Source of the DNA: Candidatus Nealsonbacteria bacterium
GTDB lineage: Bacteria; Patescibacteriota; Minisyncoccia; Minisyncoccales; JAGMDC01
Assembly: GCA_030612885.1 (NCBI GenBank)
Contig: JAUWMZ010000004.1
Span: forward strand, 17,631 to 81,630
Length of the DNA stretch: 64,000 bases
Direction of reading: 5' to 3'
Shown: one piece after another, positions 1 to 64,000 of the stretch
Numbering within the stretch: the first letter of the stretch is position 1
How the letters are laid out: each line of letters opens with the position of its first letter
Program-made: the position numbers and the translations under genes
Notes under the pieces: model-generated
The model's database searches: none
What the model was told of the DNA's origin: nothing
The model's input: the letters and a program-made list of their open reading frames with translations, nothing else

Positions 1-1
1 G

Positions 2-214
2 CCTCGCTGGAAAGAAATTGAAAAAGAATATCCTTGGTTAAAAACAGAGTATATTGAAAGAGATGAACATCCAGAGATTGTAGAAAAATACAATCTTTTG
101 GCTATTCCCAGTTTTATCTTCCTTAATAAAAATGGCGAGGAAATTTTAAGATTTTCTAAAATAGTAGAAAAGGATGTTTTAATAAAGGCAATTTTAGAAA
201 ACAAGGACAAATAA
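2..214 (+). CDS. thioredoxin-fold protein, C-terminal part (5' end outside window)
   Basis: Frame-2 ORF open from window edge to TAA 212-214; ...EHPEIVEKYNLLAIPSFIFLNKNGEEILRF... resembles the C-terminal half of a Trx fold. Confidence 0.5.
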   Translation, partial: PRWKEIEKEYPWLKTEYIERDEHPEIVEKYNLLAIPSFIFLNKNGEEILRFSKIVEKDVLIKAILENKDK

Positions 215-216
215 AA

Positions 217-648
217 ATGCCGAGACATATTATTATATTTGGTATTACAGCTATCATTATTACGGTTATTGCCGGCTATTTAATTTATACAAACCAAAAT
301 CCAAACGATCATAACGGAGCTGATTTAGAAACGCTTGTTTTAGACAAAGAAGGGGGGATAGATTTAGACGCTTGTTTGGAGAGAGGTCTTGCTGATAAAA
401 TTATAGTTTTAGAATCAGAATATTGCAGCGCTTGTAAAATTGTTGTTCCCAGACTACAAGAGATTGAAAGAGAATTAGGGAAGGAAATTATTTATTTAGA
501 TTTGTCTAAAGAAAATGATCAGAATAGGGCTAAAGAATTTAAAATTTGGCCTAAATGGACGCCTACTGTTTTAATAAGTTGTGATGTTTTTATTGGCGCT
601 TATTCTAAAGAAAAATATAAAGAAGCAATAGAAAATTTAAGTTATTAA
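217..648 (+). CDS. membrane-anchored thioredoxin-like protein (CxxC)
   Basis: N-terminal TM helix IIIFGITAIIITVIAGYLIY followed by Trx-like domain with CSAC motif (SEYCSACKIVVPRL). Confidence 0.6.
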   Translation: MPRHIIIFGITAIIITVIAGYLIYTNQNPNDHNGADLETLVLDKEGGIDLDACLERGLADKIIVLESEYCSACKIVVPRLQEIERELGKEIIYLDLSKENDQNRAKEFKIWPKWTPTVLISCDVFIGAYSKEKYKEAIENLSY

Positions 649-658
649 AAATTAAGGT

Positions 659-1522
659 ATGGAAAAAAGTAAAATTATCATTGCTCTTTTGATTATTATA
701 GGACTGATAGGTCTTTTTTTCTTAGCTAAACAGGCCTCGCCAGAAACCTTCAAAGAGCTCGGTTTAAATTTGTCTTTACCCTGGTTTACTTTTATTATTG
801 CTATTATTGATGGTTTTAATCCCTGTACTTTATGGGTTTTGACTTTTTTGCTCGTTTTACTAATTTCTGTGTCTGAAACCCCCGAAGCAGAGCAAGCTCG
901 CTACGGGGCAGGCAGAAAAAGGATATTTATTGTTGGTTTAACTTTTGTATCAGTTATTTTTATTGTTTATTTTATGTTTATGACTGCCTGGTTAAATATA
1001 TTTCGTTATATAGGATTCATTGATCCATTAAGAATAATGATTGCCAGTGTAGCTTTGATTGCTGGAGCGATTAATTGCAAGGAGTTTTTCGCTTTTAGAA
1101 AAGGTATAACTTTAATGATACAAGAAAAACATAAACCTCTTTTAATGCAAAAGATAGAAAAAATGAAAGAGGTTATAAGATACGGCTCTCTGCCAGCCCT
1201 AATCACAGCTTCTGTTATACTGGCCTTGTTTTCTTCTTTGGTGGAGCTGCCTTGTACTGCTGGCTGGCCTATAATTTATACAGGTGTATTATCAGCAAAA
1301 GTTTTTGAAGGAACTATTTCTTTTTATATTTATTTATTGTTTTATAATCTTATTTACATCATACCTCTTAGCGCAGTGATATTATTATTTGGCTGGTTTT
1401 TCAAAGGTAAGAAAATTAGCAAAGAGCAAACACAAATAATAAAACTTATTGGCGGAGTAATAATGATTGCTCTGGGAATAATTTTATTAGTCAATCCAGG
1501 ATTATTAATGCTAATGGAGTAA
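659..1522 (+). CDS. CcdA/DsbD-like thiol-disulfide membrane electron transporter
   Basis: Polytopic membrane ORF with two Cys-in-TM motifs (GFNPCTLWVL, ELPCTAGWP); adjacent to two Trx-fold genes. Confidence 0.55.
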   Translation: MEKSKIIIALLIIIGLIGLFFLAKQASPETFKELGLNLSLPWFTFIIAIIDGFNPCTLWVLTFLLVLLISVSETPEAEQARYGAGRKRIFIVGLTFVSVIFIVYFMFMTAWLNIFRYIGFIDPLRIMIASVALIAGAINCKEFFAFRKGITLMIQEKHKPLLMQKIEKMKEVIRYGSLPALITASVILALFSSLVELPCTAGWPIIYTGVLSAKVFEGTISFYIYLLFYNLIYIIPLSAVILLFGWFFKGKKISKEQTQIIKLIGGVIMIALGIILLVNPGLLMLME

Positions 1523-1536
1523 TTCATAACTATTTT

Positions 1537-2265
1537 ATGCTTTTAGAAATCAAAAACTTAAAAGTTTTGGGGAACGGTAAGGAAATATTAAAAGGGATTA
1601 ATCTGAATATAAAGAAAGGAGAGACCCAAGCGCTTTTGGGTCCGAATGCCAGCGGGAAATCCACCCTTGCCCAAATTATTTTAGGAAACCCGAAGTATAA
1701 AATTACAGAAGGCAGGATTTTTTTTAATAAAAAAAATATTACTAAACTTTCTTCTGAAAAACGAGTCAAACTGGGAATTGCTCTAGCTTGGCAAAATCCA
1801 CCAGCTATAAAAGGAGTGAAACTCTCTCAGCTATTAGAGGAAATTTCAGCTTTTAAAGGTTCAATCTCCACATTTTTTAAATTTCAGAAAATTGGTTTTC
1901 AGTTAATAAATAGAGAAGTAAACGTAGATTTATCTGGCGGAGAAAGAAAGATGTCAGAATTATTGCAGGTTTTAAGTCTTAAGCCAAAACTAGTTGTCTT
2001 TGACGAGATTGATTCCGGTTTGGATTTTAAAAAAATAAAAGAGGTATCAGAAATAATAAAAAAAGAACTGCTCGCAAAAGATATTTCAATTCTTTTGATT
2101 ACTCACTCTGGAGAGATTTTAAAATTTTTAAAACCGAATATTACTAATGTAATGGTCGCTGGGAAAATTATTTGTAAAGAAAAAGATTATAAAAAGGTTT
2201 TAAAAACCATTAAAAAATATGGCTATGAAAAATGTAAAAAATGCCGATTATTATCAAATAGATAA
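1537..2265 (+). CDS. sufC: Fe-S cluster assembly ATPase SufC
   Basis: Walker A GPNASGKST, signature LSGGERK, Walker B VVFDEIDSGLD, SufC-like N-terminus. Confidence 0.85.
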   Translation: MLLEIKNLKVLGNGKEILKGINLNIKKGETQALLGPNASGKSTLAQIILGNPKYKITEGRIFFNKKNITKLSSEKRVKLGIALAWQNPPAIKGVKLSQLLEEISAFKGSISTFFKFQKIGFQLINREVNVDLSGGERKMSELLQVLSLKPKLVVFDEIDSGLDFKKIKEVSEIIKKELLAKDISILLITHSGEILKFLKPNITNVMVAGKIICKEKDYKKVLKTIKKYGYEKCKKCRLLSNR

Positions 2266-3130
2266 TAGAATTCCAGAAATTTGCCAGTTGAAAGGAATAG
2301 AAGTTTTATCTGCTAAATTGGCTTGGGAAAAATATAACTGGACTAAAAAATATTTTTTAAAAAAACCAAAACACGGCTACTTTATTTGGGTAAAAAAACA
2401 ACCCCAATTGCCAATTTTTACTTGTATCACCATCGCCAACAAAAATATCAAGCAGGAGCTTCAGAATCTTTTAGTTGTAGAAAAGAATTTAAAAATAAAA
2501 ATTCAGGGAACCTGTAATGCTCTGAAAAGAAATTTGGCTGGGGTTCATCAGGCGAAAGGGAAGATTATTTTAAAACAAGGATCAACTCTTCAATATAGAC
2601 ATATTCATTCTTGGGGAGAAAAGGATATTGTTGAGCCAAATTATGAGTTTTTCTTAGAGAAAAAAGCGAAATTAGATTATAGTTATAAAGTTTTTTCTCC
2701 TCCTAAAAAATTAAAAATGAAGACATTGATTACTCTTTTAGAAGGATCCTCTGCTAATCTGAATATTGTGGGAAAATTTTCTCAAACCAAAACAGAATTT
2801 GAAGAGACATTAATTCTAAAAGAAAAAGGTGCTTCTGGAATAATAAAACTCAGATTGGCGGGAAATAAAAATAGCGAGATTACTGCTTATTCCAAGGTTG
2901 TAGCTCAATCTGAAAGCAAAGGTCATTTGGACTGCCAGGGATTATTAATGAATAAAGATTCAAAAATTTCTTTAATTCCAGAATTGATTTGTAAAAATAA
3001 AAAAGCCCAAATTACTCATGAGGCCTCAATTGGAAAAATTTCCGAGGAGGCATTAAATTATTTGAGAATGCGCGGCTTAAAAGAGAAAGAAGCAATTAAT
3101 CTAATCATTAATGGATTTTTAGAAAATTAA
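2219..3130 (+). CDS. SufB/SufD-family Fe-S assembly protein
   Basis: C-terminal THEASIGKISEEALNYLRMRGLKEKEAINLIINGF matches the SufB/SufD signature; overlaps sufC 3' end. Confidence 0.75.
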   Translation: MAMKNVKNADYYQIDNRIPEICQLKGIEVLSAKLAWEKYNWTKKYFLKKPKHGYFIWVKKQPQLPIFTCITIANKNIKQELQNLLVVEKNLKIKIQGTCNALKRNLAGVHQAKGKIILKQGSTLQYRHIHSWGEKDIVEPNYEFFLEKKAKLDYSYKVFSPPKKLKMKTLITLLEGSSANLNIVGKFSQTKTEFEETLILKEKGASGIIKLRLAGNKNSEITAYSKVVAQSESKGHLDCQGLLMNKDSKISLIPELICKNKKAQITHEASIGKISEEALNYLRMRGLKEKEAINLIINGFLEN

Positions 3131-3132
3131 TT

Positions 3133-3720
3133 ATGGATGTGGAAAAAATAGAAGAAGAACTAAGAAAAATAAAGGATGAAGTTTTACAATGCCAAAAATG
3201 TGTGCTTTATCAAACAAGAATTTTACCTGTTATTGGACAGGGCAACCATCAAGCAAAAATAATGTTTGTCGGCGAAGCGCCTGGTGCGTCAGAGGACAAA
3301 ACTGGTCGGCCCTTTTGCGGAGCAGCTGGTAAGATTTTAGATGAACTATTGGAATCTATTAGTATTAAAAGAGAAGAAGTTTATATTTGTAACATTCTCA
3401 AATGCCGCCCTCCAGCAAATCGCAATCCTAAAACAGAAGAAATAGAGGCTTGTACTCCTTATCTTCTACGACAAATTGAAATTGTAAAACCCAAAGCAAT
3501 CTGCGCTTTGGGTAATTTTTCTACTGCTTTTATTTTTGAAAAATACGGCTTAAGAGATAAAATTGAGGGGATAAGTAAAATTCATGGAAATATTTTTGAG
3601 GCAAAAACTCTATTTGGTTCTCTAAAAATTATTCCTCTTTATCATCCAGCCGTAGCTACCTACAATTCTAATATGAAAGAAATCCTAAAAAAAGATTTCC
3701 GAATTCTTAAGAATCTCTAG
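3133..3720 (+). CDS. uracil-DNA glycosylase, family 4
   Basis: CQKCxL, GEAPGASEDKTGRPFCGAAGKILD and C-terminal HPA motifs typical of family-4 UDG. Confidence 0.85.
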   Translation: MDVEKIEEELRKIKDEVLQCQKCVLYQTRILPVIGQGNHQAKIMFVGEAPGASEDKTGRPFCGAAGKILDELLESISIKREEVYICNILKCRPPANRNPKTEEIEACTPYLLRQIEIVKPKAICALGNFSTAFIFEKYGLRDKIEGISKIHGNIFEAKTLFGSLKIIPLYHPAVATYNSNMKEILKKDFRILKNL

Positions 3721-3730
3721 TAGGCAAATT

Positions 3731-3783
3731 ACAAACACCGGGTGTTTGTTGATGACAAATTAGAACGATCGTTCTAATTTGTC
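3731..3783. terminator. two adjacent hairpins between convergent udg and topA (likely bidirectional terminators)
   Basis: acaaacac-cgg-gtgtttgt (3731-3749) and a perfect 30-nt palindrome gacaaattagaacgatcgttctaatttgtc (3754-3783). Confidence 0.55.
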
Positions 3784-3787
3784 ACAA

Positions 3788-5833
3788 TTATTTTTTGTAG
3801 TCGCACTCTTTATTTGAGCATTTGATTTTGCCTTTTTTTGTTTCTACTAAAAGAGAACCGCATTCAGGACATTTCTCATTAATTGGTTTGTCCCAAAGAG
3901 CAAAATCGCATTTTGGATATTGATTGCAGGCGTAAAATGTTTTTCCTTTTCTAGTTTTCTTCTCTATAATTTCTCCTTTGCCGCATTTAGGACATTTGAT
4001 ATTCAAAGACGGTCTTTCCAATGGTTTAGTGTATCTGCATTTTGGAAAGCTAGAGCAAGCGTAAAATTTTCCATATCTGCTCATTTTTTTTACCAAAGGC
4101 GAACCGCATTTAGGACATTTTTCATTTGTTTTTTCTTCAGCAATTTCTTTTTTAGCTATTTCTTTTTCCTTTACTTTTAAATTTTCTTCAAAAGGCTGAT
4201 AAAATTCTTTTATTACCGAAATCCATTTTCTTTTTCCTTCAGATATTTCATCTAAATCCTTTTCCATTTCCGCTGTAAATTTCATATCTACAATTTTAGG
4301 AAAATGTTTAACCAACAAATCATTAACGATGATTCCTATTTCTGTCGGCTCAAATTTTTTATTTTCATTTTTTTGAACATAATTTCTTTCCTGAATTGTA
4401 GAAATTGTAGGCGCATAAGTTGAAGGCCTGCCAATGCCGTTTTCTTCTAAAACTTTAATTAAGGTTGCCTCTGTATATCTGCCTGGCGGCTGGGTGAAAT
4501 GCTGTGAAGGAAGAAGTTTTAAGAGTTCTAATATCTCATTTATCTCAAGTACGGGCAGTTCGTTTTCTTCGTATTTAATGGAATATACCTTTAAGAATCC
4601 ATCAAATTTAAGTATCTGTCCGGTTGTTCTAAAGATATATTCTTTAGCGCTAATATCTACAGTAGTGGAGTCAAAGAGGGCTTGACTCATTTGACAAGCG
4701 ATAAATCTCCGCCAAATTAAATCATAAAGTCGAAGTTGGTTATCATCTAACTTAGCTTTTATCTCTAGTTTGTCAGGCTCTTTATCAGGATAAGCAGGTC
4801 TTATGGCTTCATGGGCTTCTTGAGCGCCTTTTGCTTTTGTTTTGTATTTCTTCAAAAACCCAGCCCAATATTCTTTTCCGTAATTATCAATGATAAATTT
4901 TCTTGCTCCAAACAAAGACATTTCAGATAGATTTAAAGAATCAGTTCTATGATAGGTAATAAGTCCTTTTTCATAGAGGCCCTGGGCAGTTCTCATTGTC
5001 ATTTTAGCGGGCCAGCGCAATCTTTTCCAGGATTCTTGCTGTAGAGTAGAGGTAGTAAAAGGCGGCAAAGGATTTCTTTTTATTTCTTTTTTTTCAATGT
5101 TTGAAATCTTGTATTCAGCTCCTTTTAAATCCTTAACAATCTTTTCCGTTTCTTTTTTTGTTTTAATTCCCAGTTTCGGAATTACTTTCCCATCTTTTTT
5201 AATAAGCTTTGCCAAGAATTCATTTTTCGCGTTGGTTTTGTGTGATTGAAGCTTTGCTTCAATCAGCCAATATTCTTCTGGCTTGAAATTTTTAATTTCT
5301 CTTTCCCGTTCCACTACCAGACGGACAGTTACCGATTGAACCCTTCCTGCAGAAAGTCCTCGGGCGACTTTTTTCCATAAAAGAGGGGAGAGTTTATAGC
5401 CAACCAAACGGTCTAAAATTCTTCTTGCTTGCTGAGCATTAACCAAATTTATGTCAATTTTTCTTGGATTTTTTAAGGCCTGCTCAATTGCTGATTTGGT
5501 AATTTCGTGAAAGACAATCCTTTGATACTTTTTACCATTTAAATTTAAAATTTGGCTTAGATGATAGGCGATTGCTTCTCCTTCTCTATCTTCATCAGTG
5601 GCCAAAATAAGCAGGTCTGTTTTTTGAGATTCTTTTTTAAGTAATGAAACTGTTTTTCTTGCTTTTAGAGGAATAACATATCTCGGCTTAAAATTTTTCT
5701 CTGTGTCTATTCCTAATTCACTTTTTGGCAAGTCGCGAATATGACCATAAGAAGATAGGACCTTGTATTTAGGTCCTAAAAAATTACTGATAGTCTTAGA
5801 TTTTGTAGGGCTTTCAACGATGACTAATTGCAT
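3788..5833 (-). CDS. topA: DNA topoisomerase I
   Basis: TOPRIM start MQLVIVESPTKSKTI, active-site region ITYHRTDS, C-terminal CxxC...CxxC zinc ribbons. Confidence 0.95.
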   Translation of the reverse strand: MQLVIVESPTKSKTISNFLGPKYKVLSSYGHIRDLPKSELGIDTEKNFKPRYVIPLKARKTVSLLKKESQKTDLLILATDEDREGEAIAYHLSQILNLNGKKYQRIVFHEITKSAIEQALKNPRKIDINLVNAQQARRILDRLVGYKLSPLLWKKVARGLSAGRVQSVTVRLVVEREREIKNFKPEEYWLIEAKLQSHKTNAKNEFLAKLIKKDGKVIPKLGIKTKKETEKIVKDLKGAEYKISNIEKKEIKRNPLPPFTTSTLQQESWKRLRWPAKMTMRTAQGLYEKGLITYHRTDSLNLSEMSLFGARKFIIDNYGKEYWAGFLKKYKTKAKGAQEAHEAIRPAYPDKEPDKLEIKAKLDDNQLRLYDLIWRRFIACQMSQALFDSTTVDISAKEYIFRTTGQILKFDGFLKVYSIKYEENELPVLEINEILELLKLLPSQHFTQPPGRYTEATLIKVLEENGIGRPSTYAPTISTIQERNYVQKNENKKFEPTEIGIIVNDLLVKHFPKIVDMKFTAEMEKDLDEISEGKRKWISVIKEFYQPFEENLKVKEKEIAKKEIAEEKTNEKCPKCGSPLVKKMSRYGKFYACSSFPKCRYTKPLERPSLNIKCPKCGKGEIIEKKTRKGKTFYACNQYPKCDFALWDKPINEKCPECGSLLVETKKGKIKCSNKECDYKK

Positions 5834-6692
5834 AGATATTTCCTCCTAAGTTTCTTACTTTGTTTTGTATCTCCAAATTAGAAAGAGTGCTTGCTACTTT
5901 GGCTGGACCAAGTTCTGTTCTTTCAATTATTTTATCAATATACAATGCTTGTTGAGATAAAGCAACCAAAACGAGTTTTTCTGCTTCATTTTCTCCTTTT
6001 ATCTCTTTTTTGTTGTTTAATTTAAATAGACCAGTGTCTAAATTTAGTTCTTTTAAAATATCTTTGGCATTTTCTACTAGCTTCGCGCCTCGTTTGATTA
6101 AAAAATGGCAGCCTTTAGAATTCTGGGAATAAATGGAGCCGGGCAGAGCAAAAACTTTTCTTCCTTGTTTTCTTGCCCATTCAGCAGTAATCAAGGCGCC
6201 GGATTTTTCTTTTGCCTCCACAACTAAAATACCCAAACTTAAGCCAGAAATTATCCGGTTTCTATTCGGAAAGCTGAATTTAGAACCAGGGGTTCCAGAA
6301 GGGTATTCAGAAATTAAAAGTCCATTCTTTTCTAAAACTTTTTCTACTAACTTTAAATTTGATTGGGGATAAATAGTTTTTTCATCTAAGCCGGTTCCTA
6401 AGACAGCAATTGTTCTTTTTTCTCTTTCTAAAACTCCTGAATGGGCTGCGGTGTCAATTCCTTGAGCAAAACCGCTGACAATGGTTAAGCCAGCCTCACT
6501 TAGATCGCCAGCGATTTCCAAGGCTGCTTGTTTTCCATAAGAAGAACACATTCTGGTTCCAACAATTCCAAAACAGGGCTCTTTAGCAATTATTTTTCCT
6601 CTGTAATAAAGAACCTCTGGCGCGCCTTTAATTTCTTTTAATCGCTTGGGATAATTCTCGTCCTCAATTGAGATGGTTTTTATCTCATTCAT
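5814..6692 (-). CDS. dprA: DNA-processing protein DprA
   Basis: GIVGTRMCSSYGKQAALEIAGDLSEAGLTIVSGFAQGIDTAAH Rossmann-like DprA core. Confidence 0.85.
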   Translation of the reverse strand: MNEIKTISIEDENYPKRLKEIKGAPEVLYYRGKIIAKEPCFGIVGTRMCSSYGKQAALEIAGDLSEAGLTIVSGFAQGIDTAAHSGVLEREKRTIAVLGTGLDEKTIYPQSNLKLVEKVLEKNGLLISEYPSGTPGSKFSFPNRNRIISGLSLGILVVEAKEKSGALITAEWARKQGRKVFALPGSIYSQNSKGCHFLIKRGAKLVENAKDILKELNLDTGLFKLNNKKEIKGENEAEKLVLVALSQQALYIDKIIERTELGPAKVASTLSNLEIQNKVRNLGGNIYAISHR

Positions 6693-6693
6693 T

Positions 6694-7347
6694 TTATTGA
6701 TTAAACTCTGCCATTGCTTTTTCTATGCCTTGTTTTGCCGCCATTTCAATTGCTTGGTAGGTTTTTTCAATTACTTCTTTTAAGATTTTACTTTCTTCTT
6801 TTGAAAATTTTTGAAGAACGAACCCCGCACCAGAAACTTTGTTTCGGTGCGGGACTAGTCCAGCACCGAGCTTTGCTCTGGTGCTGGGTTTTTCTGTATT
6901 CTGTATTCTGTATTCTTGGTTTTTGATTCCTATTCGGAAGCGGACAAAGTTTTTTGTGCCGAGTTCGTCAATAATTGATTGAACTCCTTTGTGTCCGGCT
7001 GAACCGCGATTTTGAACAATTTTCATTTTTCCCAATGGTAAATCCAAATCATCGTGAACCACCAATAAATTGACGAGAAATGTTCTCGTCAATTTAATCA
7101 ATGATAAATTATTAATGATTATTTTGACTGCTTTGCCTGATTCATTCATAAAGGTTTGTGGCTTGGCCAAGATTATCTTTTTGCCATCCATAATACCTTC
7201 TGAAATTTCTGCCTTGAATTTCTTTTTTAATTGCCAATCAGAAAAACCGTGAATTTTCTGAAATTCATCTAAGGCCATAAATCCGACATTGTGCCGAGTT
7301 TTTTGATATTTTTGGCCGGGATTACCTAAACTTACTATAAGAATCAT
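6694..7347 (-). CDS. pth: peptidyl-tRNA hydrolase, with an in-frame palindromic/tandem-repeat segment near the C-terminus
   Basis: MILIVSLGNPGQKYQKTRHNVGF..., VVHDDLDLPLGK, RFRIGI ... FVLQKF; unusual segment encoded by 6824-6913. Confidence 0.9.
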   Translation of the reverse strand: MILIVSLGNPGQKYQKTRHNVGFMALDEFQKIHGFSDWQLKKKFKAEISEGIMDGKKIILAKPQTFMNESGKAVKIIINNLSLIKLTRTFLVNLLVVHDDLDLPLGKMKIVQNRGSAGHKGVQSIIDELGTKNFVRFRIGIKNQEYRIQNTEKPSTRAKLGAGLVPHRNKVSGAGFVLQKFSKEESKILKEVIEKTYQAIEMAAKQGIEKAMAEFNQ

Positions 7348-7369
7348 TATTTTATTATAGCACCCCTTG

Positions 7370-7448
7370 CCCCGTAGTGAAAATTTGACTTATTTCATAA
7401 ATTAAAGTTTTCTGAAAGAAAACTTTTTGTCAAATTTCTACTACGGGG
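7370..7448. mobile_element. 79-bp MITE-like hairpin element with CCCCG termini, flanked by CTTG direct repeat
   Basis: Arms ccccgtagtgaaaatttgac / gtcaaatttctactacgggg (18/20 complementary); inner hairpin aaagttttc-tgaa-agaaaacttt; CTTG at 7366-7369 and 7449-7452. Confidence 0.6.
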
Positions 7449-7486
7449 CTTGTAAAAATAAAAAAACTTGCTAAAATAGAATAAGT

Positions 7487-8047
7487 ATGAAAATATTAAA
7501 AAGTATATTGTCATTTATCTGGGAGATATCTAAAATTGTTATTATTGCTTTGCTGATAGTAATTCCTATCCGCTATTTTATATTCCAGCCATTTTTTGTT
7601 AAAGGCCAATCTATGGAGCCGAATTTTCACAATGGTGATTATTTAATTATTGATGAAATATCTTATCGTTTTTCTGCTCCCGAAAGGGGAGAAGTAGTAG
7701 TTTTCAAATATCCGAATAATCCTTCCCAGCGTTATATTAAAAGAATTATTGGTTTGCCAGGAGAAACAATAAAAATAGAAGATGATAAAGTAAATATTTT
7801 GAACGACGACTGTGAATTTGTGTTATATGAATCAAACTATCTTTCTGACTTTATACAAACGCCGGGAGATATTGTATTTCCATTAGGAGAAAATGAATAT
7901 TTTGTTTTAGGGGATAATAGAAATGCTTCTTTTGATTCCCGAAAATGGGGCGCTCTATCAGAAGAAGATATTATAGGAAGAGTGTTTTTTAGAGCTTGGC
8001 CAGTAAGCGTCTTAGCTAAGATTGAGATACCGGAGTATAACCACTAA
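7487..8047 (+). CDS. lepB: signal peptidase I
   Basis: GQSMEPN (catalytic Ser), RGEVVVF, YIKRIIGLPGETI (Lys box), GDNRNASFDSR. Confidence 0.9.
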   Translation: MKILKSILSFIWEISKIVIIALLIVIPIRYFIFQPFFVKGQSMEPNFHNGDYLIIDEISYRFSAPERGEVVVFKYPNNPSQRYIKRIIGLPGETIKIEDDKVNILNDDCEFVLYESNYLSDFIQTPGDIVFPLGENEYFVLGDNRNASFDSRKWGALSEEDIIGRVFFRAWPVSVLAKIEIPEYNH

Positions 8048-8115
8048 TAAAATCACTAATTTGAATCTCTAATTATCACTAATAATTTATTCGTGAGTAT
8101 TCGTGATTATAGCAA
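8048..8115. repeat. AT-rich word-repeat spacer (CACTAAT / ATTCGTG family)
   Basis: aatcactaat...tatcactaataatttattcgtgagtattcgtgat; same words as the spacers at 42141-42233 and 43559-43648. Confidence 0.6.
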
Positions 8116-8123
8116 ACTTTAGT

Positions 8124-8154
8124 TTGATATATCAAAACTTCGTTTTGTTATAAT
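8124..8154 (+). promoter_or_regulatory. putative sigma70-type promoter of hisS (TTGATA-19-TATAAT) inside palindrome tttgatatatcaaa
   Basis: TTGATA 8124-8129, TATAAT 8149-8154, 12 nt before the GTG start; a near-identical motif recurs at 27709-27739. Confidence 0.4.
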
Positions 8155-8166
8155 TCGTAAATATTT

Positions 8167-9450
8167 GTGGCAAGAAAGCCGAAATTTCAAACTTTAACAG
8201 GAATGCATGATGTTTTACCTGACAAGCAGAAGTATTTTCAAAAGATTTATAATACATCCAAGGATATTGCTAACTTTTGCGGTTTTGAAAAAATTGATAC
8301 GCCCATAATTGAACAGGCTGAACTTTTTGAAAAAGGAACTGGTTTGTCTACTGATATTGTTCAGAAAGAGATGTATAGCTTTAAGACCAAAGGAGGGGAT
8401 TGGGTAACCTTAAGGCCAGAGGGGACCCCGTCCATTGTCAGGGCTTATATTGAACATGGCATGCAGTCTCTTCCTCAACCAGTGAAGCTTTGGTACTCTG
8501 GTCCTTTTTTCCGGCATGAACGTCCCCAGGCTGGCCGTTATAGACAGTTTAATCATATTGGTTTTGAGATATTAGGCGAGAAAAATTCAGTCATTGATGC
8601 TCAAATCATTCAAGTTTTCTATAATATTTTAAAGGAATTAAAGATTAACGATATAATAATAGAGATAAACAGTATTGGAGATTCCCACTGCAGGCCCTAT
8701 TACAAAAAATTGTTAGTAAGTTATTTGAAAAATCGAGAGAGTTTGCTGTGTTCTAATTGTAGAAAGCGACTTAGAGAAAACCCTTTAAGAGTTTTAGATT
8801 GTAAAGAAGAGAGATGCAAGAAAGTAGTCAGTCAAGCACCTCAGATGATTGACCATCTCTGCGATGAGTGTAATCAGCACTTTAAAGAAGTTTTAGAATT
8901 TTTAGATGATATGGAGCTTCCTTATAATCTTAGTCCATATTTAGTTAGAGGTCTTGACTATTATACTAAAACCGTTTTTGAAATATATCAAGATACAGAA
9001 GAAGGCAGAAAGCAGGGCTCTTTAGCGGGTGGAGGAAGATATGATAGATTGGTTAAACTTTTAGGAGGAAGAGATGTACCAGCTTGCGGTGCCGCATTAG
9101 GAGTAGAAAGAATAATGAATGTAATGGAAAATATAGGGGTTCGGCTTCCTCAATCTTCTTCTCCCCGAGTTTTCTTGGCCCAATTAGGCACTCTTTCCAA
9201 GCAAAAGAGTTTGAAACTTTTTGAGGAGTTCAGAAAAGCTAAAATTCCAATAGCTGAATCGTTTAGCAAAGATTCTTTAAAAAGCCAGTTAAGAATAGCT
9301 GATAAAACAGGAGTGGATTATACTTTAATCCTTGGTCAGAAAGAGGTTTTTGAAGGCATAATAATTTTAAGAGAGATGAAAACAGGAAAACAGGAAACCG
9401 TGAAGATAGATAAAATAATTAATACAATGAAAAGGAAACTAAAGAAATAA
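8167..9450 (+). CDS. hisS: histidyl-tRNA synthetase
   Basis: GTG start; GMHDVLP, LRPEGTPSIVRAY, FRHERPQAGRYRQFNHIG class II motifs, GGGRYD. Confidence 0.92.
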   Translation: MARKPKFQTLTGMHDVLPDKQKYFQKIYNTSKDIANFCGFEKIDTPIIEQAELFEKGTGLSTDIVQKEMYSFKTKGGDWVTLRPEGTPSIVRAYIEHGMQSLPQPVKLWYSGPFFRHERPQAGRYRQFNHIGFEILGEKNSVIDAQIIQVFYNILKELKINDIIIEINSIGDSHCRPYYKKLLVSYLKNRESLLCSNCRKRLRENPLRVLDCKEERCKKVVSQAPQMIDHLCDECNQHFKEVLEFLDDMELPYNLSPYLVRGLDYYTKTVFEIYQDTEEGRKQGSLAGGGRYDRLVKLLGGRDVPACGAALGVERIMNVMENIGVRLPQSSSPRVFLAQLGTLSKQKSLKLFEEFRKAKIPIAESFSKDSLKSQLRIADKTGVDYTLILGQKEVFEGIIILREMKTGKQETVKIDKIINTMKRKLKK

Positions 9451-9451
9451 T

Positions 9452-9808
9452 ATGGCTTGTCTTTTTTGTCAAATTATAAATAAAGAGATACCAGCTGATA
9501 TAATGTATGAGGATGAAAAATTTGTAGTTTTCAAGGATATTAAACCAAAAGCTCCTATTCATCTCTTAATTGTTCCTAAGAAACACATTCTATCTGTCCA
9601 ACATTTAGAAATAGAGGATAAAGAGCTAATAGGAGAATTATTTCTTCTGGCCAAAAAAATAGCCCAAGAAAAAGGCATTGCCGGAAAAGGATATAAATTA
9701 GTTTTTTGTGTTGGAAAGGGAGGAGGGCAAACAATAGAACATATCCACCTACATTTACTTGCCGGCTGGAAAACGGCTGAAGAAAGAGATATTCCCGGAA
9801 TGCCATAA
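9452..9808 (+). CDS. HIT-family (HinT-like) nucleotide hydrolase
   Basis: CLFCQII..., histidine triad HIHLHLL. Confidence 0.88.
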   Translation: MACLFCQIINKEIPADIMYEDEKFVVFKDIKPKAPIHLLIVPKKHILSVQHLEIEDKELIGELFLLAKKIAQEKGIAGKGYKLVFCVGKGGGQTIEHIHLHLLAGWKTAEERDIPGMP

Positions 9809-9832
9809 AAAAATCAAAAATTTTAAAAAAAT

Positions 9833-10051
9833 ATGCCTATTCAAATAAAAAAACAACCTAGAGAAAATTCTCAATCTTTAACCAGACGCTTTTCCAGAAG
9901 AATTCAGAAAAGCGGGATTTTGCGTCGGGCAAAAAAAAATAGATTCAGAGAAGAATCAAAAAGCAAACAATTAAGAAAAAGAGCGGCTCTAAGAAAAGAA
10001 GAATTAAAGAAAGAATACGAAGAATTAAGAAAACTTGGTAAAGTAAAGTAG
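9833..10051 (+). CDS. rpsU: 30S ribosomal protein S21
   Basis: 72-aa highly basic ORF, ...ENSQSLTRRFSRRIQKSGILRRAKKNRF... S21-like pattern. Confidence 0.75.
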   Translation: MPIQIKKQPRENSQSLTRRFSRRIQKSGILRRAKKNRFREESKSKQLRKRAALRKEELKKEYEELRKLGKVK

Positions 10052-10071
10052 ATTATCAAAACAGTAAGCAT

Positions 10072-10542
10072 ATGATTGAAATTAATAATCTAACAACCAG
10101 TCCAGTAGATGAGGATTTTTTAAAAAAAAATGCTAAAATGGTCTTAGACGAAGAATTCGCCGTCCGCCAGCTGGCGGAGCGGAAAGAAGAAGCTAATTTA
10201 TCTATTGCTTTTGTGGGTCAGGGAAGAATGAGGGAAATCAATAAGAGATACCGGGGCAAAAATCGGGTTACTGATGTTTTAAGTTTTCCAGAATCCAAGG
10301 TTTTATTACAAAAATTTAAGGTAGGTCCTGCTCAAAAAATTCAGGGCTTAGGGGAAATAATCATTTGTCTGCGTGAAGTTAAAAAAAATGCTAAAAAATT
10401 TAATTCTTCTTTTGAAAAAGAATTAAATAGGGTTTTAATTCATGGGATTCTGCATTTGCTGGGATATGACCACGAGAAAGGCGAAGAGGAGGCCGGGAAG
10501 ATGGAAGAGAAAGAAAAATATTATTTGTCAAAAATATTTTAG
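10072..10542 (+). CDS. ybeY: rRNA maturation endoribonuclease YbeY
   Basis: Zn-binding HGILHLLGYDH; VTDVLSFP motif. Confidence 0.88.
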   Translation: MIEINNLTTSPVDEDFLKKNAKMVLDEEFAVRQLAERKEEANLSIAFVGQGRMREINKRYRGKNRVTDVLSFPESKVLLQKFKVGPAQKIQGLGEIIICLREVKKNAKKFNSSFEKELNRVLIHGILHLLGYDHEKGEEEAGKMEEKEKYYLSKIF

Positions 10543-10548
10543 TTTTTT

Positions 10549-11772
10549 ATGGCAAAAAATCATTTTATCACTGGTTTAGATATAGGAAGCGGTTCTATCA
10601 AAGGTTTGACCGTTTTGAGAAAACAAGATTCTCCAAATTTTGAAGTTTTGGGTAGGTCGGAAAAGTTTTCTTTGGGAATTAGAAAGGGAGCAATAGTTGA
10701 TCCTGAAACAGTTTCTAAAAATATTCGCTGGGTGATAAATCAGCTTGAAAATGAGTCCGGTCAGAAAATTGACGATGTTTATATTAATTTGGGCGGAAGC
10801 CATATTTTTTGTACTCCTTCTCATGGTACTGTGGTTGTTTCTCGGGCTGACCAGAAAATTTCTAAAGAAGACATTGATAGAGTACTTCAATCAGCTCAAG
10901 CATTTTCTTTACCTTTAAATAAGGAAATTATTGAAATTTTCCCTAAAGAATTTATTGTTGATGGAGAAGGAGGGATAAAACAGGTTGAAGGAATGAGGGG
11001 CGTAAAATTGGAAGTAGATGCTTTGGCGATCTGCGCTTTCACTCCTTATTTCAATAATCTAACTAAGGCAGTTTCAAATTCAGATATTCAAGTTGGAGAC
11101 ATTATTCCTTCTGCTTTAGCTTCAGCCAAAGCAGTTCTTACTCCCCACCAAAAAGAATTAGGGGTGGTTTTAATAGACATTGGCGCTGGCACTACCTCAT
11201 TAGCTGTTTATCAAGAAGGAGATTTGATTTATACTGCTGTTTTTCCAATTGGTTCTGCTCATATTACGCAGGACATTGCTATTGGATTACAAACGGACAT
11301 TGATGTTGCCGAGAAAATAAAAAAGCAATTTGGCACTTGTATTTTAAACGGTAGCGGAAGCAATAAAAAAGAAAAAATTTTAGCATCGCAGAACTCTCCT
11401 TTAGTTTTTTCCCGCAAAATGCTGACCAAAATTATTGAAGCAAGGGTCTCGGAAATTTTTAATTTGGTCCAGAAAGAAATAAAAAAGATTACTCCTCAGC
11501 CCCTGCTTCCGGCAGGTATTGTTTTAACCGGCGGCGGGGCGAAAATACCCAGAATTGTAGAGCTGGCTAAAAAAGAATTAAAACTTCCAGCCCGGCGTGG
11601 ATTTCCTCAAGGATTTTCAGAAATAGAAGAGGATTCTTCCTTAAGCGTTGTCTGCGGTTTAGTGTTAGAAGGAGCAGATTGGTCTAAAGAGCCAAGTTTT
11701 TCCGGCTTCAGTGCCGCTGGCAAAGGGATTCTCGGAAAACTCAAAAAGATATTTAAGATTTTTATACCATAA
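10549..11772 (+). CDS. ftsA: cell division protein FtsA
   Basis: Actin-fold motifs GLDIGSGSIKG, LIDIGAGTTSLAV, VLTGGGAKIP; C-terminal amphipathic helix GKLKKIFKIFIP. Confidence 0.92.
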   Translation: MAKNHFITGLDIGSGSIKGLTVLRKQDSPNFEVLGRSEKFSLGIRKGAIVDPETVSKNIRWVINQLENESGQKIDDVYINLGGSHIFCTPSHGTVVVSRADQKISKEDIDRVLQSAQAFSLPLNKEIIEIFPKEFIVDGEGGIKQVEGMRGVKLEVDALAICAFTPYFNNLTKAVSNSDIQVGDIIPSALASAKAVLTPHQKELGVVLIDIGAGTTSLAVYQEGDLIYTAVFPIGSAHITQDIAIGLQTDIDVAEKIKKQFGTCILNGSGSNKKEKILASQNSPLVFSRKMLTKIIEARVSEIFNLVQKEIKKITPQPLLPAGIVLTGGGAKIPRIVELAKKELKLPARRGFPQGFSEIEEDSSLSVVCGLVLEGADWSKEPSFSGFSAAGKGILGKLKKIFKIFIP

Positions 11773-11990
11773 TCTATGCAAAAAAAACGAAAATTTTAAT
11801 TGGGATCTTAATTGGGGTTTTAGTTATAATAATTTTACTCATCGGAATTTTAGCTTGGCGGTATGTACCATTTAGATACCCTATCCCATAAATTTCTAGA
11901 AAATAAATTAAAAATTCGCAAAATTATCAAAGATTGAATAATTTTGAATTTTCGTTTATGCTTTCTACTTTTCGTTTTTCGGAGTAAAAT

Positions 11991-12416
11991 ATGAAAAACT
12001 CTAAAGGCATAAAAAATAATAGTTTCAATAAAAATACCAGATATTGGTTAGATAGTTCTGAAAAAGATTTTCAAGCTGCTCAAAGTTTGTTAAAATCAAA
12101 ACATTATTCTCAATGCTTGTTTTTCTGCCATCTATCTGTGGAAAAATTATTAAAAGGAATTGTTACGCAAACGATAAAAGATTATCCTCCTTTTACGCAC
12201 GATCTGCGAAAATTAGCCAGAATAGCTGGTTTAGATTTGAGTCCCAGTCAGAAGAAAGTTTTAGACAAAATTTTTAGCTTTAATATTGTGGGACGTTACG
12301 CTGGGGCAAAATTAGAATTTTATAAAAAATACAATAAAAAGGAATATGCCCAAAAATATTTGAAGATTACACAAGATTTACTTCTATGGCTAAAAAAAGA
12401 ATCCCCAAAAAAGTAA
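11991..12416 (+). CDS. HEPN-domain protein (TA-like partner of the downstream nucleotidyltransferase)
   Basis: 141-aa helical ORF, ...SQCLFFCHLSVEKLLKGIV...THDLRKLARIAG... typical of HEPN; overlaps next ORF. Confidence 0.7.
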   Translation: MKNSKGIKNNSFNKNTRYWLDSSEKDFQAAQSLLKSKHYSQCLFFCHLSVEKLLKGIVTQTIKDYPPFTHDLRKLARIAGLDLSPSQKKVLDKIFSFNIVGRYAGAKLEFYKKYNKKEYAQKYLKITQDLLLWLKKESPKK

Positions 12417-12718
12417 TTACTGTAGTACAGGGATACGCTAAACGATTGGCAGAAAAAGATAAATTACCAATAAAAAAGGTAATCATTTTTGGTTCCTATG
12501 CCAAAGGAAAACCTCATAAATGGAGCGATGTTGATGTCTGCGTTATTTCACCTAAATTCAAGAGTGGATTTGAAGCATTGCAATTTTTGTTAATAAGAAG
12601 GAATGAACAAGAGGTGATGGCTGGTTTGGAGCCTGTAGGTTTTTCTGATAAAGATTTTAAAGAAGGAAGCAGTTTAATCCAGGAGATTAAAAAAACTGGT
12701 GTAAGAATAAAAGTTTAG
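12386..12718 (+). CDS. minimal nucleotidyltransferase (MNT-type)
   Basis: GSYAKGKPHKWSDVDVCVI = GSxxxGx(n)SDxDxxV Pol-beta NTase motif. Confidence 0.8.
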   Translation: MAKKRIPKKVITVVQGYAKRLAEKDKLPIKKVIIFGSYAKGKPHKWSDVDVCVISPKFKSGFEALQFLLIRRNEQEVMAGLEPVGFSDKDFKEGSSLIQEIKKTGVRIKV

Positions 12719-12754
12719 TTATAAACAATCAAAAATATTTAAGATTTTTATACC

Positions 12755-13696
12755 ATGACAAGTTTAGCTAAAATAAAAGTAATAGGGGTTGGCGGGTCTG
12801 GTTCTAATGCTGTTTCCAGAATGATGAAATGTAAAATTCAAGGCATTGATTTAATTGCCATTAATGCTGATGCCCAAGATTTAAAGCATACTTTTGCCCA
12901 TCAGAAAATTCGTATTGGCAAACAAGTAACTAAGGGTTTAGGTACGGGTATGAATCCAGAAGTGGGAAGGAAAGCAGCTGAAGAAAACAAAGAAGAGATT
13001 GAAAAGGTTTTAAAAGGTTCAGATATGGTTTTTATCACCTGCGGGCTTGGCGGCGGCTGCGGATCCGGCGCTTCTTCAGTAGTGGCTGAGATTGCTAAAA
13101 AGCAAGGGGCTTTGACTATTGCCGTGGTTACCAAGCCATTTTTTTTTGAGGGCAATCAGCGTCAGGCCATAGCTGAAAAAGCATTGAAAAATTTAAGAGA
13201 GAAAGTAGATACTCTGCTTATTATTCCCAATGACAAAGTTCTTTCTTTGATTGATAAAGAAACAACCTTACTCTCTGCTTTTTGGGCCTGCGATGAAGTC
13301 CTTAGAGAAGCGGTTCAGGGAATTTCCGATTTGATTGTTTTTCCCGGTATTATCAATGTTGATTTTGCTGATTTAAAAGCTATTATGAAAAACTCTGGTC
13401 CTGCTTTGTTCGGCATTGGTTATGGAAAAGGAGAAAACAGAATAGAAGAAGCAGTGAACCAGGCTATTAATTCTCCTTTGCTTGATTTCTCAATTCAAGG
13501 AGCGAAAGGCCTTTTATTTAATGTCAGCGGAGGAAGAGATATTAGCTTAGAAGAGGTCAGAAATATTGCCAATATTATTACCAAACATACTAGCCCCAGA
13601 GCAAAAGTAATTTTTGGCGCTGTTCAGGATAAAAATTTATCCAAAGGAGAAATAAAAATTACTGTTATTGCTACTGGGTTTAATAATAATGATTAA
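12755..13696 (+). CDS. ftsZ: cell division GTPase FtsZ (core only, no C-terminal linker/peptide)
   Basis: GVGGSGSNAV, tubulin signature GLGGGCGSGASS, NVDFADL; ORF ends 7 aa after VIATGF. Confidence 0.92.
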   Translation: MTSLAKIKVIGVGGSGSNAVSRMMKCKIQGIDLIAINADAQDLKHTFAHQKIRIGKQVTKGLGTGMNPEVGRKAAEENKEEIEKVLKGSDMVFITCGLGGGCGSGASSVVAEIAKKQGALTIAVVTKPFFFEGNQRQAIAEKALKNLREKVDTLLIIPNDKVLSLIDKETTLLSAFWACDEVLREAVQGISDLIVFPGIINVDFADLKAIMKNSGPALFGIGYGKGENRIEEAVNQAINSPLLDFSIQGAKGLLFNVSGGRDISLEEVRNIANIITKHTSPRAKVIFGAVQDKNLSKGEIKITVIATGFNNND

Positions 13697-14003
13697 TTTA
13701 AATGACCAAAATTTTCAAGAAGAAGTGCTTAATAACGACAAGCCGTTTTTAGTTGATTTTTGGACAGATTGGTGTGTTCCCTGCAAAGTTATTGCTCCTT
13801 TTGTAGAGAAAATTGCTGAAGATTATAAAGATAAGATAAAAGTCGGCAGGCTTAATGTAGATGAAGCCAAACAAACGGCTATTGCTTACGGAATTGAAGC
13901 TATTCCTACCTTAATTATTTTTAAACAAGGTCAGATAGTAGATAGAATAATTGGGGTAGTGCCTGAGCAGGTTTTAATCCAAAAAATAGAACAACATATT
14001 TAA
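13689..14003 (+). CDS. trxA: thioredoxin
   Basis: Start moved to ATG 13689 (MINLNDQNF...); WTDWCVPCK active site; AIPTLIIFKQG. Confidence 0.9.
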   Translation: MINLNDQNFQEEVLNNDKPFLVDFWTDWCVPCKVIAPFVEKIAEDYKDKIKVGRLNVDEAKQTAIAYGIEAIPTLIIFKQGQIVDRIIGVVPEQVLIQKIEQHI

Positions 14004-14074
14004 AATTTTTAAAATTTTTTTGTCTGTAAAGATATCATATATACTGCAGCCGCGGCATATGTGATACAATTTTT

Positions 14075-14344
14075 ATGAACGATAAAGCAGTAGAGAATTT
14101 AATAAAGGATTACAAAAAATACGCTGAAGAAAACGGATTTAAACTAAACTCTGATAAAAAGATAGTAGAGGTTTTAATCAAAAAATTATTAGAAAACGAG
14201 AAAAAGTACGGTGAAAGATATTGTCCTTGCAGATTAATCACTGGTGATTGTGAAAAAGATAAAAAAAAGATTTGCCCTTGTGTTTTTATGGATTCTGAAA
14301 TAAGAAAACAAGGTCATTATTATTGTGATTTGTTTGTAAAATGA
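14075..14344 (+). CDS. ferredoxin-thioredoxin reductase catalytic-subunit-like protein (variant third Cys motif)
   Basis: [10 protein letters not shown]...ICPCVFM...YYCDLF; the CPC/CPC pattern of FTR beta chain, with CHC replaced by YYC. Confidence 0.7.
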   Translation: MNDKAVENLIKDYKKYAEENGFKLNSDKKIVEVLIKKLLENEKKYGERYCPCRLITGDCEKDKKKICPCVFMDSEIRKQGHYYCDLFVK

Positions 14345-15264
14345 GAAAAATTAAGGCATTAGTTTTGTTTTCTGGCGGATTAGATTCAATTTTAGCAGCA
14401 AAGATTTTAATGGAACAAGAAATTAAATTAAAAGGAATAACTTTCAAGAGTTATTTTTTTAATGTAGAGCAGGCAAAAAAAGCTGCTAAACAAATCAAAC
14501 TTCCCTTAAAAATTATTGATTTTTCCAAAGAGCATTTAAAAACAGTAAAAAATCCAAGGCATGGTTACGGAAAAGCAATGAATCCTTGTATTGACTGCCA
14601 TATTTTAATGTTAAAAACCGCTAAAATGATTATGAAAAAAGAAAAGTTTGATTTTATTATTACTGGTGATGTTTTAGGAGAGCGGCCAATGTCTCAAAAC
14701 AAACAGGCCTTAGAGTTGATAGAAAAAGAATCTTCTTTAACCGGATATTTATTACGACCCTTATCTGCTAAGTTATTAAAACCAACTATTCCCGAAAAAC
14801 TGGGCTGGGTAAACAGGGAAAAGCTTTTAGACATTTTTGGCCGTTCGAGAAAAAAACAAATTGCCTTAGCTAAAAAATACAAAATAAAGGAATATCCCAC
14901 GCCAGCTGGCGGCTGTTTATTAACTGATTTGGAATTTGCTAAACGGCTAAGAGAATTATTGAAAATTTATCCAAAATGCACTGGTAATGATATTGAATTA
15001 TTAAGATTAGGACGGCACTTTTTAGAAAATAGAACAAAAATTATAGTGGGAAGGAATGAACAGGAAGATAAAATAATAAAAAGGTTAGCCAAGAGACAGG
15101 ATGTTTTAATAGAAATGAAAAATTATCCTGGTCCCTTAACTTTAATCAGAAGTTATGAAAGAGGAAAAATTTCAAAAAATATTATAAAAAAAGCTCAAAA
15201 GTTGACTCAATATTATTCAACCAAAGCCCGTCACAAAAAAGATATAGAATTTAGTGTTGAATAA
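14341..15264 (+). CDS. PP-loop ATP pyrophosphatase, ThiI/MnmA-like tRNA thiolation-type enzyme
   Basis: PP-loop LFSGGLDS; NPCIDCH; TGDVLGERPMSQ...LLRPL resembles the ThiI AANH domain. Confidence 0.6.
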   Translation: MRKIKALVLFSGGLDSILAAKILMEQEIKLKGITFKSYFFNVEQAKKAAKQIKLPLKIIDFSKEHLKTVKNPRHGYGKAMNPCIDCHILMLKTAKMIMKKEKFDFIITGDVLGERPMSQNKQALELIEKESSLTGYLLRPLSAKLLKPTIPEKLGWVNREKLLDIFGRSRKKQIALAKKYKIKEYPTPAGGCLLTDLEFAKRLRELLKIYPKCTGNDIELLRLGRHFLENRTKIIVGRNEQEDKIIKRLAKRQDVLIEMKNYPGPLTLIRSYERGKISKNIIKKAQKLTQYYSTKARHKKDIEFSVE

Positions 15265-15270
15265 AGCGAA

Positions 15271-15301
15271 ACGAGGTCGGACCTCGTCTTCGTACTTTTT
15301 T
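15271..15301 (+). terminator. intrinsic terminator
   Basis: acgagg-tcgga-cctcgt stem-loop followed by a T-rich run. Confidence 0.55.
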
Positions 15302-15330
15302 ATTTTTAAGAATTAAGATATAATTAAAAA

Positions 15331-16527
15331 ATGACTTTTTCTAATCTAAATTCAGTTTCCTATTTATTTTTCTTCCTGAAAAGAGAATCAGATAGATTTT
15401 TTACCAGTATTGCTATACGAGGTTTTGGGTTTGGAATGATTACTATATTTGTGCCAATTTATATCTATCAACATTTTAATTCTCTCCCTTTAACTTTTTT
15501 ATTCTTCGCCGGAATTTATGGATTGCAAGGAATTTTAATTCCATTTGGCGGTCAAATAATGATGAAAATCGGCCTTAAAAAAGCTATGCTTGTTTCCCTT
15601 CCTTTTTTTTGGGGATTTTATATCTGTCTGCTTTATTTTGATGTCTCTCAGTTATTTATCTTCTTATCTATAATTTTATATGTGTTGGGAATGATTTTTT
15701 TCTGGCCTGCTTATCATACTAATTTTGCTCGGGTCTCTGAAAGAAAAAAATTAGGAAAAGAAGTAGGAAAACTTAATTTTGTAGTTGCTTTGCCAGGAAT
15801 TTTAGCTCCGGCTATTGGCGGAACTATTATTGCTCTTTTTGGCTACCCTACTTTATTCATAACAGTTTTAGCTGTGCTTTTTAGTTCAGCTATTCCTTTA
15901 TTTTTATCAAAAGATATACATCAAGTTTATACTGACTCTTATCTAAAAGCATATCAAAGAATATTTAAAAAAGAAAATAGATATCACAATTTAGCTTTTG
16001 CCATTTTTGGTATAGAGGCAACAATAAATAACTGCATTTGGCCTATATTTTTAGCTATTTTAGCTATCGGCTATATTGCTATTGGAAGCGTGGCTAGCGT
16101 AGCTTTAATGGTCTCTTTATTTTTTACCTTGTATATGGGCAGAATTACCGACCGTCTGAATAAAACCAAACTTTTAGCCCTTGGTTCAGTACTTACTTCC
16201 GGCGCTTGGCTCGGAAAGTTTTTTGTGTTTAGTCCTATTTCCGCTTTTTTAGCTCAAGGATTTTATAGGTTTGCCAGGACATCAGTGGAGATTCCTTTCC
16301 AAACCATTTTATATGAAAAAGCAGAAGACAAAGGCGCAGAAATTGATGAATTTATTATTTATAGAGGAATGGCAATAGCGCTTCCTCGCTGCGCTTTTCT
16401 TATAGTTTTAGCAGGGCTGTCTTTTGTTATTTCTAACATAAACTTTGCTTTTATTTTGGCGGCGGTCTTTTCGTTAGGATTTATATTTATGGGAAAAATC
16501 CCAGAATTAAAATCCTGGCTTAGATAA
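15331..16527 (+). CDS. MFS-like polytopic membrane transporter
   Basis: 398 aa, about 10-12 hydrophobic segments, loop motif GRITDRLNKTK resembling MFS signature. Confidence 0.5.
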   Translation: MTFSNLNSVSYLFFFLKRESDRFFTSIAIRGFGFGMITIFVPIYIYQHFNSLPLTFLFFAGIYGLQGILIPFGGQIMMKIGLKKAMLVSLPFFWGFYICLLYFDVSQLFIFLSIILYVLGMIFFWPAYHTNFARVSERKKLGKEVGKLNFVVALPGILAPAIGGTIIALFGYPTLFITVLAVLFSSAIPLFLSKDIHQVYTDSYLKAYQRIFKKENRYHNLAFAIFGIEATINNCIWPIFLAILAIGYIAIGSVASVALMVSLFFTLYMGRITDRLNKTKLLALGSVLTSGAWLGKFFVFSPISAFLAQGFYRFARTSVEIPFQTILYEKAEDKGAEIDEFIIYRGMAIALPRCAFLIVLAGLSFVISNINFAFILAAVFSLGFIFMGKIPELKSWLR

Positions 16528-16536
16528 TAGTAAAAA

Positions 16537-17049
16537 ATGCTAAATAATATAGATTTTTATATTTTTCAACAGATAAATAATTGGGCTGGTCAATGGGCAT
16601 GGATTGATATGCTCGGTATTTTTTTTGCTAAATATTTTGGATATATTTTAGTTTTTTGTTTATTTTTGTTTTTAATCAAAAATTCCAAAAAGTATTGGCA
16701 AATGGTTTGGCAAGCAATCTTTGCTGGAATTATCTCTCGTTTAGTTTTTACTGAAATTATTCGCTGGATTTTTCCAAAATCCAGACCCTTTATAGAGAAC
16801 AACGTTAATTTATTACTAAATCATACCAATTCTTCTGCTTTTCCCTCTGGCCACGCTGCTTTTTATTTCGCCATATCTTCGGTTATCTATTTTTATAATA
16901 AAAAAATCGGCATATTGTTTTTTACAGCCAGCTTTTTAATTTGTTTAGCCAGAGTTTTTTGCGGCATCCATTGGCCATTAGATATTCTTGCCGGAGTATT
17001 ACTCGGCATTTTCTCCGGCTGGCTAATAATAAAAATTTTCAAGAAATAA
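16537..17049 (+). CDS. PAP2-family phosphatase (undecaprenyl-diphosphatase-like)
   Basis: KSRPF, PSGH, ARVFCGIHWPLD = PAP2 tripartite motif; membrane protein. Confidence 0.8.
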   Translation: MLNNIDFYIFQQINNWAGQWAWIDMLGIFFAKYFGYILVFCLFLFLIKNSKKYWQMVWQAIFAGIISRLVFTEIIRWIFPKSRPFIENNVNLLLNHTNSSAFPSGHAAFYFAISSVIYFYNKKIGILFFTASFLICLARVFCGIHWPLDILAGVLLGIFSGWLIIKIFKK

Positions 17050-17055
17050 TGTCTT

Positions 17056-17074
17056 GCAAACACCCTGTGTTTGT
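17056..17074. other. conserved hairpin ACAAACAC-NNN-GTGTTTGT family, copy 2
   Basis: gcaaacac-cct-gtgtttgt; same stem sequence as 3731-3749 and 53802-53826. Confidence 0.6.
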
Positions 17075-17076
17075 AA

Positions 17077-18192
17077 ATGTGTATGAAAGATTTAAAAGAA
17101 AAAGTTGGACAATTGTTTATTTGTAGAACCCCGGATAATATTGGCCAAATCGAAATGTTTGTAAATGAAAATATTGGCGGATTTATAATTGGTAAGGGTG
17201 GTGAAATCGTTTCTAAAAGTCAATCTACATTAGAAGGGGATAACTTAGAATCGTTAAAACGATTTGTAAAATTATTGAATAGATTATCGCAGAAGAATAA
17301 AAAAATCCCTTTATTTTTGGCAATTGACGGAGAAGGAGGAAAATATTTTAACAGGCTAAAATCTATTTCTGATTATAAATCTCCACGTTTCTATGGAAAG
17401 AAATTTGAAAAAGATGGAAATCTGGAGTTTTTTAAAAGGGAGGTGAAAAAATTTGCAGAGTTAATGAATCAAATTGGATTTAATATAAATTTTGCACCAT
17501 TGGTTGATTGCGCAAAGAAAGGGTATAAGGGATATCTGGCAGAAGAAGGAGTATTTATTAAAAATAAAGACGATTTAATAAAATCTGAGGTTATAGCAGC
17601 AAACAGGTCTTACTCTGATAAAATGGAAACAGTAATCACATTGGGCTTGACTGCAATGCGAATTTTTCAAGAACACAACATTATACCAACATTGAAACAT
17701 TTTCCTTCGTACGGAACCTTAAAGAAGAATCAAAATCCGCATAGAGTTTTAGTAAAATTAAAATTATCTAAAAACGAAATTTTAGCGCAGATTGAGCCAT
17801 ATAAAAAAGCTTTTAAAAATAGGTGCTATGCAATAATGAAAGGACATGTGATAACTTGTCTGGATTGGAATGCACCTGCATCACTTTCAGTTAAAACTGA
17901 TAAATTTCTAAGAGATAAATTAAATTTTGATGGTCTGGCAGTCGTGGATGAGTTACATATGGGTGCGATAAAACAATATTATTCAAGAATGAACTGTGAA
18001 GAAATTCTTAAAAAATCTGCTGTTGATGCCTTAAAAGTTAATGATATTATTTTAACTAGTCATCCAGAAGATTTTATTGTTATGCGGGATGCAATTGTTA
18101 AAGAAGCAAATAAAAATGAAAAATTTTTAGAGAGAGTTAATAAAGTATACAATAAGATATTGTATTATAAAAAAATCATAAATCTGCTATAA
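17077..18192 (+). CDS. glycoside hydrolase family 3-like (NagZ-type) protein
   Basis: LAIDGEGG, NFAPLVD, LKHFPSYG parallel GH3 motifs iDqEGG / aPvlD / KHFPGHG. Confidence 0.6.
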   Translation: MCMKDLKEKVGQLFICRTPDNIGQIEMFVNENIGGFIIGKGGEIVSKSQSTLEGDNLESLKRFVKLLNRLSQKNKKIPLFLAIDGEGGKYFNRLKSISDYKSPRFYGKKFEKDGNLEFFKREVKKFAELMNQIGFNINFAPLVDCAKKGYKGYLAEEGVFIKNKDDLIKSEVIAANRSYSDKMETVITLGLTAMRIFQEHNIIPTLKHFPSYGTLKKNQNPHRVLVKLKLSKNEILAQIEPYKKAFKNRCYAIMKGHVITCLDWNAPASLSVKTDKFLRDKLNFDGLAVVDELHMGAIKQYYSRMNCEEILKKSAVDALKVNDIILTSHPEDFIVMRDAIVKEANKNEKFLERVNKVYNKILYYKKIINLL

Positions 18193-18214
18193 TGATAAAA
18201 AATAATCTAAAAAT

Positions 18215-19135
18215 ATGGCAAAAAAAATGATAATCTTAAAAAGATATATTAAAAACCCTATTCTTAAACCGATAAAAACCCATCATTGGGAAAAATACGT
18301 CTACAACTGCGCTGCAATAATCTTGGATAATAAAGTTCATATAGTTTATAGGGCTTTAGGTAGGGATAGAATATCAAGGTTTGGTTATGCATCAAGTAAA
18401 GATGGTTTTAATATTGATGAAAGGTTAGAGAAACCAATTTTTATCCCAGAGTTAGAATCTGAAAAACCAATGGTAAAGTTCAATAATTCTGGCACTGAGG
18501 ACCCCAGATTAACAAGGATTGGCAACAGAATTTACATGCTTTATGCTGGTGTAAATGGCAGAACAGCCCAATCATCTATAGCTTCAATTGAAGTTGAAGA
18601 TTTTTTACAAAAGAAATGGAAATGGAAAAGGCATGGGGTTCTTTTTCCATATATTGATGATAGAAATGCTGGTTTATTTCCAGAAAAGATAAATGGTAAA
18701 TATGTCCTTTATACAAGGTTTATGCCAAATATTTGGGTGAGTTATTCAAGAGATTTGAAAAACTGGTCAAGACCAAAAATAATAATGAAACCAAGAAAAG
18801 GGATGTGGGATGAGTACAAGATTGGTATAGCCGGACCTCCCATAAAATTGAATAATTCTTGGCTATTGATTTATCATGGAGTTGAACAAAAGCAAGTTGG
18901 AAGAATTTATAGATTAGGATTTGCTTTAATAGATCTTAAAAACCCGGAAAAAATTTTATATAGATGTGAAAAACCAATTTTTGAACCAGTCAAGGATTAT
19001 GAATTAAAAGGACAAGTTCCAAATGTAGTTTTTTCATGCGCTGCTGTTGTAAAAGAAAAGACACTTTTTGTTTATTATGGCGGCGCCGACACTGTAATAG
19101 GGGTAGCTACTGCAGACATTTCTAAACTTCTTTGA
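18215..19135 (+). CDS. GH130-family glycosidase/phosphorylase
   Basis: 5-bladed-propeller-type pattern YNCAAI..., GTEDPRLTRIGNRIYMLY, DDRNAGLFPEKINGKYVLYTR. Confidence 0.65.
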   Translation: MAKKMIILKRYIKNPILKPIKTHHWEKYVYNCAAIILDNKVHIVYRALGRDRISRFGYASSKDGFNIDERLEKPIFIPELESEKPMVKFNNSGTEDPRLTRIGNRIYMLYAGVNGRTAQSSIASIEVEDFLQKKWKWKRHGVLFPYIDDRNAGLFPEKINGKYVLYTRFMPNIWVSYSRDLKNWSRPKIIMKPRKGMWDEYKIGIAGPPIKLNNSWLLIYHGVEQKQVGRIYRLGFALIDLKNPEKILYRCEKPIFEPVKDYELKGQVPNVVFSCAAVVKEKTLFVYYGGADTVIGVATADISKLL

Positions 19136-19149
19136 AAAGAAAAAAAATG

Positions 19150-19175
19150 CGGGAATTGATTTCCCGTTTTTTTTT
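19150..19175. terminator. bidirectional intrinsic terminator
   Basis: cgggaa-ttgat-ttcccg flanked by an A-run upstream and a T-run downstream. Confidence 0.7.
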
Positions 19176-19181
19176 ATTTTG

Positions 19182-19265
19182 TGCCGGGGGTGGGAGTTGA
19201 ACCCACAAGCTCTTGCGAGCAATGGATTTTGAATCCATCGTGTTTACCAATTTCACCACCTCGGC
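19182..19265 (-). tRNA. tRNA-Leu (anticodon CAA)
   Basis: Reverse complement GCCGAGGTGGTGAAATTGGTAAACACGATGGATTCAAAATCCAT..., anticodon loop TTCAAAA, long variable arm GCTC-GCAA-GAGC, T-arm GTGGGTTCAACTCCCAC; one A-C mismatch in acceptor stem. Confidence 0.8.
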
Positions 19266-19329
19266 TTAATTTAACTTTATCAAAAATTTCCCTTTTGTCA
19301 ATTTTGGAATTTTATGCTATATTTTAATA

Positions 19330-20100
19330 ATGGCGCGAATTATAAGTATTTTAAATGCCAAAGGCGGAACCGGGAAAACAACTACCGGAGTCAATCTCCC
19401 AGTTTTTTTGGCGGCGATGGGAAAGAGAGTTTTATTAGTTGATTTTGATCCTCAAGCCAACGCCACTTTTTCTTTAGGGATTGACCCGAGAAAATTACCT
19501 CTTTCTATTTATAATGTTTTGATGGATCAAATTACTCCTTCGGCAATTATCAGGAAGACCTCCTTTTTTGGATATGATATTATGCCGGCTTCTCCGGATC
19601 TGGCCGGAGCTACCGTAGAATTGATAGAAGCGAAAAACCGGGAATTCAAATTAGCTCAAATTTTAAAAAAAGTTGAAGAACCATACGATTTTATCATTAT
19701 TGATTCTCCGCCCAGCTTGGGAATTCTAACCCTTAATACATTAGTCGGCTCCAAGGAGGTTTTAATCCCGGTTCAATGCGAATATCTGGCTCTGGAAGGA
19801 TTAGGACAACTTTTAGATACAATTGCCTTAGTGAAAAATAATCTTGGTCAGGATTTAAAAATTACCGGCGCTTTGTTAACAATGTATAATAGAAAAAATC
19901 GTATTTCCAGAGATGTAGCCAAAGAGGTAAGAAGGAATTTTCCCGGCTATGTCTTTAACAGTATTATTCCCAGAAGCGTGGCTTTGGCTGAAGCGCCCAA
20001 ATACGGCCAGACCATTTTACAATACGCTCCGGTTTCCCAAGCGGCAAAGGCATATAGAGAATTAGCCGAGGAACTAATTAATAAAAACAACAAATTATGA
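19330..20100 (+). CDS. parA: chromosome partitioning ATPase ParA/Soj
   Basis: Deviant Walker A NAKGGTGKTTT; DFDPQANAT; IIDSPPSLG. Confidence 0.92.
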   Translation: MARIISILNAKGGTGKTTTGVNLPVFLAAMGKRVLLVDFDPQANATFSLGIDPRKLPLSIYNVLMDQITPSAIIRKTSFFGYDIMPASPDLAGATVELIEAKNREFKLAQILKKVEEPYDFIIIDSPPSLGILTLNTLVGSKEVLIPVQCEYLALEGLGQLLDTIALVKNNLGQDLKITGALLTMYNRKNRISRDVAKEVRRNFPGYVFNSIIPRSVALAEAPKYGQTILQYAPVSQAAKAYRELAEELINKNNKL

Positions 20101-20993
20101 AACAATCTTTTGGTAAAGGCATAGAATCTTTGATTCCTAAGAAAAAACAAAAAAGCATTGAAAAAGCTGTTAGTAAAAAAGAAGCAGTTTTTTCTATTGA
20201 GATTGAAAAGATAAAATCTAATCCTTATCAGCCAAGAAAAGAATTTAATATGGAGGCCTTAAATTCCTTAGCCGAATCAATCAGGGAGTACGGGATTTTA
20301 CAACCATTAATTGTGACTAAAGTTGAAATAACTAATCCAAATGGTAGAGGTATCAGGACTGAATATCAATTAATTGCCGGTGAAAGGCGGTTAATGGCGT
20401 CAAAGATAGCCGGTTTTAAAGAGGTGCCGGTAATTATAAGAAAACCCACAGATAAGGAAAAGTTAGAGATGTCTTTGATTGAAAATGTACAACGTTTTGA
20501 TTTAAATCCAATAGAAAAAGCCGAAGCATTTAATTATTTACATAAGAAATTTGGTATGACCCATGAAAAAATTAGTGGACTTGCAGGAATAGGCAGGGTA
20601 GCAGTAACTAATCATATCCGACTTTTGGATCTCTCTGAAGAGATAAAAGAAGCGGTTAGAGCAGAAAAAATCAATGAAGGCCAAGCCAGAGCGATTTTAC
20701 TTACTAAAGGACCAAAAAAACAAAAAGCCGTTTTTCAGAAGATATTAAAAGACGGCTTAAATGTTAGAGAATCAGAATATTTTGCTCAAAAACTTAATAT
20801 CTGGAAGCCGATGAAGAATAATTTAAAAATAGGAATTTCTGATGAGATAATAAATTTCGAAATGCAATTCAAGGAAATTTTTGGAGTAACCGCTAAAACT
20901 GTTCGACTGGTCTTGGAAAAAGGCAGACCCAAGTTAACAGTGTTTTTTGATTCTAAGGGTCAGATTAAAAAAATATTAGAAAAATTGAAGTAA
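20097..20993 (+). CDS. parB: chromosome partitioning protein ParB/Spo0J
   Basis: NPYQPRKEF, GILQPLIV, IAGERRLMASK ParB box, HTH region. Confidence 0.9.
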   Translation: MKQSFGKGIESLIPKKKQKSIEKAVSKKEAVFSIEIEKIKSNPYQPRKEFNMEALNSLAESIREYGILQPLIVTKVEITNPNGRGIRTEYQLIAGERRLMASKIAGFKEVPVIIRKPTDKEKLEMSLIENVQRFDLNPIEKAEAFNYLHKKFGMTHEKISGLAGIGRVAVTNHIRLLDLSEEIKEAVRAEKINEGQARAILLTKGPKKQKAVFQKILKDGLNVRESEYFAQKLNIWKPMKNNLKIGISDEIINFEMQFKEIFGVTAKTVRLVLEKGRPKLTVFFDSKGQIKKILEKLK

Positions 20994-21002
20994 AACAAAG
21001 AA

Positions 21003-22754
21003 TCAATCCCAAGTGGCTTTAATAATTTTTTGAGGCCATTTTTCTTTTAATCTTTTTAAATTAGAACAATCAATCTTATGAATAGTGGCTCCTTTGCTTT
21101 TGGTGACATAGCCAATAATTTTATCTCCGGGTTGAGGCAAACAGCATTTCGCTATATTCGTTAACATTCCTTTTTCTCCAGCCAAAGAAACAGATCCTTT
21201 TTTTAATGCTTTTTCTTCTTTTAGTTTCTTTTCTTTCTTAACTGGTATAGGTATAAAAGAGAGAATTTTGGGCAAACTAACCTTTTTCTCTGTTTGTTCT
21301 GTTGGACTGAACCATTTTTTAATTCTAATTTTGGCTAAACTAGTTTTGACAAAATCCAGCCAATCTCTGGAAGGAGTTCTTTTTTTATTGGTGATAATTT
21401 CCACCAAATCACCGCTGTTTAGTTCTTGATTAAGACGGGCTATTTTTCCATTAACTTTTGCTTCTTGGCAATGATTTCCTACTTCTGTATGAATAGCATA
21501 AGCGAAGTCTACTGGGCAGGCATTTTTCGGCAAATCAATAATATCGCCTTTTGGAGTAAAAACAAAAACTCTCTGGCCAAAAAAATCAATTTTCAAGGAC
21601 TCCAAATATCTATCTGGAGAAAATTTCTTGGTTTCTTCCTGCCATTCTCTTAGTTGCTTTAACCAGTAAAGATTGCGTTCCGGTGGCTTACTGACCAATC
21701 TTTTAATATAAGTTTTAAGTCCTTTTTGCTCTGAATAATACCAATGGGCAGCAATACCAAATTCTGCTTCTTTATGCATTTGAGGTGTTCTGATTTGAAT
21801 TTCAATAATTTTATTATCCATACAGGAAATACTAGTATGCAGGGAGCGGTAGCCATTTGGTTTTGGTCGGGCGATATAATCTTTGGTTCGTCCAGGCAAA
21901 GGTTTCCAAATTTTATGAATAATTCCTAATGTTTTATAACAGTCTTCTACGTTTTTAACGATTATTCTTAAAGCAACTAAATCATAAATTTTGTCTAAGT
22001 CATCATTATATCTTTTGAGTTTTTGATAAAGAGAATAATAGTGCTTTGCCCGAGAGTCAATTTGTATAGGTTTAATTTCTTCTTTTTTTAATTCTTGTTT
22101 AATAATAGGAACAAGTTTCTTTAAATAATTTTCTCGTTTTTTATATTTATCTTTAACTTTTGGTAAGAGTTTTTTGTATTCATCTGGGAAAGCGTATGGG
22201 AAAGCAAAATCTTCTAATCTACCTTTAATCTCTCCAATACCCAAGCGGTAGGCAAGAGGAGCATAGATTTCAATTGTTTCTAAGGCAATTCTTTTCGCCT
22301 TATCAGGTCTTAAATAATTTAAACTTTTTAAATTGTGAAGGCGGTCGCACAATTTAATAAAAATTACCCGCACATCCTCTGCCATGGCTAAAAACAGCTT
22401 TCTGAAATTTTCTGCTTGTCTTTCAACACCGTGATATTTAATTTTCCCTAATTTACTAACGCCTTCTACCAAAAGAGCAATTTCTTTGCCAAATTCTTTT
22501 TTAATTTCTTCATCAGTAACAGCAGTATCATCTGGAACGTCATGAAGCAAGCCGGCAGCTATTGTAGTTGGGCACAGCTTTGCTTTTTTCAAACAAATAG
22601 CAGTACGTAAAGGATGAATAATAAAATCATCTCCGGATGCCCTTTTTTGATTTCTATGGGCTTTCTCGGCAAATTGGTATGCCTTTTTAATCAATTTAGG
22701 ATCTTTGCTGTCTTTTATAAGCTCTTGAAATAATCTTTGTTTTTTATTTGACAT
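21003..22754 (-). CDS. rel: bifunctional (p)ppGpp synthetase/hydrolase (RelA/SpoT homolog)
   Basis: HD domain HPLRTA...LLHDVPDDT, synthetase YRSLHTSI...EIQIRT, TGS-like region. Confidence 0.9.
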   Translation of the reverse strand: MSNKKQRLFQELIKDSKDPKLIKKAYQFAEKAHRNQKRASGDDFIIHPLRTAICLKKAKLCPTTIAAGLLHDVPDDTAVTDEEIKKEFGKEIALLVEGVSKLGKIKYHGVERQAENFRKLFLAMAEDVRVIFIKLCDRLHNLKSLNYLRPDKAKRIALETIEIYAPLAYRLGIGEIKGRLEDFAFPYAFPDEYKKLLPKVKDKYKKRENYLKKLVPIIKQELKKEEIKPIQIDSRAKHYYSLYQKLKRYNDDLDKIYDLVALRIIVKNVEDCYKTLGIIHKIWKPLPGRTKDYIARPKPNGYRSLHTSISCMDNKIIEIQIRTPQMHKEAEFGIAAHWYYSEQKGLKTYIKRLVSKPPERNLYWLKQLREWQEETKKFSPDRYLESLKIDFFGQRVFVFTPKGDIIDLPKNACPVDFAYAIHTEVGNHCQEAKVNGKIARLNQELNSGDLVEIITNKKRTPSRDWLDFVKTSLAKIRIKKWFSPTEQTEKKVSLPKILSFIPIPVKKEKKLKEEKALKKGSVSLAGEKGMLTNIAKCCLPQPGDKIIGYVTKSKGATIHKIDCSNLKRLKEKWPQKIIKATWD

Positions 22755-22883
22755 AAAGTTAATAATGTATCATAGCTTAAAAAATGGGTTTTAGCAAGCA
22801 GAATAAACTTGAAATTAAATTGAGATATTATACAATTAAAATAGAAAGGTCGTTAAATTGTAATCCATAATTTTTTTAAAACA

Positions 22884-23285
22884 ATGGCAAAAATTCTTAT
22901 AACTTCAAATGGTTCTGATTTAAATTCTTCGGTTTCACCGGTTTTTGGGAGATGTTCTTATTTTTTGATAATTGATGAAAAAGGAAAGCTAGAAAAAGCC
23001 ATACCAAATACTGGCGTTCAGGCAATAAGAGGCGCAGGCATTGCTGCTGCTCAGACAGTAGTAAGCCAAGGAGCAACAGTAGTTATTACCGGGAATGTCG
23101 GACCTAATGCTTTTGCGGTTTTACAACAATCAGGAGTCAAACTCTATAATGGGGTAGGAATGACTGTCAAAGAAGCATTGGATAAATTTAAAGATAATGA
23201 GTTAACAGAGATTATTACATCAGCTGGCCGTTTTGGCGGTAGAGGAATGGGCGGCGGTATGGGCGGCGGAAGAAGACAGGTTTAA
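22884..23285 (+). CDS. NifX/NifB-C-terminal-like (dinitrogenase FeMo-cofactor-binding family) protein with Gly-rich tail
   Basis: ...VSPVFGRCSYFLIID..., GATVVITGNVGPNAFAVLQQSGVKLY typical of the family; tail GRFGGRGMGGGMGGGRRQV. Confidence 0.7.
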   Translation: MAKILITSNGSDLNSSVSPVFGRCSYFLIIDEKGKLEKAIPNTGVQAIRGAGIAAAQTVVSQGATVVITGNVGPNAFAVLQQSGVKLYNGVGMTVKEALDKFKDNELTEIITSAGRFGGRGMGGGMGGGRRQV

Positions 23286-23308
23286 AATAATTTTAATTTT
23301 AAACTCCT

Positions 23309-24124
23309 ATGAAAAAAATTGCCATCACTGGAGGTAAAGGCGGCACAGGTAAATCAACTGTTGCCGTTTTGTTGACTAATAAATTTTCAAAAAAAGGGAA
23401 AAAAGTAATTCTTTGCGATTGTGATGTGGAGTGTCCTAATGACTATTTGCTAATTGGTCAGAAATTAAAAAAACCAGTTAAAAAAATATTTGCTGAATTT
23501 CCCGAGTTAAATAAAAAGAAATGTCAGAAATGCGGACTTTGTGCCAAGACCTGCCAAAGTAATGCTATTTTTTTAGCACCAGGAAAATATCCGGTATTTA
23601 TTAAAGATTTATGTTCTGCCTGCGGCGCTTGTTGGGCTGTTTGTCCTTATAAAGCCATTAAAGCCAAGAAAGAAGAAGTTGGAAAAATATATTTGCATAA
23701 AATTAAAAGTAGCCTTTACTTAATTACCGGTGTTGCCAAAGCAGGGTTGGAGGAAACAGGGCCGGTTGTTACCCAGCTTAAAGAATTTGCTTTAAATTTC
23801 GCCAAGACAATAAAAGCAGATTATGTTTTATTTGATACTGCGGCTGGTATCCATTGTCCGGTCATCAGCGCTTTATTTGGTTGTGATTTCGCTTATGCTG
23901 TTACAGAACCAACGCCAATGGGCGCTTATGATTTAAATTTAATTTTGGACTTGTGTAAGAAACTTAAAATACCAACTAAAGTAATTATAAATCAAGCAGA
24001 TTTAGGAGATAAAAAGGAAATTAAAAAAATTGCCAGAAAATTTGAAACAAAAATAGTAAAAGAAATTCCTTATTCAAAAAAAATAGTTGATGCCTATTCT
24101 CAGGGCAGATTAAATAAATTATGA
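23309..24124 (+). CDS. MinD/Mrp-superfamily P-loop ATPase with inserted 2x[4Fe-4S] ferredoxin domain
   Basis: GGKGGTGKST Walker A, CDCDVECPN, CQKCGLCAKTC and CSACGACWAVCP cluster motifs. Confidence 0.8.
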   Translation: MKKIAITGGKGGTGKSTVAVLLTNKFSKKGKKVILCDCDVECPNDYLLIGQKLKKPVKKIFAEFPELNKKKCQKCGLCAKTCQSNAIFLAPGKYPVFIKDLCSACGACWAVCPYKAIKAKKEEVGKIYLHKIKSSLYLITGVAKAGLEETGPVVTQLKEFALNFAKTIKADYVLFDTAAGIHCPVISALFGCDFAYAVTEPTPMGAYDLNLILDLCKKLKIPTKVIINQADLGDKKEIKKIARKFETKIVKEIPYSKKIVDAYSQGRLNKL

Positions 24125-24987
24125 AATTTCAATTAGTTGTTACTTCAGGAAAAGGCGGGGTAGGGAAATCAATGCTGTGTTCTGCTTTAGCTATGCTTTT
24201 TAGTAAAAGGAAAAAAGTAGTGGCTGTTGATTGTGATGTTGACGCGCCGAATTTAGCAATATGGCTTAATGAAACAAGGAATTGGCAGAAAATTAAGAAA
24301 ATTTCTACTTCAGCCAAAGCAAAGATTGATTATAAGAAATGTAATGGGTGTGGACTATGCGCAGAACACTGCCGATTTAATGCTATAAAGATGGAAAAAG
24401 GCAAGCCAGTAATAAATCCTTTTTTATGTGAGGGTTGCGCTGCTTGTGAAGTTTTATGTCCTCAAAAAGCCATTAGCTTAAAACCAGTGAAAAATGGTGA
24501 AATAAAAGTTAAAAGAACAAAGTACGGTTTTTTCTTGGTTTCCGGCCAGCTTCTTCCTGGTGAAACCGGTTCTGGAAAAGTAGTAACTGAGATTAAAAAA
24601 GAAGGAGAGAGATTTAAATATGATATAATGATTATAGATTCAGCTCCAGGCACTGGCTGTCCGGTAATTGCTTCTCTGCAAGGTGCTGCCTTTGTTGTTT
24701 TAATCACTGAACCAACTCCTTCCGGGTTTTCTGACCTAAATCGGGTCTTAGAGGTAGTAAATCATTTTAATATGCCTTATAATATAGTAATAAACAAATG
24801 GGATATTAATCCTGATTTAAGCAAGAGAATTGAAAAATGGGCTGGCCCAAGATTTCTGGGCAAGATTTCTTATGACAAAAATATATTTAAAGCTATTTCT
24901 AATTTAACTCCAATTTTAGAAACAAATCTAAAAGCGAAAAAAGAGATTGAAGAGATTTATGGAAAACTACTTAAAAAATTGAATTAG
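24121..24987 (+). CDS. MinD/Mrp-superfamily P-loop ATPase with inserted 2x[4Fe-4S] ferredoxin domain (paralog)
   Basis: SGKGGVGKSM, VDCDVDAPN, CNGCGLCAEHC and CEGCAACEVLCP; ATGA overlap with upstream paralog. Confidence 0.8.
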   Translation: MKFQLVVTSGKGGVGKSMLCSALAMLFSKRKKVVAVDCDVDAPNLAIWLNETRNWQKIKKISTSAKAKIDYKKCNGCGLCAEHCRFNAIKMEKGKPVINPFLCEGCAACEVLCPQKAISLKPVKNGEIKVKRTKYGFFLVSGQLLPGETGSGKVVTEIKKEGERFKYDIMIIDSAPGTGCPVIASLQGAAFVVLITEPTPSGFSDLNRVLEVVNHFNMPYNIVINKWDINPDLSKRIEKWAGPRFLGKISYDKNIFKAISNLTPILETNLKAKKEIEEIYGKLLKKLN

Positions 24988-25126
24988 CCCCTTGACTATG
25001 TATTTTAGTTAATTTAAACTTAAATATAGAGAAATTACCCCCATAAATAAAAAGGAACAGAAAAACAATGGGGAAAAGGTCGAAGAAATCAAAAATATAA
25101 TTATTAATTTTAATATAATTTTAATT

Positions 25127-25294
25127 ATGGCTGAAAAAATTACTGCTTATTGTGTAAAATGTAAAGCAAAAAGAGAAATGAATGATCCGAAAGAAGTTAC
25201 TATGAAAGGAAAAGGAGGAACTAAAAGAAGGGCTATGACTGGAACTTGTCCAAAATGTGGGACAAAGATGTTTAGAATAATGGGAAATAAGTAA
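25127..25294 (+). CDS. small zinc-ribbon protein (55 aa; below the ORF-track size cut-off)
   Basis: Manual translation MAEKITAYCVKCKAKREMNDPKEVTMKGKGGTKRRAMTGTCPKCGTKMFRIMGNK; CxxC...CxxC; the opposing 25147-25377 ORF is spurious. Confidence 0.65.
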   Translation: MAEKITAYCVKCKAKREMNDPKEVTMKGKGGTKRRAMTGTCPKCGTKMFRIMGNK

Positions 25295-25354
25295 GAACCT
25301 GCTTTGCAGAACCTTGATTCCTCCGGAATTAAGAACCTGCTTTGCAGAACCTTG
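25293..25354. repeat. two direct copies of a 24-nt unit aagaacctgctttgcagaaccttg
   Basis: Copies at 25293-25316 and 25331-25354, separated by the small hairpin attcc-tcc-ggaat; a related inverted copy lies at 50437-50466. Confidence 0.8.
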
Positions 25355-25404
25355 TTTTCTTGCGAAAATAAAAGCAAGAATTTTGGAATATTCTAGAATT
25401 TTTT

Positions 25405-25435
25405 AGCCCAATGCCGCTGGAAGCGGCATTGGGCT
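25405..25435. terminator. perfect 14-bp GC-rich hairpin (terminator-like)
   Basis: agcccaatgccgct-gga-agcggcattgggct, downstream of the zinc-ribbon gene. Confidence 0.5.
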
Positions 25436-25463
25436 ATTATTTAATTTGGGTTATCATTAAATA

Positions 25464-26342
25464 ATGAAAAGGTCTAAAAGTTTTGTTTCAGTAATATTGG
25501 GGCTGTTATTTTTAGCAAATATTTTAGCTTATTCATTGGTCTATGATTTAAACAACGCCCGATTACTTGAGGTTACCTTTTTTGATATAGGCCAAGGCGA
25601 TAGTATTTTTATTGAAACACCAGAAGGGCATCAAATTTTAATTGATGGAGGCCCGTCCTCAGCTGTTCTGGAAAAGTTAGCAGAAGAAATGCCTTTTTGG
25701 GACAGAACTATTGATTTAATAATTCTTACTCATCCAGAACATGACCACATAGCCGGCTTGCTCGAGGTTCTGCAGAGATATAAAGTAGAGCAGATTCTAT
25801 GGACCGGCATTAAACGGAATACAGCCGAATATAGAAAGTGGCAGGAGTTAATTAAGAAAGAAGAGGCAGAGGGAGCAAAAATATTTATAGCCCAGTCCGA
25901 TCAAAGAATATTAACGAGAAATGTTCTCGTTAATATTTTATATCCATTTGATAGTTTGGAGGGCCAGGAAGTTAAAAACACCAATAACAGCTCTATCATT
26001 ACTCGTTTAGTTTTTGGAAAAAAATCTTTTATATTTACTGGCGATGCTTACAAATCAATAGAAAGAGAATTAATAGAAAAAGACATTACTTTAAATTCAG
26101 ATGTTTTAAAAGTTGGGCATCATGGAAGCAAGACCTCGTCTTCTGAAGAATTTATACAAGCAGTGAGTCCGGAAATTGCTGTTATCCAATGCGGGAAAGA
26201 TAATCCCTACGGCCATCCTTATCCAGAGACATTGGCAACCCTTGAAAAATTTGGTATAAAGATTTTAAGAACAGATCAAAATGGAGATATTAAAATTGTT
26301 TCTGATGGAAAAAAATATGACATTTCCGATTTTCAAAACTAA
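25464..26342 (+). CDS. ComEC/Rec2-related metallo-beta-lactamase-fold protein
   Basis: N-terminal TM helix; FFDIGQGDSIFIE, THPEHDHIAGL, VGHHGSKTSS. Confidence 0.8.
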   Translation: MKRSKSFVSVILGLLFLANILAYSLVYDLNNARLLEVTFFDIGQGDSIFIETPEGHQILIDGGPSSAVLEKLAEEMPFWDRTIDLIILTHPEHDHIAGLLEVLQRYKVEQILWTGIKRNTAEYRKWQELIKKEEAEGAKIFIAQSDQRILTRNVLVNILYPFDSLEGQEVKNTNNSSIITRLVFGKKSFIFTGDAYKSIERELIEKDITLNSDVLKVGHHGSKTSSSEEFIQAVSPEIAVIQCGKDNPYGHPYPETLATLEKFGIKILRTDQNGDIKIVSDGKKYDISDFQN

Positions 26343-27384
26343 AAAAAGGGGAGTGAATAAAAAGTTTGACCTAACAAATCCAGGACAGCGAATGGAGTAT
26401 TTTCAATTGAAAGCCGGCAAAGAAATAGAAAAAATCAGGCAATACTTAAAAAACAAAACTTTTATTGCTTATTTTTTGGGAAAGAAAAATTCTGGCAAGG
26501 GAACTTATGCTAAAATGTTTGCTGAAGTGGTATGGCCGGAAAAGATATTTCATTTTTCCATAGGAGATATGATAAGAAGAATAGACGGGGAGTTAAAAGA
26601 TGAAGAGAAAAAAAAGCAATTGATTGGTTTTCTGGAAAAAAACTATCGCGGTTGGCTTTCAATTGATAAAATAATTTCTATATTAAAATCAAGAAATACA
26701 AAAGAATTACTGCCAACAGAACTGATTTTAACCTTGATCAAAAGAGAGATAGCTAAGCAAAAAGGAAAAGCTATCTTTATTGACGGCTTTCCTAGAGAAT
26801 TGGACCAAATAGCTTTTTCTTTATTTTTTCGGGATTTAGTTGATTACAGGCAGGACCCGGATATTTTTGTTTTAATTGATGTGCCGGAAAAAGTCATTGA
26901 TGAGAGAATAAAATGGAGAAGGGTTTGTCCGATTTGCCAAACATCAAGAAATTTAAAACTACTGCCTACTTCAAAAATCGGTTACAACAAGGATAAAAAA
27001 GAATTTTTTCTCGTTTGTGATAATCCAAAATGTAAAGGGGCTAAAATGCTTCAGAAAGAGGGAGACGCATTAGGCATAGGACCGATAAAGGAACGTTTAA
27101 ATTTAGATGAGACATTGATTAAAAAGGCATTTTCTTTATATGGCGTTCCTAAAATTTTATTAAGAAATTCCGTTCCAGTGAACAAAGCCAAAGAATTTAT
27201 TGATGACTATGAGGCTACTCCGGAATATAGTTATCAATGGAATGAGAAAAAGAAAAAAGTAAAAATAATTGAAAAGCCATGGGTTGCTCAAGATGAAAAC
27301 AATGTTTCTTCTTACAGCTTGATGCCTCCGCCAGTAGTTTTGTCTTTTATCTCTCAAATAGTTGACGCTTTAAATCTTCGCTGA
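26317..27384 (+). CDS. atypical long adenylate-kinase-family (NMP kinase) paralog
   Basis: P-loop GKKNSGKGTYAKMF, IDGFPRELDQ, Zn-lid-like RRVCPICQ...CDNPKCKG; start placed at ATG 26317. Confidence 0.6.
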   Translation: MTFPIFKTKKRGVNKKFDLTNPGQRMEYFQLKAGKEIEKIRQYLKNKTFIAYFLGKKNSGKGTYAKMFAEVVWPEKIFHFSIGDMIRRIDGELKDEEKKKQLIGFLEKNYRGWLSIDKIISILKSRNTKELLPTELILTLIKREIAKQKGKAIFIDGFPRELDQIAFSLFFRDLVDYRQDPDIFVLIDVPEKVIDERIKWRRVCPICQTSRNLKLLPTSKIGYNKDKKEFFLVCDNPKCKGAKMLQKEGDALGIGPIKERLNLDETLIKKAFSLYGVPKILLRNSVPVNKAKEFIDDYEATPEYSYQWNEKKKKVKIIEKPWVAQDENNVSSYSLMPPPVVLSFISQIVDALNLR

Positions 27385-27392
27385 CGCAGGGG

Positions 27393-27420
27393 TTGACAGA
27401 GTATTTAGAAGATATATAAT
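27393..27420 (+). promoter_or_regulatory. strong sigma70-like promoter (TTGACA-16-TATAAT) with no ORF behind it
   Basis: TTGACA 27393-27398, TATAAT 27415-27420, immediately after the stop codon of the previous gene. Confidence 0.55.
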
Positions 27421-27426
27421 AAAAGT

Positions 27427-27656
27427 GGAAGGGGGATAGAAATTTGGCGGTGCTTCATTAGAAGTTATGTAAGATAATTTTTAACGGAGCCCTGCTAATT
27501 TCTTAAGATTCTGGAACAAAAGTTTTTTCTGGGAGCTATATTTGTATAACCCGTGGGTCATACAAGAAGCACCCACTTGGATAGTTTTTCAGAAATTCTT
27601 TAGAAACGGCAGGGTCTTGAATTTGTTCGCTTTATTATTTAGGCGGATTTTTTTTA
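27427..27656 (+). ncRNA. candidate structured RNA (independent sRNA or long regulatory leader), class unknown
   Basis: No ORF. Long-range pairs ggtgcttc(27449-56)/gaagcacc(27566-73) and ccctgc(27490-95)/gcaggg(27609-14); competing hairpin gtgggt/acccac (27553-58/27571-76); ends in a T8 run. Confidence 0.35.
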
Positions 27657-27708
27657 CAAAAAAATTGAAAAAATAAAAAAATAGAGTTAAACTATAACAA
27701 GCTAAGGC

Positions 27709-27739
27709 TTGATATATCGAATCTTTGATTCGCTATAAT
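27709..27739 (+). promoter_or_regulatory. putative promoter of the ABC/GTPase/FTR operon (TTGATA-19-TATAAT)
   Basis: cttgatatatcgaa...tataatt, 11 nt before ATG 27751; same architecture as 8124-8154. Confidence 0.4.
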
Positions 27740-27750
27740 TAATAAAGATT

Positions 27751-28554
27751 ATGGATGAAGAAATTAAAAAAATTACAATTTTGCCTGGAATAAATAAATT
27801 CGGTAAAAAAGAAAATTTTGAAAAGATTGAAATAAAAAAAGGGCAGGTAATAGCTATTGTTGGCAATACTGGAGCAGGTAAAACACAGCTTCTCTATGAT
27901 ATTGAAAGATTGGCCCAAAAAGATACCAGAAGCAGACGAAAGTTTTTAGTCAATGATAAAATCCCTGATAAAGAAATGAGATTTAATCCGGAGAGAAAGC
28001 TGATCGCTTCGTTGGCTCAAAGCATGAATTTTTTAATGGATATATCTGTCAGGGATTTTCTAAAGCTGCATTTAGAATCTCGCGGAAAAAAAGCAAGACA
28101 AGGGTTGCTTAAAGAAGTAATAAAAGAAGCTAATGAAATTACCGGTGAGGCGATTTCTCCTGAAATGAATTTGCTAAATTTATCTGGAGGACAGAGCAGA
28201 GCATTAATGGTTTCTGATGTGGCAAATATCAGCGTTTCTCCTATTATTTTAATCGATGAAATAGAAAATGCCGGCATCAGAAAAGAAAAGGCGATTGAGA
28301 TTTTAGTAGAAGAGGGCAAAATTGTTTTAATTGTAACTCACGATCCCTCTCTAGCCCTAAACGCTGATAAAAGAATTATTATCAAGAATGGTGGTATTGT
28401 TAAAATTTTGGACACTACTTTAAAAGAAAAGGGTATTGCTTATTATCTTAATTGGATAGAAAATTACAATTTGGAAATTAGAGAAAAAATAAGGCAGGGA
28501 AGAGAAATTAAAAATGTAGAAATATACTGTGAACCGATTAAATTAAAGAAATAA
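27751..28554 (+). CDS. orphan ABC-type ATPase (no permease partner in the operon)
   Basis: Walker A GNTGAGKT, signature LSGGQSRAL, Walker B ILIDEIENAG, H-loop VTHD. Confidence 0.8.
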   Translation: MDEEIKKITILPGINKFGKKENFEKIEIKKGQVIAIVGNTGAGKTQLLYDIERLAQKDTRSRRKFLVNDKIPDKEMRFNPERKLIASLAQSMNFLMDISVRDFLKLHLESRGKKARQGLLKEVIKEANEITGEAISPEMNLLNLSGGQSRALMVSDVANISVSPIILIDEIENAGIRKEKAIEILVEEGKIVLIVTHDPSLALNADKRIIIKNGGIVKILDTTLKEKGIAYYLNWIENYNLEIREKIRQGREIKNVEIYCEPIKLKK

Positions 28555-28559
28555 AACTC

Positions 28560-29372
28560 ATGAAATTTGTAATTTTTGCCGGAACTCCCGGCTCAGGCAA
28601 GACCAGCATCATTAAATATATAGTTCAAGAATTAAAGGAGAATTTTAAATTATTCTTTGCTAAATTTGACTGTCTGCAAACATCAGATGACGAACGTATT
28701 AAGCAAGAATATAAAATTCCAACTGTTAAAAAATTGGCTGGAGAGCTTTGCCCCGACCATTACACGGCCTTAGAGATCCCTAAAATCGTCAAAGAAAACC
28801 AAGATAAAGATGTTATTATTTTAGAAACTGCCGGCTTATGTCTCCGTTGTTCCCCTTATATTAAGGAGGGTTTAGGAATTAATGTTTTGGATATTACTTC
28901 AGGAGACCCTTCTCGTTATGGTCCGATTTTAACACAAGCAGATGTTGTGGCTGTCAGCAAAGGCGATTTGATTTCTCAAGCAGAAAGAGAAATTTTTAGA
29001 GCGAAGATTTTAAAAGTTAACCCTAAAGCAAAAATAGTAGAAGTTAACGGACTTACTGGAGAAGGCGCTATTGATGTTGCAGAATTCATAAAGTTGTCTT
29101 CTCATATTGAAAATAAAAAACTTCGCCTCAAACATTCTATGCCTTCGGCAGTTTGCGGTTACTGCTATGGAAATAAAATAATTGATGAAAAAGAAGTGCA
29201 TCAAAGGTATTTGGCGGGAAAAGAATTGAAAAAACTAATTCCTAACTTAAATTGCGGAAAATGCGGGTTTAAATCTTGTAACGAGTTTATCAGAGCGGTT
29301 TTAGATAAGAAAGTAAAAAAAGAACAATGTCCATTTATTAAACAAAAGGTTGTAACTATTAAGAAACTATGA
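28560..29372 (+). CDS. G3E-family (HypB/UreG/CooC-like) P-loop GTPase fused to a C-terminal RnfB-type Fe-S domain
   Basis: [20 protein letters not shown] (cf. HypB ENVGNLVCP), SKGD; C-terminal [12 protein letters not shown]...CPF cysteine cluster. Confidence 0.65.
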
Positions 29373-29881
29373 CAGAAGAAAAACAAGAATTTGAGAAACT
29401 ATTCAAAGAATATCAAGACTACGCCAAAAAGAATGGCATTTGTTTGAATCCGGATAGAAAAATAACAGAGAGTTTGATCAAGGGTTTGATAGAGCGAGAG
29501 AGGAAGTATGGCGAAAGATATTGTCCTTGCCGCCGAGTTACAGGGAATAGAAAAAAAGACAAAAAAATTATCTGTCCTTGTGTTTATTATAAAAAAGAAA
29601 TTGAAGAACAAGGATATTGCCATTGTTTTTTATTTGTAAGTCCTACACCAGAGGCATTAGCTCATAAGGCAGAGAAAGATAATTTCAAAAATATGAATAG
29701 ATTTGAAGTAAATAAATCAAAATGCGCTGGTTGCGGCGCTTGTATCAAAATTTGTCCTTTTGGGGCAATTAAAATTGGAGAGGACGGAAAAGCGATTATA
29801 GACAAAAACAAATGTCAGGGTTGCGGTAAATGTAAAGAAATTTGTCCTTTTAATGCTGTAGAAACAGAGAAAGATAAATAA
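29369..29881 (+). CDS. ferredoxin-thioredoxin-reductase catalytic-domain / 2x[4Fe-4S] ferredoxin fusion
   Basis: [10 protein letters not shown]-x14-CPCVYY-x10-CHCFLF (complete FTR beta motif) followed by [12 protein letters not shown] and [12 protein letters not shown]. Confidence 0.8.
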
Positions 29882-29893
29882 ATTTCAAATTCG

Positions 29894-29920
29894 AAAACCG
29901 CTGATTAATCAGCGGTTTTT
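29894..29920. terminator. intrinsic terminator (bidirectional)
   Basis: aaaaccgctgat-ta-atcagcggttttt perfect palindrome with flanking A/T runs. Confidence 0.8.
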
Positions 29921-29924
29921 AATG

Positions 29925-30002
29925 TGGTCGGGGCACTGGGATTTGAACCCAGAAATCACACGCACCCCATGCGTGTATGTTATCCAATTACACTATGCCC
30001 CG
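29925..30002 (-). tRNA. tRNA-Pro (anticodon GGG), CCA encoded
   Basis: Reverse complement CGGGGCATAGTGTAATTGGATAACATACACGCATGGGGTGCGTG...CTGGGTTCAAATCCCAGTGCCCCGACCA; anticodon loop ATGGGGT. Confidence 0.85.
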
Positions 30003-30013
30003 AGATAGTTTAA

Positions 30014-30235
30014 TCACTTTAATTTAGAAAGTGTCTTTATACACTTAGCGCAGGCCAAGATTCTTTTGCCGGCAAATTTGCGGAAAGCTTTTTTTTCTAC
30101 ATCAATAGGAACTTTGACCCATTGGAGATTGGGGTATTTTCTTTTTTTGGGAGTAGGATTATACTTGCCCCTAAGTTTATTCAACTTCCGAGCCATTAAT
30201 CCTGTTTTTTGACAAATCGTACATTGTTTAGCCAT
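30014..30235 (-). CDS. rpmB: 50S ribosomal protein L28
   Basis: 73-aa basic ORF MAKQCTICQKTG...NPTPKKRKYPNLQWVKV... L28-like N-terminal pattern with extra Cys pair. Confidence 0.75.
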   Translation of the reverse strand: MAKQCTICQKTGLMARKLNKLRGKYNPTPKKRKYPNLQWVKVPIDVEKKAFRKFAGKRILACAKCIKTLSKLK

Positions 30236-30362
30236 AGTAATTCTATCTTAATATCTTTTTATAGATTTGGCAAGAGTTATTTTATTTGCTACACTATAAC
30301 TACTACACTATAACTATATAATAATTTTTCACTTTTCACTTTTAATTTAAACGATAGCGAAT

Positions 30363-31004
30363 ATGGACCCTTTAACTTTAATTTTAATCATTATCATATT
30401 TCTTTTTTCTGTTGTTATCCATGAAGTGGCTCACGGAACAATGGCAAATATCTTAGGAGATCCAACTGCCAAATATGCTGGGCGGCTTACTTTAAATCCT
30501 TTGAAGCATTTGGATCTTTTTGGCTCTATTATCGTGCCCGGTATTCTTATTTTAACCAGTATGGCCGTAGGGGGAGGTATTATTTTCGGTTGGGCAAAGC
30601 CAGTTCCTATTAATCCCTATAATTTCCGAGACCAAAAATATGGTTCAGCTAAAACAGCCCTTGCCGGTCCGGCAGCTAATATTCTCCTGGCTTTAGTTTT
30701 CGGGCTGTTAATAAGATTTTTGCCTTTTGGAACAGGTTTATTCTCCCAAAATTTGATTTTTGTTTTTGGTTTTATTGTCTGGGTAAATTTACTTTTGGCA
30801 GTATTTAATCTTTTACCAATTCCACCCTTAGACGGTTCTCATATTCTTTTTGCTTTTTTACCCCAGAGTATGGAGAAGCTAAAAATCATTTTGGCCCAGT
30901 ATGGTTTATTTATTTTACTTTTTGTTATTTTCTTTTTACTTCATTGGATTATACCAGCAATTAACTATTTATTTTATTTAATCGTCGGCGTTCCATTTTT
31001 TTAA
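30363..31004 (+). CDS. site-2 protease-family (M50) membrane metalloprotease
   Basis: HEVAHG and NLLPIPPLDG motifs in a polytopic membrane protein. Confidence 0.85.
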   Translation: MDPLTLILIIIIFLFSVVIHEVAHGTMANILGDPTAKYAGRLTLNPLKHLDLFGSIIVPGILILTSMAVGGGIIFGWAKPVPINPYNFRDQKYGSAKTALAGPAANILLALVFGLLIRFLPFGTGLFSQNLIFVFGFIVWVNLLLAVFNLLPIPPLDGSHILFAFLPQSMEKLKIILAQYGLFILLFVIFFLLHWIIPAINYLFYLIVGVPFF

Positions 31005-31040
31005 TCTAAGCTAGAGGTTAAAGATAGTATAGAAAATCTG

Positions 31041-31078
31041 TTGCAACAAATAGATACGATCGTACTAGTTTGTTGCAA
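31041..31078. other. 38-nt hairpin with CGATCG-centred palindrome
   Basis: ttgcaacaaa-tagatacgatcgtactag-tttgttgcaa; the central tacgatcgta resembles the core of the 3754-3783 palindrome. Confidence 0.6.
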
Positions 31079-31127
31079 ATCTTATTTTGTATTATAGTAT
31101 ATATACGTTTTATTAGTATTTATTACT

Positions 31128-31751
31128 ATGAAAAAAAATAAACATTCTAAATATTTGTTCCAAAGAAAAAAAGCAAGTTTTGCCCAAAGACTTTTTAGAG
31201 ATGGATTAAATGTATCAGGTTACATATTACTTACCATTAAAGATTTTAAAGAGGATTTTTATAAAGTATTTTTGGCAGAACTTCCAGATAGTTATCCGGG
31301 ATTTAAATTAATGAAAGTAATGTTTGGGTATAATTCTAAAAAAAAGTTTGAAAAAAAGATTATTAATGCGAATATTTCTCGGCTTAAAAAACAAGGGCTT
31401 ATAACAGAAGATAAAGATAGAGAATTTCGGCTTACTATTAAAGGAGAAGAAATGGTTACTTACATCAAAGACAGACACTCTATTTTAGAAAAACCCTGGG
31501 ATAAAAAAATCAGGGTAGTAGTATTTGATATTCCGGAAAAAGAAAAACGTTTGAGACAATGGCTTCGCGCAGAATTAGGATTATTAGCATTTAAACCACT
31601 TCAAAAAAGTGTTTATATTGGTAAATATCCAATTCCTGAGGATCTTTATCAGGACTTAATTAAAAATGATATTTTCAATAATGTCCATATTTTTACTGTA
31701 AACAAAGCTGACAAACAAAAAAAATTAATTCAATTATTAGAAAAAGGATAA
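31128..31751 (+). CDS. PaaX-like regulator (winged helix + Cas2-fold-like C-terminal domain)
   Basis: ISRLKKQGLI...RLTIKGEEMV (wHTH) and WDKKIRVVVFDIPEKEKRLRQWLRAELGLLAFKPLQKSVYI (PaaX/Cas2-like ferredoxin fold). Confidence 0.55.
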   Translation: MKKNKHSKYLFQRKKASFAQRLFRDGLNVSGYILLTIKDFKEDFYKVFLAELPDSYPGFKLMKVMFGYNSKKKFEKKIINANISRLKKQGLITEDKDREFRLTIKGEEMVTYIKDRHSILEKPWDKKIRVVVFDIPEKEKRLRQWLRAELGLLAFKPLQKSVYIGKYPIPEDLYQDLIKNDIFNNVHIFTVNKADKQKKLIQLLEKG

Positions 31752-31888
31752 TTTTCCAAACTTATTAGTGGTAGACATGGAAGTTTTTCCAGTAAACATT
31801 GTCAAAAAAGGAAGTATTGAAGAGTGTCTCCAATTTCTGAAGGACAATAGACAAACTCCGGAGATATAATATGGGTATTCTTCGCAAT

Positions 31889-31920
31889 GGGGGTGTTTCG
31901 TTTTTCACCCTTTATTTTTT
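31889..31920 (+). terminator. intrinsic terminator
   Basis: gggggtg-tttcgttttt-caccc followed by tttatttttttt. Confidence 0.6.
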
Positions 31921-31949
31921 TTGACTTTTATTTCAAGATTTGATATGCT
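31921..31949 (+). promoter_or_regulatory. putative promoter of the str operon (TTGACT-17-TATGCT)
   Basis: TTGACT 31921-31926, TATGCT 31944-31949, upstream of rpsL. Confidence 0.4.
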
Positions 31950-32006
31950 TTAATATAAGCACAGAATGCTTTATTAATTTTGAATTTTGATTTTTGAATT
32001 TTTATC

Positions 32007-32435
32007 ATGCCTACAATCCATCAACTAATTAAAAAGAAGAGAAAAACGACTAAAAAAGCCAATAAAAGGCCTGCTTTGAGTTTTGGTTTTAATGTTTTAA
32101 AGAATAGGCCTAAGAAATATTTCTCTCCTTTTAAAAGAGGAGTTTGTCTTAAGGTCTTTACCGTCACTCCCAGGAAGCCGAATTCTGCTTTAAGGAAAGT
32201 AGCCAGAGTCCGGCTAAGTAATGGATCGGAAGTTACGGCATATATTCCTGGTGTTGGCCATAACCTGCAAGAGCATTCAGTTATTTTAATCAGAGGAGGA
32301 AGAGTTAAGGATTTACCGGGAGTAAGATATCATGTGGTTCGCGGTGTTCTTGACACTGGCGGAGTAGAAGAAAGAAAACAAGGAAGGAGCAAATATGGAA
32401 CGAAGAAAAAGAAAGCTTCAGCCCCAAAAGCTTAA
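32007..32435 (+). CDS. rpsL: 30S ribosomal protein S12
   Basis: [10 protein letters not shown]..., [44 protein letters not shown]. Confidence 0.97.
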
Positions 32436-32442
32436 ATAAATT

Positions 32443-32904
32443 ATGCGTAAAAAAGTAAAAAAAAGAGAAATTTTGCCTGATTCTGTTTATGATAATATTA
32501 TGGTTTCCCAGTTTATTAATCAGGTAATGCGTAGAGGTAAAAAAACAACTGCCAGAAAGATTATTTATGGCACTTTTGATATTATTAAAGAAAAAACAAA
32601 GAAAGAACCTTTAGATGTTTTTGATTTAGCTATCCAAAATGCTTCTCCTTTACTTGAAGTAAAATCAAAAAGAATTGGAGGAGCTGTTTATCAAGTTCCC
32701 AGAGAGGTAAAAGGAGAAAGAAAAATAAGCTTGGCTATGCGCTGGATTATTTCTGCTGCCAAATCAAAAAAAGGAAAATCAATGAAAGAGAAGTTAGCTG
32801 AAGAATTAATTGCGGCCTCCAAAAACGAGGGGACAACTATCAAAAAGAAGAACGACACTCATCGTATGGCAGAGGCGAACCGCGCTTTTGCTCACTTTGC
32901 CTAA
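32443..32904 (+). CDS. rpsG: 30S ribosomal protein S7
   Basis: ILPDSVYDN..., [24 protein letters not shown]. Confidence 0.97.
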
Positions 32905-32906
32905 GA

Positions 32907-32990
32907 ATCATTTTAACATTCAATCATTTTAACATATTAACATAATTCAAATTCAGAATGTTAACATGTTAATATGTTTACATGATGGAA
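32907..32990 (+). repeat. hairpin spacer, TTAACAT/ATGTTAA word family
   Basis: aacatattaacat (32931-43) pairs perfectly with atgttaatatgtt (32966-78); shares a 21-nt core aattcaaattcagaatgttaa with 35303-35323. Confidence 0.75.
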
Positions 32991-33132
32991 ACCTTGGATT
33001 TTATTTTCTCTTTTATATTAGTATTACTTTTAATATACCTTTTATTAGTATCGATTTGGTAAAAATTTGTTTTGTTATTTAATAAAAGGTTAATTCATTG
33101 GTAAATAAATAAAAAACTTTTAACTTAAACAT

Positions 33133-35238
33133 ATGAGACAGTATCCAATTGAGAGAACAAGAGACATCGGTATTATCGCCCACATTGACGCTGGTAAGAC
33201 AACCGTTTCAGAACGGGTGCTTTTTTATACTGGAATTTCCCACAAAATTGGCGAGGTTCATAAAGGAGAAGCAATTATGGATTGGATGGAACAAGAAAAA
33301 GAGAGGGGGATTACTATTACTTCAGCTGCCACAACTTGTTTCTGGTCGCCAGAAAAGTATACAACAAAAGAGAAAACCCAGGAATATAGGATTAATATTA
33401 TTGATACTCCTGGCCATATTGATTTTACAGCTGAAGTTCAGCGCTCCCTTAGAGTTTTAGATGGAGCCGTAGTGGTTTTTGACGGAGTAGCCGGAGTAGA
33501 ACCTCAGTCAGAGACAGTTTGGCGTCAGGCGGACAAATTTAAAGTTCCCAGAATTTGCTTTATAAACAAGTTAGATAGAATAGGAGCTGATTTTGAGAAA
33601 AGTTTTAATTCAATTGGCCAAAAACTTTCTCCCAATGCTATAGCTATGCAAATACCTATTGGTGCTGAAGATAAACTTGAAGGGGTAATTGATTTAATGA
33701 AAATGAAAGCCCTGAAGTTTGAAGGCGAGCTTGGTGAAAAAGTAGTAGAAGAAGAAATTCCTCAAGATTTGAAAAAAAAAGCAAAAGAATGGCGGAAAAA
33801 AATGGTAGAGAAAATTGCTAGCGAAGATGAAAAACTTTTAGAAAAATACTTGGCTGAAAAAGAAATTTCAGAGAAAGAATTAAGAGAAGTTTTAAGAAAG
33901 GCCTGTATAAATTATAGGCTTATTCCAGTATTTTGCGGTTCAGCTTTAAAAAACAAAGGCGTTCAGCCGCTTTTGGATGCTGTTATTTATTATCTTCCTT
34001 CTCCTGTTGAGCTTCCGCCAATAGTTGGTAAAAATCCTAGAACCAATGAGGAAATGGAGAGAAAATCTGACGACAACGAGCCATTTACCGCTTTAGCTTT
34101 TAAGGTTGCCGCTGATCCTTATGTAGGAACTTTAACTTATTTTAGAGTTTATTCAGGCCGTTTGAAAAAAGGTTCTTATGCTTTAAATACTACTACTGGA
34201 GAAAAGGAACGATTAGGCAGAATTTTAAGAATGCATGCTGCTGAGAGGGAAGAAGTAGATGAGCTTTTTGCCGGTGATATTGCTGCTACTGTCGGCCTTA
34301 AAAAAACTAGTACTGGCCATACCTTATGCGATGAGGATCACCCTATTGTTTTAGAGGAAATTACTTTTCCAGAACCAGTTATTTCTATTAGAATTGAACC
34401 GAAAACCAAAGCTGACCAAGAAAAAATGGGTTTAGCCATGAAAAAATTATCAGAGGAAGATCCTACTTTTAGAATAAAAAGTGATGAAGAAACCGGCGAA
34501 ACCATTATTTCTGGCATGGGCGAACTTCATCTTGATATACTTTGCGACCGGATGAAAAGAGAATTTAAAGTTGAAGCAAATATGGGCAGGCCCCAGGTTG
34601 CTTATAAAGAAACAATTAGAACAGAAGCAGAAGCAGAAGGCAAATATATCCGCCAGTCAGGCGGCCGGGGCCAGTATGGCCATGTCTGGCTTCGTATAGA
34701 ACCGAAAGAGAAAGGAGAGGGTTTTGAATTTATTAATGAGATTAAAGGAGGAGTTATTCCCCGTGAATTTATTCCGGCCGTAGAAAAAGGAGTAAAAGAA
34801 GCAAAAGAAAAAGGAGTAGTTGCCGGTTATCCAGTGATAGACGTTTCTATTACTCTTTATGACGGCTCTTTTCATGAGGTTGATTCTTCGGAAATAGCTT
34901 TTAAAATTGCTGCTTCTATTGCTTTTCAAGCAGTAACCAAGAGAGCAAAGCCAGTACTCCTTGAGCCAATTATGAAATTAGAAGTAGTTATTCCTGAAGA
35001 TTTCTTGGGAGACGTAATTGGGGATTTAAGTTCCAGAAGAGGAAAAATAGAAGAAACCCAGGAGCGATTAAATATGAAAGTAATTGATGCCAAAATTCCT
35101 TTGGCAGAAATGTTTGGTTATGCTACTTCTCTCCGTTCTTTAACAGAAGGGAGAGGAACATTTACTATGGAATTTGACCATTACGAACCAGTGCCGGAAA
35201 ATATTAGTCAAGAAATTATAGAAGGCAAAAGAAAATAA
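33133..35238 (+). CDS. fusA: elongation factor G
   Basis: [35 protein letters not shown]. Confidence 0.97.
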
Positions 35239-35273
35239 TTTGATTTTTGTGGAGGAGTTTGCTAAAGTAAATA

Positions 35274-35350
35274 ATCATATTAACATACTAACATATTAAC
35301 AAAATTCAAATTCAGAATGTTAAAACGTTTGAATGTTAAAATGTTGAAAT
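35274..35350 (+). repeat. hairpin spacer, TTAACAT/ATGTTAA word family
   Basis: catattaacatactaacatattaac...gaatgttaaaacgtttgaatgttaaaatgttg. Confidence 0.75.
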
Positions 35351-35351
35351 A

Positions 35352-35642
35352 ATGACCTTAGATGAAATCAAAAATTTAATAGCATTAGATGGGGGAAAGT
35401 TTATTATTGTGGAAAATGGACAACCAGTGCTAATGATAATGAGCTTTAATGATTATAAAGAGATAATATGGAATTCTGAAAAAATTTCTTCCCAGCAATC
35501 AGATTCTAATTCTGAAAAAGAAATCCCAAAAGCTCAAGAAGTTCAAGGATTTAATTCAGAGAGCGATAACGAATATGCAGAGGTAAATGAGAGAACTCCC
35601 CAATCAGAAGAATCGTTAAAGATTGAGGATTTGCCGGTTTAG
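35352..35642 (+). CDS. orphan Phd/YefM-like antitoxin-domain protein with acidic tail
   Basis: GGKFIIVENGQPVLMIMSFNDYKEI resembles the Phd/YefM N-terminal domain; no toxin gene adjacent; inserted between fusA and tuf. Confidence 0.45.
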   Translation: MTLDEIKNLIALDGGKFIIVENGQPVLMIMSFNDYKEIIWNSEKISSQQSDSNSEKEIPKAQEVQGFNSESDNEYAEVNERTPQSEESLKIEDLPV

Positions 35643-35667
35643 AAACCCTTAATGAAAACCCTTGACC

Positions 35668-35695
35668 TTGACTTTTTTTTTGTTTTTAATAGAAT
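35668..35695 (+). promoter_or_regulatory. putative tuf promoter (TTGACT-16-TAGAAT)
   Basis: TTGACT 35668-35673, TAGAAT 35690-35695; places the following hairpin spacer in the tuf 5' UTR. Confidence 0.4.
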
Positions 35696-35699
35696 AAAT

Positions 35700-35786
35700 A
35701 ATATAATCTTATAACAACATACTAACGTATTAACATATTAACAAAAATTAGTGTTAAAATGTTAAAATGTTAAAATGTTAAAGTGA
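35700..35786 (+). repeat. hairpin spacer, TTAACAT/ATGTTAA word family
   Basis: caacatactaacgtattaacatattaac...gtgttaaaatgttaaaatgttaaaatgttaaag, ending 3 nt before the tuf ATG. Confidence 0.75.
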
Positions 35787-35789
35787 TTT

Positions 35790-36989
35790 ATGGCTGAGAA
35801 AGAAAAATTTGAAAGAGGAAAAACTCATCTTAATATTGGGACTATCGGTCACGTAGACCATGGTAAAACCACGCTTACAGCAGCTATTCTGCATGTTTTA
35901 AAGTTGAAAGGCTTTAAAGCATCGGAGAAAGCAGTAGAGCAGATTGATTCTGCTCCAGAAGAAAAAGCGCGTGGTTTAACTATTAATATTTCCCATTTAG
36001 AGTATGAAACAGAAAAGAGGCACTATGCGCATATTGATTGTCCTGGACACGCTGATTATATTAAAAATATGGTTACCGGTGCCGCGCAGATGGATGGAGC
36101 CATTTTGGTTGTTTCGGCTGCTGATGGTGTTATGCCTCAAACCAGAGAGCATATTTTGCTTGCTCGCCAAGTAGGATTATCTCATATAGTAGTATTTTTG
36201 AATAAATGTGATACCGTAGATGACCCTGAGATAATTGATTTAGTTGAGTCAGAAGTAAAAGAGCTTTTAAAAAAATATGAATTTCCAGGAGATGAAATTC
36301 CTGTTATTCGCGGTTCCGCTATTAAATCCCTTGATGCAAAGTCAGCTGATGATGAAGCAGCCAAACCAATTTTGGATTTAGCTAAAGCAGTAGATGATTA
36401 CTTTCCTGAACCAACTCGAGATATTGATAAACCATTTTTAATGGCTATTGAGGATGTTTTCTCTATTGCTGGAAGAGGAACTGTTGCTACTGGCAGGATT
36501 GAGCGAGGAATAGTTCATCCAAACGATGATGTAGAAATTGTTGGTTTTAAGCCTACCCAGAAAACAGTAGCAGTGAGCGTAGAAATGTTTAATAAGATAC
36601 TTGACGAAGGAAGAGCTGGTGATAATGTTGGAATTTTACTTCGCGGCCTTAAAAAAGAAGATGTGGAAAGAGGACAAGTTTTAGCAAATCCCGGCAGCAT
36701 TACTCCTCATACTGAATTTGACAGTGAAATTTATGTCCTGACCAAAGAAGAAGGTGGAAGACATTCTCCTTTCTTTGCCGGTTATAAGCCACAATTCTAT
36801 ATTCGAACGACTGATGTTACCGGAGATGTTGCCTTACCAGAAGGGACAGAGATGGTTATGCCCGGAGATACTGTTAATCTAAAAATTAAATTGATTGCTC
36901 CAATTGCTCTTGAAGAAAAACAAAGATTTGCTATCAGGGAAGGAGGTAAGACCGTAGGAGCAGGAGTAGTAACGAAGATAATTAAGTAA
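35790..36989 (+). CDS. tuf: elongation factor Tu
   Basis: [22 protein letters not shown], canonical EF-Tu throughout. Confidence 0.98.
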
Positions 36990-37117
36990 AATTTTCAATT
37001 TTCAATTTTTATTCAATTTTCAATTCTTTAATTTTCAATTAGAAATTAGAAATTAGAAATTGATTGAAAATTAGAAATTAGAAATTGAAAATTAATTCGT
37101 TGTTCTTTTGAGATAAG
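36990..37117 (+). repeat. hairpin spacer, ATTTTCAATT / AATTAGAAAT word family
   Basis: 5' half tandem attttcaatt units, 3' half tandem agaaatt / aattgaaaatt units. Confidence 0.8.
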
Positions 37118-37456
37118 ATGACTACAAAGAAAAAAGCAGATGAAATTGAAATAAAGCCCAAGTTAAGGATAAAATTACGGGCTTATGACCATAAGGTTAT
37201 TGATAATAGCGCTCGACAAATTGTTGAGGCGGCTCTGCGCTATGGTGTTGAAGTTTTTGGACCAATTCCTTTACCGACTGAAATACACAAATATACAGTC
37301 AATAGAGCTTCTTTTATTCATAAAGACAGCCGGGAGCAGTTTGAAATGAGAGTTCATAAACGGTTGATTGACATACTTAATCCCAATCCGAAAGTCATTG
37401 ATGCTTTGACTAGCTTGACTCTTCCAGCTGGGGTAGAAATTGAAATCAAGATGTAA
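37118..37456 (+). CDS. rpsJ: 30S ribosomal protein S10
   Basis: [21 protein letters not shown]..., GPIPLPT. Confidence 0.96.
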
Positions 37457-37462
37457 TATTAT

Positions 37463-37642
37463 CAACGAATTTACCAATCCTTTACGAATATACGAATATT
37501 TATATCATAAAACATGGTTTTTCTTTCTAAAACATTTATATTTTAGTAAAATTAATTAAGGGAAATAACCTACGGGTGTCGGGTTAACCCGACATTTTTT
37601 AATTCTATTCGTAAATTCGTATAAAATTTGTTATTCGTTGAT
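37463..37642 (+). repeat. long-range inverted repeat spacer, ACGAAT/ATTCGT word family, enclosing a terminator hairpin
   Basis: atcaacgaat...tacgaatatacgaata (5') versus tattcgtaaattcgtata...ttattcgttgat (3'); the 3' arm abuts the rplC ATG. Confidence 0.7.
37578..37600 (+). terminator. intrinsic terminator-like hairpin between rpsJ and rplC
   Basis: gtcgggttaacccgac (perfect palindrome) followed by attttttt. Confidence 0.6.
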
Positions 37643-37646
37643 TGTT

Positions 37647-38243
37647 ATGAAGTTTATCTTAGGAAAAAAATTAGAAATGTCTCAGTTTTTTAATGAAAAA
37701 GGAAAGGTTATTCCAGTAACCTTAATTGAAGCCGGACCTTGTTATGTCGCTCAAGTAAAGAATAAGGAAAAAGATAAATACGAAGCGGTTCAGCTTGGTT
37801 TTGAAAAAATACTTAAAAAGAAGAAAATAAAAAAAACAATGAAAGGAAAAGAATATAGATATTTAAGAGAGTTTAAAAATGGTAAAGAATACAAGATAGG
37901 GGACGAAATTAATGTTTCGCTTTTTCAAGAAGGAGATAAAGTAAAAATTTCTGGAATTTCTAAAGGAAAAGGATTTCAGGGGGCAGTGAAAAGATGGGGA
38001 TTTCATGGAAGAAATGCTACTCACGGAGTTAAGCATGAGCAAAGAACCCTGGGTTCAGTAGGAAGTGCTTATCCGGAAAGAGTAATCAAAGGAAAAAAAA
38101 TGCCCGGCAGAATGGGAGCCGAGAGAGTGACAGTTAAAAATTTAAAAATAGCGAAAGTTGATAAAGAAAATAACTTATTGGCAGTTGAAGGAGCAGTGCC
38201 AGGAAGACGCGGGACACTACTTGAAATACGTTCGGGAATATAG
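37647..38243 (+). CDS. rplC: 50S ribosomal protein L3
   Basis: Start moved to ATG 37647 (MKFILGKKLEM); SKGKGFQGAVKRWGF; last codons and TAG lie in a repeat-element terminus. Confidence 0.95.
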   Translation: MKFILGKKLEMSQFFNEKGKVIPVTLIEAGPCYVAQVKNKEKDKYEAVQLGFEKILKKKKIKKTMKGKEYRYLREFKNGKEYKIGDEINVSLFQEGDKVKISGISKGKGFQGAVKRWGFHGRNATHGVKHEQRTLGSVGSAYPERVIKGKKMPGRMGAERVTVKNLKIAKVDKENNLLAVEGAVPGRRGTLLEIRSGI

Positions 38244-38248
38244 GCAAT

Positions 38249-38396
38249 CGCTCGGAAAGTAATTTTTAGGAGACGCTCATTCGCTTCCAGCGAGCGAATT
38301 CGCTCAGTTCTCGGCAAAATTCGAGCACTCAAGATGTTGAGTGCTCGACCAAGCAATTTTGCCTCGAGGTGCTCCATAAAAATTACTTTCCTCGCT
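38249..38396. mobile_element. GC-rich ~148-nt multi-stem repeat element, copy A (MITE-like / structured RNA)
   Basis: About 95% identical to 58959-59108. 15-bp outer stem ggaaagtaattttta/taaaaattactttcc; hairpins attcgct/agcgaat and cgagcactcaa/ttgagtgctcg; ggcaaaatt/aattttgcc. Confidence 0.8.
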
Positions 38397-38481
38397 TAAA
38401 TATTTTTGTGAAACTTGTTGCCTCGCTTTTCAGAAAGATTAGAAAATAAAAAAAAATCGGCAACATTACAACATTATAACA

Positions 38482-39135
38482 ATGCCAACCATTCCAGTTT
38501 ACAATCAAAAAGGTGAAGAAACAGGAAAAACAGAATTACCTTCTGAGATATTTGAGGTTGCTTTTAGTCCTGATTTGGTTCATCAGGTTGTTGTTTCGCA
38601 AATGGCAAATCGAAGGCAGGTTAGCGCTCATACTAAAGACAGAAGTGAAGTGCGCGGAGGAGGCAAAAAACCCTGGCGGCAAAAAGGAACCGGAAGAGCA
38701 AGACATGGCTCTATCCGTTCACCTTTATGGAAGGGAGGAGGCGTAACATTTGGTCCGACTAAAGAGAGAAATTTTAAAAAAATAATTCCTAAAAAAATAA
38801 AAAGAAAAGCTCTTTTTATGGTTTTAAGCCAAAAGAAGAAAGATAATGAATTGGTTGTCTTAGATGAGTTGAAGATTGAGAAACCAGAGACAAAAATAAT
38901 GAAAGGAATAATCCAGAATCTGAAATCAAAAATTAAAAACATAAAAACAGAAAGTTTTCTAATCACTTTGCCAAAAATGGATAAGAATATCATTTTATCA
39001 ACCAGAAACATTCCTAAAATAGATACAATTCAAGCAAAAGAATTAAATTGTCTTGATATTTTAAATTATAAATACTTAATGCTTCCTAAAGAAGCAGTTG
39101 AAGTAATAAAAACTACGTTTTTAAAATCCCAATAA
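38482..39135 (+). CDS. rplD: 50S ribosomal protein L4
   Basis: VSAHTKDRSEVRGGGKKPWRQKGTGRARHGSIRSPLWKGGG. Confidence 0.96.
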   Translation: MPTIPVYNQKGEETGKTELPSEIFEVAFSPDLVHQVVVSQMANRRQVSAHTKDRSEVRGGGKKPWRQKGTGRARHGSIRSPLWKGGGVTFGPTKERNFKKIIPKKIKRKALFMVLSQKKKDNELVVLDELKIEKPETKIMKGIIQNLKSKIKNIKTESFLITLPKMDKNIILSTRNIPKIDTIQAKELNCLDILNYKYLMLPKEAVEVIKTTFLKSQ

Positions 39136-39263
39136 CCTATAATAATTTTCAATTTTCAATTTTCAATTTTCATTCAATTTTCAATTTAATAATTTTCAAT
39201 TAGAAATTAAAGAATTAGAAATTTATTAGAAATTAGAAATTAGAAATTAGAAATTTAAAACCT
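39136..39263 (+). repeat. hairpin spacer, ATTTTCAATT / AATTAGAAAT word family
   Basis: aattttcaattttcaattttcaattttcatt...attagaaattagaaattagaaattagaaattt. Confidence 0.8.
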
Positions 39264-39704
39264 GTGGCTTTACTTGATATCTTCAAAAGGAAGAAGAAAA
39301 AGGAAGAGAAAATTGAACCCGTAAAAAAGAAAGAAGAGGAGGCGAAAGAACCTCCTAAAGTTAGTGTTTCAAAACCCAAGCCCGCTTTCGTTAAAGCTAC
39401 GGCGGGCAGGGAAAAAAAGATTGATTTGGCTTGGAAGATTTTAGAGACACCTCATATTTCTGAAAAAGCCACTGATTTAACAAAGCAGAACAAATATGTT
39501 TTTAGGGTTTTTCCTAAATCAAATAAAAAAGAGATAAAAAAAGCAGTGGAAGATGTTTACGGGATAGATGTTTTAGATGTTAGAACTATTAAAATTCCCA
39601 GAAAGAAGAAGATGAGAGGCAGGGTTTCTGGCTGGAAAAAGGGCTATAAAAAAGCAATTGTGAAAATAAAAGAAGGCCAGAAGATAGAACTGTTACCTCG
39701 ATAA
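39264..39704 (+). CDS. rplW: 50S ribosomal protein L23 with Lys-rich N-terminal extension (GTG start)
   Basis: Core ILETPHISEKATDL...YVFRV; about 55-aa extension containing the KATAG hairpin insert. Confidence 0.9.
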   Translation: MALLDIFKRKKKKEEKIEPVKKKEEEAKEPPKVSVSKPKPAFVKATAGREKKIDLAWKILETPHISEKATDLTKQNKYVFRVFPKSNKKEIKKAVEDVYGIDVLDVRTIKIPRKKKMRGRVSGWKKGYKKAIVKIKEGQKIELLPR

Positions 39705-39708
39705 ACCT

Positions 39709-40539
39709 ATGAAAAAATATAAACCAACAACACCGGGAAGGAGAGGAATGACTAAAACAGATTCTTCTTTTTTAACTAAGAAAAAACCTGAAAAAGGTTT
39801 GCTTTCAGCAATCAGAAAAAGGGGAGGAAGAAATTTAGAAGGAAGAATTACAATCAGGCATCGGGGCGGCGGAGCGAAAAGAATGTATAGACATACTGAT
39901 TTTGGCCAAGAGAAAATTGATATTCCGGCAAAGGTTATTGCTTTAGAGTATGATCCTAACCGTTCTGCTTTTATTGCTCTTTTGGAATATCAAGACAAAG
40001 AGAAAAGATATATTTTGGCTCCCCAAGGATTAAAAAAGGGCGATGAAATAATGATTTCAGAAAAAACAGAACTTAAGCCGGGAAATAGAATGAAATTAAA
40101 AAATATTCCAGTCGGAACTTTGGTCTATAATGTTGAGCTTGAGCTAAACAAAGGAGGAATTATTGTAAAAGGAGCAGGCACTACAGCAAAGGTTTTAGCT
40201 CAAGAAGGAGGGTACACTCATCTTGTTCTTCCTTCTTCTGAAATTAGGAAAGTGTCCAGAGAATGTTTTGCTTCAATAGGCATAGTTTCAAACCCTGAAC
40301 ATAGATATGTCACAATAGGAAAGGCAGGCAGAACACGTCATAAGGGTAAAAGATCCCATGTCAGAGGTACGGCAATGAATCCTGTAGATCATCCACATGG
40401 CGGTGGAGAAGGGAGAACCGGGATTGGGATGAAGCATCCTAAAACTCCTTGGGGCAAGCCGGCCTTAGGAGTAAAAACAAGAAAGAAAAAATGGACAGAC
40501 AAGCTTATTATTAAAAGAAGAAAGAAGAAAAAGAAATAA
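39709..40539 (+). CDS. rplB: 50S ribosomal protein L2
   Basis: GRNLEGRITIRHRGGG, GTAMNPVDHPHGGGEG. Confidence 0.97.
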   Translation: MKKYKPTTPGRRGMTKTDSSFLTKKKPEKGLLSAIRKRGGRNLEGRITIRHRGGGAKRMYRHTDFGQEKIDIPAKVIALEYDPNRSAFIALLEYQDKEKRYILAPQGLKKGDEIMISEKTELKPGNRMKLKNIPVGTLVYNVELELNKGGIIVKGAGTTAKVLAQEGGYTHLVLPSSEIRKVSRECFASIGIVSNPEHRYVTIGKAGRTRHKGKRSHVRGTAMNPVDHPHGGGEGRTGIGMKHPKTPWGKPALGVKTRKKKWTDKLIIKRRKKKKK

Positions 40540-40548
40540 TAAATAAAT

Positions 40549-40866
40549 ATGGCAAGAAGTCTTAAAAAAGGTCCTTATGTGGACCAAAAATTATTAAAAA
40601 AAATGGGCAGATTTAAGAAAGGCGATAAAGCGATTATTAAGACCTGGGCAAGAAGTTGTACTATATCTCCAGAAATGGTTGGTTTTACTTTTGGCGTCCA
40701 TAACGGTAAGGAACATATTCCTGTCTTTGTTAGCGAAGATATGGTAGGTCATAAACTGGGAGAATTTGCTCCAACTAAAAAATTTACGAGACACGGAGGA
40801 AAAATGCAAAAAGAACAGGAAATGAAAGTCAAAGAACAAGAAAAAGAAAAAACAAAAACATCTTAA
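40549..40866 (+). CDS. rpsS: 30S ribosomal protein S19 (Lys/Glu-rich C-terminal extension)
   Basis: [39 protein letters not shown]. Confidence 0.96.
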
Positions 40867-40916
40867 CATTTCCAAATTTATTATTTGTTAGTATGTTAAA
40901 ATGTTAGCATGTTTAT
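40867..40916 (+). repeat. short spacer of the TTAACAT/ATGTTAA word family
   Basis: ttgttagtatgttaaaatgttagcatgtttat directly before the rplV ATG. Confidence 0.55.
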
Positions 40917-41453
40917 ATGCCTATTACAGCGAGATTAAAGTATCTTCATATTGCTCCGAGAAAAGTTCGTTTAGTAACTGATTTGATTCGCGGAAAAACG
41001 GTTGAGGAAGCTCAAAAGATTTTGAATTTTAGTTCGAATAGAGCTTCTCAGCCATTATTGAAATTACTTAAATCCTGTATAGCTAATGCCAAAAATAATT
41101 TTCAAATTGAGCAAGAAAACCTTTTTATATTAAAGATTTTTGTTGATGAAGGACCAAAACTAAAAAGATGGCATGCTCAATCAAGAGGTCGGGCTGCTGA
41201 AATTCAAAAAAAGAGTTCCCATATTTCTTTAGAAATAAGTGAGATTAAAAAGAAAACTAAAAAAATTAAAAAGGTAGCAAAAACAAAAGAAAAAATTGTT
41301 GAAAAGAAATCCTCTCTTGCTGAAGTTAAGGGAGACAAGGTAGACAAAGAAGCTCCAAAAATAGAAAAACCAAAAACAATCATTAGGAAAGAGAGACCTG
41401 TGCCCAAAATAAAACAAACCATGAAGAGAGTATTTAGGCGAAAAGCCTTTTAA
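40917..41453 (+). CDS. rplV: 50S ribosomal protein L22 with ~70-aa Lys-rich C-terminal extension
   Basis: LHIAPRKVRLVTDLIRGK..., RGRAAEIQKKSSHI then KKKTKKIKKVAKTKEK... Confidence 0.93.
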   Translation: MPITARLKYLHIAPRKVRLVTDLIRGKTVEEAQKILNFSSNRASQPLLKLLKSCIANAKNNFQIEQENLFILKIFVDEGPKLKRWHAQSRGRAAEIQKKSSHISLEISEIKKKTKKIKKVAKTKEKIVEKKSSLAEVKGDKVDKEAPKIEKPKTIIRKERPVPKIKQTMKRVFRRKAF

Positions 41454-41456
41454 ATT

Positions 41457-42140
41457 ATGTCTCATAGAGTTCATCCAAAAGCATACAGATTGAGAGAAAC
41501 AAACGACTGGGATTCTCGATGGCAAACTAAAAGAAATCTCCCGGAATATTTAAAGGAGGATTTTATAATAAGAGAGTTTTTAGAAAAAAAATTGAAAGAT
41601 TCCGGAGTTCAGAGTATTGAAATTGAAAGATTTTCCGGTAAAGTCAATGTTATTATTAATACTTCAAAACCAGGTTTTATTATTGGTCGTGGCGGAAAAG
41701 GAGCAGAAGATATTAAAAGAGATTTAGAGAAAAAAATCATTAAAAGTTATAAATTATCTATTAATAAAAAGAAAATAACTTCTTTGTCTCAAGAAAAAAA
41801 AGAGATGAGAATTGAAATTAGAGAGATAAGAAATCCTTGGGCACATTCAAGAATTATTGCTCAATGGATTGCTCAACAAATTGAAAAAAGAATGCGTTAT
41901 CGGAGAACGCTTAAACAGGCATTAAGCAAGGTTATGGTAAATAAAGAAATAAAAGGAGTGAGAGTAGAAGTTTCTGGTCGTTTAGACGGAACTAAAATTG
42001 CTCGGCGAGAATGGCTTCATGTTGGTCATCTTCCTCGTCAAACTTTAAGAGCAAAGATTGATTATGGAACAGCAACGGCCCACTGTACTTATGGAGCAGT
42101 AGGAGTGAAAGTTTGGGTATACAAAGGCGAACAGTTTTAA
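41457..42140 (+). CDS. rpsC: 30S ribosomal protein S3
   Basis: HRVHPKAYRL, KH domain GFIIGRGGKGAEDIK, GRLDGTKIARREW. Confidence 0.96.
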   Translation: MSHRVHPKAYRLRETNDWDSRWQTKRNLPEYLKEDFIIREFLEKKLKDSGVQSIEIERFSGKVNVIINTSKPGFIIGRGGKGAEDIKRDLEKKIIKSYKLSINKKKITSLSQEKKEMRIEIREIRNPWAHSRIIAQWIAQQIEKRMRYRRTLKQALSKVMVNKEIKGVRVEVSGRLDGTKIARREWLHVGHLPRQTLRAKIDYGTATAHCTYGAVGVKVWVYKGEQF

Positions 42141-42233
42141 TCCACGAATAAAATCACGAATAAAAGAATCACTAATTATCACGAATAATTATTAGTGAAT
42201 ATTCGCGATTAAAATTAGTGATTTATTAGTGGT
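42141..42233 (+). repeat. hairpin spacer, CACGAAT/CACTAAT versus ATTAGTG/ATTCGCG word family
   Basis: ccacgaataaaatcacgaataaaagaatcactaattatcacgaataa | ttattagtgaatattcgcgattaaaattagtgatttattagtgg. Confidence 0.75.
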
Positions 42234-42638
42234 ATGTTGATGCCGAAAAAAATTAAACATCGTAAATGGCGAAAAGGCCGTTCAAAGGGGATAGAAAGGC
42301 GAGGAACTGAACTATCTTTTGGTAGTTATGGTTTAAAAGTTTTAGAAAAGAAATGGATTACTGCTCGTCAGATCGAGGCAGCTCGCCGAGCGATTATTAG
42401 ATATTTAAGAAAAGGAGGAAAACTTTGGATAAGAATTTTTCCAGATAAACCTATAACTAAAAAAGGAACAGAAGTTCCTATGGGCGGAGGTAAGGGAAGT
42501 GTAGAGTATTATGCTTTTCCAATAAAACCAGGCAGAATTATTTTTGAATTAGAAGGAATAAAAGAAGAAATGGCTAAGGAAGCTTTTAAAAGAGCAACAG
42601 ATAAATTGCCAGTAAAAACAAAATTTATCAAGCGATAG
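42234..42638 (+). CDS. rplP: 50S ribosomal protein L16
   Basis: [36 protein letters not shown]. Confidence 0.96.
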
Positions 42639-42647
42639 AAAAACTTT

Positions 42648-42830
42648 ATGAAGACAAAAGAGCTACAACAAAAATCCCAATCAGAACTTCAGCATATTTT
42701 AATAAAAAATCGTGAGAAGTTACGACAGTTGCGTTTTGATTTAGCTTCTGGTAAGGTTAAAAATGTTAGAGAAATTCGAAAAATTAAAAAAGAAATTGCT
42801 CAAACATTAACAATTTTAAAGCAACAGTAA
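42648..42830 (+). CDS. rpmC: 50S ribosomal protein L29
   Basis: 60 aa, ELQ...[26 protein letters not shown]. Confidence 0.9.
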
Positions 42831-42831
42831 C

Positions 42832-43062
42832 ATGAAAAAAGAATTAAAAGGAACAGTTGTTTCTAATAAAATGTCAAAAACTATAGTAGTAGAAGTGGAA
42901 AGGATAAAAGTTCATCCTAAATACAAGAGAAGATATAAAGTACACAAAAAATACAAAGCCCACAATGAAAAGGGAGAGTTTAAGGTAGGAGACAAAGTAA
43001 TTATTGAAGAATGCCGGCCATTATCTAAAGAGAAGAAGTGGAGAGTTATAAAAAAGGTTTAA
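42832..43062 (+). CDS. rpsQ: 30S ribosomal protein S17
   Basis: [20 protein letters not shown]...HPKYKR...HNE...[14 protein letters not shown]. Confidence 0.94.
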
Positions 43063-43186
43063 AATTTTCAATTATTTAATTTTCAATTTTCATTAAATTT
43101 TCAATTATTTAATTTTCAATTAAATAAAAATTAGAAATTGAATCATTAGAAATTTAATAGAAATTAGAAATTAGAAATTTCACATT
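43063..43186 (+). repeat. hairpin spacer, ATTTTCAATT / AATTAGAAAT word family
   Basis: aattttcaattatttaattttcaattttcatt...attagaaattgaatcattagaaatttaatagaaattagaaattagaaattt. Confidence 0.8.
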
Positions 43187-43558
43187 GTGATTCAGCCACA
43201 GACAATGTTAAAAATAGTAGACAATACTGGAGCTAAAATTGCTCAGTGTTTTAAGGTACTTGGCGGAACACGGAGAAGATATGCTCAAATCGGAGATATA
43301 GTTGTAGTTGCCGTAAAAAAAGCAGAACCGAGAAAAGCTGTTAAAAAACACGATAAAGTAAGAGCAGTAATTGTTAGGCAAAAAAAGGCATATAGACGTT
43401 CAGACGGCTCCTATATTCGTTTTGATGATAATGCAGCAGTTATTCTTGAAGGTACTAGTAAAGAGCCGAAAGGGGGAAGAATTTTAGGACCAGTGGCTCG
43501 AGAAATAAAAGAGAAAGGATTTGAGAAAATAGCTGGAATGGCAAAAGACATGGTCTAA
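43187..43558 (+). CDS. rplN: 50S ribosomal protein L14 (GTG start)
   Basis: MIQPQTMLKIVDNTGAK..., IRFDDNAAVIL. Confidence 0.96.
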   Translation: MIQPQTMLKIVDNTGAKIAQCFKVLGGTRRRYAQIGDIVVVAVKKAEPRKAVKKHDKVRAVIVRQKKAYRRSDGSYIRFDDNAAVILEGTSKEPKGGRILGPVAREIKEKGFEKIAGMAKDMV

Positions 43559-43648
43559 CCACTAATATTTACTAATTTTAATCACGAATACTCACTAATA
43601 ATTTATTAGTGATAATTAGTAATTTTTATTCGCGATTTTATTAGCGGT
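43559..43648 (+). repeat. hairpin spacer, CACTAAT/CACGAAT word family
   Basis: ccactaatatttactaattttaatcacgaatactcactaataa | ttattagtgataattagtaatttttattcgcgattttattagcgg. Confidence 0.75.
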
Positions 43649-43972
43649 ATGAAGATTAAAAAAGGTGACACAGTATTAATCATTTCAGGTAAAGACCGAG
43701 CCAGAAAAGGCAAGGTTCTTCAGGTTATCCCTAAAGAAGAAAAGGTTTTGGTTGAAGGTATTAATATAAGAAAAAAAAGTGTTAAACCAAAAAAAAGCGG
43801 AGAAAAAGGACAAATAGTAGAAATGCCCGGTCCAATTTCTGTTTCAAATTTGAAACTTATTTGTCCGAAATGTAAAAAAGCAACAAGGATAGAGTATAAA
43901 ATAATAAAATCGAAAGATGCGAGTAAGAAAACAAAAATAAGAATATGCAAAAAATGCCAATCAGAAATATGA
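43649..43972 (+). CDS. rplX: 50S ribosomal protein L24 with C-terminal Cys4 zinc ribbon
   Basis: KOW motif KKGDTVLIISGKDRARKGKV; CPKCKK...CKKC. Confidence 0.93.
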   Translation: MKIKKGDTVLIISGKDRARKGKVLQVIPKEEKVLVEGINIRKKSVKPKKSGEKGQIVEMPGPISVSNLKLICPKCKKATRIEYKIIKSKDASKKTKIRICKKCQSEI

Positions 43973-44523
43973 TTAAACTAAAAGACAAATATATTAAAGA
44001 AGCAATACCGGCTATGAAAGAAAAATTCGGTTATAAAAACAGTATGGCTGTTCCTAAAATTGAGAAAGTAGTGATTAATAATAGTTTTGGCAGGATGATA
44101 ATGGATAAAACATCTGATGAGAAAAAGAAAATTAAAGAAGCAATTATACAAGATTTGTCTTTAATCTGCGGTCAACGTCCAGTTTTAACTAAATCAAAAA
44201 AGTCCATTTCTACTTTTAAAGTTCGTGAAGGTATGGAAATTGGGGCAAAAGTTACTTTGAGAAAGAAAAAAATGTATGATTTTTTAGATAGGTTAATTCA
44301 TATTACTTTTCCTCGCTCTCGTGATTTTCGAGGCATTGACTCTAAATCAATTGATGAAAAAGGAAATTTAACCATTGCTATTAAGGAACATATTTCTTTT
44401 CCAGAAGTATCGCCAGAGAAGACAAGATTTCTTTTCGGGTTTGAGATAACTGTGGTAACTACTGCCAAAAATAAAAAACAGGGATTAGAATTATTAAAAT
44501 TGTTGGGATTCCCAATAAAATAA
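43969..44523 (+). CDS. rplE: 50S ribosomal protein L5
   Basis: Start placed at ATG 43969 (ATGA overlap with rplX stop); MIKLKDKYIKE..., FRGI...DEKGNLTIAIKEHISFPE. Confidence 0.94.
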   Translation: MIKLKDKYIKEAIPAMKEKFGYKNSMAVPKIEKVVINNSFGRMIMDKTSDEKKKIKEAIIQDLSLICGQRPVLTKSKKSISTFKVREGMEIGAKVTLRKKKMYDFLDRLIHITFPRSRDFRGIDSKSIDEKGNLTIAIKEHISFPEVSPEKTRFLFGFEITVVTTAKNKKQGLELLKLLGFPIK

Positions 44524-44535
44524 CTCTACGAAATA

Positions 44536-44721
44536 ATGGCGACAAAATCTCAAATTGAAAAATCAGAGAAAAAACCTAAGTTTAGTTCCCGAATTGTTCG
44601 GAGATGTTTTAGGTGTGGCAGAAAAAGAGGATATATGAGAAAATTTGGATTGTGTCGGATTTGTTTTCGGGAAATGGCAAACCAGGGCTTGATACCGGGA
44701 GTAAAAAAGTCGTCTTGGTAA
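44536..44721 (+). CDS. rpsN: 30S ribosomal protein S14, type Z (zinc-binding)
   Basis: 61 aa, CFRCGR...CRICFRE, ends KSSW. Confidence 0.95.
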
Positions 44722-44849
44722 AAATCCAAATTACAAAATCCAAATGTCAAATCAAATCCAAAATCCAAATGTCAAAAAAAGAGTTTTAGTTATTTGATAT
44801 TTAGTCATTTGACATTGAATTGACATTTGAGCTTTGACATTTGACATTC
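44722..44849. repeat. ~128-nt hairpin spacer, AAATCC/CAAATGTC versus GACATTTG word family; inverted copy of 49431-49556
   Basis: 44722-44780 is the exact reverse complement of 49498-49556 (59 nt); the rest matches apart from one 7-nt unit. Confidence 0.9.
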
Positions 44850-44855
44850 ACAATT

Positions 44856-45245
44856 ATGACTGATCCAATAGCCGATATGTTCAACAGAATAAAAAATGCT
44901 CAAGCCGTATTAAAACCTACGGTGAGTATTCCTTTTTCAAATTTAAAATATGAAATTGCTAAAATTTTAGAGAAAGAAAAATATATCAAAAAAATAGAGA
45001 AAAAGAGAAGAAAGATAGAAAAGACAATAGAAATTTCTCTTAAATATAATAAAAATATTCCGGCTATTGTTGAATTGCGAAGAGTTTCAAAATCAGGACA
45101 GAGAATTTATCTTCCAGTTCAGAAAATCAAGAGAGTAAAAGGAGGATTTGGTTCAGCCATTATTTCTACATCAAAGGGTTTAATGACAAATAGAGAAGCA
45201 AGAAAAAATAAGTTAGGCGGAGAGGTTATTTGCGAAATGTGGTAA
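44856..45245 (+). CDS. rpsH: 30S ribosomal protein S8
   Basis: Start moved to ATG 44856 (MTDPIADMFNRIKNA); the upstream 5 codons in the ORF track lie in the repeat. Confidence 0.95.
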   Translation: MTDPIADMFNRIKNAQAVLKPTVSIPFSNLKYEIAKILEKEKYIKKIEKKRRKIEKTIEISLKYNKNIPAIVELRRVSKSGQRIYLPVQKIKRVKGGFGSAIISTSKGLMTNREARKNKLGGEVICEMW

Positions 45246-45277
45246 TTTCCTTGCTTAAAATTTTAACTATTAAATTT

Positions 45278-45859
45278 ATGAGTCGTATTGGGAAAAAACC
45301 AATTGAAATACCAGAGGGGGTGGAAATAAAAATAGAGGATGGAAAAGTAGTAGTAAAAGGTCCCAAAGGCGAACTTTCTAAGGAAATTCGACCTGAAATT
45401 AGGGTTGAAATAAAAAATGAAGAACTTTATGTTTTTCCTAAAAAAGAAATTCAAGAAAACTCTGTTGTAAAAAAAGATTCAGGAAAGACAAAACAAATAA
45501 GGGCATTTTGGGGTTTAACTAGATCTTTTTTAGCTAATATGATAAAAGGAGTTGTTCAGGGTTATGAAAAGAAACTGGAAATACAAGGTTTAGGGTATAA
45601 AGCTTCTTTAGAAGGAAATGATTTAATATTAAACATCGGTTTTAGCCACCCCAAAAAAATTGAGACGCCAGAAGGCATAAAACTATCAGTAGAGAAAAAT
45701 ATTATTATTATTTCAGGTTTTGATAAAGAATTAGTAGGGAGAGTGGCTGCTGGAATAAGAAAAGTTAGGCCGCCAGAGCCGTATAAAGGAAAGGGAATCA
45801 GATATGTTGGTGAAGTTGTTAGAAAGAAAGTAGGAAAAAAGGCAGCAACCGCCGAGTAA
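45278..45859 (+). CDS. rplF: 50S ribosomal protein L6
   Basis: Start moved to ATG 45278 (MSRIGKKPIEIPEGV); PEPYKGKGIRY. Confidence 0.95.
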   Translation: MSRIGKKPIEIPEGVEIKIEDGKVVVKGPKGELSKEIRPEIRVEIKNEELYVFPKKEIQENSVVKKDSGKTKQIRAFWGLTRSFLANMIKGVVQGYEKKLEIQGLGYKASLEGNDLILNIGFSHPKKIETPEGIKLSVEKNIIIISGFDKELVGRVAAGIRKVRPPEPYKGKGIRYVGEVVRKKVGKKAATAE

Positions 45860-45861
45860 GT

Positions 45862-46034
45862 CGCTCGGGAATATAGTTTTTAGAAAATTTGCTCGGCAAC
45901 AAAGTTTCAAAGTACCGACCCTCAAAATCCCAGCGAGATTTTGGGGTCTAAGTTCTCAACGGCTGGCTTCTCGCTTCACTCGGAGACCATGCCCAGCCGC
46001 CTCCGAAGTTTACTTTGAAACTTATTGCCTCGCT
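45862..46034. mobile_element. GC-rich multi-stem repeat element, divergent copy C (same termini, different interior)
   Basis: Termini cgctcggg... and ...ttgcctcgct; stems aagtttcaaagta/tactttgaaactt, gaccctcaaaatc/gattttggggtc, ggctgg/cccagcc. Confidence 0.65.
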
Positions 46035-46081
46035 TAATTTTATTTGTAATTCGTTTTCATTCGTAAGAATATTAAAATACA

Positions 46082-46474
46082 ATGTTAAAGAAACAAGAAA
46101 AACGTGTAAGGCGCCATAAGAGAGTAAGAGCGAAAATATTTGGGACTGGTAGCATTCCTCGACTTTGTGTTTTTAGGTCAAACAAACATATTTATGTGCA
46201 GGTGATTGACGATGATAAAGGAAAAACTTTAGTTACGGCGAGCGATCAGGAGATAAAAAAGTTAAAAATTAAAAGTTCAAAGTTGAAAGAGAAAGAAGAA
46301 GAGAAAATAAGAACAGGTAAAATTGAGGTTGCTTATGAGATTGGGAAGTTAATTGCTGAAAAAGCCCTGAAAAATAAAATTAAAAAAGTTGTCTTTGACA
46401 GAGGAGGATACCGATACCATGGGAGAGTTAAAGCGCTTGCAGAAGGGGCGAGGGAAGCTGGATTAGTGTTTTAA
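46082..46474 (+). CDS. rplR: 50S ribosomal protein L18
   Basis: [59 protein letters not shown]. Confidence 0.95.
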
Positions 46475-46508
46475 ACCAGTTTAAAATTTTCAATCGTAAA
46501 TTAGTATT

Positions 46509-47003
46509 ATGTTTAAACAAAGAGAAAAACCAAAAGATGAGTTTGAATCCAAGTTGTTAGATTTAACTCGAGTAAGCAGGATGACATCCGGTGGACGTCG
46601 GCTTCGGTTCCGAGCCCTTATAGTGGTTGGTAACAAAAAAGGAAAAGTTGGAATAGGAGTTGCTAAAGGTAAAGATGTGGCTCAATCTATTGAAAAAGCC
46701 ACTCGTTTAGCAAAGAAAAATTTAATTGAGGTTCCAATTGAAGACGGAACTATTTTTTATGAAGTTGTGTCTAAGTTTGGAGCAGCTAAAGTTTTACTTA
46801 GACCTCAAAGAAAAACAAGAGGATTGGTTGCTGGCGGCACTGTTCGGGTAATTTGCGATTTAGCTGGAATTAAAAATATTTCTTCAAAGATTCTCGGAAG
46901 GACGGGAAATAAGTTAAATAACGCTAAAGCAACAATTGAAGCATTAGAGAAATTAAAAACTAAAAGCAAACATGCAATTACACCAACTACATCCAAAGCA
47001 TAA
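46509..47003 (+). CDS. rpsE: 30S ribosomal protein S5
   Basis: RVSRMTSGGRRLRFRALIVVGNKKGKVGIGVAKGKDV. Confidence 0.95.
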   Translation: MFKQREKPKDEFESKLLDLTRVSRMTSGGRRLRFRALIVVGNKKGKVGIGVAKGKDVAQSIEKATRLAKKNLIEVPIEDGTIFYEVVSKFGAAKVLLRPQRKTRGLVAGGTVRVICDLAGIKNISSKILGRTGNKLNNAKATIEALEKLKTKSKHAITPTTSKA

Positions 47004-47400
47004 ATCAAAAAGGAAAAAAAGAATTGGCCGTGGTGGTAAACGCGGTACTTATTCTGGTCGTGGAGTAAAGGGGCAAAAATCGCGTTCTGGAAGAAAGTTA
47101 GAGCCGATTATCCGAGGATTAATTAAAAGATATCCTAAGTTAAGAGGATATAAGTTTAAGGAATGGAAAACCAGGCCAGCTGTGGTTAATGTTGGCAGTT
47201 TAAAGAAATTTAAAACTGGAGAAAAAATTAATCCATCTGCCTTGCTTGAAAAGAAAATAATTCCTAAAATAAAAGGAAGAATGCCAAAAGTAAAAATTTT
47301 AGGGAAAGGGAAACTGACAAAAGCCTTAACTATAGAGGGTTGTGAAGTTTCCAAAAGCGCCACAGAAAAAATTGAGAAAGCTGGCGGCAGAATTGTATAA
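46972..47400 (+). CDS. rplO: 50S ribosomal protein L15
   Basis: KRIGRGGKRGTYSGRGVKGQKSRSG; overlaps the rpsE 3' end, so there is no room for rpmD (L30). Confidence 0.94.
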   Translation: MQLHQLHPKHKSKRKKRIGRGGKRGTYSGRGVKGQKSRSGRKLEPIIRGLIKRYPKLRGYKFKEWKTRPAVVNVGSLKKFKTGEKINPSALLEKKIIPKIKGRMPKVKILGKGKLTKALTIEGCEVSKSATEKIEKAGGRIV

Positions 47401-47408
47401 CATACAAT

Positions 47409-48710
47409 ATGAATTGGCTCAACAAAATAATCCAAATATTTAAAATAAAAGATTTGCGCAAAAAGATAATTTTTGTCTTGTTCATTTTTGCTGTTTTTCG
47501 ATTGATGGCGAATATCCCAATTCCGGGAGTAAATCTTGAAAATTTAAGAATGTTTTTTGCCAGCAATGAAAGTTTAAGTTTATTAAACTTGTTTACCGGC
47601 GGCGCATTGGAAAGATCTTCTATAGTAATGCTTGGGTTAGGGCCTTATATTACCGCTGTTATTATTCTTCAGCTTTTAACAATGATTTTTCCCCAATTGG
47701 AAAGAATGTACAAAGAAGAAGGAGAACAGGGCAGGCAAAAATTTAATCAGTTTGGAAGAATGTTAACTGTTCCTTTGGCGGCTATGCAAGGATTTGCAAT
47801 GTTGACCTTGCTTCAACGCCAGAGTCCGCCTGTAGTTGAATTTTCTTCTCCTGTTATGCTTTTTGCCGCTATTTTAAGCATTACTGCCGGAGCAGTATTT
47901 TTGATGTGGTTAGGAGAATTGATTACTGAAAAAGGAATTGGCAATGGCGTTTCTCTTTTAATTTTTGCTGGCATTATTGCTGCTTTTCCAATGTCTATTT
48001 ATCAAAGTTATTTTGACATTGAATCAAGTCCTGAAAAAACCTTTGCCTACCTTTTTTTCTTTATCTTAGCTTTAGTTATAATTTTCGGCGTTGTCTTAGT
48101 TAATGAAGCAAGAAGAAATATCCCTGTCTCTTACGCTAAGAGAGTAAGAGGAATGAAAATGTATGGCGGCGTTTCTACTTATTTACCTTTAAATCTTAAT
48201 CCGGCCGGGGTTATTCCTATTATTTTTGCTCTTTCTATTATGCTTTTTCCAGGAATGATTGCCAGCTTCTTGGGAGGAGCTGGGGGAGTTGTTGGCAGTA
48301 TTGCTCAAGCTGTTGGAGGTTTTTTTGACCCTCAAAGAAATCTTCTGGGCTATGGGATTTTCTATTTTCTTTTAGTGGTTCTATTTACCTTTTTCTATAC
48401 AGCAGTAACTTTTGACCCTAAGGCAATCTCTACTAATTTACAAAAAATGGGCGGGTTTGTGCCTGGTATTAGGCCAGGTTCTTCCACTGCTATCTTTTTG
48501 AAATATATTTTAAATAGGATCCTGCTCTTCGGAGCTTTATTTTTAGGAACAATTGCCGTAATGCCTTTTATGGTTAGCGCTATTACTAGTATTCAGACAT
48601 TTACTTTCTTAATAGGAGGAACATCTTTATTGATTATAGTGGCAGTAGTTTTAGAAACAGTAAAACAAATTAAAGCCCAGTTGCAGATGAGGGACTATGA
48701 TACGTTTTAA
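47409..48710 (+). CDS. secY: preprotein translocase subunit SecY
   Basis: 10-TM protein; MLGLGPYITAVIILQLL, GELITEKGIGNGVSLLIF. Confidence 0.96.
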   Translation: MNWLNKIIQIFKIKDLRKKIIFVLFIFAVFRLMANIPIPGVNLENLRMFFASNESLSLLNLFTGGALERSSIVMLGLGPYITAVIILQLLTMIFPQLERMYKEEGEQGRQKFNQFGRMLTVPLAAMQGFAMLTLLQRQSPPVVEFSSPVMLFAAILSITAGAVFLMWLGELITEKGIGNGVSLLIFAGIIAAFPMSIYQSYFDIESSPEKTFAYLFFFILALVIIFGVVLVNEARRNIPVSYAKRVRGMKMYGGVSTYLPLNLNPAGVIPIIFALSIMLFPGMIASFLGGAGGVVGSIAQAVGGFFDPQRNLLGYGIFYFLLVVLFTFFYTAVTFDPKAISTNLQKMGGFVPGIRPGSSTAIFLKYILNRILLFGALFLGTIAVMPFMVSAITSIQTFTFLIGGTSLLIIVAVVLETVKQIKAQLQMRDYDTF

Positions 48711-48783
48711 TGTCATTTTAACATTTTTTTAATTTATTTTTTGTTAATATGTTAACATATTAGTATATTAAGATGATTTTTTT
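48711..48783 (+). repeat. spacer of the TTAACAT/ATGTTAA word family
   Basis: tgtcattttaacattttttt...ttgttaatatgttaacatattagtat. Confidence 0.6.
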
Positions 48784-49482
48784 ATGAACAAGCCATTGAA
48801 TTTTACTTTCATAGGGAGATCTGGTTCAGGAAAAGGAACCCAGGCAAAACTTTTAATAAAGCACTTTGGAAATCTATTATATGTTTCCACTGGTGATTTA
48901 TTTAGAGATTTATCTAAAGCCAATACAGATACAAGCATAAGAGTTCAAAAAATAATAGAAGAAGGAGGTTTGCCGTTTGATGATTTAGCAGCTGCTTTAT
49001 GGATGCATAAACTTGCTTATAATCTTAAAGAAAATGAAGGATTTATTCTTGATGGCGCTCCTCGCAGAGTAAATGAAGCTCAAACATTAGACAGATATTT
49101 AGATTTTTTAGAAAGAAAAGAAACCTGTTTTAATTTGTTAATTGATATTTCCAGGCAGGAAGCATTTGACCGTTTATCAAAAAGACGAATTTGTAAGAAC
49201 TGTGGTCGTTTAATTCCTTGGGTTGGTGAGTTTAAAAAAATAAAAGTTTGCGACAAATGCGGAGGAGAATTAATTACTCGTGCTGATGATACGTCGGAAG
49301 CAATAAATAATAGATTAGATTATTACGAAGAGAGAGTAGCTCCAACTGTAAAATATTATGAAGAGCAAGACAGGTTGATAAAAATTAATGGCGAGCAATC
49401 TATAGAAGATGTTTTTAAAGAGATTCTAGAAAATGTCAAATGTCAAAGCTCAAATGTCAATTCAATGTCAAACGTCAAATGA
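48784..49482 (+). CDS. adk: adenylate kinase (zinc-lid type) with repeat-derived C-terminal tail
   Basis: GRSGSGKGTQAKLL, LDGAPRRVNEAQ, CKNCGR...CDKCGG; last ~17 codons (ENVKCQSSNVNSMSNVK) are encoded by the 49431-49556 repeat. Confidence 0.93.
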   Translation: MNKPLNFTFIGRSGSGKGTQAKLLIKHFGNLLYVSTGDLFRDLSKANTDTSIRVQKIIEEGGLPFDDLAAALWMHKLAYNLKENEGFILDGAPRRVNEAQTLDRYLDFLERKETCFNLLIDISRQEAFDRLSKRRICKNCGRLIPWVGEFKKIKVCDKCGGELITRADDTSEAINNRLDYYEERVAPTVKYYEEQDRLIKINGEQSIEDVFKEILENVKCQSSNVNSMSNVK

Positions 49483-49556
49483 CTAAATGTCAAATTATTT
49501 TTTTGACATTTGGATTTTGGATTTGATTTGACATTTGGATTTTGTAATTTGGATTT
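49431..49556. repeat. ~126-nt hairpin spacer, inverted copy of 44722-44849
   Basis: See 44722-44849; overlaps the adk 3' end and generates the spurious MDFGFDLTFGFCNLD N-terminus of the map ORF. Confidence 0.9.
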
Positions 49557-49563
49557 ATTAGCG

Positions 49564-50328
49564 ATGATTTTTATTAAAACTCCAGAGGAGATTAAAATAA
49601 TGGCTGAAGCAGGTAAAATCCTGGCAAAGATTATGAAACAGTTAATGGGGATGGTGGAGCCGGGAATTACCACTAAAGAACTCAATATGGCTGCAGAAAG
49701 CCATATTTTTAAGTTCGGAGCAGAACCGGGGTTTAAGGGTCCTATTTCTAAAGGTTACGGTGGTTTTCCAACTGCTTTATGTTCTTCGGTCAATCAGGTA
49801 ATCGTTCATGGAGTCCCTTCAAGTTATAAATTGAAACAAGGAGATATTTTGTCTTTGGATTTAGGATTAAGATGGAAAGGATATTTTGCTGATATGGCAG
49901 TAACAGTACCAGTAGGAGAGATTTCTCCAGAAGCTCAAAGATTGATTAAAGTAACAAAAAAAGCTTTGAAAAGAGGAATTAAAAAAGTTAGACCAGGAAA
50001 TACATTTGGTGATATTGGAAATACAATTCAAAGATATGTTGAATCACAAGGGTTTAATGTTGTGCGCGAGCTTTGCGGACACGGCATTGGCAAGGGATTA
50101 CATGAAGATCCGCAAATCTTGAATTACGGCAAACGCCATACCGGTCCAAAAATTAAGCCGAGTATGGTTTTTTGCTTAGAACCAATGGTGACAACAGGGG
50201 ATTGGCGTATAAAAAAATCCAAAGATGATAACGGTTTTGAGACCACTGACGGCTCCTTATCTGCGCATTTTGAACACCAAATGGCTGTCACTGAAACCGG
50301 AGTTAAGGTGTTGACAGAATTGGAATAA
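49564..50328 (+). CDS. map: methionine aminopeptidase, type I
   Basis: Start moved to ATG 49564 (MIFIKTPEEIKIM); VHGVPS, DMAVTVPVG, GHGIGKGLHEDP, LEPM. Confidence 0.94.
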   Translation: MIFIKTPEEIKIMAEAGKILAKIMKQLMGMVEPGITTKELNMAAESHIFKFGAEPGFKGPISKGYGGFPTALCSSVNQVIVHGVPSSYKLKQGDILSLDLGLRWKGYFADMAVTVPVGEISPEAQRLIKVTKKALKRGIKKVRPGNTFGDIGNTIQRYVESQGFNVVRELCGHGIGKGLHEDPQILNYGKRHTGPKIKPSMVFCLEPMVTTGDWRIKKSKDDNGFETTDGSLSAHFEHQMAVTETGVKVLTELE

Positions 50329-50380
50329 TGAGTAATATCAAAATATTTTTAGGACAAATAAATCTCCCAAATTTTAAATG

Positions 50381-50417
50381 GGGTAAAAGCGCATTCGCTT
50401 GAGCCCTTTATTTTTTT
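50381..50417 (+). terminator. intrinsic terminator after map
   Basis: ggg...aagcg-catt-cgctt...ccc stem followed by tttattttttt. Confidence 0.6.
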
Positions 50418-50436
50418 GAGCGAAGCGAGAAAAATC

Positions 50437-50466
50437 AAGGTTCTTGAGCAAAGCGAAAGGTTCTTA
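50437..50466. repeat. inverted relative of the 25293-25354 unit
   Basis: caaggttcttgagcaaagcgaaaggttctta versus reverse complement of the 25293 unit caaggttctgcaaagcaggttctt. Confidence 0.55.
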
Positions 50467-50528
50467 ATTTATTCCAAAAATTGTGCTATACTAAAAAAAG
50501 TTATAAGTTTCAAGTTTTAAAATTTATT

Positions 50529-50915
50529 ATGGCATTACCAAAATTCTTACAACCATTTTTGCCGTCTTATGATATTTCTAAGATGGATTTAGATGATCTT
50601 TATGATAAAAAATTAATCATAGAGGCGGTTTTAAATCAGGGAACAACAAAAGAAATAAAATGGCTATTTGTGACTTATAGTACTCGGGAGATTAAAAATG
50701 TTTTAAAAAATCCAAGCCGTGGTTGCTGGAATCCAAGAGTGCTTAATTTTTGGACAAAATTTTTTAGAATTAAAATTAACCCGATTATTTATGAAATAGC
50801 TATTTTAGACTTAAATCCTAATCCGAAAAAAAGAGAAAGATGGTTTAAGTTTATTAGAAAGAATGCCTCAAAAGAAACTTTAAAAAGATGGCAGGAATTA
50901 GGTATCTTAAGATAA
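50529..50915 (+). CDS. hypothetical protein, putative cognate antitoxin of the downstream AbiEii-like NTase
   Basis: Start moved to ATG 50529 (MALPKFLQPFLPSYD); 3-nt gap to the AbiEii-like gene; no domain recognised with confidence. Confidence 0.4.
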   Translation: MALPKFLQPFLPSYDISKMDLDDLYDKKLIIEAVLNQGTTKEIKWLFVTYSTREIKNVLKNPSRGCWNPRVLNFWTKFFRIKINPIIYEIAILDLNPNPKKRERWFKFIRKNASKETLKRWQELGILR

Positions 50916-50918
50916 TCT

Positions 50919-51566
50919 ATGAAAGAATTTATTCTTAATTGGAATCAAAAAAAGATATTAAAAAATATTTCTTTTTTAAAAAAAGATAAATTTTATCTTG
51001 CCGGAGGTACGGCATTGGCTTTACATTTTGGCCATCGAACTTCTCACGATTTAGATTTTTATACACCAAAACATTTCAGCTCTCAAACTATTTATAAAAG
51101 ATTCCAAAAAATATTTGAAAAAGAAAAAATATCTGATCCAGACATTTTAGAAGATACTTTAAAATTTAAATTAAATATTACCGATATTTCTTTTTTTAGA
51201 TATCCCTATGACTTAATTCAACCCTTAATTTCTTATCAGTCGGTTAACCTAGTCAGTCCTGAGGATATTATAGCCATGAAAATGGAGGCAATAATCGGTA
51301 GAGGATTAAAAAGAGATTTTGTTGATATTTATTTTGCTCTAGAAAAATATGGCATAAAGAAAATATTAAATTTTTATAAAAAGAAATATCCTGAGATTTT
51401 TAATGAATATAATTGTCTTACTAGTTTAACTTATTTTGAAGATGCTGAAAAAAAAGAACAAGGAAGAAAAAGAATTTATCTTTACGATAATGTTGAATGG
51501 AAAAATATAAAAGAATATATTGAGAGAGAAATTAAGAAATATCAATTAAACCAGATTAAAAAATAA
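50919..51566 (+). CDS. AbiEii/AbiGii-family nucleotidyltransferase toxin-like protein
   Basis: FYLAGGTALALHFGHRTSHDLDFYT and EDIIAMKMEAIIGRGLKRDFVDIYF are typical of the DUF1814/AbiEii NTase fold. Confidence 0.7.
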   Translation: MKEFILNWNQKKILKNISFLKKDKFYLAGGTALALHFGHRTSHDLDFYTPKHFSSQTIYKRFQKIFEKEKISDPDILEDTLKFKLNITDISFFRYPYDLIQPLISYQSVNLVSPEDIIAMKMEAIIGRGLKRDFVDIYFALEKYGIKKILNFYKKKYPEIFNEYNCLTSLTYFEDAEKKEQGRKRIYLYDNVEWKNIKEYIEREIKKYQLNQIKK

Positions 51567-51567
51567 T

Positions 51568-52302
51568 ATGGAAAATCAAGACACCTATCTATCAGTTATC
51601 ATTCCTGCTTATAAAGAAGGAAAAAGGATTGTAAAAACATTAAAAGAAATTGACAAGTATTTATCAAAACAGGCATATGCTTATGAAATTATTGTAGTTA
51701 ATGACGGTTCGCCTGACAAAACTGCTGAGGTTGTAAGAAAAGTAATTCCTGAAATTAAGAATTTGCGGATGATTGATAATAAAGAAAATCACGGCAAGGG
51801 ATACGTAGTTAGACAGGGATTAATAGAGTCAAAAGGAAAATACAGAATTTTTACTGATGCTGATAATTCCACCTCAATTGACCAGATAGAAAAGATGTGG
51901 CCAGAATTTCAAAATGGTTGTGAAGTAGTGATTGGTTCGCGGGATATTAAAGGAGCGGTCATAGCTGTTCCACAGTCCTGGTGGCGGATAACACTTGGTA
52001 ATATCTTTAATTTAATTGTTCAGATTATTTCCGGACTTTTTGGAATATGGGATACTCAATGCGGTTTTAAGGGTTTTACTAAAAAAGCAGTTCAAGATAT
52101 TTTTCCGAGATGTAAAATCAATCGTTTTGCTTTTGATGTGGAAGTATTGGTTTTAGCTAAAAAGCTTGGTTATAAAATAAAAGAAATTCCAGTGGTTTGG
52201 ATAAATGATCAAGCAAGCACAGTAGGATTTAAGTCAATGGTAAAAATGTTGATTGAAGTATTTCAAATTAGATGGAATTTGATTAGACATAAATATGTTT
52301 AA
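51568..52302 (+). CDS. family 2 glycosyltransferase (dolichyl/polyprenyl-phosphate glycosyltransferase-like)
   Basis: LSVIIPAYKE, VVNDGSPDKT, DADNS. Confidence 0.85.
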   Translation: MENQDTYLSVIIPAYKEGKRIVKTLKEIDKYLSKQAYAYEIIVVNDGSPDKTAEVVRKVIPEIKNLRMIDNKENHGKGYVVRQGLIESKGKYRIFTDADNSTSIDQIEKMWPEFQNGCEVVIGSRDIKGAVIAVPQSWWRITLGNIFNLIVQIISGLFGIWDTQCGFKGFTKKAVQDIFPRCKINRFAFDVEVLVLAKKLGYKIKEIPVVWINDQASTVGFKSMVKMLIEVFQIRWNLIRHKYV

Positions 52303-53335
52303 AAGCAAAAAATTAAAGTTTCCATCAGAACTTCGTTTTGATTTAGCCAGCAAGGATTGGGTTGTTATTGCTACTGGCAGAGCGCGGAGACCGGAGACAT
52401 TTAAAAAAGAAAGAAGAAAAATAGAAAAGGTTTCTAAAAAAGATTGTCCTTTTTGTCAAATTCATACTCAAGAAAAACCAACATTAGTGTTTTATAACGG
52501 AAAAAAGATTATTTTTAAACCAGGAGACAAAATTCCCAAGAACTGGACTACTATGGTGGTTCCTAATAAATATCCTGCTTTTATTCCTAATTCAAGAATA
52601 GATAAACATATTGAAGGGGGCTTATATGAGAAAATGAACGCAGTGGGTTTTCACGAGGTAGTGGTTACTCGAGACCATAGCAAACAGATGGCTCAATTTT
52701 CAATAAAGCAGATTAAAGAGGTAATAGATGTTTATCAACAAAGATATTTAGGTCTGATGAAAGAAAAGTTTGTCAATTATGTCTCCGTTTTTCATAACCA
52801 CGGTATAGAGTCAGGCGCTTCAATCGCTCATCCTCATTCTCAAATTATAACTACGCCTCTTATTGATACTGATTTAAAGAAAGCTATACGTAATTCTAAA
52901 AAATATCTCAGAGCTCATAAAAAATGCCTTTACTGTTTGATGGGAGAATGGGAAAGAAAAACTAAAGAAAGGGTAGTTTTTGAAAACAAGGATTTTTTAG
53001 TCATTTGTCCTTTTGCTTCTAAAATGGCTTTTGAAATTATTATTACTCCTAAAAAACACCTTTCTTATTTTGAAAGAATTACTGAAGAAGAAAAATCACA
53101 GTTAGCCGAGGCATTTCAAAAAGCCTTGAGCAAGCTTTATAAAGGTTTAAATGATCCAGCTTACAATTTTTATCTCCATACTGCTCCTTGCGATGGAAAA
53201 GATTATGGTTATTATCACTGGCATTGGACTATTTTACCGAAAACTTCAACCTGGGCCGGGTTTGAAATCGGCACCAGAATGGAGATTTCTACTATTGAGC
53301 CGGAAAAGGCAGCAGAGTATTTAAAAAAACAATGA
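52295..53335 (+). CDS. galT: galactose-1-phosphate uridylyltransferase (HIT superfamily)
   Basis: CPFCQ zinc motif; active site HPHSQI; second half-domain with HWHW. Confidence 0.8.
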   Translation: MFKSKKLKFPSELRFDLASKDWVVIATGRARRPETFKKERRKIEKVSKKDCPFCQIHTQEKPTLVFYNGKKIIFKPGDKIPKNWTTMVVPNKYPAFIPNSRIDKHIEGGLYEKMNAVGFHEVVVTRDHSKQMAQFSIKQIKEVIDVYQQRYLGLMKEKFVNYVSVFHNHGIESGASIAHPHSQIITTPLIDTDLKKAIRNSKKYLRAHKKCLYCLMGEWERKTKERVVFENKDFLVICPFASKMAFEIIITPKKHLSYFERITEEEKSQLAEAFQKALSKLYKGLNDPAYNFYLHTAPCDGKDYGYYHWHWTILPKTSTWAGFEIGTRMEISTIEPEKAAEYLKKQ

Positions 53336-53790
53336 TTTTAGAAATAAAAACATTCTTATTGGCAATGATGCCGATAGGCGAACTTCGGATATCTATCCCT
53401 TATGCATTAGAAGTGTATGATTTATCACTTTGGTCAGCTTATTTTTTTTCTGTTATTGGCAACTTAATTCCAGCTATTTTTCTACTTTGGTTTTTAGGGC
53501 CTGTTTCTAAGTACTTAAGTCATCACTTTTATTCCTTTAATCGTTTTTTTGCCTGGCTTTTTGAAAGAAATAGAAAAAATCACAGTAATAAGTTTAAAAA
53601 TTGGAAAGAACTGGCTTTAGTTATTTTAGTAGCTATTCCTCTTCCATTCACTGGCGCCTGGACTGGTTCAATCTGCGCTTTTATTTTTAGAATTCCCTTT
53701 AAAACAGCTCTGCCGTTGATATTTTTAGGAATACTAATCGCCGGCATATTAGTTTCTTTACTAAGCTTAGGCCTATTTCAATTTATTTAA
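53332..53790 (+). CDS. small membrane protein (putative small multidrug export / COG2426-like)
   Basis: 152 aa, 4 TM segments, N-terminal LLAMMPIGELRISIPYAL motif. Confidence 0.5.
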   Translation: MILEIKTFLLAMMPIGELRISIPYALEVYDLSLWSAYFFSVIGNLIPAIFLLWFLGPVSKYLSHHFYSFNRFFAWLFERNRKNHSNKFKNWKELALVILVAIPLPFTGAWTGSICAFIFRIPFKTALPLIFLGILIAGILVSLLSLGLFQFI

Positions 53791-53801
53791 TTTAAATCAT
53801 T

Positions 53802-53826
53802 CATACAAACACCAGGTGTTTGTATG
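53802..53826. other. conserved hairpin ACAAACAC-NNN-GTGTTTGT family, copy 3
   Basis: catacaaacac-cag-gtgtttgtatg (11-bp stem). Confidence 0.6.
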
Positions 53827-53833
53827 AAGTTCT

Positions 53834-56224
53834 ATGAAAAAATCAGAAAAACTTATACTTTGGTACAGAGAAATCTCTAAAGATGATGTTGCTTTGGTTG
53901 GCGGGAAAAATGCTTCTCTGGGAGAGATGTTTTCGCAACTCACAAAAAAGGGAATTAACATTCCTGATGGTTTTGTTTTAACTTCAAAGGCATACTGGCA
54001 TTTCTTAAAAAAGAATCAGATTAACGAACAAATAAAAAAAATATTTAAGAATTTTAATCCAAAAAGTTTGAGTTCTTTAGAAAAAACCGGCAGAGATGCA
54101 AGGCAATTAATTTTAAAGTCTGAATTTCCACAGGACTTAAAAAAAGAGATTCTGGAAAATTATAGAAAGTTGTCTAAAAAATATAATAAAGGGAATGTCG
54201 ATGTCGCTGTAAGAAGTTCGGCCACTGCGGAAGACCTGCCAAGCGCGAGTTTTGCCGGCCAACATGAGACTTACTTGAATATTTCTGGCAGCGAAGAATT
54301 ATTAAAAGCCATTAAAAAATGTATGGCTTCTTTGTTTACTGATAGAGCCATTGCCTATCGTGATGAGAAAGGTTTTAATCACTTAAAAATTGCTTTATCT
54401 GTTGGAGTTCAAAAAATGATCAGGTCAGACATAGCTTCTTCTGGTATAATGTTTACCTTAGATACTGAAACTGGATTTCAAAATGTGGTTTTAATTAATT
54501 CTATCTATGGAATAGGAGAAATGATAGTTAAAGGGAAAATCACGCCTGATGAATTTTATGTTTTTAAGCCAACCCTTCGGCAGGCTCAGGGCAAGCTTTA
54601 CGAACCAATAATTTCAAAAAATTTGGGAAGGAAGAATAAACAATATATCTATAATAAAAATGGCGGATTGAAAGAAATTAAGGTTCCTCAAAACAAGCAA
54701 TTAAAATTTTCTTTAACTGATGACGAAATTTTATACTTAGCTAACTGGGCTTGTCAAATTGAAGAGCATTACAAAATGCCCCAAGATATTGAATGGGCAA
54801 AAGACGGAAAAACCGGAAAGTTATTTATTGTTCAAGCAAGGCCGGAGACAGTTCATACCTCTGAAGTTAAAAAAGTTTATGAAGAATATAGAATTCAAAC
54901 AAAGAAAAAGCCGATTTTAGAAGGAATTGCTGTTGGAAATAAAATCGGTCAGGGAAAAACAAGAATTGTTTCTAATATTTCAAAAATTAGTCAATTCAGA
55001 AAGGGAGAGGTTTTGGTAACCAAAATCACAGATCCGGACTGGGTTCCGATAATGCGGCTCGCTTCGGCTATTGTTACTGATGAAGGCGGCAAGACCTGCC
55101 ATTCTGCTATAGTGGCCCGGGAATTAGGAATACCCTGTATTGTTGGAACAAAAACCGCTACAAAAGTCTTGAAAAACGATCAAGATATAACCATTGATTG
55201 TACACAAGGATTAGAAGGAAGAATATTTTTAGGAAAAATTTCTTTTGAAATTAAAAAATATAATTTGAGAAAGATTCCCAAATTAAAAACAAAGATCATG
55301 CTCAACATCGGAGCGCCAGACATTGCTTTTAAGACTTCATTTTTGCCGAATGACGGAGTAGGATTAGCTAGAGAAGAGTTTATTATTGCGGAAAAAATTA
55401 GAATTCATCCCTTGGCTCTTTATCACTTTAAAGAATTAGAAGACAAAACATTAAAGAAAAAAATTGAGAAAATAAGCGTTGGATACAAAGATAAAAAGCA
55501 ATATTTTGTTGATAAGTTGGCAGAGGGAGTGGCGACAATTGCGGCAGCGTTTTATCCTAAAGAAGTAATTTTGAGATTTTCTGATTTTAAAAGCAATGAA
55601 TATAGAAATTTAATAGGCGGCGAACTTTTTGAGCAAGAAGAAGCAAATCCAATGCTGGGATTCAGGGGCGCCTGCCGTTATTTAGATAAAGAATTTCAGC
55701 CGGCCTTTCAAATGGAATGCCAGGCAATTAAAAAAGCAAGAGAAGAATTCGGCTTAAAAAATATCACTTTAATGGTTCCTTTTTGCCGAACAGTAGAGGA
55801 GGGGAAAAAAGTTTTAGATTTAATGAAAAAGTTTGGTTTGGAAAAAGGAAAAGATGGCTTAAAAGTCATTGTAATGTGCGAAATTCCTTCCAATGTTATT
55901 TTAGCAGATGAATTTTTAGACATTTTTGACGGGATGTCAATCGGTTCAAACGACCTTACTCAGTTATCATTAGGAATGGATAGGGACAATGCGCGGATTG
56001 CTCATATTACTGATGAGAGAAATCCGACTATTAAAAAAATGCTTTCAAAAGTGATTTATTTATGCCGCCAAAAGAAAAAATATTGCGGAATCTGCGGTGA
56101 AGCTCCTAGTACATATCCGGAATTTGCTGAATTTTTAGTTAAAGAAGGGATAGAAAGCATTTCTTTAAATCCAGACACTGTTATCAAAACAATTTTAAAC
56201 TTGGCAAAAAAGAAAAAAAAGTGA
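53834..56224 (+). CDS. ppsA: phosphoenolpyruvate synthase
   Basis: VGGKNASLGEM, VAVRSSATAEDLPSASFAGQHETYLN, phospho-His region TDEGGKTCHSAIVARELGIP, GSNDLTQ. Confidence 0.95.
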   Translation: MKKSEKLILWYREISKDDVALVGGKNASLGEMFSQLTKKGINIPDGFVLTSKAYWHFLKKNQINEQIKKIFKNFNPKSLSSLEKTGRDARQLILKSEFPQDLKKEILENYRKLSKKYNKGNVDVAVRSSATAEDLPSASFAGQHETYLNISGSEELLKAIKKCMASLFTDRAIAYRDEKGFNHLKIALSVGVQKMIRSDIASSGIMFTLDTETGFQNVVLINSIYGIGEMIVKGKITPDEFYVFKPTLRQAQGKLYEPIISKNLGRKNKQYIYNKNGGLKEIKVPQNKQLKFSLTDDEILYLANWACQIEEHYKMPQDIEWAKDGKTGKLFIVQARPETVHTSEVKKVYEEYRIQTKKKPILEGIAVGNKIGQGKTRIVSNISKISQFRKGEVLVTKITDPDWVPIMRLASAIVTDEGGKTCHSAIVARELGIPCIVGTKTATKVLKNDQDITIDCTQGLEGRIFLGKISFEIKKYNLRKIPKLKTKIMLNIGAPDIAFKTSFLPNDGVGLAREEFIIAEKIRIHPLALYHFKELEDKTLKKKIEKISVGYKDKKQYFVDKLAEGVATIAAAFYPKEVILRFSDFKSNEYRNLIGGELFEQEEANPMLGFRGACRYLDKEFQPAFQMECQAIKKAREEFGLKNITLMVPFCRTVEEGKKVLDLMKKFGLEKGKDGLKVIVMCEIPSNVILADEFLDIFDGMSIGSNDLTQLSLGMDRDNARIAHITDERNPTIKKMLSKVIYLCRQKKKYCGICGEAPSTYPEFAEFLVKEGIESISLNPDTVIKTILNLAKKKKK

Positions 56225-56239
56225 TATAATAATATAAAT

Positions 56240-57127
56240 ATGGAAAAAACATTAACATTAAAAGAATATGTGAAGAAAAACGATAAAGAAATAGCAGGTT
56301 TGATTGTAAAAATGGCTGATATTGCAGAAAGAATAAGCCAGGAGCTTCCATACAGACGCGGCAAGGCAGACACAAAAAATGTGTTTGGCGAAACACAATT
56401 AGTTGCGGATAAATGGACGGATAAATTTATTATTGGTGAATTTCGCAAATCAAGATTAGTTAAAACAATGAAATCAGAGGAGCAGGGAGAAATAGTTAAG
56501 TTGAATGATAATGGAATTTTTAACATAACATTGGATCCATTAGACGGTTCTTCAAATATGAAAAGCAATAATTTAGTTGGCACAATATTTGGTATATATA
56601 AAAAAGATTTACCAACTCAAGGGAAAAATCAGATAGGCGCCGCGTATATTTTATATGGGCCCGTGATGTCCTTAGTTTACGCAACTAAAAATAGTGTTAA
56701 TAAATTTTTTTATACTAAAAAAGGATTTATTTTGAAACAAAAAAATATAAAACTTCCGGAGCCAGGTATATTATATGGAATTGGCGGGTTACGCAAGGAC
56801 TGGCTTCCCAAATTCAGAAAATATATTGAGGGGCTGGAAGCAAAAGGATATAAATTAAGATATGGCGGTTCGTTTGTCGGGGATTTTAATCAGGTTCTTC
56901 ATTATGGCGGAATTTTCGCTTATCCGGCGCTTATAAACAAGCCAAACGGAAAGTTAAGGTTGTCGGCCGAGAGCAATCCAATGTCATATATTATAAAGCA
57001 AGCGGGCGGTGCTTCAACTAATGGCGCAGGGTCAATATTAGATATTGAACCGGAAAGTATTAATCAAAGAATTCCAACTTATGTTGGTAATAAAGGTCTC
57101 ATTAAAAATTTAGAAAAAATATTATAA
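56240..57127 (+). CDS. fbp: fructose-1,6-bisphosphatase, class 1
   Basis: NVFGETQLVADKW, SEEQGE, DPLDGSSNMKSNNLVGTIFGIY, YGGSFVGDFNQVL. Confidence 0.85.
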   Translation: MEKTLTLKEYVKKNDKEIAGLIVKMADIAERISQELPYRRGKADTKNVFGETQLVADKWTDKFIIGEFRKSRLVKTMKSEEQGEIVKLNDNGIFNITLDPLDGSSNMKSNNLVGTIFGIYKKDLPTQGKNQIGAAYILYGPVMSLVYATKNSVNKFFYTKKGFILKQKNIKLPEPGILYGIGGLRKDWLPKFRKYIEGLEAKGYKLRYGGSFVGDFNQVLHYGGIFAYPALINKPNGKLRLSAESNPMSYIIKQAGGASTNGAGSILDIEPESINQRIPTYVGNKGLIKNLEKIL

Positions 57128-57129
57128 TT

Positions 57130-58041
57130 ATGGAAAAAACAATTAAAGCACCTTTGGACGTTCCAAAGGCAATGCGAAAAAAATATATTCAGAATTATTT
57201 GAATATAACACGCAATTCCGGCAGAATAATGCTTTTTGCCGGAGATCAGAAAATAGAGCATTTGAACAAAGATTTTTATGGCGAAGGAATACATCCTGAT
57301 GATGCTAATCCAGAGCATTTTTTCCGAATTGCAAGCAAGGCAAAAATTGGAGTGTTTGCTGCGCAACTCGGGCTGATTGCCAGATACGGCGCTGATTATA
57401 AAAATATTCAGTATCTTGTAAAACTTAATTCAAAAACTAATCTTATTAAAACAGAACAGAGAGATCCGTATAGCGGGAAAATCACTGATATTGATGAAGT
57501 TGTTGAATTTCAAAAAAATTCTGGTTTAAAGATAGTTGCTGTTGGCTATACAATTTATTTAGGAAGTGAATATGAAGTAGAAATGTTGAGCGAAGCATCG
57601 CGAATGGTTTATGAGGCGCATAAACAAGGCCTTTTAACAGTTCTTTGGATATACCCGCGAGGTAAAGCAGTAAAAGATGAAAAAGACCCGCATTTAATCG
57701 CTGGCGCAACAGGAGTGGCTGCTTGTTTAGGCAGTGATTTTGTTAAGATTAATTATCCTAAGAAGGAAGGCGAGGAATCAAAGGAGTTATTAAAGGAGGC
57801 AATTCAATCAGCAGGCAGAACAGGTGTTGTATGTGCTGGTGGTTCTTCGATAGATGTTAAAGTGTTTTTACAACGGTTGTATGATCAAATTAAGGTTGGA
57901 GCATGCGGAAATGCAACTGGAAGGAATATTCATCAAAAAGGACTTAAAGAAGCAGTAGTAATGTGTAATGCAATTTATGCTATTACTGTTGAAAATAAGA
58001 CAGTTGATGACGCTTTAAAAATTTACAATCAAATTGTCTAA
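57130..58041 (+). CDS. class I fructose-bisphosphate aldolase (DhnA/FbaB family)
   Basis: FAGDQKIEH, YLVKLNSKT, DFVKINYP (Schiff-base Lys region), AGGS. Confidence 0.7.
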   Translation: MEKTIKAPLDVPKAMRKKYIQNYLNITRNSGRIMLFAGDQKIEHLNKDFYGEGIHPDDANPEHFFRIASKAKIGVFAAQLGLIARYGADYKNIQYLVKLNSKTNLIKTEQRDPYSGKITDIDEVVEFQKNSGLKIVAVGYTIYLGSEYEVEMLSEASRMVYEAHKQGLLTVLWIYPRGKAVKDEKDPHLIAGATGVAACLGSDFVKINYPKKEGEESKELLKEAIQSAGRTGVVCAGGSSIDVKVFLQRLYDQIKVGACGNATGRNIHQKGLKEAVVMCNAIYAITVENKTVDDALKIYNQIV

Positions 58042-58090
58042 TAGTTTTCTTGACTTTTTTGGTCATATTCTGATAGAATATATGAGCATT

Positions 58091-58306
58091 ATGGCAAAGA
58101 TTATTTTAGATAAATCAAAGTGTGTTGGGTGCGGGGTTTGTCAGGCGGTCTGCCCGAAATATTTTGAATTGGGCCAAGACGGCAAATCTAAACTTAAAAA
58201 AGGAAAAAACAACTCAGATAAAGAGGAATTAGAAATAGACGAAATTGACTGTGCTCAAGAAGCAGCAGAATCCTGCCCAGCGCAATGCATTCATATTGAA
58301 AATTAA
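58091..58306 (+). CDS. small [4Fe-4S] ferredoxin
   Basis: Start placed at ATG 58091 (MAKIILDKSKCVGCGVCQAVCP...SCPAQCIHIE). Confidence 0.8.
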   Translation: MAKIILDKSKCVGCGVCQAVCPKYFELGQDGKSKLKKGKNNSDKEELEIDEIDCAQEAAESCPAQCIHIEN

Positions 58307-58307
58307 T

Positions 58308-58973
58308 ATGCTTAGTTTATCTGCTAAAATTAGAAAAGAAGAAAAACCAAGTGTCCTTAGAAGTAAGGGTCTTTTGCCCGCGGTTCTATATGGTCCCAAG
58401 ATTAAAAACTTTTCTTTACAGATAGATGAGAAAGAATTTGAAAAAATTTTTAAAGAAGCAGGCGAGAGCTCATTGATTAAATTAAAAGTTGATGAAAATG
58501 AATTCTTGATTTTAATTCACGATTTCCAAAAAGACCCATTAAAAGGAAATTTTATCCATATTGATTTTTATCAACCTGCTCTTGACGAAGAGACCGAAGC
58601 TACCGTGCCTTTGGAGTTTATAGGTGAAGCACCGGCAGTGAAAGAATTAGCAGGAACATTAGTTAAAAATATTAAAGAATTAGAGGTAAAAGCTTTGCCT
58701 CAAAATCTTCCTCATGATATTAAAGTTAATGTGGAAAGTTTAAAAACCTTTGAAGACAGTATTACAGTAAAGGATTTAAAAATTCCAGAAGGAGTAAAAA
58801 TATCAAAAGAGCCGGAGGAAGTCATAGCTTTAGTTACTCCGCCAGAAAAGGTAGAGGAAGAATTAGAAAAGCCAGTTGAGGAAAAAGTAGAGGAGGTGGA
58901 GAAAGTAGGCGAGAAGGAAAAAGAGGAGAAGAAAGAGGAGGAAGGAAAAGAAGAAATCCGCTCGGAAAAGTAA
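58308..58973 (+). CDS. rplY: 50S ribosomal protein L25/Ctc-type with Glu/Lys-rich tail
   Basis: Start placed at ATG 58308 (MLSLSAKIRKEE...LRSKGLLPAVLYG); last 5 codons and stop lie inside repeat copy B. Confidence 0.88.
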   Translation: MLSLSAKIRKEEKPSVLRSKGLLPAVLYGPKIKNFSLQIDEKEFEKIFKEAGESSLIKLKVDENEFLILIHDFQKDPLKGNFIHIDFYQPALDEETEATVPLEFIGEAPAVKELAGTLVKNIKELEVKALPQNLPHDIKVNVESLKTFEDSITVKDLKIPEGVKISKEPEEVIALVTPPEKVEEELEKPVEEKVEEVEKVGEKEKEEKKEEEGKEEIRSEK

Positions 58974-59108
58974 TTTTTAGGAGACGCTCGTTCGCTTCCA
59001 GCGAGCGAACTCGCTCAGCTCTCGGCAAAATTCGAGCACTCAATGTTTTGAGTACTCGACCAAGCAATTTTGCCTCGAGGTGCTCCATAAAAACTACTTT
59101 TCCTCGCT
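58959..59108. mobile_element. GC-rich ~150-nt multi-stem repeat element, copy B
   Basis: Collinear with 38249-38396; differences include a compensatory A-T to G-C pair swap and paired 1-nt indels in the outer stem. Confidence 0.8.
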
Positions 59109-59117
59109 TTATTCTTA

Positions 59118-60521
59118 ATGTTTTTTCGCATTTCCAAATCTATAATCTTATTTATCCTTATTTCGGTTTTACTATTGCCGAGTTTTTTTCTATTGGCTGA
59201 GGAAGATTTAGAAAAAGAATGTCAGATAGAAAATATTGAGAAGAAAGAAAACGAGCTTTCCAAGGAAGATTACGAAGCTTTTTTAAAGAAATGCGAAGCA
59301 TATTTTGTAGAAAAAAGCAAAGAGATTGAAAAGGATATCAATAAAACCGAAGCAGAGAAAAAGACATTACAAAATAAAGTTTATACCTTAAAAAACAAAA
59401 TTAAAAATTTAAATTATAAAATCAATCAGAGCAACCTAATAATAAAAGACCTTGGTTTACAAATTGGAGATACCCAGTCTTCAATAGATGAAACAGGTTT
59501 AGATATAGAAGATTTAAAACAAAGATTAGCAAAACTTCTGCGGCTTATCTATGAAGAAGACCAAAAATCCCTGATTGAAATTTTTCTTTCTGAAGAGGAA
59601 ATTTCTGATTTCTTTGATAATTTGGTAGCATTAGAAATACTTAATTCTGAGAATCAAGAAATTTTAGATAATATTAAAAGTTTAAAATCTTATTTAGAAA
59701 ATCAAAAAATATCCTTGGATGAAGAAAAGGAAGACAGAGAAAATACTCTTGCTGTTTATGATTTACAAAAACAAGAAAATGCAGAAATAAAAGCAGAACA
59801 AGAATATTTTCTTAAGTTAACAGAAAAAGAATATCAAAAGTATATTGCAGAGAAAGAAGAGACAGATAAAACTGCTTCTGAAATAAGGGCTCGAATTTTT
59901 GAATTAGTTGGTATTACCGAAGCTCCTCCTACTTTTGGAGAAGCGTATGAACTTGCTAAGTATGTTCAAGGCATCACAGGAATTCGTCCTGCATTTTTGT
60001 TGGCAATTTTAACACAGGAATCAAATATTGGCAAAAATGTCGGCCAGTGTTATTTGAAAAATACAAAAACAGGTGAGGGGATTTATATTAAAACAGGGAA
60101 CACAGCTCATAAAACAATGAGCCCTAAAAGTATTCCCAAATTTTTAAACATTACCAAAGATTTAGGAAGAGACCCTTATAAAACTCCTGTTTCCTGCTGT
60201 ATGTATTACAAAGGCGAGCCCTATGGCTGGGGAGGGGCAATGGGTCCAGCCCAATTTATTCCTTCCACTTGGGTTTTATATCAAGACAAAATAAGAGCAG
60301 TTACTGGAACTACTCCTGATCCTTGGAATATAAAAGACGCTTTTTTAGCGTCTGGTATTTATCTGAAAGAATTGGGTGGCAGTAAAAATGAATTTAGGGC
60401 AGCTATGCATTATTTTTCCGGAAGCACTTGGACTAAATACGAAGAATTTTACGGAAGGTCTGTAGTATCCTTAGCTAATAGGTATGAAAAAGATATTGCC
60501 AAGCTTGAAAGCGCAAAGTAA
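59118..60521 (+). CDS. secreted coiled-coil protein with C-terminal MltB-like lytic transglycosylase domain
   Basis: N-terminal signal/TM; long heptad-rich region; LLAILTQESNIG (catalytic Glu) and GAMGPAQFIPSTW. Confidence 0.75.
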   Translation: MFFRISKSIILFILISVLLLPSFFLLAEEDLEKECQIENIEKKENELSKEDYEAFLKKCEAYFVEKSKEIEKDINKTEAEKKTLQNKVYTLKNKIKNLNYKINQSNLIIKDLGLQIGDTQSSIDETGLDIEDLKQRLAKLLRLIYEEDQKSLIEIFLSEEEISDFFDNLVALEILNSENQEILDNIKSLKSYLENQKISLDEEKEDRENTLAVYDLQKQENAEIKAEQEYFLKLTEKEYQKYIAEKEETDKTASEIRARIFELVGITEAPPTFGEAYELAKYVQGITGIRPAFLLAILTQESNIGKNVGQCYLKNTKTGEGIYIKTGNTAHKTMSPKSIPKFLNITKDLGRDPYKTPVSCCMYYKGEPYGWGGAMGPAQFIPSTWVLYQDKIRAVTGTTPDPWNIKDAFLASGIYLKELGGSKNEFRAAMHYFSGSTWTKYEEFYGRSVVSLANRYEKDIAKLESAK

Positions 60522-60525
60522 AAAT

Positions 60526-61287
60526 TTAATTTTTTAGATTTTTTTCTAAAGTTTTAATCATTTTATCTAATTCTCCATTCATAATTTTTTCAATATGATG
60601 CCAGGATTTCTTGATACGATGGTCAGTAATACGGTCTTGAGGAAAATTATAAGTTCTAATTTTCTCTGCTCTCATTGCCAAGCCAATTTGGGCTTTTCTT
60701 TTTCCTCCAATCGTTTCTTCCTGTTCTCTTTGTTTTTTTTCTAAAAGCCGGGCCTCTAAAACACTCAAAGCATTTTCTTTATTTTCTAACTGGTTTCTTT
60801 CTGTTTGCGATGTAACTACTATTCCAGTAGGCAGGTGAGTGATTCTAATTGCCGTTTCTCTTTTATTGACGTTTTGTCCTCCTGGTCCAGATGATTTATA
60901 AATGTCAATTTTTAAATCTTTTGGATCTATTTTAATTTGAGTTTTTTTTGATTTTGGCAGAACAGCTACAGTCGCTGTAGAGGTATGGGTTCTTCCTCCT
61001 TTTTCGGTTTTTGGAATTCTTTGAATTCTATGAACCCCTCCTTCGTATTTTATTTTAGACCAAACATCTCCATTTTTTAATTCAAAGGTTATCTGTTTAT
61101 ATCCTCCTAATTCTGTTTTTTGAGAATCCAGAATTTTTTGCTTCCAGCCCTGATTCTGGGCATATCTTGTATACATTCTGAATAAATTAGCTGCAAATAA
61201 AGCCGCTTCTTCTCCGCCAGTACCAGCTCGAATTTCTATAATTACATCTTTTGGCTCTTCTTGAATTGTTGATTCTATACTTTCCAT
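60526..61287 (-). CDS. prfA: peptide chain release factor 1 lacking N-terminal domain 1
   Basis: PKT (PxT) codon-recognition motif in RIPKTEKGGRTHTS, GGQ in SSGPGGQNVNK; protein starts ~15 aa before IEIRAGTGGEEA. Confidence 0.85.
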   Translation of the reverse strand: MESIESTIQEEPKDVIIEIRAGTGGEEAALFAANLFRMYTRYAQNQGWKQKILDSQKTELGGYKQITFELKNGDVWSKIKYEGGVHRIQRIPKTEKGGRTHTSTATVAVLPKSKKTQIKIDPKDLKIDIYKSSGPGGQNVNKRETAIRITHLPTGIVVTSQTERNQLENKENALSVLEARLLEKKQREQEETIGGKRKAQIGLAMRAEKIRTYNFPQDRITDHRIKKSWHHIEKIMNGELDKMIKTLEKNLKN

Positions 61288-61291
61288 TGCT

Positions 61292-61516
61292 TTACTTTTT
61301 CTTTCTTTTTCTTTCTTTTTTGGCCAGCCGTTTTCTAAATTTTTCAACTCTTCCGGCAGTATCTACCATTTTCTCTTTCCCAGTATAAAAAGGATGACAT
61401 TGAGAACAAACCTCAATTTCAATGAGTTCTTTTGTTGAGCCAACAGTAAAGCTATTTCCGCAAGCACAACGCACTTGTGTGTTTGGGTAGTATTTAGGAT
61501 GTATATCTTTTTTCAT
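61292..61516 (-). CDS. rpmE: 50S ribosomal protein L31
   Basis: [10 protein letters not shown]...CACGN...[11 protein letters not shown]. Confidence 0.95.
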
Positions 61517-61562
61517 GGTATTTTCATCTTAACAAAAAGTTTTTAAAAAAGCAAGAATTTCA

Positions 61563-61595
61563 ATAAAAAAATAGAGGTGAAATAATATACACCTC
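61563..61595 (-). terminator. intrinsic terminator of the small ORF
   Basis: gaggtg/cacctc stem followed (minus strand) by a T-run. Confidence 0.6.
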
Positions 61596-61602
61596 AAATA
61601 TT

Positions 61603-61803
61603 TTATACTAAAGACGACAACACATAGTTTCCGCAAATCTGACCTATGCTTATGCCTGTGCCTGTGCAAGGTTTTTCTGAATTAACATTCAGAATCTTTC
61701 CTTGCTTTTCTAAAGAAAGTAGCTCTTCTTTAATGCCTTTTTTACTTAGTTTTTCCAGTTTAGCCATTACTTCCAAAATTTCTTTTTCTGTTTCCGAACC
61801 CAT
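61603..61803 (-). CDS. small hypothetical protein (66 aa) with strong Shine-Dalgarno site
   Basis: AAGGAGGTGAT 8 nt upstream of ATG 61803; helical N-half, C-terminal PCTGTGISIGQICGNYVLSSLV; own terminator. The 151-aa ORF-track version is over-extended. Confidence 0.5.
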   Translation of the reverse strand: MGSETEKEILEVMAKLEKLSKKGIKEELLSLEKQGKILNVNSEKPCTGTGISIGQICGNYVLSSLV

Positions 61804-62047
61804 TTTCATCACCTCCTTTTTTTTCATTCTTTCTTTCATACCCTTCACAATACCGAGTATCGTGCAGAATTGGTATATTATATAATTTACATCTTCCGCC
61901 AAAACTATACTTGCAACTATAACATAATACGGCCATTTTTTTTCATTTCCTTTTTCTTTTTTATTCCACTCAATTTTCAAGGTGCGAGACCTATCATTTA
62001 ATTGTATATCCTTTCTACCAAACCAGACAAAAAAGTCAACATCTTGA

Positions 62048-62215
62048 CCCCGCACCAATTTTGCGTTCCGATTTGCACTTTACTTACAATAATAACAAAA
62101 ATAAGTTAAACTTCCGCGGCACACTTAACACGAATAGTGTTGTCCGCCTTTGGCGGACTGGGCTATTCGCCCTTCGTGTGCCGCTAATGAACTCTATGGC
62201 AAAATTGGTGCGGGG
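62048..62215. mobile_element. 168-bp MITE-like element: 17-bp perfect terminal inverted repeats, TTGA target duplication, internal four-way junction
   Basis: ccccgcaccaattttgc (62048-64) / gcaaaattggtgcgggg (62199-215); TTGA at 62044-47 and 62216-19; inner stems 62116-24/62176-84, 62127-41, 62142-58, 62160-72. Confidence 0.7.
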
Positions 62216-62244
62216 TTGATTATTTTTTAAAGTGATGATATATT
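62216..62244 (+). promoter_or_regulatory. putative rpsB promoter (TTGATT-17-TATATT)
   Basis: The -35 overlaps the right TTGA flank of the MITE; the -10 ends 9 nt before ATG 62254 (near-leaderless). Confidence 0.4.
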
Positions 62245-62253
62245 AAAGCTATT

Positions 62254-63066
62254 ATGACGGATAAAAAAGAAACCAAAAAGAAACAAAAAGAAGAAAAAGA
62301 AACTAAACCCGCCTCCGCTAAAGCTACGGCGGGCAAGGAAGAAAAAAAAGTTGAAGTAAAGAAAGTTCCTAAGAAGGAAACTGATTTTAAAATTGATACA
62401 GATAAAATGCTGGAAGCCGGAGTTCATTTTGGCCATCGGACTTCCCGACTCCATCCCAAAATGGAACCATATTTAGCTGGTGTCAAGAATACGGTTCATA
62501 TTATTGATTTAGAAAAAACAGCGGAAAAATTAAAAGAAGCCTTGAAATTCATTCAAGAAATTGTTTCTGAAAATAAGGTTTTGCTTTTAGTAGGGACAAA
62601 AATTCAGATTAAAGATTTAGTTGGGGAAACTGCTCAAGAATGTGAATTACCTTATGTTAACGAAAGATGGCTAGGCGGCACCCTGACTAATTTTGAAGTA
62701 ATTTCAAAAAGAGTTGGATACTTAAAAGAAATAGAGGAAAAGAAAGCAAGCGGAGCATGGGAAAAATACACAAAAAAGGAAAGGATTAAAATGAATAGGG
62801 AATATCAGAATTTAAAAACAAAATTTGAAGGCATTAAAACACTCTCCAGAGTTCCTGATGCTATGTTTGTTTTAGATATAAGAAAGGATGATTTAGCAGT
62901 GAAAGAAGCCAGAATGAAAGGGATAAAAGTAATTGCTGTTTGTGATACTAATACTGATCCAAGTTTAGTTGATTATCCTATTCCAGCAAATGATGACGCT
63001 ATCTCTTCGGTGAAGTATATTCTTGAAAAAGTTAAGGAAGCGATACTCAAAGCAAAGGCGAAATAA
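62254..63066 (+). CDS. rpsB: 30S ribosomal protein S2 with ~50-aa Lys-rich N-terminal extension
   Basis: MLEAGVHFGHRTSRLHPKM core; extension contains the KATAG hairpin insert. Confidence 0.93.
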   Translation: MTDKKETKKKQKEEKETKPASAKATAGKEEKKVEVKKVPKKETDFKIDTDKMLEAGVHFGHRTSRLHPKMEPYLAGVKNTVHIIDLEKTAEKLKEALKFIQEIVSENKVLLLVGTKIQIKDLVGETAQECELPYVNERWLGGTLTNFEVISKRVGYLKEIEEKKASGAWEKYTKKERIKMNREYQNLKTKFEGIKTLSRVPDAMFVLDIRKDDLAVKEARMKGIKVIAVCDTNTDPSLVDYPIPANDDAISSVKYILEKVKEAILKAKAK

Positions 63067-63070
63067 TTTA

Positions 63071-63096
63071 CTCCATAAAAATTATTTTTCCTCGCT
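63071..63096. repeat. 3'-terminal remnant of the GC-rich repeat element
   Basis: ctccataaaaattatttttcctcgct versus the copy A end ctccataaaaattactttcctcgct. Confidence 0.6.
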
Positions 63097-63112
63097 CATT
63101 CTATTTTATATT

Positions 63113-63697
63113 ATGATTACTATTCAATTACTCAAACAACTTCGTGAAGAAACTGATGTTTCTGTTACAGAATGTAAAAAGGCATTAGAAGAATCTAAGG
63201 GCGATATTGGATTAGCCAAGGAAATTTTAAGAAAGTGGGGTAAGGATTTAGCAGGAAAAAAATCAGAGAGAGAAGTTAAGCAAGGAATAATTGAAAGTTA
63301 TATTCATCCCAATAAAAAGGTTGGGGCAGTGTTGAAAATTCTTTGTGAAACTGATTTTGTAGCAAAATCAGAACAATTTCAGCAATTAGCTCATGAAATT
63401 TGTCTTCAGATTGTTGCTTCCAAGCCCCTGTTTTTAAAAGATGAAGATATCCCGGAAGATTTTTTAGATGGAGAAAAAAAGATTTATCAGGAGCAGTTTA
63501 AAGATTCTGGAAAGCCGCAAAAGATTATAGACGGGATAATAGAAGGAAAACTAAAAAAGTATAAAAAAGAAGTTTCATTGTTGTCTCAAGCATGGATAAA
63601 AGACGAAACAAAGACAATTAAAGATCTTATTGATGAATACGTTGCTAAATTGGGAGAGAATATTGTGCTAGAACAATTTAGACGCTACGAAATCTAA
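63113..63697 (+). CDS. tsf: elongation factor Ts (short form)
   Basis: Start moved to ATG 63113 (MITIQLLKQLREETDVSVTECKKALEES); UBA-like N-domain, ILCETDFVAK. Confidence 0.9.
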   Translation: MITIQLLKQLREETDVSVTECKKALEESKGDIGLAKEILRKWGKDLAGKKSEREVKQGIIESYIHPNKKVGAVLKILCETDFVAKSEQFQQLAHEICLQIVASKPLFLKDEDIPEDFLDGEKKIYQEQFKDSGKPQKIIDGIIEGKLKKYKKEVSLLSQAWIKDETKTIKDLIDEYVAKLGENIVLEQFRRYEI

Positions 63698-63701
63698 AAA
63701 T

Positions 63702-64000
63702 ATGGCAGGATTAATCGCAACAATAATTTTATTCAGTAGCTTGTCGGGTATGGCAGTAATCTTATTTCGGAAGATTCCTGTTTTAGTTGAACTAACGTCT
63801 ATTCCGGAAAAAGAGCAGGAAGGATTGTTTTTGGGAGTAAAAAGAAAAATTAAAGAATTAGATTTTTTTGAAATTTTTGATTTTAAAAATTTTTTACAAA
63901 AGCTTCTTATGCGAATTCGCATTTTGACTTTAAAAATTGAAAACAGAATCAATAAACCATTAGAAGGATTGCATCAGAAAGAAAGAATTAAAAATGATGT
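63702..64000 (+). CDS. hypothetical membrane-anchored protein, 3' end outside window
   Basis: ATG 63702, open to window end; MAGLIATIILFSSLSGMAVILF TM helix. Confidence 0.4.
   Translation, partial: MAGLIATIILFSSLSGMAVILFRKIPVLVELTSIPEKEQEGLFLGVKRKIKELDFFEIFDFKNFLQKLLMRIRILTLKIENRINKPLEGLHQKERIKND

Follow-up and report, generated by a model that had tools for sequence, protein, structure and literature searches.

A family of structurally conserved repeats in Patescibacteria fills the rplC–rplD spacer of a Candidatus Nealsonbacteria genome and supplies the end of ribosomal protein L3

The DNA analysed here, referred to as the window, is a 64-kb stretch (64,000 nucleotides) of a Candidatus Nealsonbacteria genome; loci from other genomes carry L numbers. 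The rplC reading frame (37647–38243) belongs to the Pfam family Ribosomal_L3. Between rplC and rplD lies a spacer filled with repeat DNA, as the initial annotation had recognised, with more than one copy or fragment stacked in it:

38229–38243, forward strand: 5′ stub of an A/C-type element, consisting of CGTTCGG and the first 8 nt of the P1 5′ strand
38244–38248, forward strand: linker GCAAT, joining the 5′ stub to the full element
38249–38396, forward strand: complete A-type element, 148 nt, fold z = −8.1
38397–38409, forward strand: AT-rich 13-nt tail TAAATATTTTTGT, similar forms of which trail other A-type copies
38410–38427, forward strand: 3′ stub of a B-type element, consisting of the last 11 nt of the P1 3′ strand and CCTCGCT

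The spacer is a palimpsest in which a single repeat family is represented by one complete copy and two fragments. Its order is a 5′ stub that forms the L3 tail R-S-G-I-stop, the complete A copy, and the 3′ stub of a B copy. The complete element is a discrete GC-rich block (47.3% GC, against 33.4% for the window and 14–26% for neighbouring spacers). The 13-nt tail probably belongs to the element, its counterparts being TAAAATTATTCGT (L004), TAAATTTATTCGT (L182), and TAAACATATTGTC (L095). The two outer termini match the ends of a second locus exactly as first described: CGTTCGGGAATATAG (38229–38243) is identical to 45862–45876 at 14 of 15 positions, and GAAACTTGTTGCCTCGCT (38410–38427) to 46017–46034 at 17 of 18. 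Each terminus has these two matches only in the window, with shuffle expectations of 0.04 and 0.07, respectively.

The 5′ stub is coding DNA, because the L3 frame closes with GAA ATA CGT TCG GGA ATA TAG (E-I-R-S-G-I-stop) at 38243. The end of the reading frame thus bears out the earlier statement that the outer 5′ terminus encodes RSGI and the TAG stop. The usual L3 terminus is ...LLEIRG-stop, the commonest ending among the 120 L3 homologs listed. That repeat DNA has become L3 coding sequence is seen directly in L250, where a complete element starts inside rplC with CGC TCG GGA AGC TAA and L3 ends EIRSGS-stop (tail RSGS-stop). Element 5′ ends are also fused to rplC in L004 (RSGV-stop) and L251 (RSE-stop), while the lysyl-tRNA synthetase of L162 ends RSEK-stop, supplied by an A-type stub. 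Read from these frames, several lineages use the 5′ end of the element as a gene tail. The L3 endings EVRSIK and EVRSMK use the codons AGA AGT, hence they are not element-derived.

The history of the spacer can be read against its closest relative found, L003 (L3 97% identical). There the orthologous site holds an intact B-type element, followed by the same downstream flank as in the window, AAAAAAAATCGGCA; the segment 38410–38427 is therefore a true remnant. The 15-nt 5′ terminus had been taken as the other end of that element, but B elements begin GCTCGG (45891; L003:3834), and comparison with CGCTCGGGAAGCTAATTCTTGG (L250) and CGCTCGGGAGTATAGTTTTTAGG (L004) identifies the 15-mer as an A/C-type start. 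The spacer lacks about 140 nt of the outer unit, almost the entire B element among them; in their place stand GCAAT, the A element, and the 13-nt tail. The spacer history is therefore a replacement, or an insertion plus a deletion, and not the clean insertion first proposed. Of the idea that one type of element sits inside the remnant of another, the stacking stands and the two types do not: A and B align end to end with a common architecture and are variants of one family.

Elsewhere in the window, the family is represented by two further complete copies and two stubs:

45862–45890, forward strand: 5′ stub, A/C-type, 29 nt (CGCTCGGGAATATAGTTTTTAGAAAATTT), 2 nt past the rplF stop codon
45891–46034, forward strand: complete B-type element between rplF and rplR (flanking genes assigned by Pfam)
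58959–59108, forward strand: second complete A-type element, 94% identical to the 38249–38396 copy
63071–63096, forward strand: 3′ stub, A-type, 26 nt (P1 3′ strand and CCTCGCT), 4 nt past an ORF stop

The segment 45862–46034, originally read as a single divergent element, is thus a composite of a 29-nt 5′ stub and a full B element, and the same stub-plus-B composite recurs in L162. The B element at 45891–46034 is about 92–96% identical to that of L003 outside P4; it carries a degenerate hairpin in place of P4 and retains P3 and a CCATGC bulge. The first 15 nt of the copy at 58959 read CGC TCG GAA AAG TAA, i.e. R-S-E-K-stop of L25/Ctc, whose frame (rplY) stops at 58973. The ORF upstream of the 3′ stub (62254–63066) we take to be rpsB, rpsB and tsf having been named by eye from their translations; the spacer equivalent to the 63071–63096 site holds a full element in L114.

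The unit is about 145–160 nt long and is built from four hairpins or helices, P1–P4. Its 5′ part consists, in order, of a (C)GCTCGG box, the P1 closing stem, the P2 hairpin, and a second CTCGG box; its 3′ part consists of P3, the 26-nt P4, an ACCAWGC bulge, the P3 and P1 return strands, and CCTCGC(T). P1 is long and free in sequence, P2 has the loop C-CAGC-G, P3 is free in sequence, and the P4 stem is invariant in sequence. In the A copy of the rplC–rplD spacer these parts lie as follows:

38249–38255, forward strand: CGCTCGG box
38256–38272 and 38372–38389, forward strand: P1 5′ strand and 3′ strand
38274–38307, forward strand: P2 hairpin region with CCAGCG loop
38310–38314, forward strand: CTCGG box
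38313–38321 paired with 38355–38363, forward strand: P3
38322–38347, forward strand: P4 hairpin
38348–38354, forward strand: ACCAAGC bulge
38390–38396, forward strand: CCTCGCT box

At the two ends, the 7-mers are imperfectly inverted repeats of each other, with complementarity at 5 of 7 positions; just inside them, the P1 strands form long inverted repeats whose sequence depends on the subfamily. RNAfold closes 38249–38396 with a singly bulged stem of 17–18 bp, inside which lie a small hairpin region, a helix of 9 bp, and a perfect hairpin of 11 bp, in agreement with the fold sketched in the initial annotation. The sense strand reaches −67.3 kcal/mol (z = −8.1; none of 200 shuffles equally stable), and the complement folds equally well (−69.1 kcal/mol, z = −8.1).

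Comparison between copies shows that the pairing itself is conserved. In P3, all nine pairs have changes on both sides; double-change cells number 120, against 43.8 ± 6.1 in shuffles, a value reached by none of 500 shuffles. The covariation score is 0.353 for P3 and 0.05–0.14 for slid registers, and the P3 pairs are almost purely Watson–Crick (about 2% G.U). P1 sequences of different subfamilies are unrelated and always keep their pairing, as assessed by eye on individual folds. A whole-element covariance model was dropped because MAFFT sets the P1 and P3 helices of A and B in different registers, and was replaced by a descriptor search and an anchor-trimmed core alignment. Fixed windows were used for folding, as 280-nt segments proved too noisy for calling boundaries.

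P4 behaves differently from the other helices. It is a stem of 11–13 bp followed by (G)ACCA, with invariant symmetric arms of 10–11 nt around a variable centre of 4–6 nt that differs between copies. In some members it is swapped for an unrelated hairpin (window 45891–46034, L056, L250). One 22-nt P4 stem sequence recurs in several phyla: it occurs inside 16S rRNA, 23S rRNA, and RNase P RNA genes, in tRNA spacers, and in intergenic repeats, and some genomes have it at helix tips of their 16S/23S rRNA and RNase P RNA.

The same plan is found in 53 members (44 non-redundant) from Parcubacteria, Saccharibacteria, Sungiibacteriota, and other groups, a sample ascertained through the P4 sequence. Many of the loci come from CPR-rich groundwater, such as that of the Hainich and Rifle sites. 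In the metagenome scan, about half of 120 matches were chance hits in GC-rich coding DNA, removed by requiring the P4 5′ half. An inverted pair on one contig (L034/L053) proved to be a different, 243-nt repeat family. Five P4 matches on viral contigs were plain terminator-like hairpins or coding coincidences (RALSAMSAR), and none is a family member or an autonomous element. No Rfam model matches over the element at gathering score, the window reaching that score only with two tRNAs; at E ≤ 10 the best match over the element is an unrelated miRNA model (E = 2), and ARAGORN reports nothing there. A full-text literature search did not find the family described, which does not prove that no description exists.

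Occupancy of equivalent sites varies between relatives. In the rplC–rplD spacer, L003 has a B element and L250 a full C-type element; L004 and L251 have a stub there, and L006 has nothing. L004 (L3 86% identical) carries a 95%-identical A copy in its rpsC–rplP spacer, which is empty in the window. Copies have thus reached new sites while keeping 94–95% identity, and they stack behind or replace one another, with old ones decaying into terminal stubs. Some copies bear additional hairpins within their loops, and nesting takes several forms: L182 has a second P4-like hairpin in place of P2, and insertions into the P4 loop occur in L140, L192, and L227, and also in L143, L167, and L173.

Copies settle behind genes, at their 3′ ends, and mostly in the sense orientation. 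The upstream gene lies on the same strand as the copy in 27 cases and on the other in 7 (p = 0.0008), and the downstream gene shows no bias (16 vs 16); only one copy lies between divergent genes, and about one fifth are antisense to neighbouring genes. In many copies, the element 5′ end is 1–8 nt from the stop codon. The upstream genes encode ribosomal proteins, DnaK, RNase J, RNase Y, aminoacyl-tRNA synthetases, and GyrA (core and presumably highly expressed); the neighbours are syntenic genes of the S10 and spc operons.

Which strand folds can be judged from the imperfections of the helices. The complement is the better folder in 37 of 44 copies. Isolated helix mismatches on the sense strand are A.C in 59 cases and G.U in 32, and the conserved 2 × 2 loops are U.C/C.U in sense RNA and stable tandem G.A on the complement. 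This strand asymmetry is only about 2:1 and is in part due to the CTCG boxes themselves; P3 alone shows none (6 vs 9). Selection for folding appears to have acted on the complement of the mRNA. Because the mismatch and wobble statistics favour that strand, the structure is probably not one that acts mainly at the mRNA level.

Taken with moderate confidence, these observations describe a new non-autonomous mobile-DNA family, REP/BIME- or MITE-like, defined by structure and dispersed in Patescibacteria. In such a model, spread would depend on recognition of the fold, probably while the DNA is single-stranded or extruded, and the mobilising enzyme would act in trans. The strand concerned would probably be the complement of the mRNA, on which the CTCG/CTCG boxes would pair as tandem G.A. 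Elements would be passively co-transcribed in operon mRNAs. By analogy with REP sequences, a hairpin of about −65 kcal/mol past a stop codon could block 3′ exonucleases and possibly hinder terminating ribosomes. A captured 5′ stub would persist once it serves as the last codons and stop of a gene.

Transposition has left no positive mechanistic signature here. The flanks of at least nine copies share no direct repeat that could be a target-site duplication, the 5′ flanks of copies have no word in common, and no transposase, recombinase, or autonomous relative was found in the 64-kb host window or in the relatives' loci of up to 8 kb. A precise pair of empty and filled sites was not recovered among relatives because their spacers are otherwise unalignable. 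The case for mobility is further weakened by the retention of the plan across deep, streamlined lineages and by the invariance of loop, bulge, and P4, which also fit purifying selection on a host function, and by the orientation bias relative to the upstream gene, which is a prediction of mRNA-level function.

Such a function is the first alternative. The element might be an intercistronic, cis-acting RNA module in sense mRNA, either a mark that singles out operon transcripts for processing or a shield for the upstream cistron, with RNase III acting on the roughly 20-bp stacked P3–P4, or RNase P and tRNA-end enzymes acting on P4. Besides the sense bias behind genes, the copies right at stop codons, and the core, presumably highly expressed upstream genes, several features speak for it: P4 with (G)ACCA resembles a tRNA acceptor/T-arm minihelix with discriminator base and CCA; the unpaired CAGC loop and ACCAWGC bulge are conserved beside covarying helices; and P4 is certainly transcribed in rRNA, RNase P RNA, and tRNA spacers, all of them sites of RNA processing. 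This explanation is nevertheless unlikely. On the sense strand, A.C mismatches are twice as frequent as G.U and the 2 × 2 loops are U.C/C.U, with tandem G.A only on the complement, which is mostly the better folder. The covarying helices are almost without G.U pairs, roughly one copy in five runs antisense to its neighbours, and some copies have unrelated hairpins in place of P4. The same operon junction is also variably occupied among close relatives, and therefore no junction depends on the element.

A second possibility, which we regard as tentative at best, starts from the wider distribution of P4. Short palindromes bounded by CGAG/CGAG tandem-G.A boxes on one DNA strand might be modules of a hairpin-into-hairpin system. 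A protein acting in trans would read the modules as folded single strands and place them at helix tips, in other copies and in structured-RNA genes (16S and 23S rRNA, RNase P RNA, tRNA spacers), in Patescibacteria and beyond. This would be a new kind of structure-targeting mobile DNA; another option is that the modules are bound throughout the superphylum, as a ligand, by a conserved nucleic-acid-binding protein. For P4 alone, the nearest parallel is the intervening sequences (IVSs) and expansion hairpins of rRNA, which likewise occupy helix tips and are sporadically distributed. Known IVSs are lineage-specific, whereas the P4 stem is one sequence across several phyla.

The element could also be a folded single-stranded DNA recombination site, attC- or Xer/dif-like, with P4 as core site. 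Its enzyme, of the tyrosine or HUH type, would recognise it on the complement of the upstream ORF. Like integron attC sites, the element combines conserved structure with free sequence, lies directly 3′ of ORFs, sometimes overlapping the stop codon, has short, imperfectly complementary boxes at both ends, and folds better as the complement of the ORF sense strand, here a statistical preference of about 2:1. The invariant symmetric arms of P4 around a centre that differs between copies fit as well, and the rplC–rplD spacer is a hotspot, foreign genes (toxin–antitoxin genes in L251) having landed there too. Against this stand the absence of attC cores RYYYAAC/GTTRRRY (the ends are CGCTCGG and CCTCGCT), of attI and of a cassette array; neighbours that are syntenic core ribosomal-protein genes rather than cassettes; and the lack of an integrase in the 64-kb window and the relatives' loci. 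Active direct repeats in an essential operon would, moreover, risk lethal deletions, and a recombination site is quite improbable.

Transcription of the complementary strand, with the element as a family of genes for small antisense or trans-acting structured RNAs, would agree with a complement that is the better and more wobble-tolerant folder, carrying tandem G.A typical of structured RNAs, and with a four-helix plan and invariant loops that resemble a functional RNA. Stubs and nested copies fit poorly with it, however, as do the very few G.U pairs in the helices and the missing Rfam match. A crude scan of the three full copies found no consistent promoter or terminator, and no such signal on the complement, a weak argument given that CPR promoters are poorly known; their sense strand has no intrinsic terminator (hairpin with T run) either. 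Such RNA genes are very unlikely. CIRCE, the sequence TTAGCACTC-N9-GAGTGCTAA upstream of chaperone operons, is matched by the P4 arms AGCACTC/GAGTGCT at 7 of 9 positions of each arm, but dispersed operators for the heat-shock repressor HrcA are scarcely credible, as GCACTC and GAGTGC are spaced by 8 nt rather than 9 in most of 118 P4 matches, the window copies lie behind ribosomal-protein genes (rplC, rplY) and not before groES, dnaK, or hrcA, and rRNA and RNase P RNA genes contain P4 as well.

For a dispersed family of mobile DNA, the REP sequences and BIMEs (bacterial interspersed mosaic elements) of Enterobacteria and Pseudomonas offer a close likeness. These imperfect palindromes are extragenic and occur in many copies at gene 3′ ends inside operons; they are co-transcribed with their neighbours, and their folded single strand is recognised by the mobilising enzyme. 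They also form mosaics of several units, as here in [stub][A][stub], [stub][B], and the nested L182, L140, and L143. Liang, Rudd and Deutscher (2015) reportedly located many REPs no farther than about 15 nt from a stop codon; the present element, likewise, is often 1–8 nt away and prefers the sense side. REPs differ in being single hairpins of about 20–40 nt with a 5′ GTAG, tied to RAYT (Y1 HUH) genes, whereas the element is a 145–160-nt four-helix unit of Patescibacteria with its own boxes, loop, and bulge, from which GTAG is absent. Rickettsia palindromic elements (RPEs) resemble it in being palindromic, about 100–150 nt long, present in a reduced genome, and joined to protein-coding sequence. 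RPEs, however, insert in frame within ORFs and add internal peptide segments, while only the first 9–15 nt of the present element are read, giving a tail of 2–4 residues and a stop; there is no sequence similarity between the two. A stop codon supplied by a repeat is, by itself, an instance of a known phenomenon (REP sequences, RPEs).

Other short repeats share more general traits. Correia elements of Neisseria, pneumococcal BOX and RUP, and enterobacterial ERIC, bacterial MITEs with side effects on RNA, are short, non-coding, dispersed, folding, and co-transcribed; their presence varies from strain to strain, and BOX is modular (A-B-C). In Correia elements, a TA duplication accompanies terminal inverted repeats of 26 bp; RUP and ERIC are linked to IS families. 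In the loci examined, the present element shows neither target duplication nor an IS relative. It resembles a MITE in being short, non-coding, multi-copy, and variable in occupancy between relatives, and departs from one in the missing target-site duplication. It differs from an IS200/IS605-derived PATE in having no fixed 5′ word and one global fold instead of two end hairpins.

Patescibacteria (CPR) genomes are among the most streamlined and are usually said to contain few repeats and little mobile DNA. The present results point to a repeat family with a conserved structure throughout the superphylum, sited inside the most conserved operons, where it changes how ribosomal proteins and tRNA synthetases end at their C-termini. 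If confirmed, a folded strand that is the complement of the mRNA, and a fixed hairpin shared with insertions in rRNA and RNase P RNA, would be new biology; both hint that an enzyme or a binding protein recognises folded nucleic acid in these organisms, whose molecular biology has been little studied.

The elements also have practical consequences for annotation and assembly. They alter gene ends and attract spurious antisense ORFs of 84–102 aa. In the window, the ORFs at 38069–38377 (102 aa) and 58834–59088 (84 aa) are by-products of this kind, because the helix sequences vary freely among subfamilies, unlike a conserved protein. The element can serve as a marker for strain-level variation. 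It breaks metagenome assemblies and so affects the contiguity of metagenome-assembled genomes: contig L002 breaks off 32 nt into an element, and locus L069 starts within a copy.

The rplC-rplD spacer of the window contains parts of a four-hairpin repeat family (unit ~145-160 nt, helices P1-P4, variants A, B and C). The window has 33.4% GC, and the source names of the closest homologs of ribosomal protein L3 place its host in the Parcubacteria (Minisyncoccales / Nealsonbacteria-like) of the CPR/Patescibacteria. The S10/spc ribosomal-protein operons lie at 35-49 kb on the + strand. The L3 ORF (37647-38243) ends GAA ATA CGT TCG GGA ATA TAG, L4 starts at 38482, and the 238 nt between them run as follows.

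Composition of the rplC-rplD spacer, in order
GCAAT, directly after the L3 stop codon
38249-38396, + strand, 148-nt element, 47% GC
13-nt AT-rich tail
38410-38427, GAAACTTGTTGCCTCGCT
A-rich run, last in order

The GC richness reported for the 148-nt element in the initial annotation is borne out against both the window and the element-free neighbouring spacers (14-26% GC), and its described fold was reproduced (-67.3 kcal/mol, z = -8.1); the complementary strand of 38249-38396 likewise folds strongly. The 15-nt and 18-nt termini said to enclose it match 45862-45876 at 14/15 and 46017-46034 at 17/18 positions (shuffle expectation 0.04 and 0.07). Further copies were found in relatives and in the window, where every copy or fragment lies on the + strand, directly 3' of a ribosomal-protein gene.

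Other copies and fragments in the window
58959-59108, + strand, second full A-type copy, 94% identical to the 38249-38396 copy
45862-45890, + strand, 29-nt 5' fragment behind rplF
45891-46034, + strand, complete unit behind rplF, after the 29-nt 5' fragment
4 nt past the stop of ORF 62254-63066 (putative rpsB, read from translation), + strand, 26-nt 3' fragment, CTCCATAAAAATTATTTTTCCTCGCT

Neither Rfam nor ARAGORN gave a match at the window copies. In the 58959-59108 copy, the first 15 nt (CGC TCG GAA AAG TAA) encode the four C-terminal residues of L25/Ctc (Pfam-supported) and provide its stop. Antisense ATG ORFs run across the two A-type copies (38069-38377, - strand, 102 aa; 58834-59088, - strand, 84 aa), both with GAGGA, complementary to the element end CCTCGCT, ahead of them. 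In the rplC-rplD spacer of L003, the locus of the closest relative, a 98-aa antisense gene is called at 4066-4362, on the downstream side of the L003 element. ORFs of this sort look like annotation artefacts.

The two element types distinguished in the initial annotation are present as variants A and B, but they form one family, with a common architecture and a full-length alignment between the window's A and B types. The B element of L003 and the window A element have the same 11-bp hairpin, CGAGCACTCA..TGAGTGCTCG, in different enclosing helices. A scan for this hairpin, with each species represented by one genome, gave at least 117 stretches, against a chance expectation estimated at roughly 5-10; among the matches listed, most are Patescibacteria. 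Further members came from scanning metagenomes with the 3' half of P4 and the bulge as anchor, about half of the matches being chance and filtered out, and the final set holds 53 copies (44 non-redundant). The recurring plan reads, from the 5' end, (C)GCTCGG, P1 5' strand, P2 hairpin with loop C-CAGC-G, CTCG(G) and P3 5' strand, followed by P4, the bulge (G)ACCAWGC, P3 3' strand, CYSCG, P1 3' strand and CCTCGC(T). Unrelated hairpins stand in place of P4 in the window B copy and in loci L056 and L250, with bulge and P3 retained.

Loci of close L3 homologs, fetched for comparison of the rplC-rplD spacer, display the element in different states.

rplC-rplD junctions in relatives
L003: L3 97% identical, with an EIRG-stop ending; a B-type element, intact, starts 2 nt past the stop and is followed by the window's own downstream flank AAAAAAAATCGGCA
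L250: L3 ends EIRSGS-stop; complete element starts CGC TCG GGA AGC TAA within rplC
L004: L3 ends RSGV-stop; 5' stub only in the spacer
L251: L3 ends RSE-stop; 5' stub only; the spacer also contains inserted toxin-antitoxin genes
L006: L3 ends IRG-stop; spacer without element

The intact B element at L003, with its common downstream flank, identifies 38410-38427 of the window as a true B remnant. L250, with a complete element inside rplC, shows that an element 5' end can supply a gene tail and stop codon, and the proposal that repeat DNA became the tail and stop of the window's L3 is upheld; read from these loci, such supply is real and recurrent. EIRG-stop is the most frequent ending among the 120 L3 homologs listed. 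The endings EVRSIK and EVRSMK, considered as element-derived, were ruled out by their codons, AGA AGT.

The view that an inner element was inserted into a remnant of an outer one stands in part. Stacking and the B 3' remnant are real, but the outer unit lacks ~140 nt, nearly all of B included, and replacement, or insertion followed by deletion, therefore takes the place of a clean insertion. The spacer consists of an A/C-type 5' stub (a surviving terminal fragment), an A copy with its tail and a B 3' stub, which fits the family's stacking pattern. Stacking and nesting are a habit of the family. In the A-type copy of L182, P2 is swapped for a second P4-like hairpin; ~75 nt are inserted within the P4 loop in L140, L192 and L227, an additional hairpin sits there in L143, L167 and L173, and a further outer stem encloses the copies of L042, L022 and L045. 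In L162, LysRS ends CGC TCG GAA AAG TAA TTTTT, an A-type stub encoding RSEK-stop, with a complete B element next, the same arrangement as window 45862-46034.

The L004 A-type copy, between rpsC and rplP, is 95% identical to the window copies, whereas the two L3 proteins are only 86% identical and the window's rpsC-rplP spacer lacks an element; the element thus far exceeds its host in conservation, and its site in L004 is a different one. Contig L002 terminates 32 nt inside an element and the L069 locus starts within a copy, as expected of dispersed repeats. HicA/HicB and MNT/HEPN toxin-antitoxin genes lie between rplC and rplD at L251:2149-3485, and NUDIX and YafQ/HigB-like genes between fusA and tuf at L006:5517-8123; in these genomes, accessory genes appear to land at junctions of the conserved operon.

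Placement follows the upstream gene. Among the 44 non-redundant copies, it is on the same strand in 27 vs 7 cases (p = 0.0008), the downstream gene in 16 vs 16, and one copy lies between divergent genes. In about half of sense cases the stop codon is 88-108 nt ahead of the P4 anchor, which puts the element 5' end within ~15 nt of the stop; direct reading gives a gap of 1-8 nt in many copies. Upstream core genes include S10, S3, L3, L6, L15, L25, RNase Y, RNase J, DnaK, MetRS, LysRS, PGK and GyrA, with a putative S2 read from translations. No target duplication or fixed target word was found at the flanks of copies examined, and no promoter-like or terminator-like signals belonging to copies. 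A host function in mRNA (e.g. processing or stabilisation) stays a serious rival to mobility, favoured by three features: the bias towards sense orientation, placement immediately at stop codons and deep conservation.

Helix P3 is under structural constraint. In an anchor-trimmed alignment of 35 cores with an author-defined P3/P4 structure, the paired fraction of cells is 89.7% (76.3% in shuffles), 9/9 P3 pairs change on both sides, double-change cells number 120 vs 43.8 +/- 6.1 in shuffles (120 reached in 0/500), and the covariation score is 0.353 vs 0.05-0.14 with partner columns slid. Covariation is thus statistically supported for P3; the invariance of P4 is a product of choosing the copies by P4 and uninformative on constraint. 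P1, judged by eye, has unrelated sequences in different subfamilies but forms a stem of 15-25 bp in each. Between the two window A copies, P2 shows one fully compensated A-T -> G-C exchange (read from the alignment). P3 pairs are almost purely Watson-Crick (G.U ~2%), and so low a G.U level is atypical of RNA helices that evolve under selection.

Several features point to the complement. At helix ends CTCG always stands opposite CTCG, giving a U.C/C.U 2x2 loop on the sense strand (TC/TC in 30 of ~45 2x2 loops); on the complement, CGAG opposite CGAG forms the classic tandem sheared G.A motif. This motif is stable in RNA and DNA (work by SantaLucia and Turner; Py-GA-Pu motifs in DNA). Across the 44 non-redundant copies, the complement is more stable in 37 vs 6 (mean 6 kcal/mol, p < 1e-6) and has 124 G.U pairs vs 62 on the sense strand (p = 6e-6). 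On the sense strand, isolated mismatches with Watson-Crick flanks, an energy-independent measure, comprise 59 A.C vs 32 G.T (p = 0.006), and in the L25 copy each of three one-sided changes gives A.C there. The asymmetry is ~2:1 overall and absent in P3 alone (6 vs 9), and the complement is therefore graded as likely, but not proven, to be the selected folder.

The evidence best supports a new repeat family, intergenic, non-autonomous and defined by structure, akin to REP/BIME elements and bacterial MITEs. Elements spread, on the evidence of identity above that of the host, occupancy that varies and contigs that break at copies; they build up at gene 3' ends, stack, nest and decay to stubs, and a 5' stub would persist once turned into a gene tail and stop codon. 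Spread most likely proceeds via a trans-acting protein recognising folded single-stranded or extruded DNA, a mechanism we infer because helices are sequence-free and Watson-Crick, unpaired motifs invariant and G.A boxes strand-specific. Integron attC bottom strands match the element's strand geometry, but attC core sequences and integron context are absent; the IS200/IS605 model predicts the opposite geometry. Rfam lacks such a family and a full-text literature search found no description of it; the element is a kind of bacterial intergenic palindromic repeat not previously described in the literature searched. Rickettsia palindromic elements are a precedent for repeat-derived coding sequence, and REP sequences for repeats adjoining stop codons. 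Less ordinary are the four-helix plan common to the superphylum, the complement-strand folding evidence and the occurrences of the P4 hairpin.

P4 also occurs outside the family. The 26-nt hairpin (CGAGCACTCA-loop-TGAGTGCTCG) is present within LSU rRNA genes (L008:3691-3716, L060:4586-4611), twice inside one 16S rRNA gene (L079:4213-4236 and 5690-5715), inside an RNase P RNA gene (L064:3052-3079; 788 nt vs a 367-position model) and in spacers adjoining tRNA genes (L023:1791-1817, L024:1869-1897, L057:732-757); at these sites the flanks extend the helix. Solo multi-copy P4 hairpins are found in non-CPR MAGs (Nitrospiraceae UBA665, 7 contigs; Spirochaetales Zod_Metabat.281, 4). P4 plus ACCA may be likened to a tRNA minihelix, which offers a lead.

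Other repeats populate the ribosomal-protein regions. AT-rich short-period repeats occupy nearly every spacer of the window's cluster (32903-32994, 35269-35795, 36970-37091, 39131-39253, 42150-42224, 43051-43184, 43571-43648, 44720-44848, 49430-49556). The word changes between spacers (AATTTTC, TTAACAT, GTCAAAT, ATTCGTA, TCACGAAT, TTAGTGA), a block is often trailed by its own reverse complement, and relatives have different words at corresponding junctions (e.g. L003:6325-6450, L006 spacers). L003:6325-6450, between rplB and rpsS, holds three tandem units of ~44 nt (AAGAACCTCCGCTTTCAGCGAAGAACCTTGATTACTATGTAATT), each with a small hairpin, unrelated to the hairpin element family. In the window, a 65-nt inverted repeat (44722-44786 and 49492-49556, 97% complementary) flanks a 4.7-kb block, which begins ahead of the ORF at 44841 and takes in rplF and rplR, and a terminator-like hairpin, GTCGGGTTAACCCGAC then T6, lies between rpsJ and rplC within the S10 operon (37578-37600). 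A 46-nt repeat (39373-39418 and 62300-62345, 83% identical) lies in frame in N-terminal extensions, rich in lysine and glutamate, of the L23 ORF and the putative S2 ORF. It encodes a common ...KATAG(R/K)E... motif, contains the inverted repeat CCCGC..GCGGG, and may be a further case of repeat DNA within a coding region.

Follow-up and report, generated by a model that had tools for sequence, protein, structure and literature searches.

Host genes and hairpin units of the window

The window, i.e., the whole 64-kb stretch of DNA that was analyzed, has a G+C content of 33%. It contains a ribosomal-protein gene cluster of the S10/spc type (L3, L4, L23, L2, S19, and L22) and, as a second ribosomal locus, the rpsB-tsf pair. 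Judging by the source names of the nearest homologues, the host, an ultra-small CPR bacterium, belongs to the Parcubacteria (Patescibacteria/CPR). A short G+C-rich hairpin unit is embedded in rplW and again in rpsB (Table 1).

Table 1. Positions of the host genes, hairpin units, and associated features in the window.
Feature	Position	Strand	Description
Separate G+C-rich hairpin insertion (CCCCG...CGGGG CAGG)	880..912	+	In frame in a CcdA/DsbD-like membrane protein (ORF 659-1522)
rplW (L23)	39264..39704	+	ORF; predicted translated Lys-rich N-terminal extension; hosts unit copy 1
Hairpin unit copy 1	39381..39410	+	CCCGCT TTC GT TAAA GC TAC GGCGGG CAGG; in frame in rplW; encodes PAFVKATAGR
Promoter-like TTGATT-17-TATATT (with TG)	62216..62244	+	Ends 10 nt before the rpsB ATG (62254)
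rpsB (S2)	62254..63066	+	ORF and homologue search; predicted translated N-terminal extension; hosts unit copy 2
Hairpin unit copy 2	62308..62337	+	CCCGCC TCC GC TAAA GC TAC GGCGGG CAAG; in frame in rpsB; encodes PASAKATAGK

A repeat search of the window paired positions 39373-39418 with 62300-62345 at 83% identity. Within these segments, the exact 16-mer AAAGCTACGGCGGGCA occurs at 39393-39408 and 62320-62335, and nowhere else in the window. In dinucleotide-preserving shuffles this 16-mer was matched 0.12 times on average, and two matches were seen in 0 of 100 shuffles. The two units follow the pattern CCCGCC-TYC-GY-TAAA-GC-TAC-GGCGGG-CARG, which is 30 nt long, and are identical at 26 of 30 positions. 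They encode KPAFVKATAGRE (L23) and KPASAKATAGKE (S2). The initial annotation had described a shared unit of ~40 nt. The sequences that it quoted from rplW and rpsB are present and form a common hairpin, but when orthologues and the rest of the family are compared, the length of the unit is reduced to 30 nt.

The unit is predicted to fold into a G+C stem of 6–7 bp and a GC-UAAA-GC tip, separated by a 3x3 internal loop (UYC/UAC), with free energies of -13.8 kcal/mol for copy 1 and -13.6 kcal/mol for copy 2. The covariance model of the hairpin family (R1) detected copy 1 with 47.6 bits (E = 1.4e-8) and copy 2 with 55.1 bits (E = 3.3e-10), and no other copies in the window. Copy 1 matches the family consensus at 27 of 30 positions and copy 2 at 29 of 30. 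Each copy is thus closer to the consensus than to the other copy, which fits independent insertions rather than copying between rplW and rpsB.

All 120 L23 homologues listed matched PF00276, and most of them are 130–165 residues long. Most also share one layout, which consists of an N-terminal MALLDIFKKKK motif, a Lys/Glu-rich linker that varies, and the canonical core, in this order. The rplW unit lies between the conserved motif and the core. In the four loci compared, the L23 start codon is GTG or ATG at an identical aligned position, and the indels in the extensions of the compared orthologues comprise whole codons. The promoter-like block upstream of rpsB is also conserved in relatives, and no in-frame start was found between the rpsB unit and the conserved DFKID motif. 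Because the start and motif of L23 and the promoter and ATG of rpsB are all upstream of the units, and rpsB offers no start before DFKID, both units lie inside the reading frames. The earlier placement of the unit in frame within the N-terminal extensions is therefore confirmed. The ten unit codons are probably decoded in both L23 and S2, as judged from these sequence comparisons. Canonical (Escherichia coli) L23 and S2 have no such extensions.

The membrane-protein hairpin at 879-910 had also been matched to the shared unit. This hairpin is real and thermodynamically strong (880-908; fold z = -4.1), and so is the insertion: TPEAEQARYGAG adds ~11–12 codons that are absent from the 23 usable aligned membrane-protein homologues. 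The match itself did not hold, as the site has only GCTACGG and GGCAGG (the CAGG tail) in common with the family and is read in another frame. With 7.9 bits (E = 8.5) in model R1, it was rejected as a family member. We treat it as a separate element that is at best a distant relative. A second candidate, at 54571-54597, was rejected as a decayed copy: it was not significant with the model, and its fold was no better than that of shuffles.

Orthologues with and without the unit

Orthologues that lack the unit were found for both genes. The S2 gene of locus L003, whose core is 94% identical to that of the window, lacks exactly 30 nt between AAG and GAA. The unit is present in S2 of L001 (85% identical to the window) and in S2 of L005, where its 3' half is duplicated. 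For L23, the sister lineage of the window is L007, with a core identity of 91% and an L2 identity of 88%. At the window's site, L23 of L007 lacks exactly 30 nt between nearly identical flanks; its copy instead directly follows the N-terminal motif. L23 of L006 has a copy after this motif as well as a longer, inverted member at the window's site. A decayed copy is present at this site in L008, which is more distant. The L23 unit is found near the linker end in the window and right behind the N-terminal motif in L006, L007, P0003, P0007, and P0008. The clean 30-nt indels in L23 are also flanked by AAG and GAA.

The strict unit is carried by 4 of the 120 L23 and 5 of the 120 S2 homologues listed. 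The unit had been suggested to contribute to the extensions. Nothing supports this, since most orthologues have the extension without the unit.

The hairpin family across bacteria

Two exact-pattern scans were made. In the first, one genome per species was searched with the pattern TYCGYTAAARCTACGNCGGGY, in which the 5' arm was left free. It matched at least 120 loci, compared to ~17 that we estimate would be expected by chance (36 bits). In the reciprocal scan of a metagenome collection, the 5' arm and the loop were fixed and the 3' arm was free. Together, both scans place the unit at hundreds of unrelated loci, which is a lower bound. The family copies come from at least 14 phyla and from loci with a G+C content of 0.26–0.72. 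The species-genome matches, at loci with a G+C content of 0.26–0.70, include many Patescibacteria lineages, Gamma- and Alphaproteobacteria, Thermodesulfobacteriota, Bacteroidota, Ignavibacteria, Planctomycetota, and Acidobacteriota, and further Verrucomicrobiota, Chloroflexota, Nitrospirota, Omnitrophota, Armatimonadota, and Neomarinimicrobiota. One of the species-genome matches is in an isolate, Chryseolinea serpens DSM 24574, which makes an assembly or contamination artefact unlikely as the source of the cross-phylum matches.

The arms that were left free in the scans proved to be complementary to the fixed ones. Among the 125 copies in the matches listed, the free 5' arm was CCCGCC in 57 and CCCTCC in 28 (85/125 together), and in the species-genome copies listed it varied in step with the base that had been left free in the 3' arm. 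In the matches listed from the reciprocal scan, GGCGGG pairs with CCCGCC and GGAGGG with CCCTCC. For the free 3' arm, G-C was counted 40 times and T-A 53 times among the matches listed, versus a single G-A (Fisher p = 5.6e-15). Some subfamilies in the reciprocal scan have a bulged base or a T.C mismatch. The combination CCCTCC/GGCGGG was considered as a G.U wobble and rejected. It is a T.C mismatch and therefore says nothing on the strand. The inner stem pair among the matches listed was C-G, T-A, or T.G, and never C.A. In an alignment of 70 sequences, 95% of the cells pair, and 16 cells are compensatory compared to 2.1 in shuffles (0 of 500 shuffles reached the observed value). Covariation was found at three pairs of the unit stem.

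Conservation sets in abruptly at the 5' stem and tails off ~4–5 bases past the 3' stem. These edges match the 30-nt indels in the orthologues. The family has a conserved base, CCCKCC-TYCG...CTWC-GGMGGG, a YARR tail, and a free apex. The tail reads C/T-A-A/G-G/A and is mostly CAAG, CAGG, or TAAA. In copies that had not been selected by the patterns, the apex was CTAAAG, CCAAGG, TTAAAA, or a long palindrome, while the base was fixed. In genomes that yielded several loci, each locus had only one or two exact-pattern copies, and the density in the window is 2 per 64 kb, with both copies intragenic. The number of loci and the covarying stem speak against a unit that is unique to the two loci and has no conservation of the palindrome. 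The unit is pan-bacterial and specific neither to ribosomal proteins nor to this lineage.

Rfam gave no match on the unit, either for the window at gathering thresholds or for the unit itself (121 nt) at E values up to 10. At permissive E values, the region upstream of rpsB and the multi-copy loci gave tRNAs and chance matches alone. Literature searches did not find the unit sequence, its reverse complement, or the encoded peptides, and nothing relevant was found on palindromic elements in CPR, on REPs together with Patescibacteria, or on GIY-YIG together with palindromic repeats. The supplements of a published REP survey (PMC3733652) do not contain the unit sequence. Cultured-phage and plasmid records gave chance partial matches and no unit. 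With just 6 copies in IMG/VR, viruses do not stand out as a vector.

Four of the six reading frames of the unit are stop-free, and all four are used, on both strands. Among the 125 genome copies listed, 28 encode PAFAKATAGK, 12 PPSLKLRRA, 19 LARRSFSEGG, and 17 LPAVALAKA, and 47 lie outside long ORFs. The PAFAKATAGK frame is used by 24 of the 31 in-frame copies examined, mostly from CPR, an excess that we read as selection for the least harmful peptide. The hosts, mostly from CPR and named from sequence motifs alone, include ValRS-like, MetRS-like, SmpB-like, MiaA-like, and L22-like proteins. Copies also occur in the C-terminal tail of L25. At some loci, nested (A-A-B-B), tandem, and inverted copies were seen.

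Of 253 hairpins, 33 have a tRNA or tmRNA gene within 100 nt, whereas random placement within the same loci gave 5.7 on average and never more than 13. Downstream of tRNA or tmRNA genes, the antisense form followed by a T-run resembles a terminator (L213, L062, and L104). Upstream of tRNAs, several copies stop 1–2 nt short of the mature 5' end. Many non-coding copies look useful, as terminator-like hairpins after tRNA or tmRNA genes.

Origin of the units and comparison with known elements

We favor, with a probability of roughly 0.75, the reading that both units belong to a widespread family of ~30-nt miniature REP-like palindromic elements, which were inserted independently and are tolerated as ten extra codons. 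The family spans phyla, its structure covaries, exactly 30 nt are gained or lost between orthologues, and the copies occupy any stop-free frame, on either strand, as well as non-coding DNA. Because near-identical hairpins lie in genes, tRNA flanks, and spacers of at least 14 phyla, the unit has the appearance of mobile or selfish DNA that is translated, rather than of a ribosomal feature. The initial annotation had already proposed a small mobile palindrome that the extensions tolerate, and this proposal is supported by the 30-nt presence/absence, the covarying palindrome, and the many unrelated loci.

According to this reading, the copies in rplW and rpsB would have been inserted independently and in trans, by an enzyme that recognizes the base of the hairpin when the DNA is single-stranded, in analogy to REPs and RAYTs. 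The copies would persist because the stop-free, hydrophilic ten-codon peptide (PxxAKATxGK) would be harmless in a disordered Lys-rich extension, where the ribosome would read through the hairpin and translate it. Loss could occur by hairpin-stimulated slippage between flanking AAG/AAG triplets. The near identity of the 30-mer across phyla is atypical for lineage-bound selfish repeats, and could point to a conserved function.

Among the alternatives, the one that survives best, although we regard it as improbable, is a cis-acting RNA signal common to ribosomal-protein mRNAs, kept for its function in regulator binding, ribosome pausing, or mRNA stabilization. The covarying structure is consistent with such a signal, as is the inner stem pair, where T.G is seen on the unit strand and C.A never. 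The extensions of ribosomal proteins recur as hosts (L23, S2, L22, and L25), and elsewhere the hairpin is placed for a terminator or processing role at tRNA genes. In addition, 9 of the 10 third codon positions of the S2 unit are the same in the window and L001, compared to 63% gene-wide. This conservation could reflect selection at the nucleotide level and counts against the reading that we favor. However, the closest relatives do not have the unit, its site within L23 varies by lineage, and fewer than 5% of the L23 and S2 homologues listed carry it. Unrelated genes carry it as well, in either orientation with respect to the host ORF, and so do spacers, and a terminator scan flagged neither window copy on either strand.

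It is considerably less likely that the unit is a recognition signal at the DNA level, such as an uptake sequence or the binding site of a protein involved in repair, replication, or topology, which accumulates where it is tolerated. The uptake sequences of Neisseria and Pasteurellaceae (DUS/USS) accumulate wherever they are tolerated, inside genes and as terminator pairs. The hairpin resembles them in its tolerated in-gene frames, inverted pairs, and terminator positions, and its conserved base with a free apex would also suit a recognition site. Known uptake signals are, however, lineage-specific and present in hundreds to thousands of copies per genome, unlike this single sequence that occurs at low density across phyla. 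Moreover, the hairpin comes and goes in clean 30-nt blocks and is not built by point mutation.

A functional peptide motif, KPxxAKATAGK, selected in CPR ribosomal proteins, with the palindrome as a by-product of the codon symmetry of Pro/Gly and Ala/Ala, is very unlikely. The identical peptide is found in L23 and S2 of several Parcubacteria, and the KATAGK frame dominates among the in-frame copies examined. But the same nucleotide unit is read in three other frames and is present in non-coding DNA, it uses G+C-rich codons (ACG GCG GGC) despite a G+C content of 33%, its arms covary as base pairs (P-A..A-G versus P-S..E-G), and near-identical orthologues differ in its presence.

Two further explanations can hardly hold. 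A TTG at ~39426 would give L23 of canonical length, and canonical L23 and S2 lack the extensions, but a unit located in a 5' untranslated region, with the true starts downstream, conflicts with the L23 start and motif conserved upstream of it in most of the 120 homologues listed, with the whole-codon indels, and with an rpsB that has a conserved promoter just before its ATG and no in-frame start from the unit to DFKID. A private event of the host genome, such as gene conversion or patch copying between rplW and rpsB, would account for the common 16-mer, but it is refuted by the collection scans, by copies that are each nearer to the pan-bacterial consensus than to one another, and by the presence of the unit in orthologues of each gene separately.

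All-against-all ORF clustering of 120 loci revealed no recurrent neighbor gene, transposase included; the largest cluster consisted of ABC ATPases, which represent background. No target-site duplication of 3–5 nt exceeded the permutation controls, and the longer flanking repeats at some Bacteroidota loci are tandem arrays of hairpin and spacer. A RAYT was rejected as mobilizer, as the sole RAYT-like match in 1.76 Mb of loci (L163) is flanked by different, ordinary GTAG REPs. Small GIY-YIG ORFs occurred in 9 of 246 hairpin-selected loci, which was scored as an enrichment. Six independent loci were chosen by the GIY-YIG protein and not by the hairpin. In five of these six, the GIY-YIG gene lies 70–230 nt downstream of a tRNA-Ser gene, and the sixth has a remnant that resembles a tRNA 3' end. 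In four of the six, family hairpins detectable with the model lie at most 140 nt upstream of the GIY-YIG start. The module in these loci reads ..CTCCGCC / TTCGC-apex-GCTWC / GGCGGAC-NNN-GTCCGC / Shine-Dalgarno / ATG, where the 3' strand of the tRNA acceptor doubles as the 5' arm of the family-type hairpin and the nuclease gene codes for 80 amino acids of a YLKSGSGRAF subfamily. A GIY-YIG gene follows 7 of 12 tRNA-Ser trailers that start with TTCGC, versus 3 of 17 others.

We tentatively prefer this GIY-YIG nuclease, beside family-type hairpins at tRNA-Ser trailers, as the candidate mobilizing enzyme. Likewise tentatively, the unit may be the non-autonomous form of a cross-phylum mobile system whose home is the tRNA-Ser trailer with its GIY-YIG module; we found no description of such a system. 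The nuclease, or the repair of its breaks, would copy the 30-nt hairpin into ectopic sites, including essential genes, where it would become ten new codons. It is also possible that the hairpin and the GIY-YIG gene each favor tRNA trailers independently, with no functional link.

For annotation, these results mean that a single DNA hairpin, translated in copies, accounts for the peptides PxFAKATxGK, PPSLKLRRA, LARRSFSEGG, and LPAVALAKA of CPR and other environmental proteins, and that these are not protein motifs. Such peptides will mislead alignments, domain boundaries, and start-codon calls. The extensions of CPR ribosomal proteins act as landing pads for miniature hairpin DNA. It is unusual that 30 bases with a covarying stem are conserved nearly letter for letter across at least 14 phyla and that no Rfam entry or paper was found for them. 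This conservation points to a shared mobilizing or binding partner or to repeated horizontal spread, and the link to tRNA boundaries and small GIY-YIG genes provides a concrete hypothesis for the movement of miniature palindromes. To our knowledge, the question of how classical REPs move is still unsettled.

The closest known systems are the REPs, which are imperfect palindromes of 20–40 nt and of which an entire copy is now and then found within an ORF (Di Nocera et al. 2013, PMC3733652). In that survey, GTAG and CGTC repeats form 24 and 4 separate families, respectively, and only some of these occur in distant species; the GTAG-3 type consists of a stem, non-complementary di- or trinucleotides, and a GC-flanked apex of variable length, and Rickettsia RPE-4 and RPE-6 are treated as CGTC REPs (PMC3733652). 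The hairpin family is likewise an imperfect G+C-rich stem-loop palindrome, and its 30 nt fall within the size range of REPs. Both have subfamilies that differ by complementary stem changes, mismatches, and bulges, both have a short unpaired tail at one end, and both occur as singletons, tandem or inverted dimers, clusters, and occasional in-ORF copies. The stem, non-complementary trinucleotides, and GC-flanked variable apex of GTAG-3 REPs are also found in the hairpin family. In contrast to REPs, its tail is YARR (CAAG; CTTG on the other strand) instead of a GTAG or CGTC tag; CTAC is present in its internal loop, but alternates with CTTC. No RAYT is linked to it in the 1.76 Mb of loci searched. 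It is one sequence across at least 14 phyla, whereas REPs split into separate families. Classical REPs reach hundreds of copies, and the density of the hairpin family is low by contrast.

Other systems are less similar. The antisense unit with a T-run directly after tRNA or tmRNA genes resembles intrinsic terminators and terminator-paired uptake sequences. However, the window copies are intragenic, have no T-run on the sense strand, and were not flagged by the terminator scan, and the sequence of the family is conserved far past the needs of termination. MITEs, which have terminal inverted repeats and a target-site duplication, differ from this single hairpin, which shows no 3–5 nt target-site duplication above controls. 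An autoregulatory ribosomal-protein leader, whose structure is conserved across orthologues in the operon's 5' untranslated region, differs from a unit that lies inside the ORF, is polymorphic even between closely related lineages, and matches nothing in Rfam.

Mobile G+C clusters, including "byp" elements, have reportedly been described in A+T-rich yeast mitochondrial genomes, where byps are said to interrupt the reading frame and to be bypassed by the ribosome. Like the unit, they are short G+C-rich palindromes in an A+T-rich genome, coding sequence included. The setting of byps is organellar, and whereas they are bypassed, the unit is expected to be read through, which is the simple expectation for a length that is a multiple of three and includes no stop. 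The Rickettsia palindromic elements, in turn, are said to be palindromic selfish DNA located in frame in essential protein-coding genes, where it adds translated extra loops. The unit, too, lies in frame in essential genes of a reduced genome, where its translation is predicted. RPEs are known only from Rickettsia and measure ~100–150 bp (RPE-1), while the unit measures 30 nt and spans at least 14 phyla. We regard the unit as a new form within the REP/RPE kind of element.

Family hairpins at tRNA and tmRNA genes

Family hairpins, the 30-nt G+C-rich REP-like units, were found close to tRNA and tmRNA genes more often than expected, with 33 of the 253 copies lying no more than 100 nt from such a gene versus 5.7 expected. 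Some of these hairpins stop 1-2 nt upstream of the mature 5' end of the tRNA or tmRNA, while others begin 1 nt past its 3' end. An antisense family hairpin followed by a T-run after the 3' end of such a gene resembles a terminator.

A conserved module was also observed, in which the 3' end of a tRNA-Ser (or tmRNA) gene is followed by a family-type hairpin, the sequence GGCGGAC-NNN-GTCCGC, a Shine-Dalgarno sequence and a GIY-YIG gene. The hairpin of this module opens with the acceptor strand. The module nuclease, often present in two copies, is an 80-aa GIY-YIG protein of the YLKSGSGRAF subfamily. The peptides SYGGQ and GRPSADKVRFY are encoded by read-through N-terminal extensions of these proteins.

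Shine-Dalgarno likeness and three-arm layout

In the T/A subfamily of the family consensus, the 3' arm of the antisense form (GCGAAGGAGGG) is a perfect Shine-Dalgarno sequence, and the 5' arm, CCCTCC, is similar to the anti-Shine-Dalgarno sequence. In front of GIY-YIG genes, this Shine-Dalgarno half-site is located at Shine-Dalgarno distance from the ATG. In many solo copies (e.g., those at loci L056, L060, L128 and L157), GCCCGCC often occurs 3' of the tail. Such copies consist of three arms, CCCGCC...GGCGGGC-AR-GCCCGCC, with a T-run in some, and this layout matches that of the tRNA-Ser module. In the manner of an attenuator switch, the middle arm could form a stem with either of the other two.

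Further repeats and palindromes

The terminal inverted repeats of a two-copy repeat in the window are GGAAAAGTAATTTTTAGGAG...CTCCATAAAAATTACTTTTCC, and this repeat looks like a MITE. One copy begins directly 3' of the stop codon of rplC, and the L25 gene overlaps at its 3' end with the second copy, which provides the gene's last codons and its stop codon.

The hairpin upstream of the rpsB promoter, GCGGCACAC...GTCCGCC TTT GGCGGAC...GTGTGCCGC, was missing from the corresponding spacer of three relatives' S2 loci (L001, L003 and L005), and a search of Rfam with it gave no match. It is probably a further inserted palindrome. The second palindrome of the L23 extension was terminator-like on the minus strand in a terminator scan, and is only partially conserved among relatives. 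The site with family-like ends lacked a stable fold and gave E = 5.2 with the covariance model of the family; it may be a decayed family copy or a chance match. One of the GAAATTA-repeat spacers adjoins rplW on its upstream side.

Some S2 orthologues (P0126, P0128, P0175, P0203 and P0208) contain a distinct insert, D-L-T-A-T-Q-K-S/L-L-R/G-D/N-F, between KKETD and FKID, which in P0175 is present in three tandem copies. This insert probably represents a further in-frame repeat family.

Table. Positions of repeats, modules and open reading frames in the window and in other loci (L numbers; positions in the order of the loci)
Feature	Locus	Position	Remark
Two-copy repeat, ~140 nt	window	38256-38389; 58967-59100	94% identity between copies
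Near-perfect hairpin, 70 nt	window	62116-62185	upstream of rpsB promoter; -43.7 kcal/mol, z = -6
Second palindrome in L23 extension	window	39337-39356	AGGAGG CGAAAGAA CCTCCT; encodes EEAKEPP
Site with family-like ends	window	54571-54597	AACCC TTCGGCAGGCTCA GGGCAAGCT; ends CCC TTCG ... GGG CAAG
A+T-rich spacers of GAAATTA repeats	window	36970-37091; 39131-39253; 43051-43184	recurrent between ribosomal protein genes
Family hairpins adjoining tRNA/tmRNA genes	L079; L081; L065; L213	4409-4438; 7330-7359; 6478-6507; 9767-9796	
Family hairpins adjoining tRNA/tmRNA genes	L193; L204; L128; L142; L152		
tRNA-Ser/GIY-YIG module	L255; L258; L260; L263	2343-2734; 1934-2737; 2281-2743; 2324-2752	
tRNA-Ser/GIY-YIG module	L062; L104; L213	1053-1546; 100-1050; 9681-10146	
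tRNA-Ser/GIY-YIG module	L264; L257; L236; L253		
T/A subfamily examples	L253; L264	6897-6930; about 2480-2500	
Classical REPtron and GTAG REP doublet	L163	4438-5070 and 5872-5975	RAYT-like gene between inverted GTAG REPs (GTAGCCGGCATCGGTGATGCCGGC)
Trp-repressor-family ORF	L008	1424-1936	between rplC and rplD in related contig
LAGLIDADG endonuclease ORF	L003	16404-17096	in relative's locus

A classical REPtron beside a family hairpin

Locus L163 contains a classical REPtron, whose GTAG REPs differ in sequence from the family hairpin. A neighbouring ORF carries an in-frame insertion, a doublet of this GTAG REP, 1 nt after a family hairpin copy.

Follow-up and report, generated by a model that had tools for sequence, protein, structure and literature searches.

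Inverted copies of a dispersed hairpin repeat flank the rpsH-to-adk block in a ribosomal-protein operon of a Candidatus Nealsonbacteria bacterium

The window, by which we mean the whole 64,000-nucleotide stretch of DNA analyzed from a Candidatus Nealsonbacteria bacterium, a member of the Parcubacteria in the CPR, carries a ribosomal-protein operon in which seven genes, identified by their Pfam labels as those for S8, L6, L18, S5, L15, SecY and Adk (rpsH-rplF-rplR-rpsE-rplO-secY-adk, 44856–49482, + strand), keep the ancestral order and run in the same direction as the remainder of the operon. As an earlier note had recognized, this 4.6-kb block of essential genes is bracketed by two copies of a repeat; the block itself lies outside the element and is a bystander. 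Copy 1 (44722–44848, + strand, 127 nt), which has the orientation of the family consensus, sits between the stop codon of the S14 gene (44719–44721) and the start codon of the S8 gene (44856). Copy 2 (49432–49556, − strand, 125 nt), delimited by gapped alignment, faces the opposite way from copy 1, and 7 nt separate its end from the start codon of map (49564). The family HMM scored copy 1 at 70.9 on the + strand and 69.2 on the − strand, and copy 2 at 74.2 on the − strand and 68.5 on the + strand.

Pairwise comparison confirmed that 44722–44780 is the exact reverse complement of 49498–49556 over 59 nt. The extents first proposed for the copies were close, but their outermost bases, 44849 and 49431, mismatch. 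Gapped alignment resolves the two copies into five blocks: the perfect 59 nt, a loop indel in which copy 1 is longer by 9 nt (GAGTTT + GTT), 16 nt containing the sole substitution (T versus C at 44798), a 7-nt indel, and a perfect stretch of 41 nt that corresponds to the end of copy 1 (44808–44848). The 7-nt indel is an extra unit present only in copy 2 (CGTCAAA, 49473–49479, + strand); the earlier note had reported it correctly as gtttgac, the same unit by rotation, and had overlooked the loop difference and the substitution. Altogether 116 of 117 aligned bases are identical, corresponding to 86.7% identity over 135 columns when gaps are counted. The core 10-mer AAATGTCAAA occurs nine times in the window against 0.67 expected, with eight of the nine occurrences inside the two copies, so that the repeat cannot be attributed to chance; within the 64 kb there are only these two copies.

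The A-rich 5' arm of copy 1 (44722–44780, + strand) coincides with the perfect 59-nt stretch and consists of the units AAATCCA, AATTACA, AAATCCA and AATGTCA, a half-unit AATC, and then AAATCCA, AAAATCC, AAATGTC and a run of A. It is followed by the loop GAGTTTTAGTT (44781–44791, + strand), placed by the gapped alignment and forming the unpaired apex of the fold, and by a T-rich 3' arm (44792–44848, + strand) built of TTTGACA- and TTTGAGC-type units, which terminates in the family-conserved TTTGACATTTGACATT. Each copy is self-complementary, as had been suspected, and folds on either strand into a single end-to-end hairpin, with minimum free energies ranging from −25.7 kcal/mol (z = −3.75, copy 1) to −39.2 kcal/mol (z = −5.95, copy 2, + strand); none of 200 shuffles folded equally well.

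Part of copy 2 is coding sequence. The reading frame of adk (48784–49482) extends 51 nt into it (49432–49482, + strand), so that, by translation, the element encodes the last 16 residues of Adk (217–232, NVKCQSSNVNSMSNVK) together with the stop codon (49480–49482). In two related genomes, L004 and L005, the protein ends in ..DILKALK* and ..EILKNIS*, respectively. Copy 2 occupies the place of an ancestral overlap between the adk stop and the map start; the insertion was not clean, with about 11 ancestral nucleotides replaced, and the 7-nt stretch ATTAGCG directly precedes the map ATG.

Comparison of the junctions with related genomes, as the earlier note had proposed, was informative at both sites. 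In L004, whose SecY is 97% identical and whose DNA is about 88% identical, the S14–S8 junction reads TAA-ATTTT-ATG, a 5-nt gap, and adk and map overlap in ATGA, with the element absent from both; in L005 the corresponding sites hold 32 unrelated nucleotides and an unrelated GC-rich hairpin. Among relatives the median spacer is 8 nt for S14–S8 (n = 70) and 2 nt for adk–map (n = 67). Since the closest relatives lack the element at either site, the two copies are lineage-specific insertions, and alignment of the junctions shows that they entered the lineage after its split from the nearest sequenced relatives. Their arrival after the split from a relative of about 88% identity, yet with a single substitution between them, supports recent copying of the element, as had been suggested. 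The near-identity of the two copies had also been contrasted with the divergence of other spacer families, which is true of three families (87% with indels counted, versus 66–84%), but another spacer pair (38256–38389 and 58967–59100) is 94% identical.

The possibility that an assembler collapsed or duplicated the repeat is negligible. Graph assemblies built from short reads are indeed interrupted at these repeats (Logan contigs L002 and L003), but an independent 18.4-kb ENA contig from another pipeline (ERZ4220366) spans both copies, reproduces them base for base and is 99.975% identical overall, and the differences between the copies are not such as a collapse would produce. Very improbable, too, is an origin of copy 2 without transposition, through local growth by 7–8-nt slippage and gene conversion between spacer hairpins already present. 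The copies do differ in the manner of slippage, by a one-unit indel and in loop length, unit number varies within the family, and slippage of heptamers is known to expand repeats (PMC4679880). Against this, relatives are essentially spacer-free at both sites, leaving no resident hairpin for conversion, and the family has discrete conserved ends beside unrelated flanks at at least 60 independent sites and occurs in two phyla.

Between the genes for L3 and map, 10 of 21 ribosomal-protein spacers in the window hold hairpins, compared with 12 of 21 in L004, and no occupied spacer is common to the two genomes despite their 97% SecY identity; judged from this comparison, hairpin turnover in these spacers is fast. 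Other hairpin families of the operon use unrelated units (TTAACAT, CACTAAT, TTTTCAA). The TTTTCAA family, which is separate from the present element, occupies different spacers in the window genome and in L004, at 84–94% identity. No Shine-Dalgarno spacing requirement is apparent in the spacers of the window organism.

The arrangement of the copies also suggests that recombination between them might invert the S8-to-adk block, whether as a switch or as a recurrent source of structural variation, and the earlier note had pointed to this geometry. Two stretches of perfect identity, 59 and 41 bp, lie inverted and 4.6 kb apart, and 59 bp is longer than the minimum homology commonly cited for RecA-dependent exchange. 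The geometry holds, but the process does not follow from it. The window, the independent ENA assembly and the two Logan contigs all carry the block in a single orientation; both Logan contigs end after 30 nt of the perfect 41-nt stretch, where assembly at k = 31 is expected to break at a repeat, and their ends give no evidence for an alternative junction. The order from S14–S8 through adk–map is constant wherever both genes were found in 80 related genomes, and a scan of 50 window ORFs and of the genes called in 42.9–58.7 kb revealed neither a recombinase or invertase nor a mobilizing enzyme. In invertible switches such as hin, gin and fimS the repeats are short, a dedicated recombinase is encoded within or beside the segment that flips, and this segment holds a promoter or alternative gene ends. 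The present locus shares with them only the inverted repeats around a segment, and differs in that no recombinase was found, seven essential operon genes lie inside, co-directional with the operon and in the order of relatives, and every assembly has one orientation. Furthermore, the closest relatives are empty at both sites and the element is a dispersed repeat indifferent to orientation. We therefore regard programmed or recurrent inversion as highly improbable; given that the standard gene order is the only one in three assemblies and 80 relatives and that no recombinase appears among the window ORFs examined, the inverted geometry around the block is most likely incidental.

To follow the element beyond the window, metagenomes were searched with an exact 18-mer from it, CAAAATCCAAATGTCAAA, which matched at least 120 contigs bearing the element at a length of about 110–130 nt, with matches extending over 30–55 nt at 90–100% identity; seeding with an exact 18-mer biases this set towards close relatives. 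A profile HMM recognized 164 elements among the sequences gathered, several per contig. Family members are non-coding, near-palindromic units of about 105–135 nt, each forming one long imperfect hairpin, with an A-rich 5' arm of 7–8-nt units (AAATCCA, AATGTCA, AAGYTCA) interrupted by a 4-nt half-unit in mid-arm and a T-rich 3' arm of complementary units. Both ends are conserved, reading 5'-(T)AAATCCAAAT ... TTTGACATTTGACATT-3', and this conservation, together with that of the mid-arm half-unit, argues against a compositional artifact. What is invariant is a core that recurs periodically, as CAAA in the 5' arm and as TTTG in the 3' arm; the triplets between its repeats vary freely. Half-arrays without a partner arm also occur, including A-rich ones inside genes (L141, L176, L196). 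No target-site duplication, conserved target or consistent terminal 5'-TA-3' was seen in the flanks and termini of the family copies. The element is an ordinary dispersed repeat, as foreseen in the suggestion that a palindromic element had landed in either orientation: sites in relatives are empty, the family is large, and its members lie in the same orientation as the flanking genes in 38 cases and in the opposite one in 32.

By location, 99 elements fall in co-directional (operon) spacers, including L23–L2 and rpoB–rpoC, 8 in convergent and 8 in divergent spacers, and 17 inside ORFs. Hosts come from two phyla and include Parcubacteria and Thermodesulfobacteriota; contig L163, with a copy in its rpoB–rpoC spacer, is Minisyncoccales/Yanofskybacteria-like, and L175 is Thermodesulfobacteriota/Syntrophaceae-like. 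Diverged members occupy other ribosomal-protein spacers of other Nealsonbacteria (L026, L009, L058, L023, L071). In two Thermodesulfobacteriota contigs, L207 and L208, a copy persists at an orthologous site, and a copy between the S5 and L15 genes probably does so in Nealsonbacteria; such persistence implies that some family copies are old.

These observations bear on whether the hairpins are selected functional RNAs of the polycistronic mRNA, serving as RNase III or RNase E processing sites, stabilizers, attenuators or translational-coupling devices, instead of selfish DNA. This we consider unlikely, although the enrichment in co-directional spacers is strong (99 of 115 classifiable elements), hairpin formation is highly significant, and copies persist at orthologous sites in L207 and L208. 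In addition, both window copies end exactly 7 nt ahead of the next start codon, copy 1 begins immediately past a stop codon, and co-transcribed ERIC and Correia hairpins are known to alter mRNA stability (PMC2229807). However, the ERIC effect depends on orientation (PMC2229807), whereas the present family is oriented at random to transcription and has no sense-strand folding bias, with the sense RNA more stable in 36 cases and the antisense RNA in 33 (p = 0.64). Covariation is marginal (81.7% of cells paired versus 80.4% in shuffles), the variable triplets of the arms pair only about half the time, RNAalifold recovered almost no consensus structure for the family, and an Rfam search returned no family match. 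Finally, turnover is complete between genomes with 97%-identical SecY, and most relatives manage with spacers of 2–8 nt. It is still less probable that the repeats are arrays of DNA or RNA binding sites for a protein recognizing the periodic CAAAT/ATTTG core, similar to the proposal of ribosomal protein S1, cold-shock proteins or CsrA for TAACTGA heptamers. An invariant core with freely varying triplets and the existence of half-arrays would suit such a role, but one binding protein could not serve the hairpin families built of unrelated units in the same operon, orientation is random, no candidate protein was identified, and the presence of the same sequence in two phyla is more readily explained by horizontal spread than by a regulator specific to one lineage.

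Short intergenic heptamers of cyanobacteria, the STRR repeats, are said to have been described by Mazel et al. in 1990. Together with the TAACTGA direct repeats of Beggiatoaceae, Cyanobacteria and Bacteroidetes (MacGregor 2015, PMC4679880), they resemble the present element in being short tandem units (7 nt there, 7–8 nt here), in lying near start codons, including those of ribosomal-protein operons, and sometimes inside ORFs, and in a patchy distribution across phyla without an evident transfer mechanism. TAACTGA sets, however, comprise one exact heptamer in 2–6 direct copies strongly oriented to the downstream start codon (PMC4679880), whereas here mixed, imperfect units form two inverted arrays and a hairpin with discrete conserved ends and no orientation bias. 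TIGR arrays of TIGR-Tas systems are likewise repetitive, non-coding, found in CPR bacteria (as here in Patescibacteria) and in some cases partly palindromic (Faure et al. 2025, PMC12045711), but their 36-nt units comprise edge and loop repeats and two variable spacers, and a Nop-domain Tas gene lies alongside; the present units are 7–8 nt long and contain no spacers, the copies are single hairpins scattered apart, and a Tas gene was not found.

Closer parallels are ERIC/IRU and the MITE-like repeats Correia/NEMIS, RUP, RPE and YPAL, reviewed by Delihas 2008 (PMC2229807). Like these, the element is 100–200 bp long, non-coding and A+T-rich, an imperfect palindrome throughout whose transcript is one long stem-loop; its copies are found chiefly in intergenic spacers that are transcribed, whichever way they face; a site that is filled in one genome may be empty in a related one, some copies form in-frame ORF fusions (here the Adk tail and the half-arrays in L141, L176 and L196), and some have mid-element insertions. 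Unlike them, it lacks target-site duplications and consistent 5'-TA-3' termini, its arms are ladders of 7–8-nt tandem units in place of unique terminal inverted repeats, it spans two phyla where each of those families is confined to a genus or family, and it has no known cognate transposase. With REPINs, mobilized by RAYT (Bertels & Rainey 2011, PMC3116915), it shares a symmetrical, hairpin-forming, non-autonomous unit dispersed in extragenic space, without target-site duplications and with singlet remnants, here the half-arrays. It departs from REPINs in its marginal covariation, as compensatory changes are common in those, and from REPs, which PMC3733652 presents as G+C-rich palindromes, short (20–40 bp) and carrying conserved GTAG or CGTC tags, in lacking such tags; among the window ORFs examined, neither a RAYT nor a Y1 transposase gene was detected. 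By analogy, we consider a single-strand mechanism of the REPIN/RAYT–IS200/IS605 type most compatible with the present element.

Taken together, the two repeats are quite probably paralogous inserted copies of a dispersed hairpin repeat, with their inverted arrangement as a by-product. One window copy would derive from the other or from a third copy elsewhere in the genome, and the family may be a non-autonomous mobile element moved in trans. We favor an enzyme with hairpin or single-stranded DNA as its substrate, of the kind proposed for REPINs/RAYT and IS200/IS605, over a cut-and-paste DDE transposase, because target-site duplications are absent and the whole unit is a hairpin; the lack of duplications or a conserved target leaves a classical MITE mechanism unsupported, and the hairpin route is itself inferential. 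The hairpin-repeat family appears to be previously undescribed, and the element may have a host function. It is tolerated among essential genes that are tightly packed, probably because an insert that folds on itself keeps the stop codon upstream and the start codon downstream near each other. The 59-bp identity could permit rare homologous inversion, but the product would have seven essential genes facing opposite to the rest of their operon and for this reason should be selected out.

The 59-nt exact inverted match that the earlier note reported was confirmed by sequence comparison, with 44722-44780 being the reverse complement of 49498-49556. Gapped alignment extends the likeness over two whole elements, copy 1 at 44722-44848 (+ strand, 127 nt), in the gap between the S14 and S8 genes, and copy 2 at 49432-49556 (− strand, 125 nt), at the adk/map junction; over these ranges the full-length match stands, while the outermost bases that had been included in it, 44849 and 49431, do not match. 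The alignment consists, in order, of the perfect 59-nt block, a loop indel with 9 extra nt in copy 1, a 16-nt block carrying a single substitution at 44798, a 7-nt unit CGTCAAA present in copy 2 only (49473-49479), and a second perfect block of 41 nt. The core 10-mer AAATGTCAAA occurs nine times in the window, compared with 0.67 expected, and eight of the nine occurrences lie inside the two copies. Each copy folds as one end-to-end hairpin on either strand, with a minimum free energy (MFE) of −25.7 to −39.2 kcal/mol and z-scores of −3.75 to −5.95; among 200 shuffles there was no fold as good. A profile HMM of the family scores the two strands at 70.9 versus 69.2 for copy 1 and 74.2 versus 68.5 for copy 2, implying that "inverted" and "direct" copies are nearly one and the same object. 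Both copies are base-for-base identical in L001, an independent ENA assembly of the locus (ERZ4220366), whose only differences from the window, four in 15.8 kb, all fall outside the copies. The inverted repeat is real and not an artefact.

Only the genes for S8, L6, L18, S5, L15, SecY and Adk lie between the copies. Copy 1 abuts the S14 stop codon (44719-44721) at its start, and at its end 7 nt separate it from the ATG of S8 (44856); copy 2 likewise stops 7 nt short of the ATG of map (49564). The first 51 nt of copy 2 fall within the adk ORF, so that the element supplies the stop codon as well as Adk residues 217-232 (NVKCQSSNVNSMSNVK); one element rewrote the C-terminus of adenylate kinase. 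The intervals between each copy and the next ATG, 44849-44855 and 49557-49563, are both exactly 7 nt long; by eye, no Shine-Dalgarno-like sequence is seen in them or in several neighbouring spacers (starts in 45-48 kb), and AGGAG is retained between element and start codon in the Thermodesulfobacteriota-type contigs L116 and L175. A promoter function of the many TTGACA hexamers was dropped, as no promoter-like site was found within either copy, and the sole terminator-like call, in the apical stem of copy 2, was weak. Rfam 15 at the gathering threshold found two tRNAs only in the whole window and left the elements unmatched; in a permissive scan of 44400-49900 their only matches were to models of plant miRNA precursors, where they scored 22-28 bits and the cut-offs are 90-102.

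The source of the window is a CPR bacterium of the Parcubacteria, near Candidatus Nealsonbacteria/Minisyncoccales. The closest genome, L004, with 97% identity in SecY and about 88% in DNA, has TAA-ATTTT-ATG at the S14-S8 junction and an ATGA overlap of adk and map; in L005, the other nearest relative (SecY 87% identical), S14-S8 holds 32 unrelated nt and adk-map an unrelated GC-rich hairpin. Measured from the true start codons at 44856 (S8) and 49564 (map), the median spacer length across relatives is 8 nt for S14-S8 (n = 70) and 2 nt for adk-map (n = 67, with 26 ATGA overlaps). Because the junctions are empty or unrelated in L004 and L005 and the spacers short in relatives, both copies are identified as lineage-specific insertions. 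They are younger than the split from L004 and yet are one substitution apart, which agrees with the recent copying suggested in the earlier note, and the gene order around them is ancestral.

The same comparison points to a rapid turnover of spacer contents. Between L3 and map, 10 of 21 spacers in the window exceed 45 nt, as do 12 in L004, and spacer-by-spacer extraction over 37638-50325 revealed no spacer element common to the two in sequence and position. The hairpin family with TTTTCAA/GAAATTA units, 84-94% identical between the genomes, occupies L4-L23, S17-L14 and tuf-S10 in the window versus L3-L4 and L2-S19 in L004. Among 63 relatives the share of occupied spacers has a median of 24% and a maximum of 57%. 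Rapid gain and loss of this kind is a prediction of mobile or rapidly decaying selfish DNA, not of conserved regulatory RNAs, and the gain and loss of spacer elements outpace the divergence of the proteins. A reduced CPR genome tolerates hairpins of about 100-240 nt in half of its r-protein operon spacers.

At least three further AT-rich spacer-hairpin families are seen in the str, S10 and spc operon spacers: TTAACAT-unit hairpins at 32903-32994, 35269-35361, 35711-35795, 40870-40926 and 48726-48781; TTTTCAA/GAAATTA-unit hairpins at 36970-37091, 39131-39256, 43051-43184 and 63847-63891; and CACTAAT/CACGAAT-unit hairpins at 8040-8110, 42141-42233, 43559-43648 and probably 37457-37637. Their plan comprises 7-8-nt units, a mid-arm half-unit in the TTTTCAA family at least, more units, a loop and the mirror image. 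A GC-richer family of large nested hairpins with GCTCGG...CCTCGC ends has two direct copies, 20.7 kb apart and 94% identical, at 38256-38389 (L3-L4 spacer) and 58967-59100 (downstream of L25); a related 222-nt GC-richer element lies in the L6-L18 spacer (45860-46081), and L004 instead has one in S8-L6. A 46-nt repeat at 39373-39418 and 62300-62345 (83% identical, containing CCCGC...GCTACGGCGGGCA) is located where the L23 and S2 ORFs extend N-terminally beyond their Pfam domains, which begin only at residues 59 and 52, respectively; it may therefore precede the true start codons, or be translated. Housekeeping clusters are interrupted by two toxin-antitoxin-like pairs (11991-12718 and 50481-51566), a HEPN/nucleotidyltransferase pair between ftsA and ftsZ and a DUF6922/AbiEii pair directly downstream of map; the AbiEii region is unaligned to L004, whose sequence at this place is only about 650 nt long versus about 1100 nt in the window. 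The 903 nt at 25378-26280 contain no ORF of at least 50 aa and no Rfam match at the gathering threshold, and the adjoining 367-aa ORF (26281-27384), which matches adenylate-kinase/AAA_17 in part, would bring the ADK-like genes of the window to two.

The earlier note saw in the repeat, in the first place, the geometry needed for recombinational inversion of the enclosed rpsH-adk segment. The invertible geometry is as it was described, and rare homologous exchange could take place over 59 bp of identity, but the process itself found no support. Three other assemblies, one from ENA and two from Logan, have the block in the same orientation as the window and none contradicts it, so that the search for inversion in assemblies produced collinear contigs only. 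The Logan contigs stop 30 nt into the second perfect block of 41 nt (44819, 49461), and these ends are k=31 repeat breaks. No invertase or recombinase gene was found in or next to the block among the window ORFs examined, whereas an invertible DNA switch carries the gene of its recombinase within the segment or beside it; the block here consists of seven housekeeping genes only. Inversion would also turn seven essential genes against their own operon, and the element family has no orientation preference. We therefore consider functional or recurrent inversion of the S8-adk block highly improbable. The alternative already contained in the note, a palindromic element landing in either orientation, is supported by the empty sites in L004 and L005 and by the two-way occurrence of the family. 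The repeat around the seven essential genes represents two selfish-looking copies and is most probably not a switch, so that the geometry of inverted repeats is not enough to call a segment invertible. The Logan graph assemblies, L002 (with the ends at 44819 and 49461) and L003, break inside the repeats and leave operon pieces of 2-4.6 kb; such repeat-induced breaks in the r-protein marker operon are a hazard for CPR binning and phylogenomics.

Using as a seed an 18-mer present twice in the perfect arm, we found matches on at least 120 metagenome contigs, extending to 30-55 nt at 90-100% identity. The 5' arm of the family is A-rich and built of 7-8-nt units (AAATCCA, AATGTCA, AAGYTCA, AATGACA) with a 4-nt half-unit in mid-arm, followed by a loop and a T-rich 3' arm of complementary units; some loops hold nested insertions of other palindromes. 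Most members are 100-135 nt long with A- or T-rich arms, and their ends are conserved as 5'-(T)AAATCCAAAT ... TTTGACATTTGACATT-3', beyond which the flanks are unrelated. The profile HMM detected 164 elements among the collected sequences, often several per contig, with 99 in spacers between co-directional genes, 8 between convergent and 8 between divergent genes, 17 inside ORFs and 30 at contig ends; those inspected within ORFs are A-rich half-arrays on AT-rich contigs. Essential operons are occupied, for example, as L23-element-L2 on contig L116, S18-element-L9-DnaB-element on L145 and rpoB-element-rpoC on L163. The RpoC of L163 clusters at at least 90% identity with proteins named Minisyncoccales and Yanofskybacteria, and the PolA of L175 is 79-83% identical to proteins named Thermodesulfobacteriota, Syntrophaceae and Deltaproteobacteria bacterium RBG_16_48_10, which places the family in at least two phyla. 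Two relatives of L175 carry a diverged, partly decayed member in the orthologous spacer. A blastn-short search of the element against 80 related loci gave no match, and the profile HMM, applied after this null result, recovered diverged members in L026, L009, L058, L023, L071 and L021. In other Nealsonbacteria, other r-protein spacers hold diverged members with variant units (AATTCC/AAGCACC, ATCCGAA, ATTCCTA). A scan of viral contigs returned two matches, taken as chance because the element's architecture is missing from them. Searching open-access text for the family's motif strings yielded unrelated primer sequences only, an absence that is weak evidence, and an open-access literature search on CPR and MITE found nothing relevant.

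The collected contigs also contain the A-rich arm alone, in frame, in apparent housekeeping genes of AT-rich (CPR-like) contigs (L141 at about 5958, L176 at about 9731, L196 at about 382 and 1084, and L130, L170, L171, L179 and L192). Such arms would encode K/N/Q/S/P-rich peptides, e.g. KSKCQNPNVK, and recall the Rickettsia palindromic elements fused into ORFs. Other small palindromes are nested in the loops or arms of elements on L087, L102, L129, L131, L135, L145, L118 and L180, e.g. ...TTCGACAAGCTCAGGAC.../GTCCTGAGCTTGTCGAAGGA and GCCTGCCTACCG...GGCAGGCAGG, and the same palindromes stand alone in Nealsonbacteria spacers of L039, L052, L054 and L071, which suggests that these metagenomes contain further small palindromic repeats as a wider community. 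In the protein cluster of the L163 RpoC, bacterial RpoC proteins grouped with Minisyncoccales/Yanofskybacteria sequences at 90% identity or more (P0002, P0010) bear the NCBI label "Candidatus Pacearchaeota archaeon", probably owing to a mis-binned or mislabelled MAG.

Two possible functions at the RNA level were weighed against the family data. A strand-specific RNA function finds no bias in sense/antisense MFE or in orientation: 38 elements point the same way as the flanking genes and 32 the opposite way, and the better-folding strand is sense in 36 and antisense in 33 (p = 0.64). An RNA selected for its structure was dropped, because the pairing derives from invariant cores with little covariation. 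The RNAalifold consensus contains 10 pairs only, at −2.3 kcal/mol; in a mirrored register of 41 members 81.7% of cells pair, compared with 80.4% in the shuffled control; this pairing stems from the CAAA:UUUG cores, which do not vary, and the variable triplets are paired in only about half of the cases. At the DNA level, no target-site duplication was found in the flanks of 64 full-length copies, both window copies included, and no target motif or preference at the element flanks. The left end is often TAAAT with a variable first base (T, C, A or G), and the right end reads ..ACATT followed by any base. Scanning 50 window ORFs revealed no transposase, RAYT, Y1_Tnp, recombinase or Nop/Tas, and no cognate transposase was found on metagenome contigs of the L155 type. 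The latter carry a composite repeat of about 330 bp with an A-rich array (L155 at 6-334 and 3057-3388, and on L085, L121, L122, L149 and L117), 87-96% identical across the six contigs; it was rejected as an autonomous parent, as it encodes no transposase. Together, the null orientation and folding tests and the missing duplications argue against a strand-specific RNA function and a classical DDE-type MITE, and the results fit a symmetrical DNA-level element. With no duplications and the whole unit a hairpin, a hairpin or single-strand route, as proposed for REPINs/RAYT and IS200/IS605, would be the most compatible known mechanism.

Bacterial MITE-like repeats are less than 200 bp, non-coding and A+T-rich, with terminal inverted repeats, a whole-transcript stem-loop, a target-site duplication, 5'-TA-3' termini and multiple dispersed copies (Delihas 2008, PMC2229807). 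The present element resembles them (PMC2229807) in being small (125-127 nt copies), non-coding and A+T-rich, in its terminal inverted repeats and end-to-end stem-loop, and in its many dispersed copies, whose sites are filled in one genome and empty in a related one, but it differs (PMC2229807) in having neither a target-site duplication nor 5'-TA-3' at its termini. A cognate autonomous element or transposase sharing its ends was found neither among the 50 window ORFs nor on the L155-type contigs. It is most like the ERIC/MITE-like repeats, with which it shares size, AT-richness, a whole-element hairpin, transcribed spacers, either orientation and in-frame ORF fusions. A REPIN consists of two inverted copies of a short G+C-rich REP with a conserved GTAG or CGTC tag (PMC3733652), which form a hairpin, whereas the element is made of A/T-rich 7-8-nt ladders with neither; without a REP core or tag it does not count as a REPIN, and the scan of 50 window ORFs gave no RAYT or Y1_Tnp hit. 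Its unit structure recalls the TAACTGA heptamer arrays (PMC4679880), but TAACTGA/STRR-type arrays are direct copies of one exact heptamer oriented to the downstream start codon, whereas the element has mixed 7-8-nt units in two inverted arrays and the 38-to-32 orientation. A TIGR array, with 36-nt units of edge and loop repeats, two spacers and an adjacent Nop-domain Tas gene (PMC12045711), is excluded by definition, since the period here is 7-8 nt with no spacers and no Nop/Tas among the window ORFs examined. The element is a selfish-looking small palindromic dispersed repeat present in two copies in the window, and the family, which appears to be undescribed, is of a known kind, the small palindromic dispersed repeats.

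A more far-reaching reading, which we regard as doubtful, is that the family represents a class of "periodic-ladder" hairpin elements that is undescribed and spreads horizontally; cross-phylum spread, periodic-ladder arms and the lack of target-site duplications together leave a genuinely distinct mobile-element class a real but minor chance. Such elements would insert without target-site duplication, have arms in which 7-8-nt units follow one another as a ladder around a CAAA/TTTG core that does not vary, and be shared at at least 90% arm identity between CPR Parcubacteria and Thermodesulfobacteriota, sharing that could reflect the exchange of episymbionts with organisms they live on or beside. 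They would be specialists of the narrow gaps within essential operons (S14-S8, L23-L2, rpoB-rpoC, S18-L9-dnaB), which a self-folding insert could colonise because it keeps stop and start codons adjacent, and several Nealsonbacteria families would turn over so fast that two genomes have no spacer element in common although their SecY is 97% identical. The family provides a possible marker for horizontal exchange and a test case for the movement of small repeats without a visible transposase.
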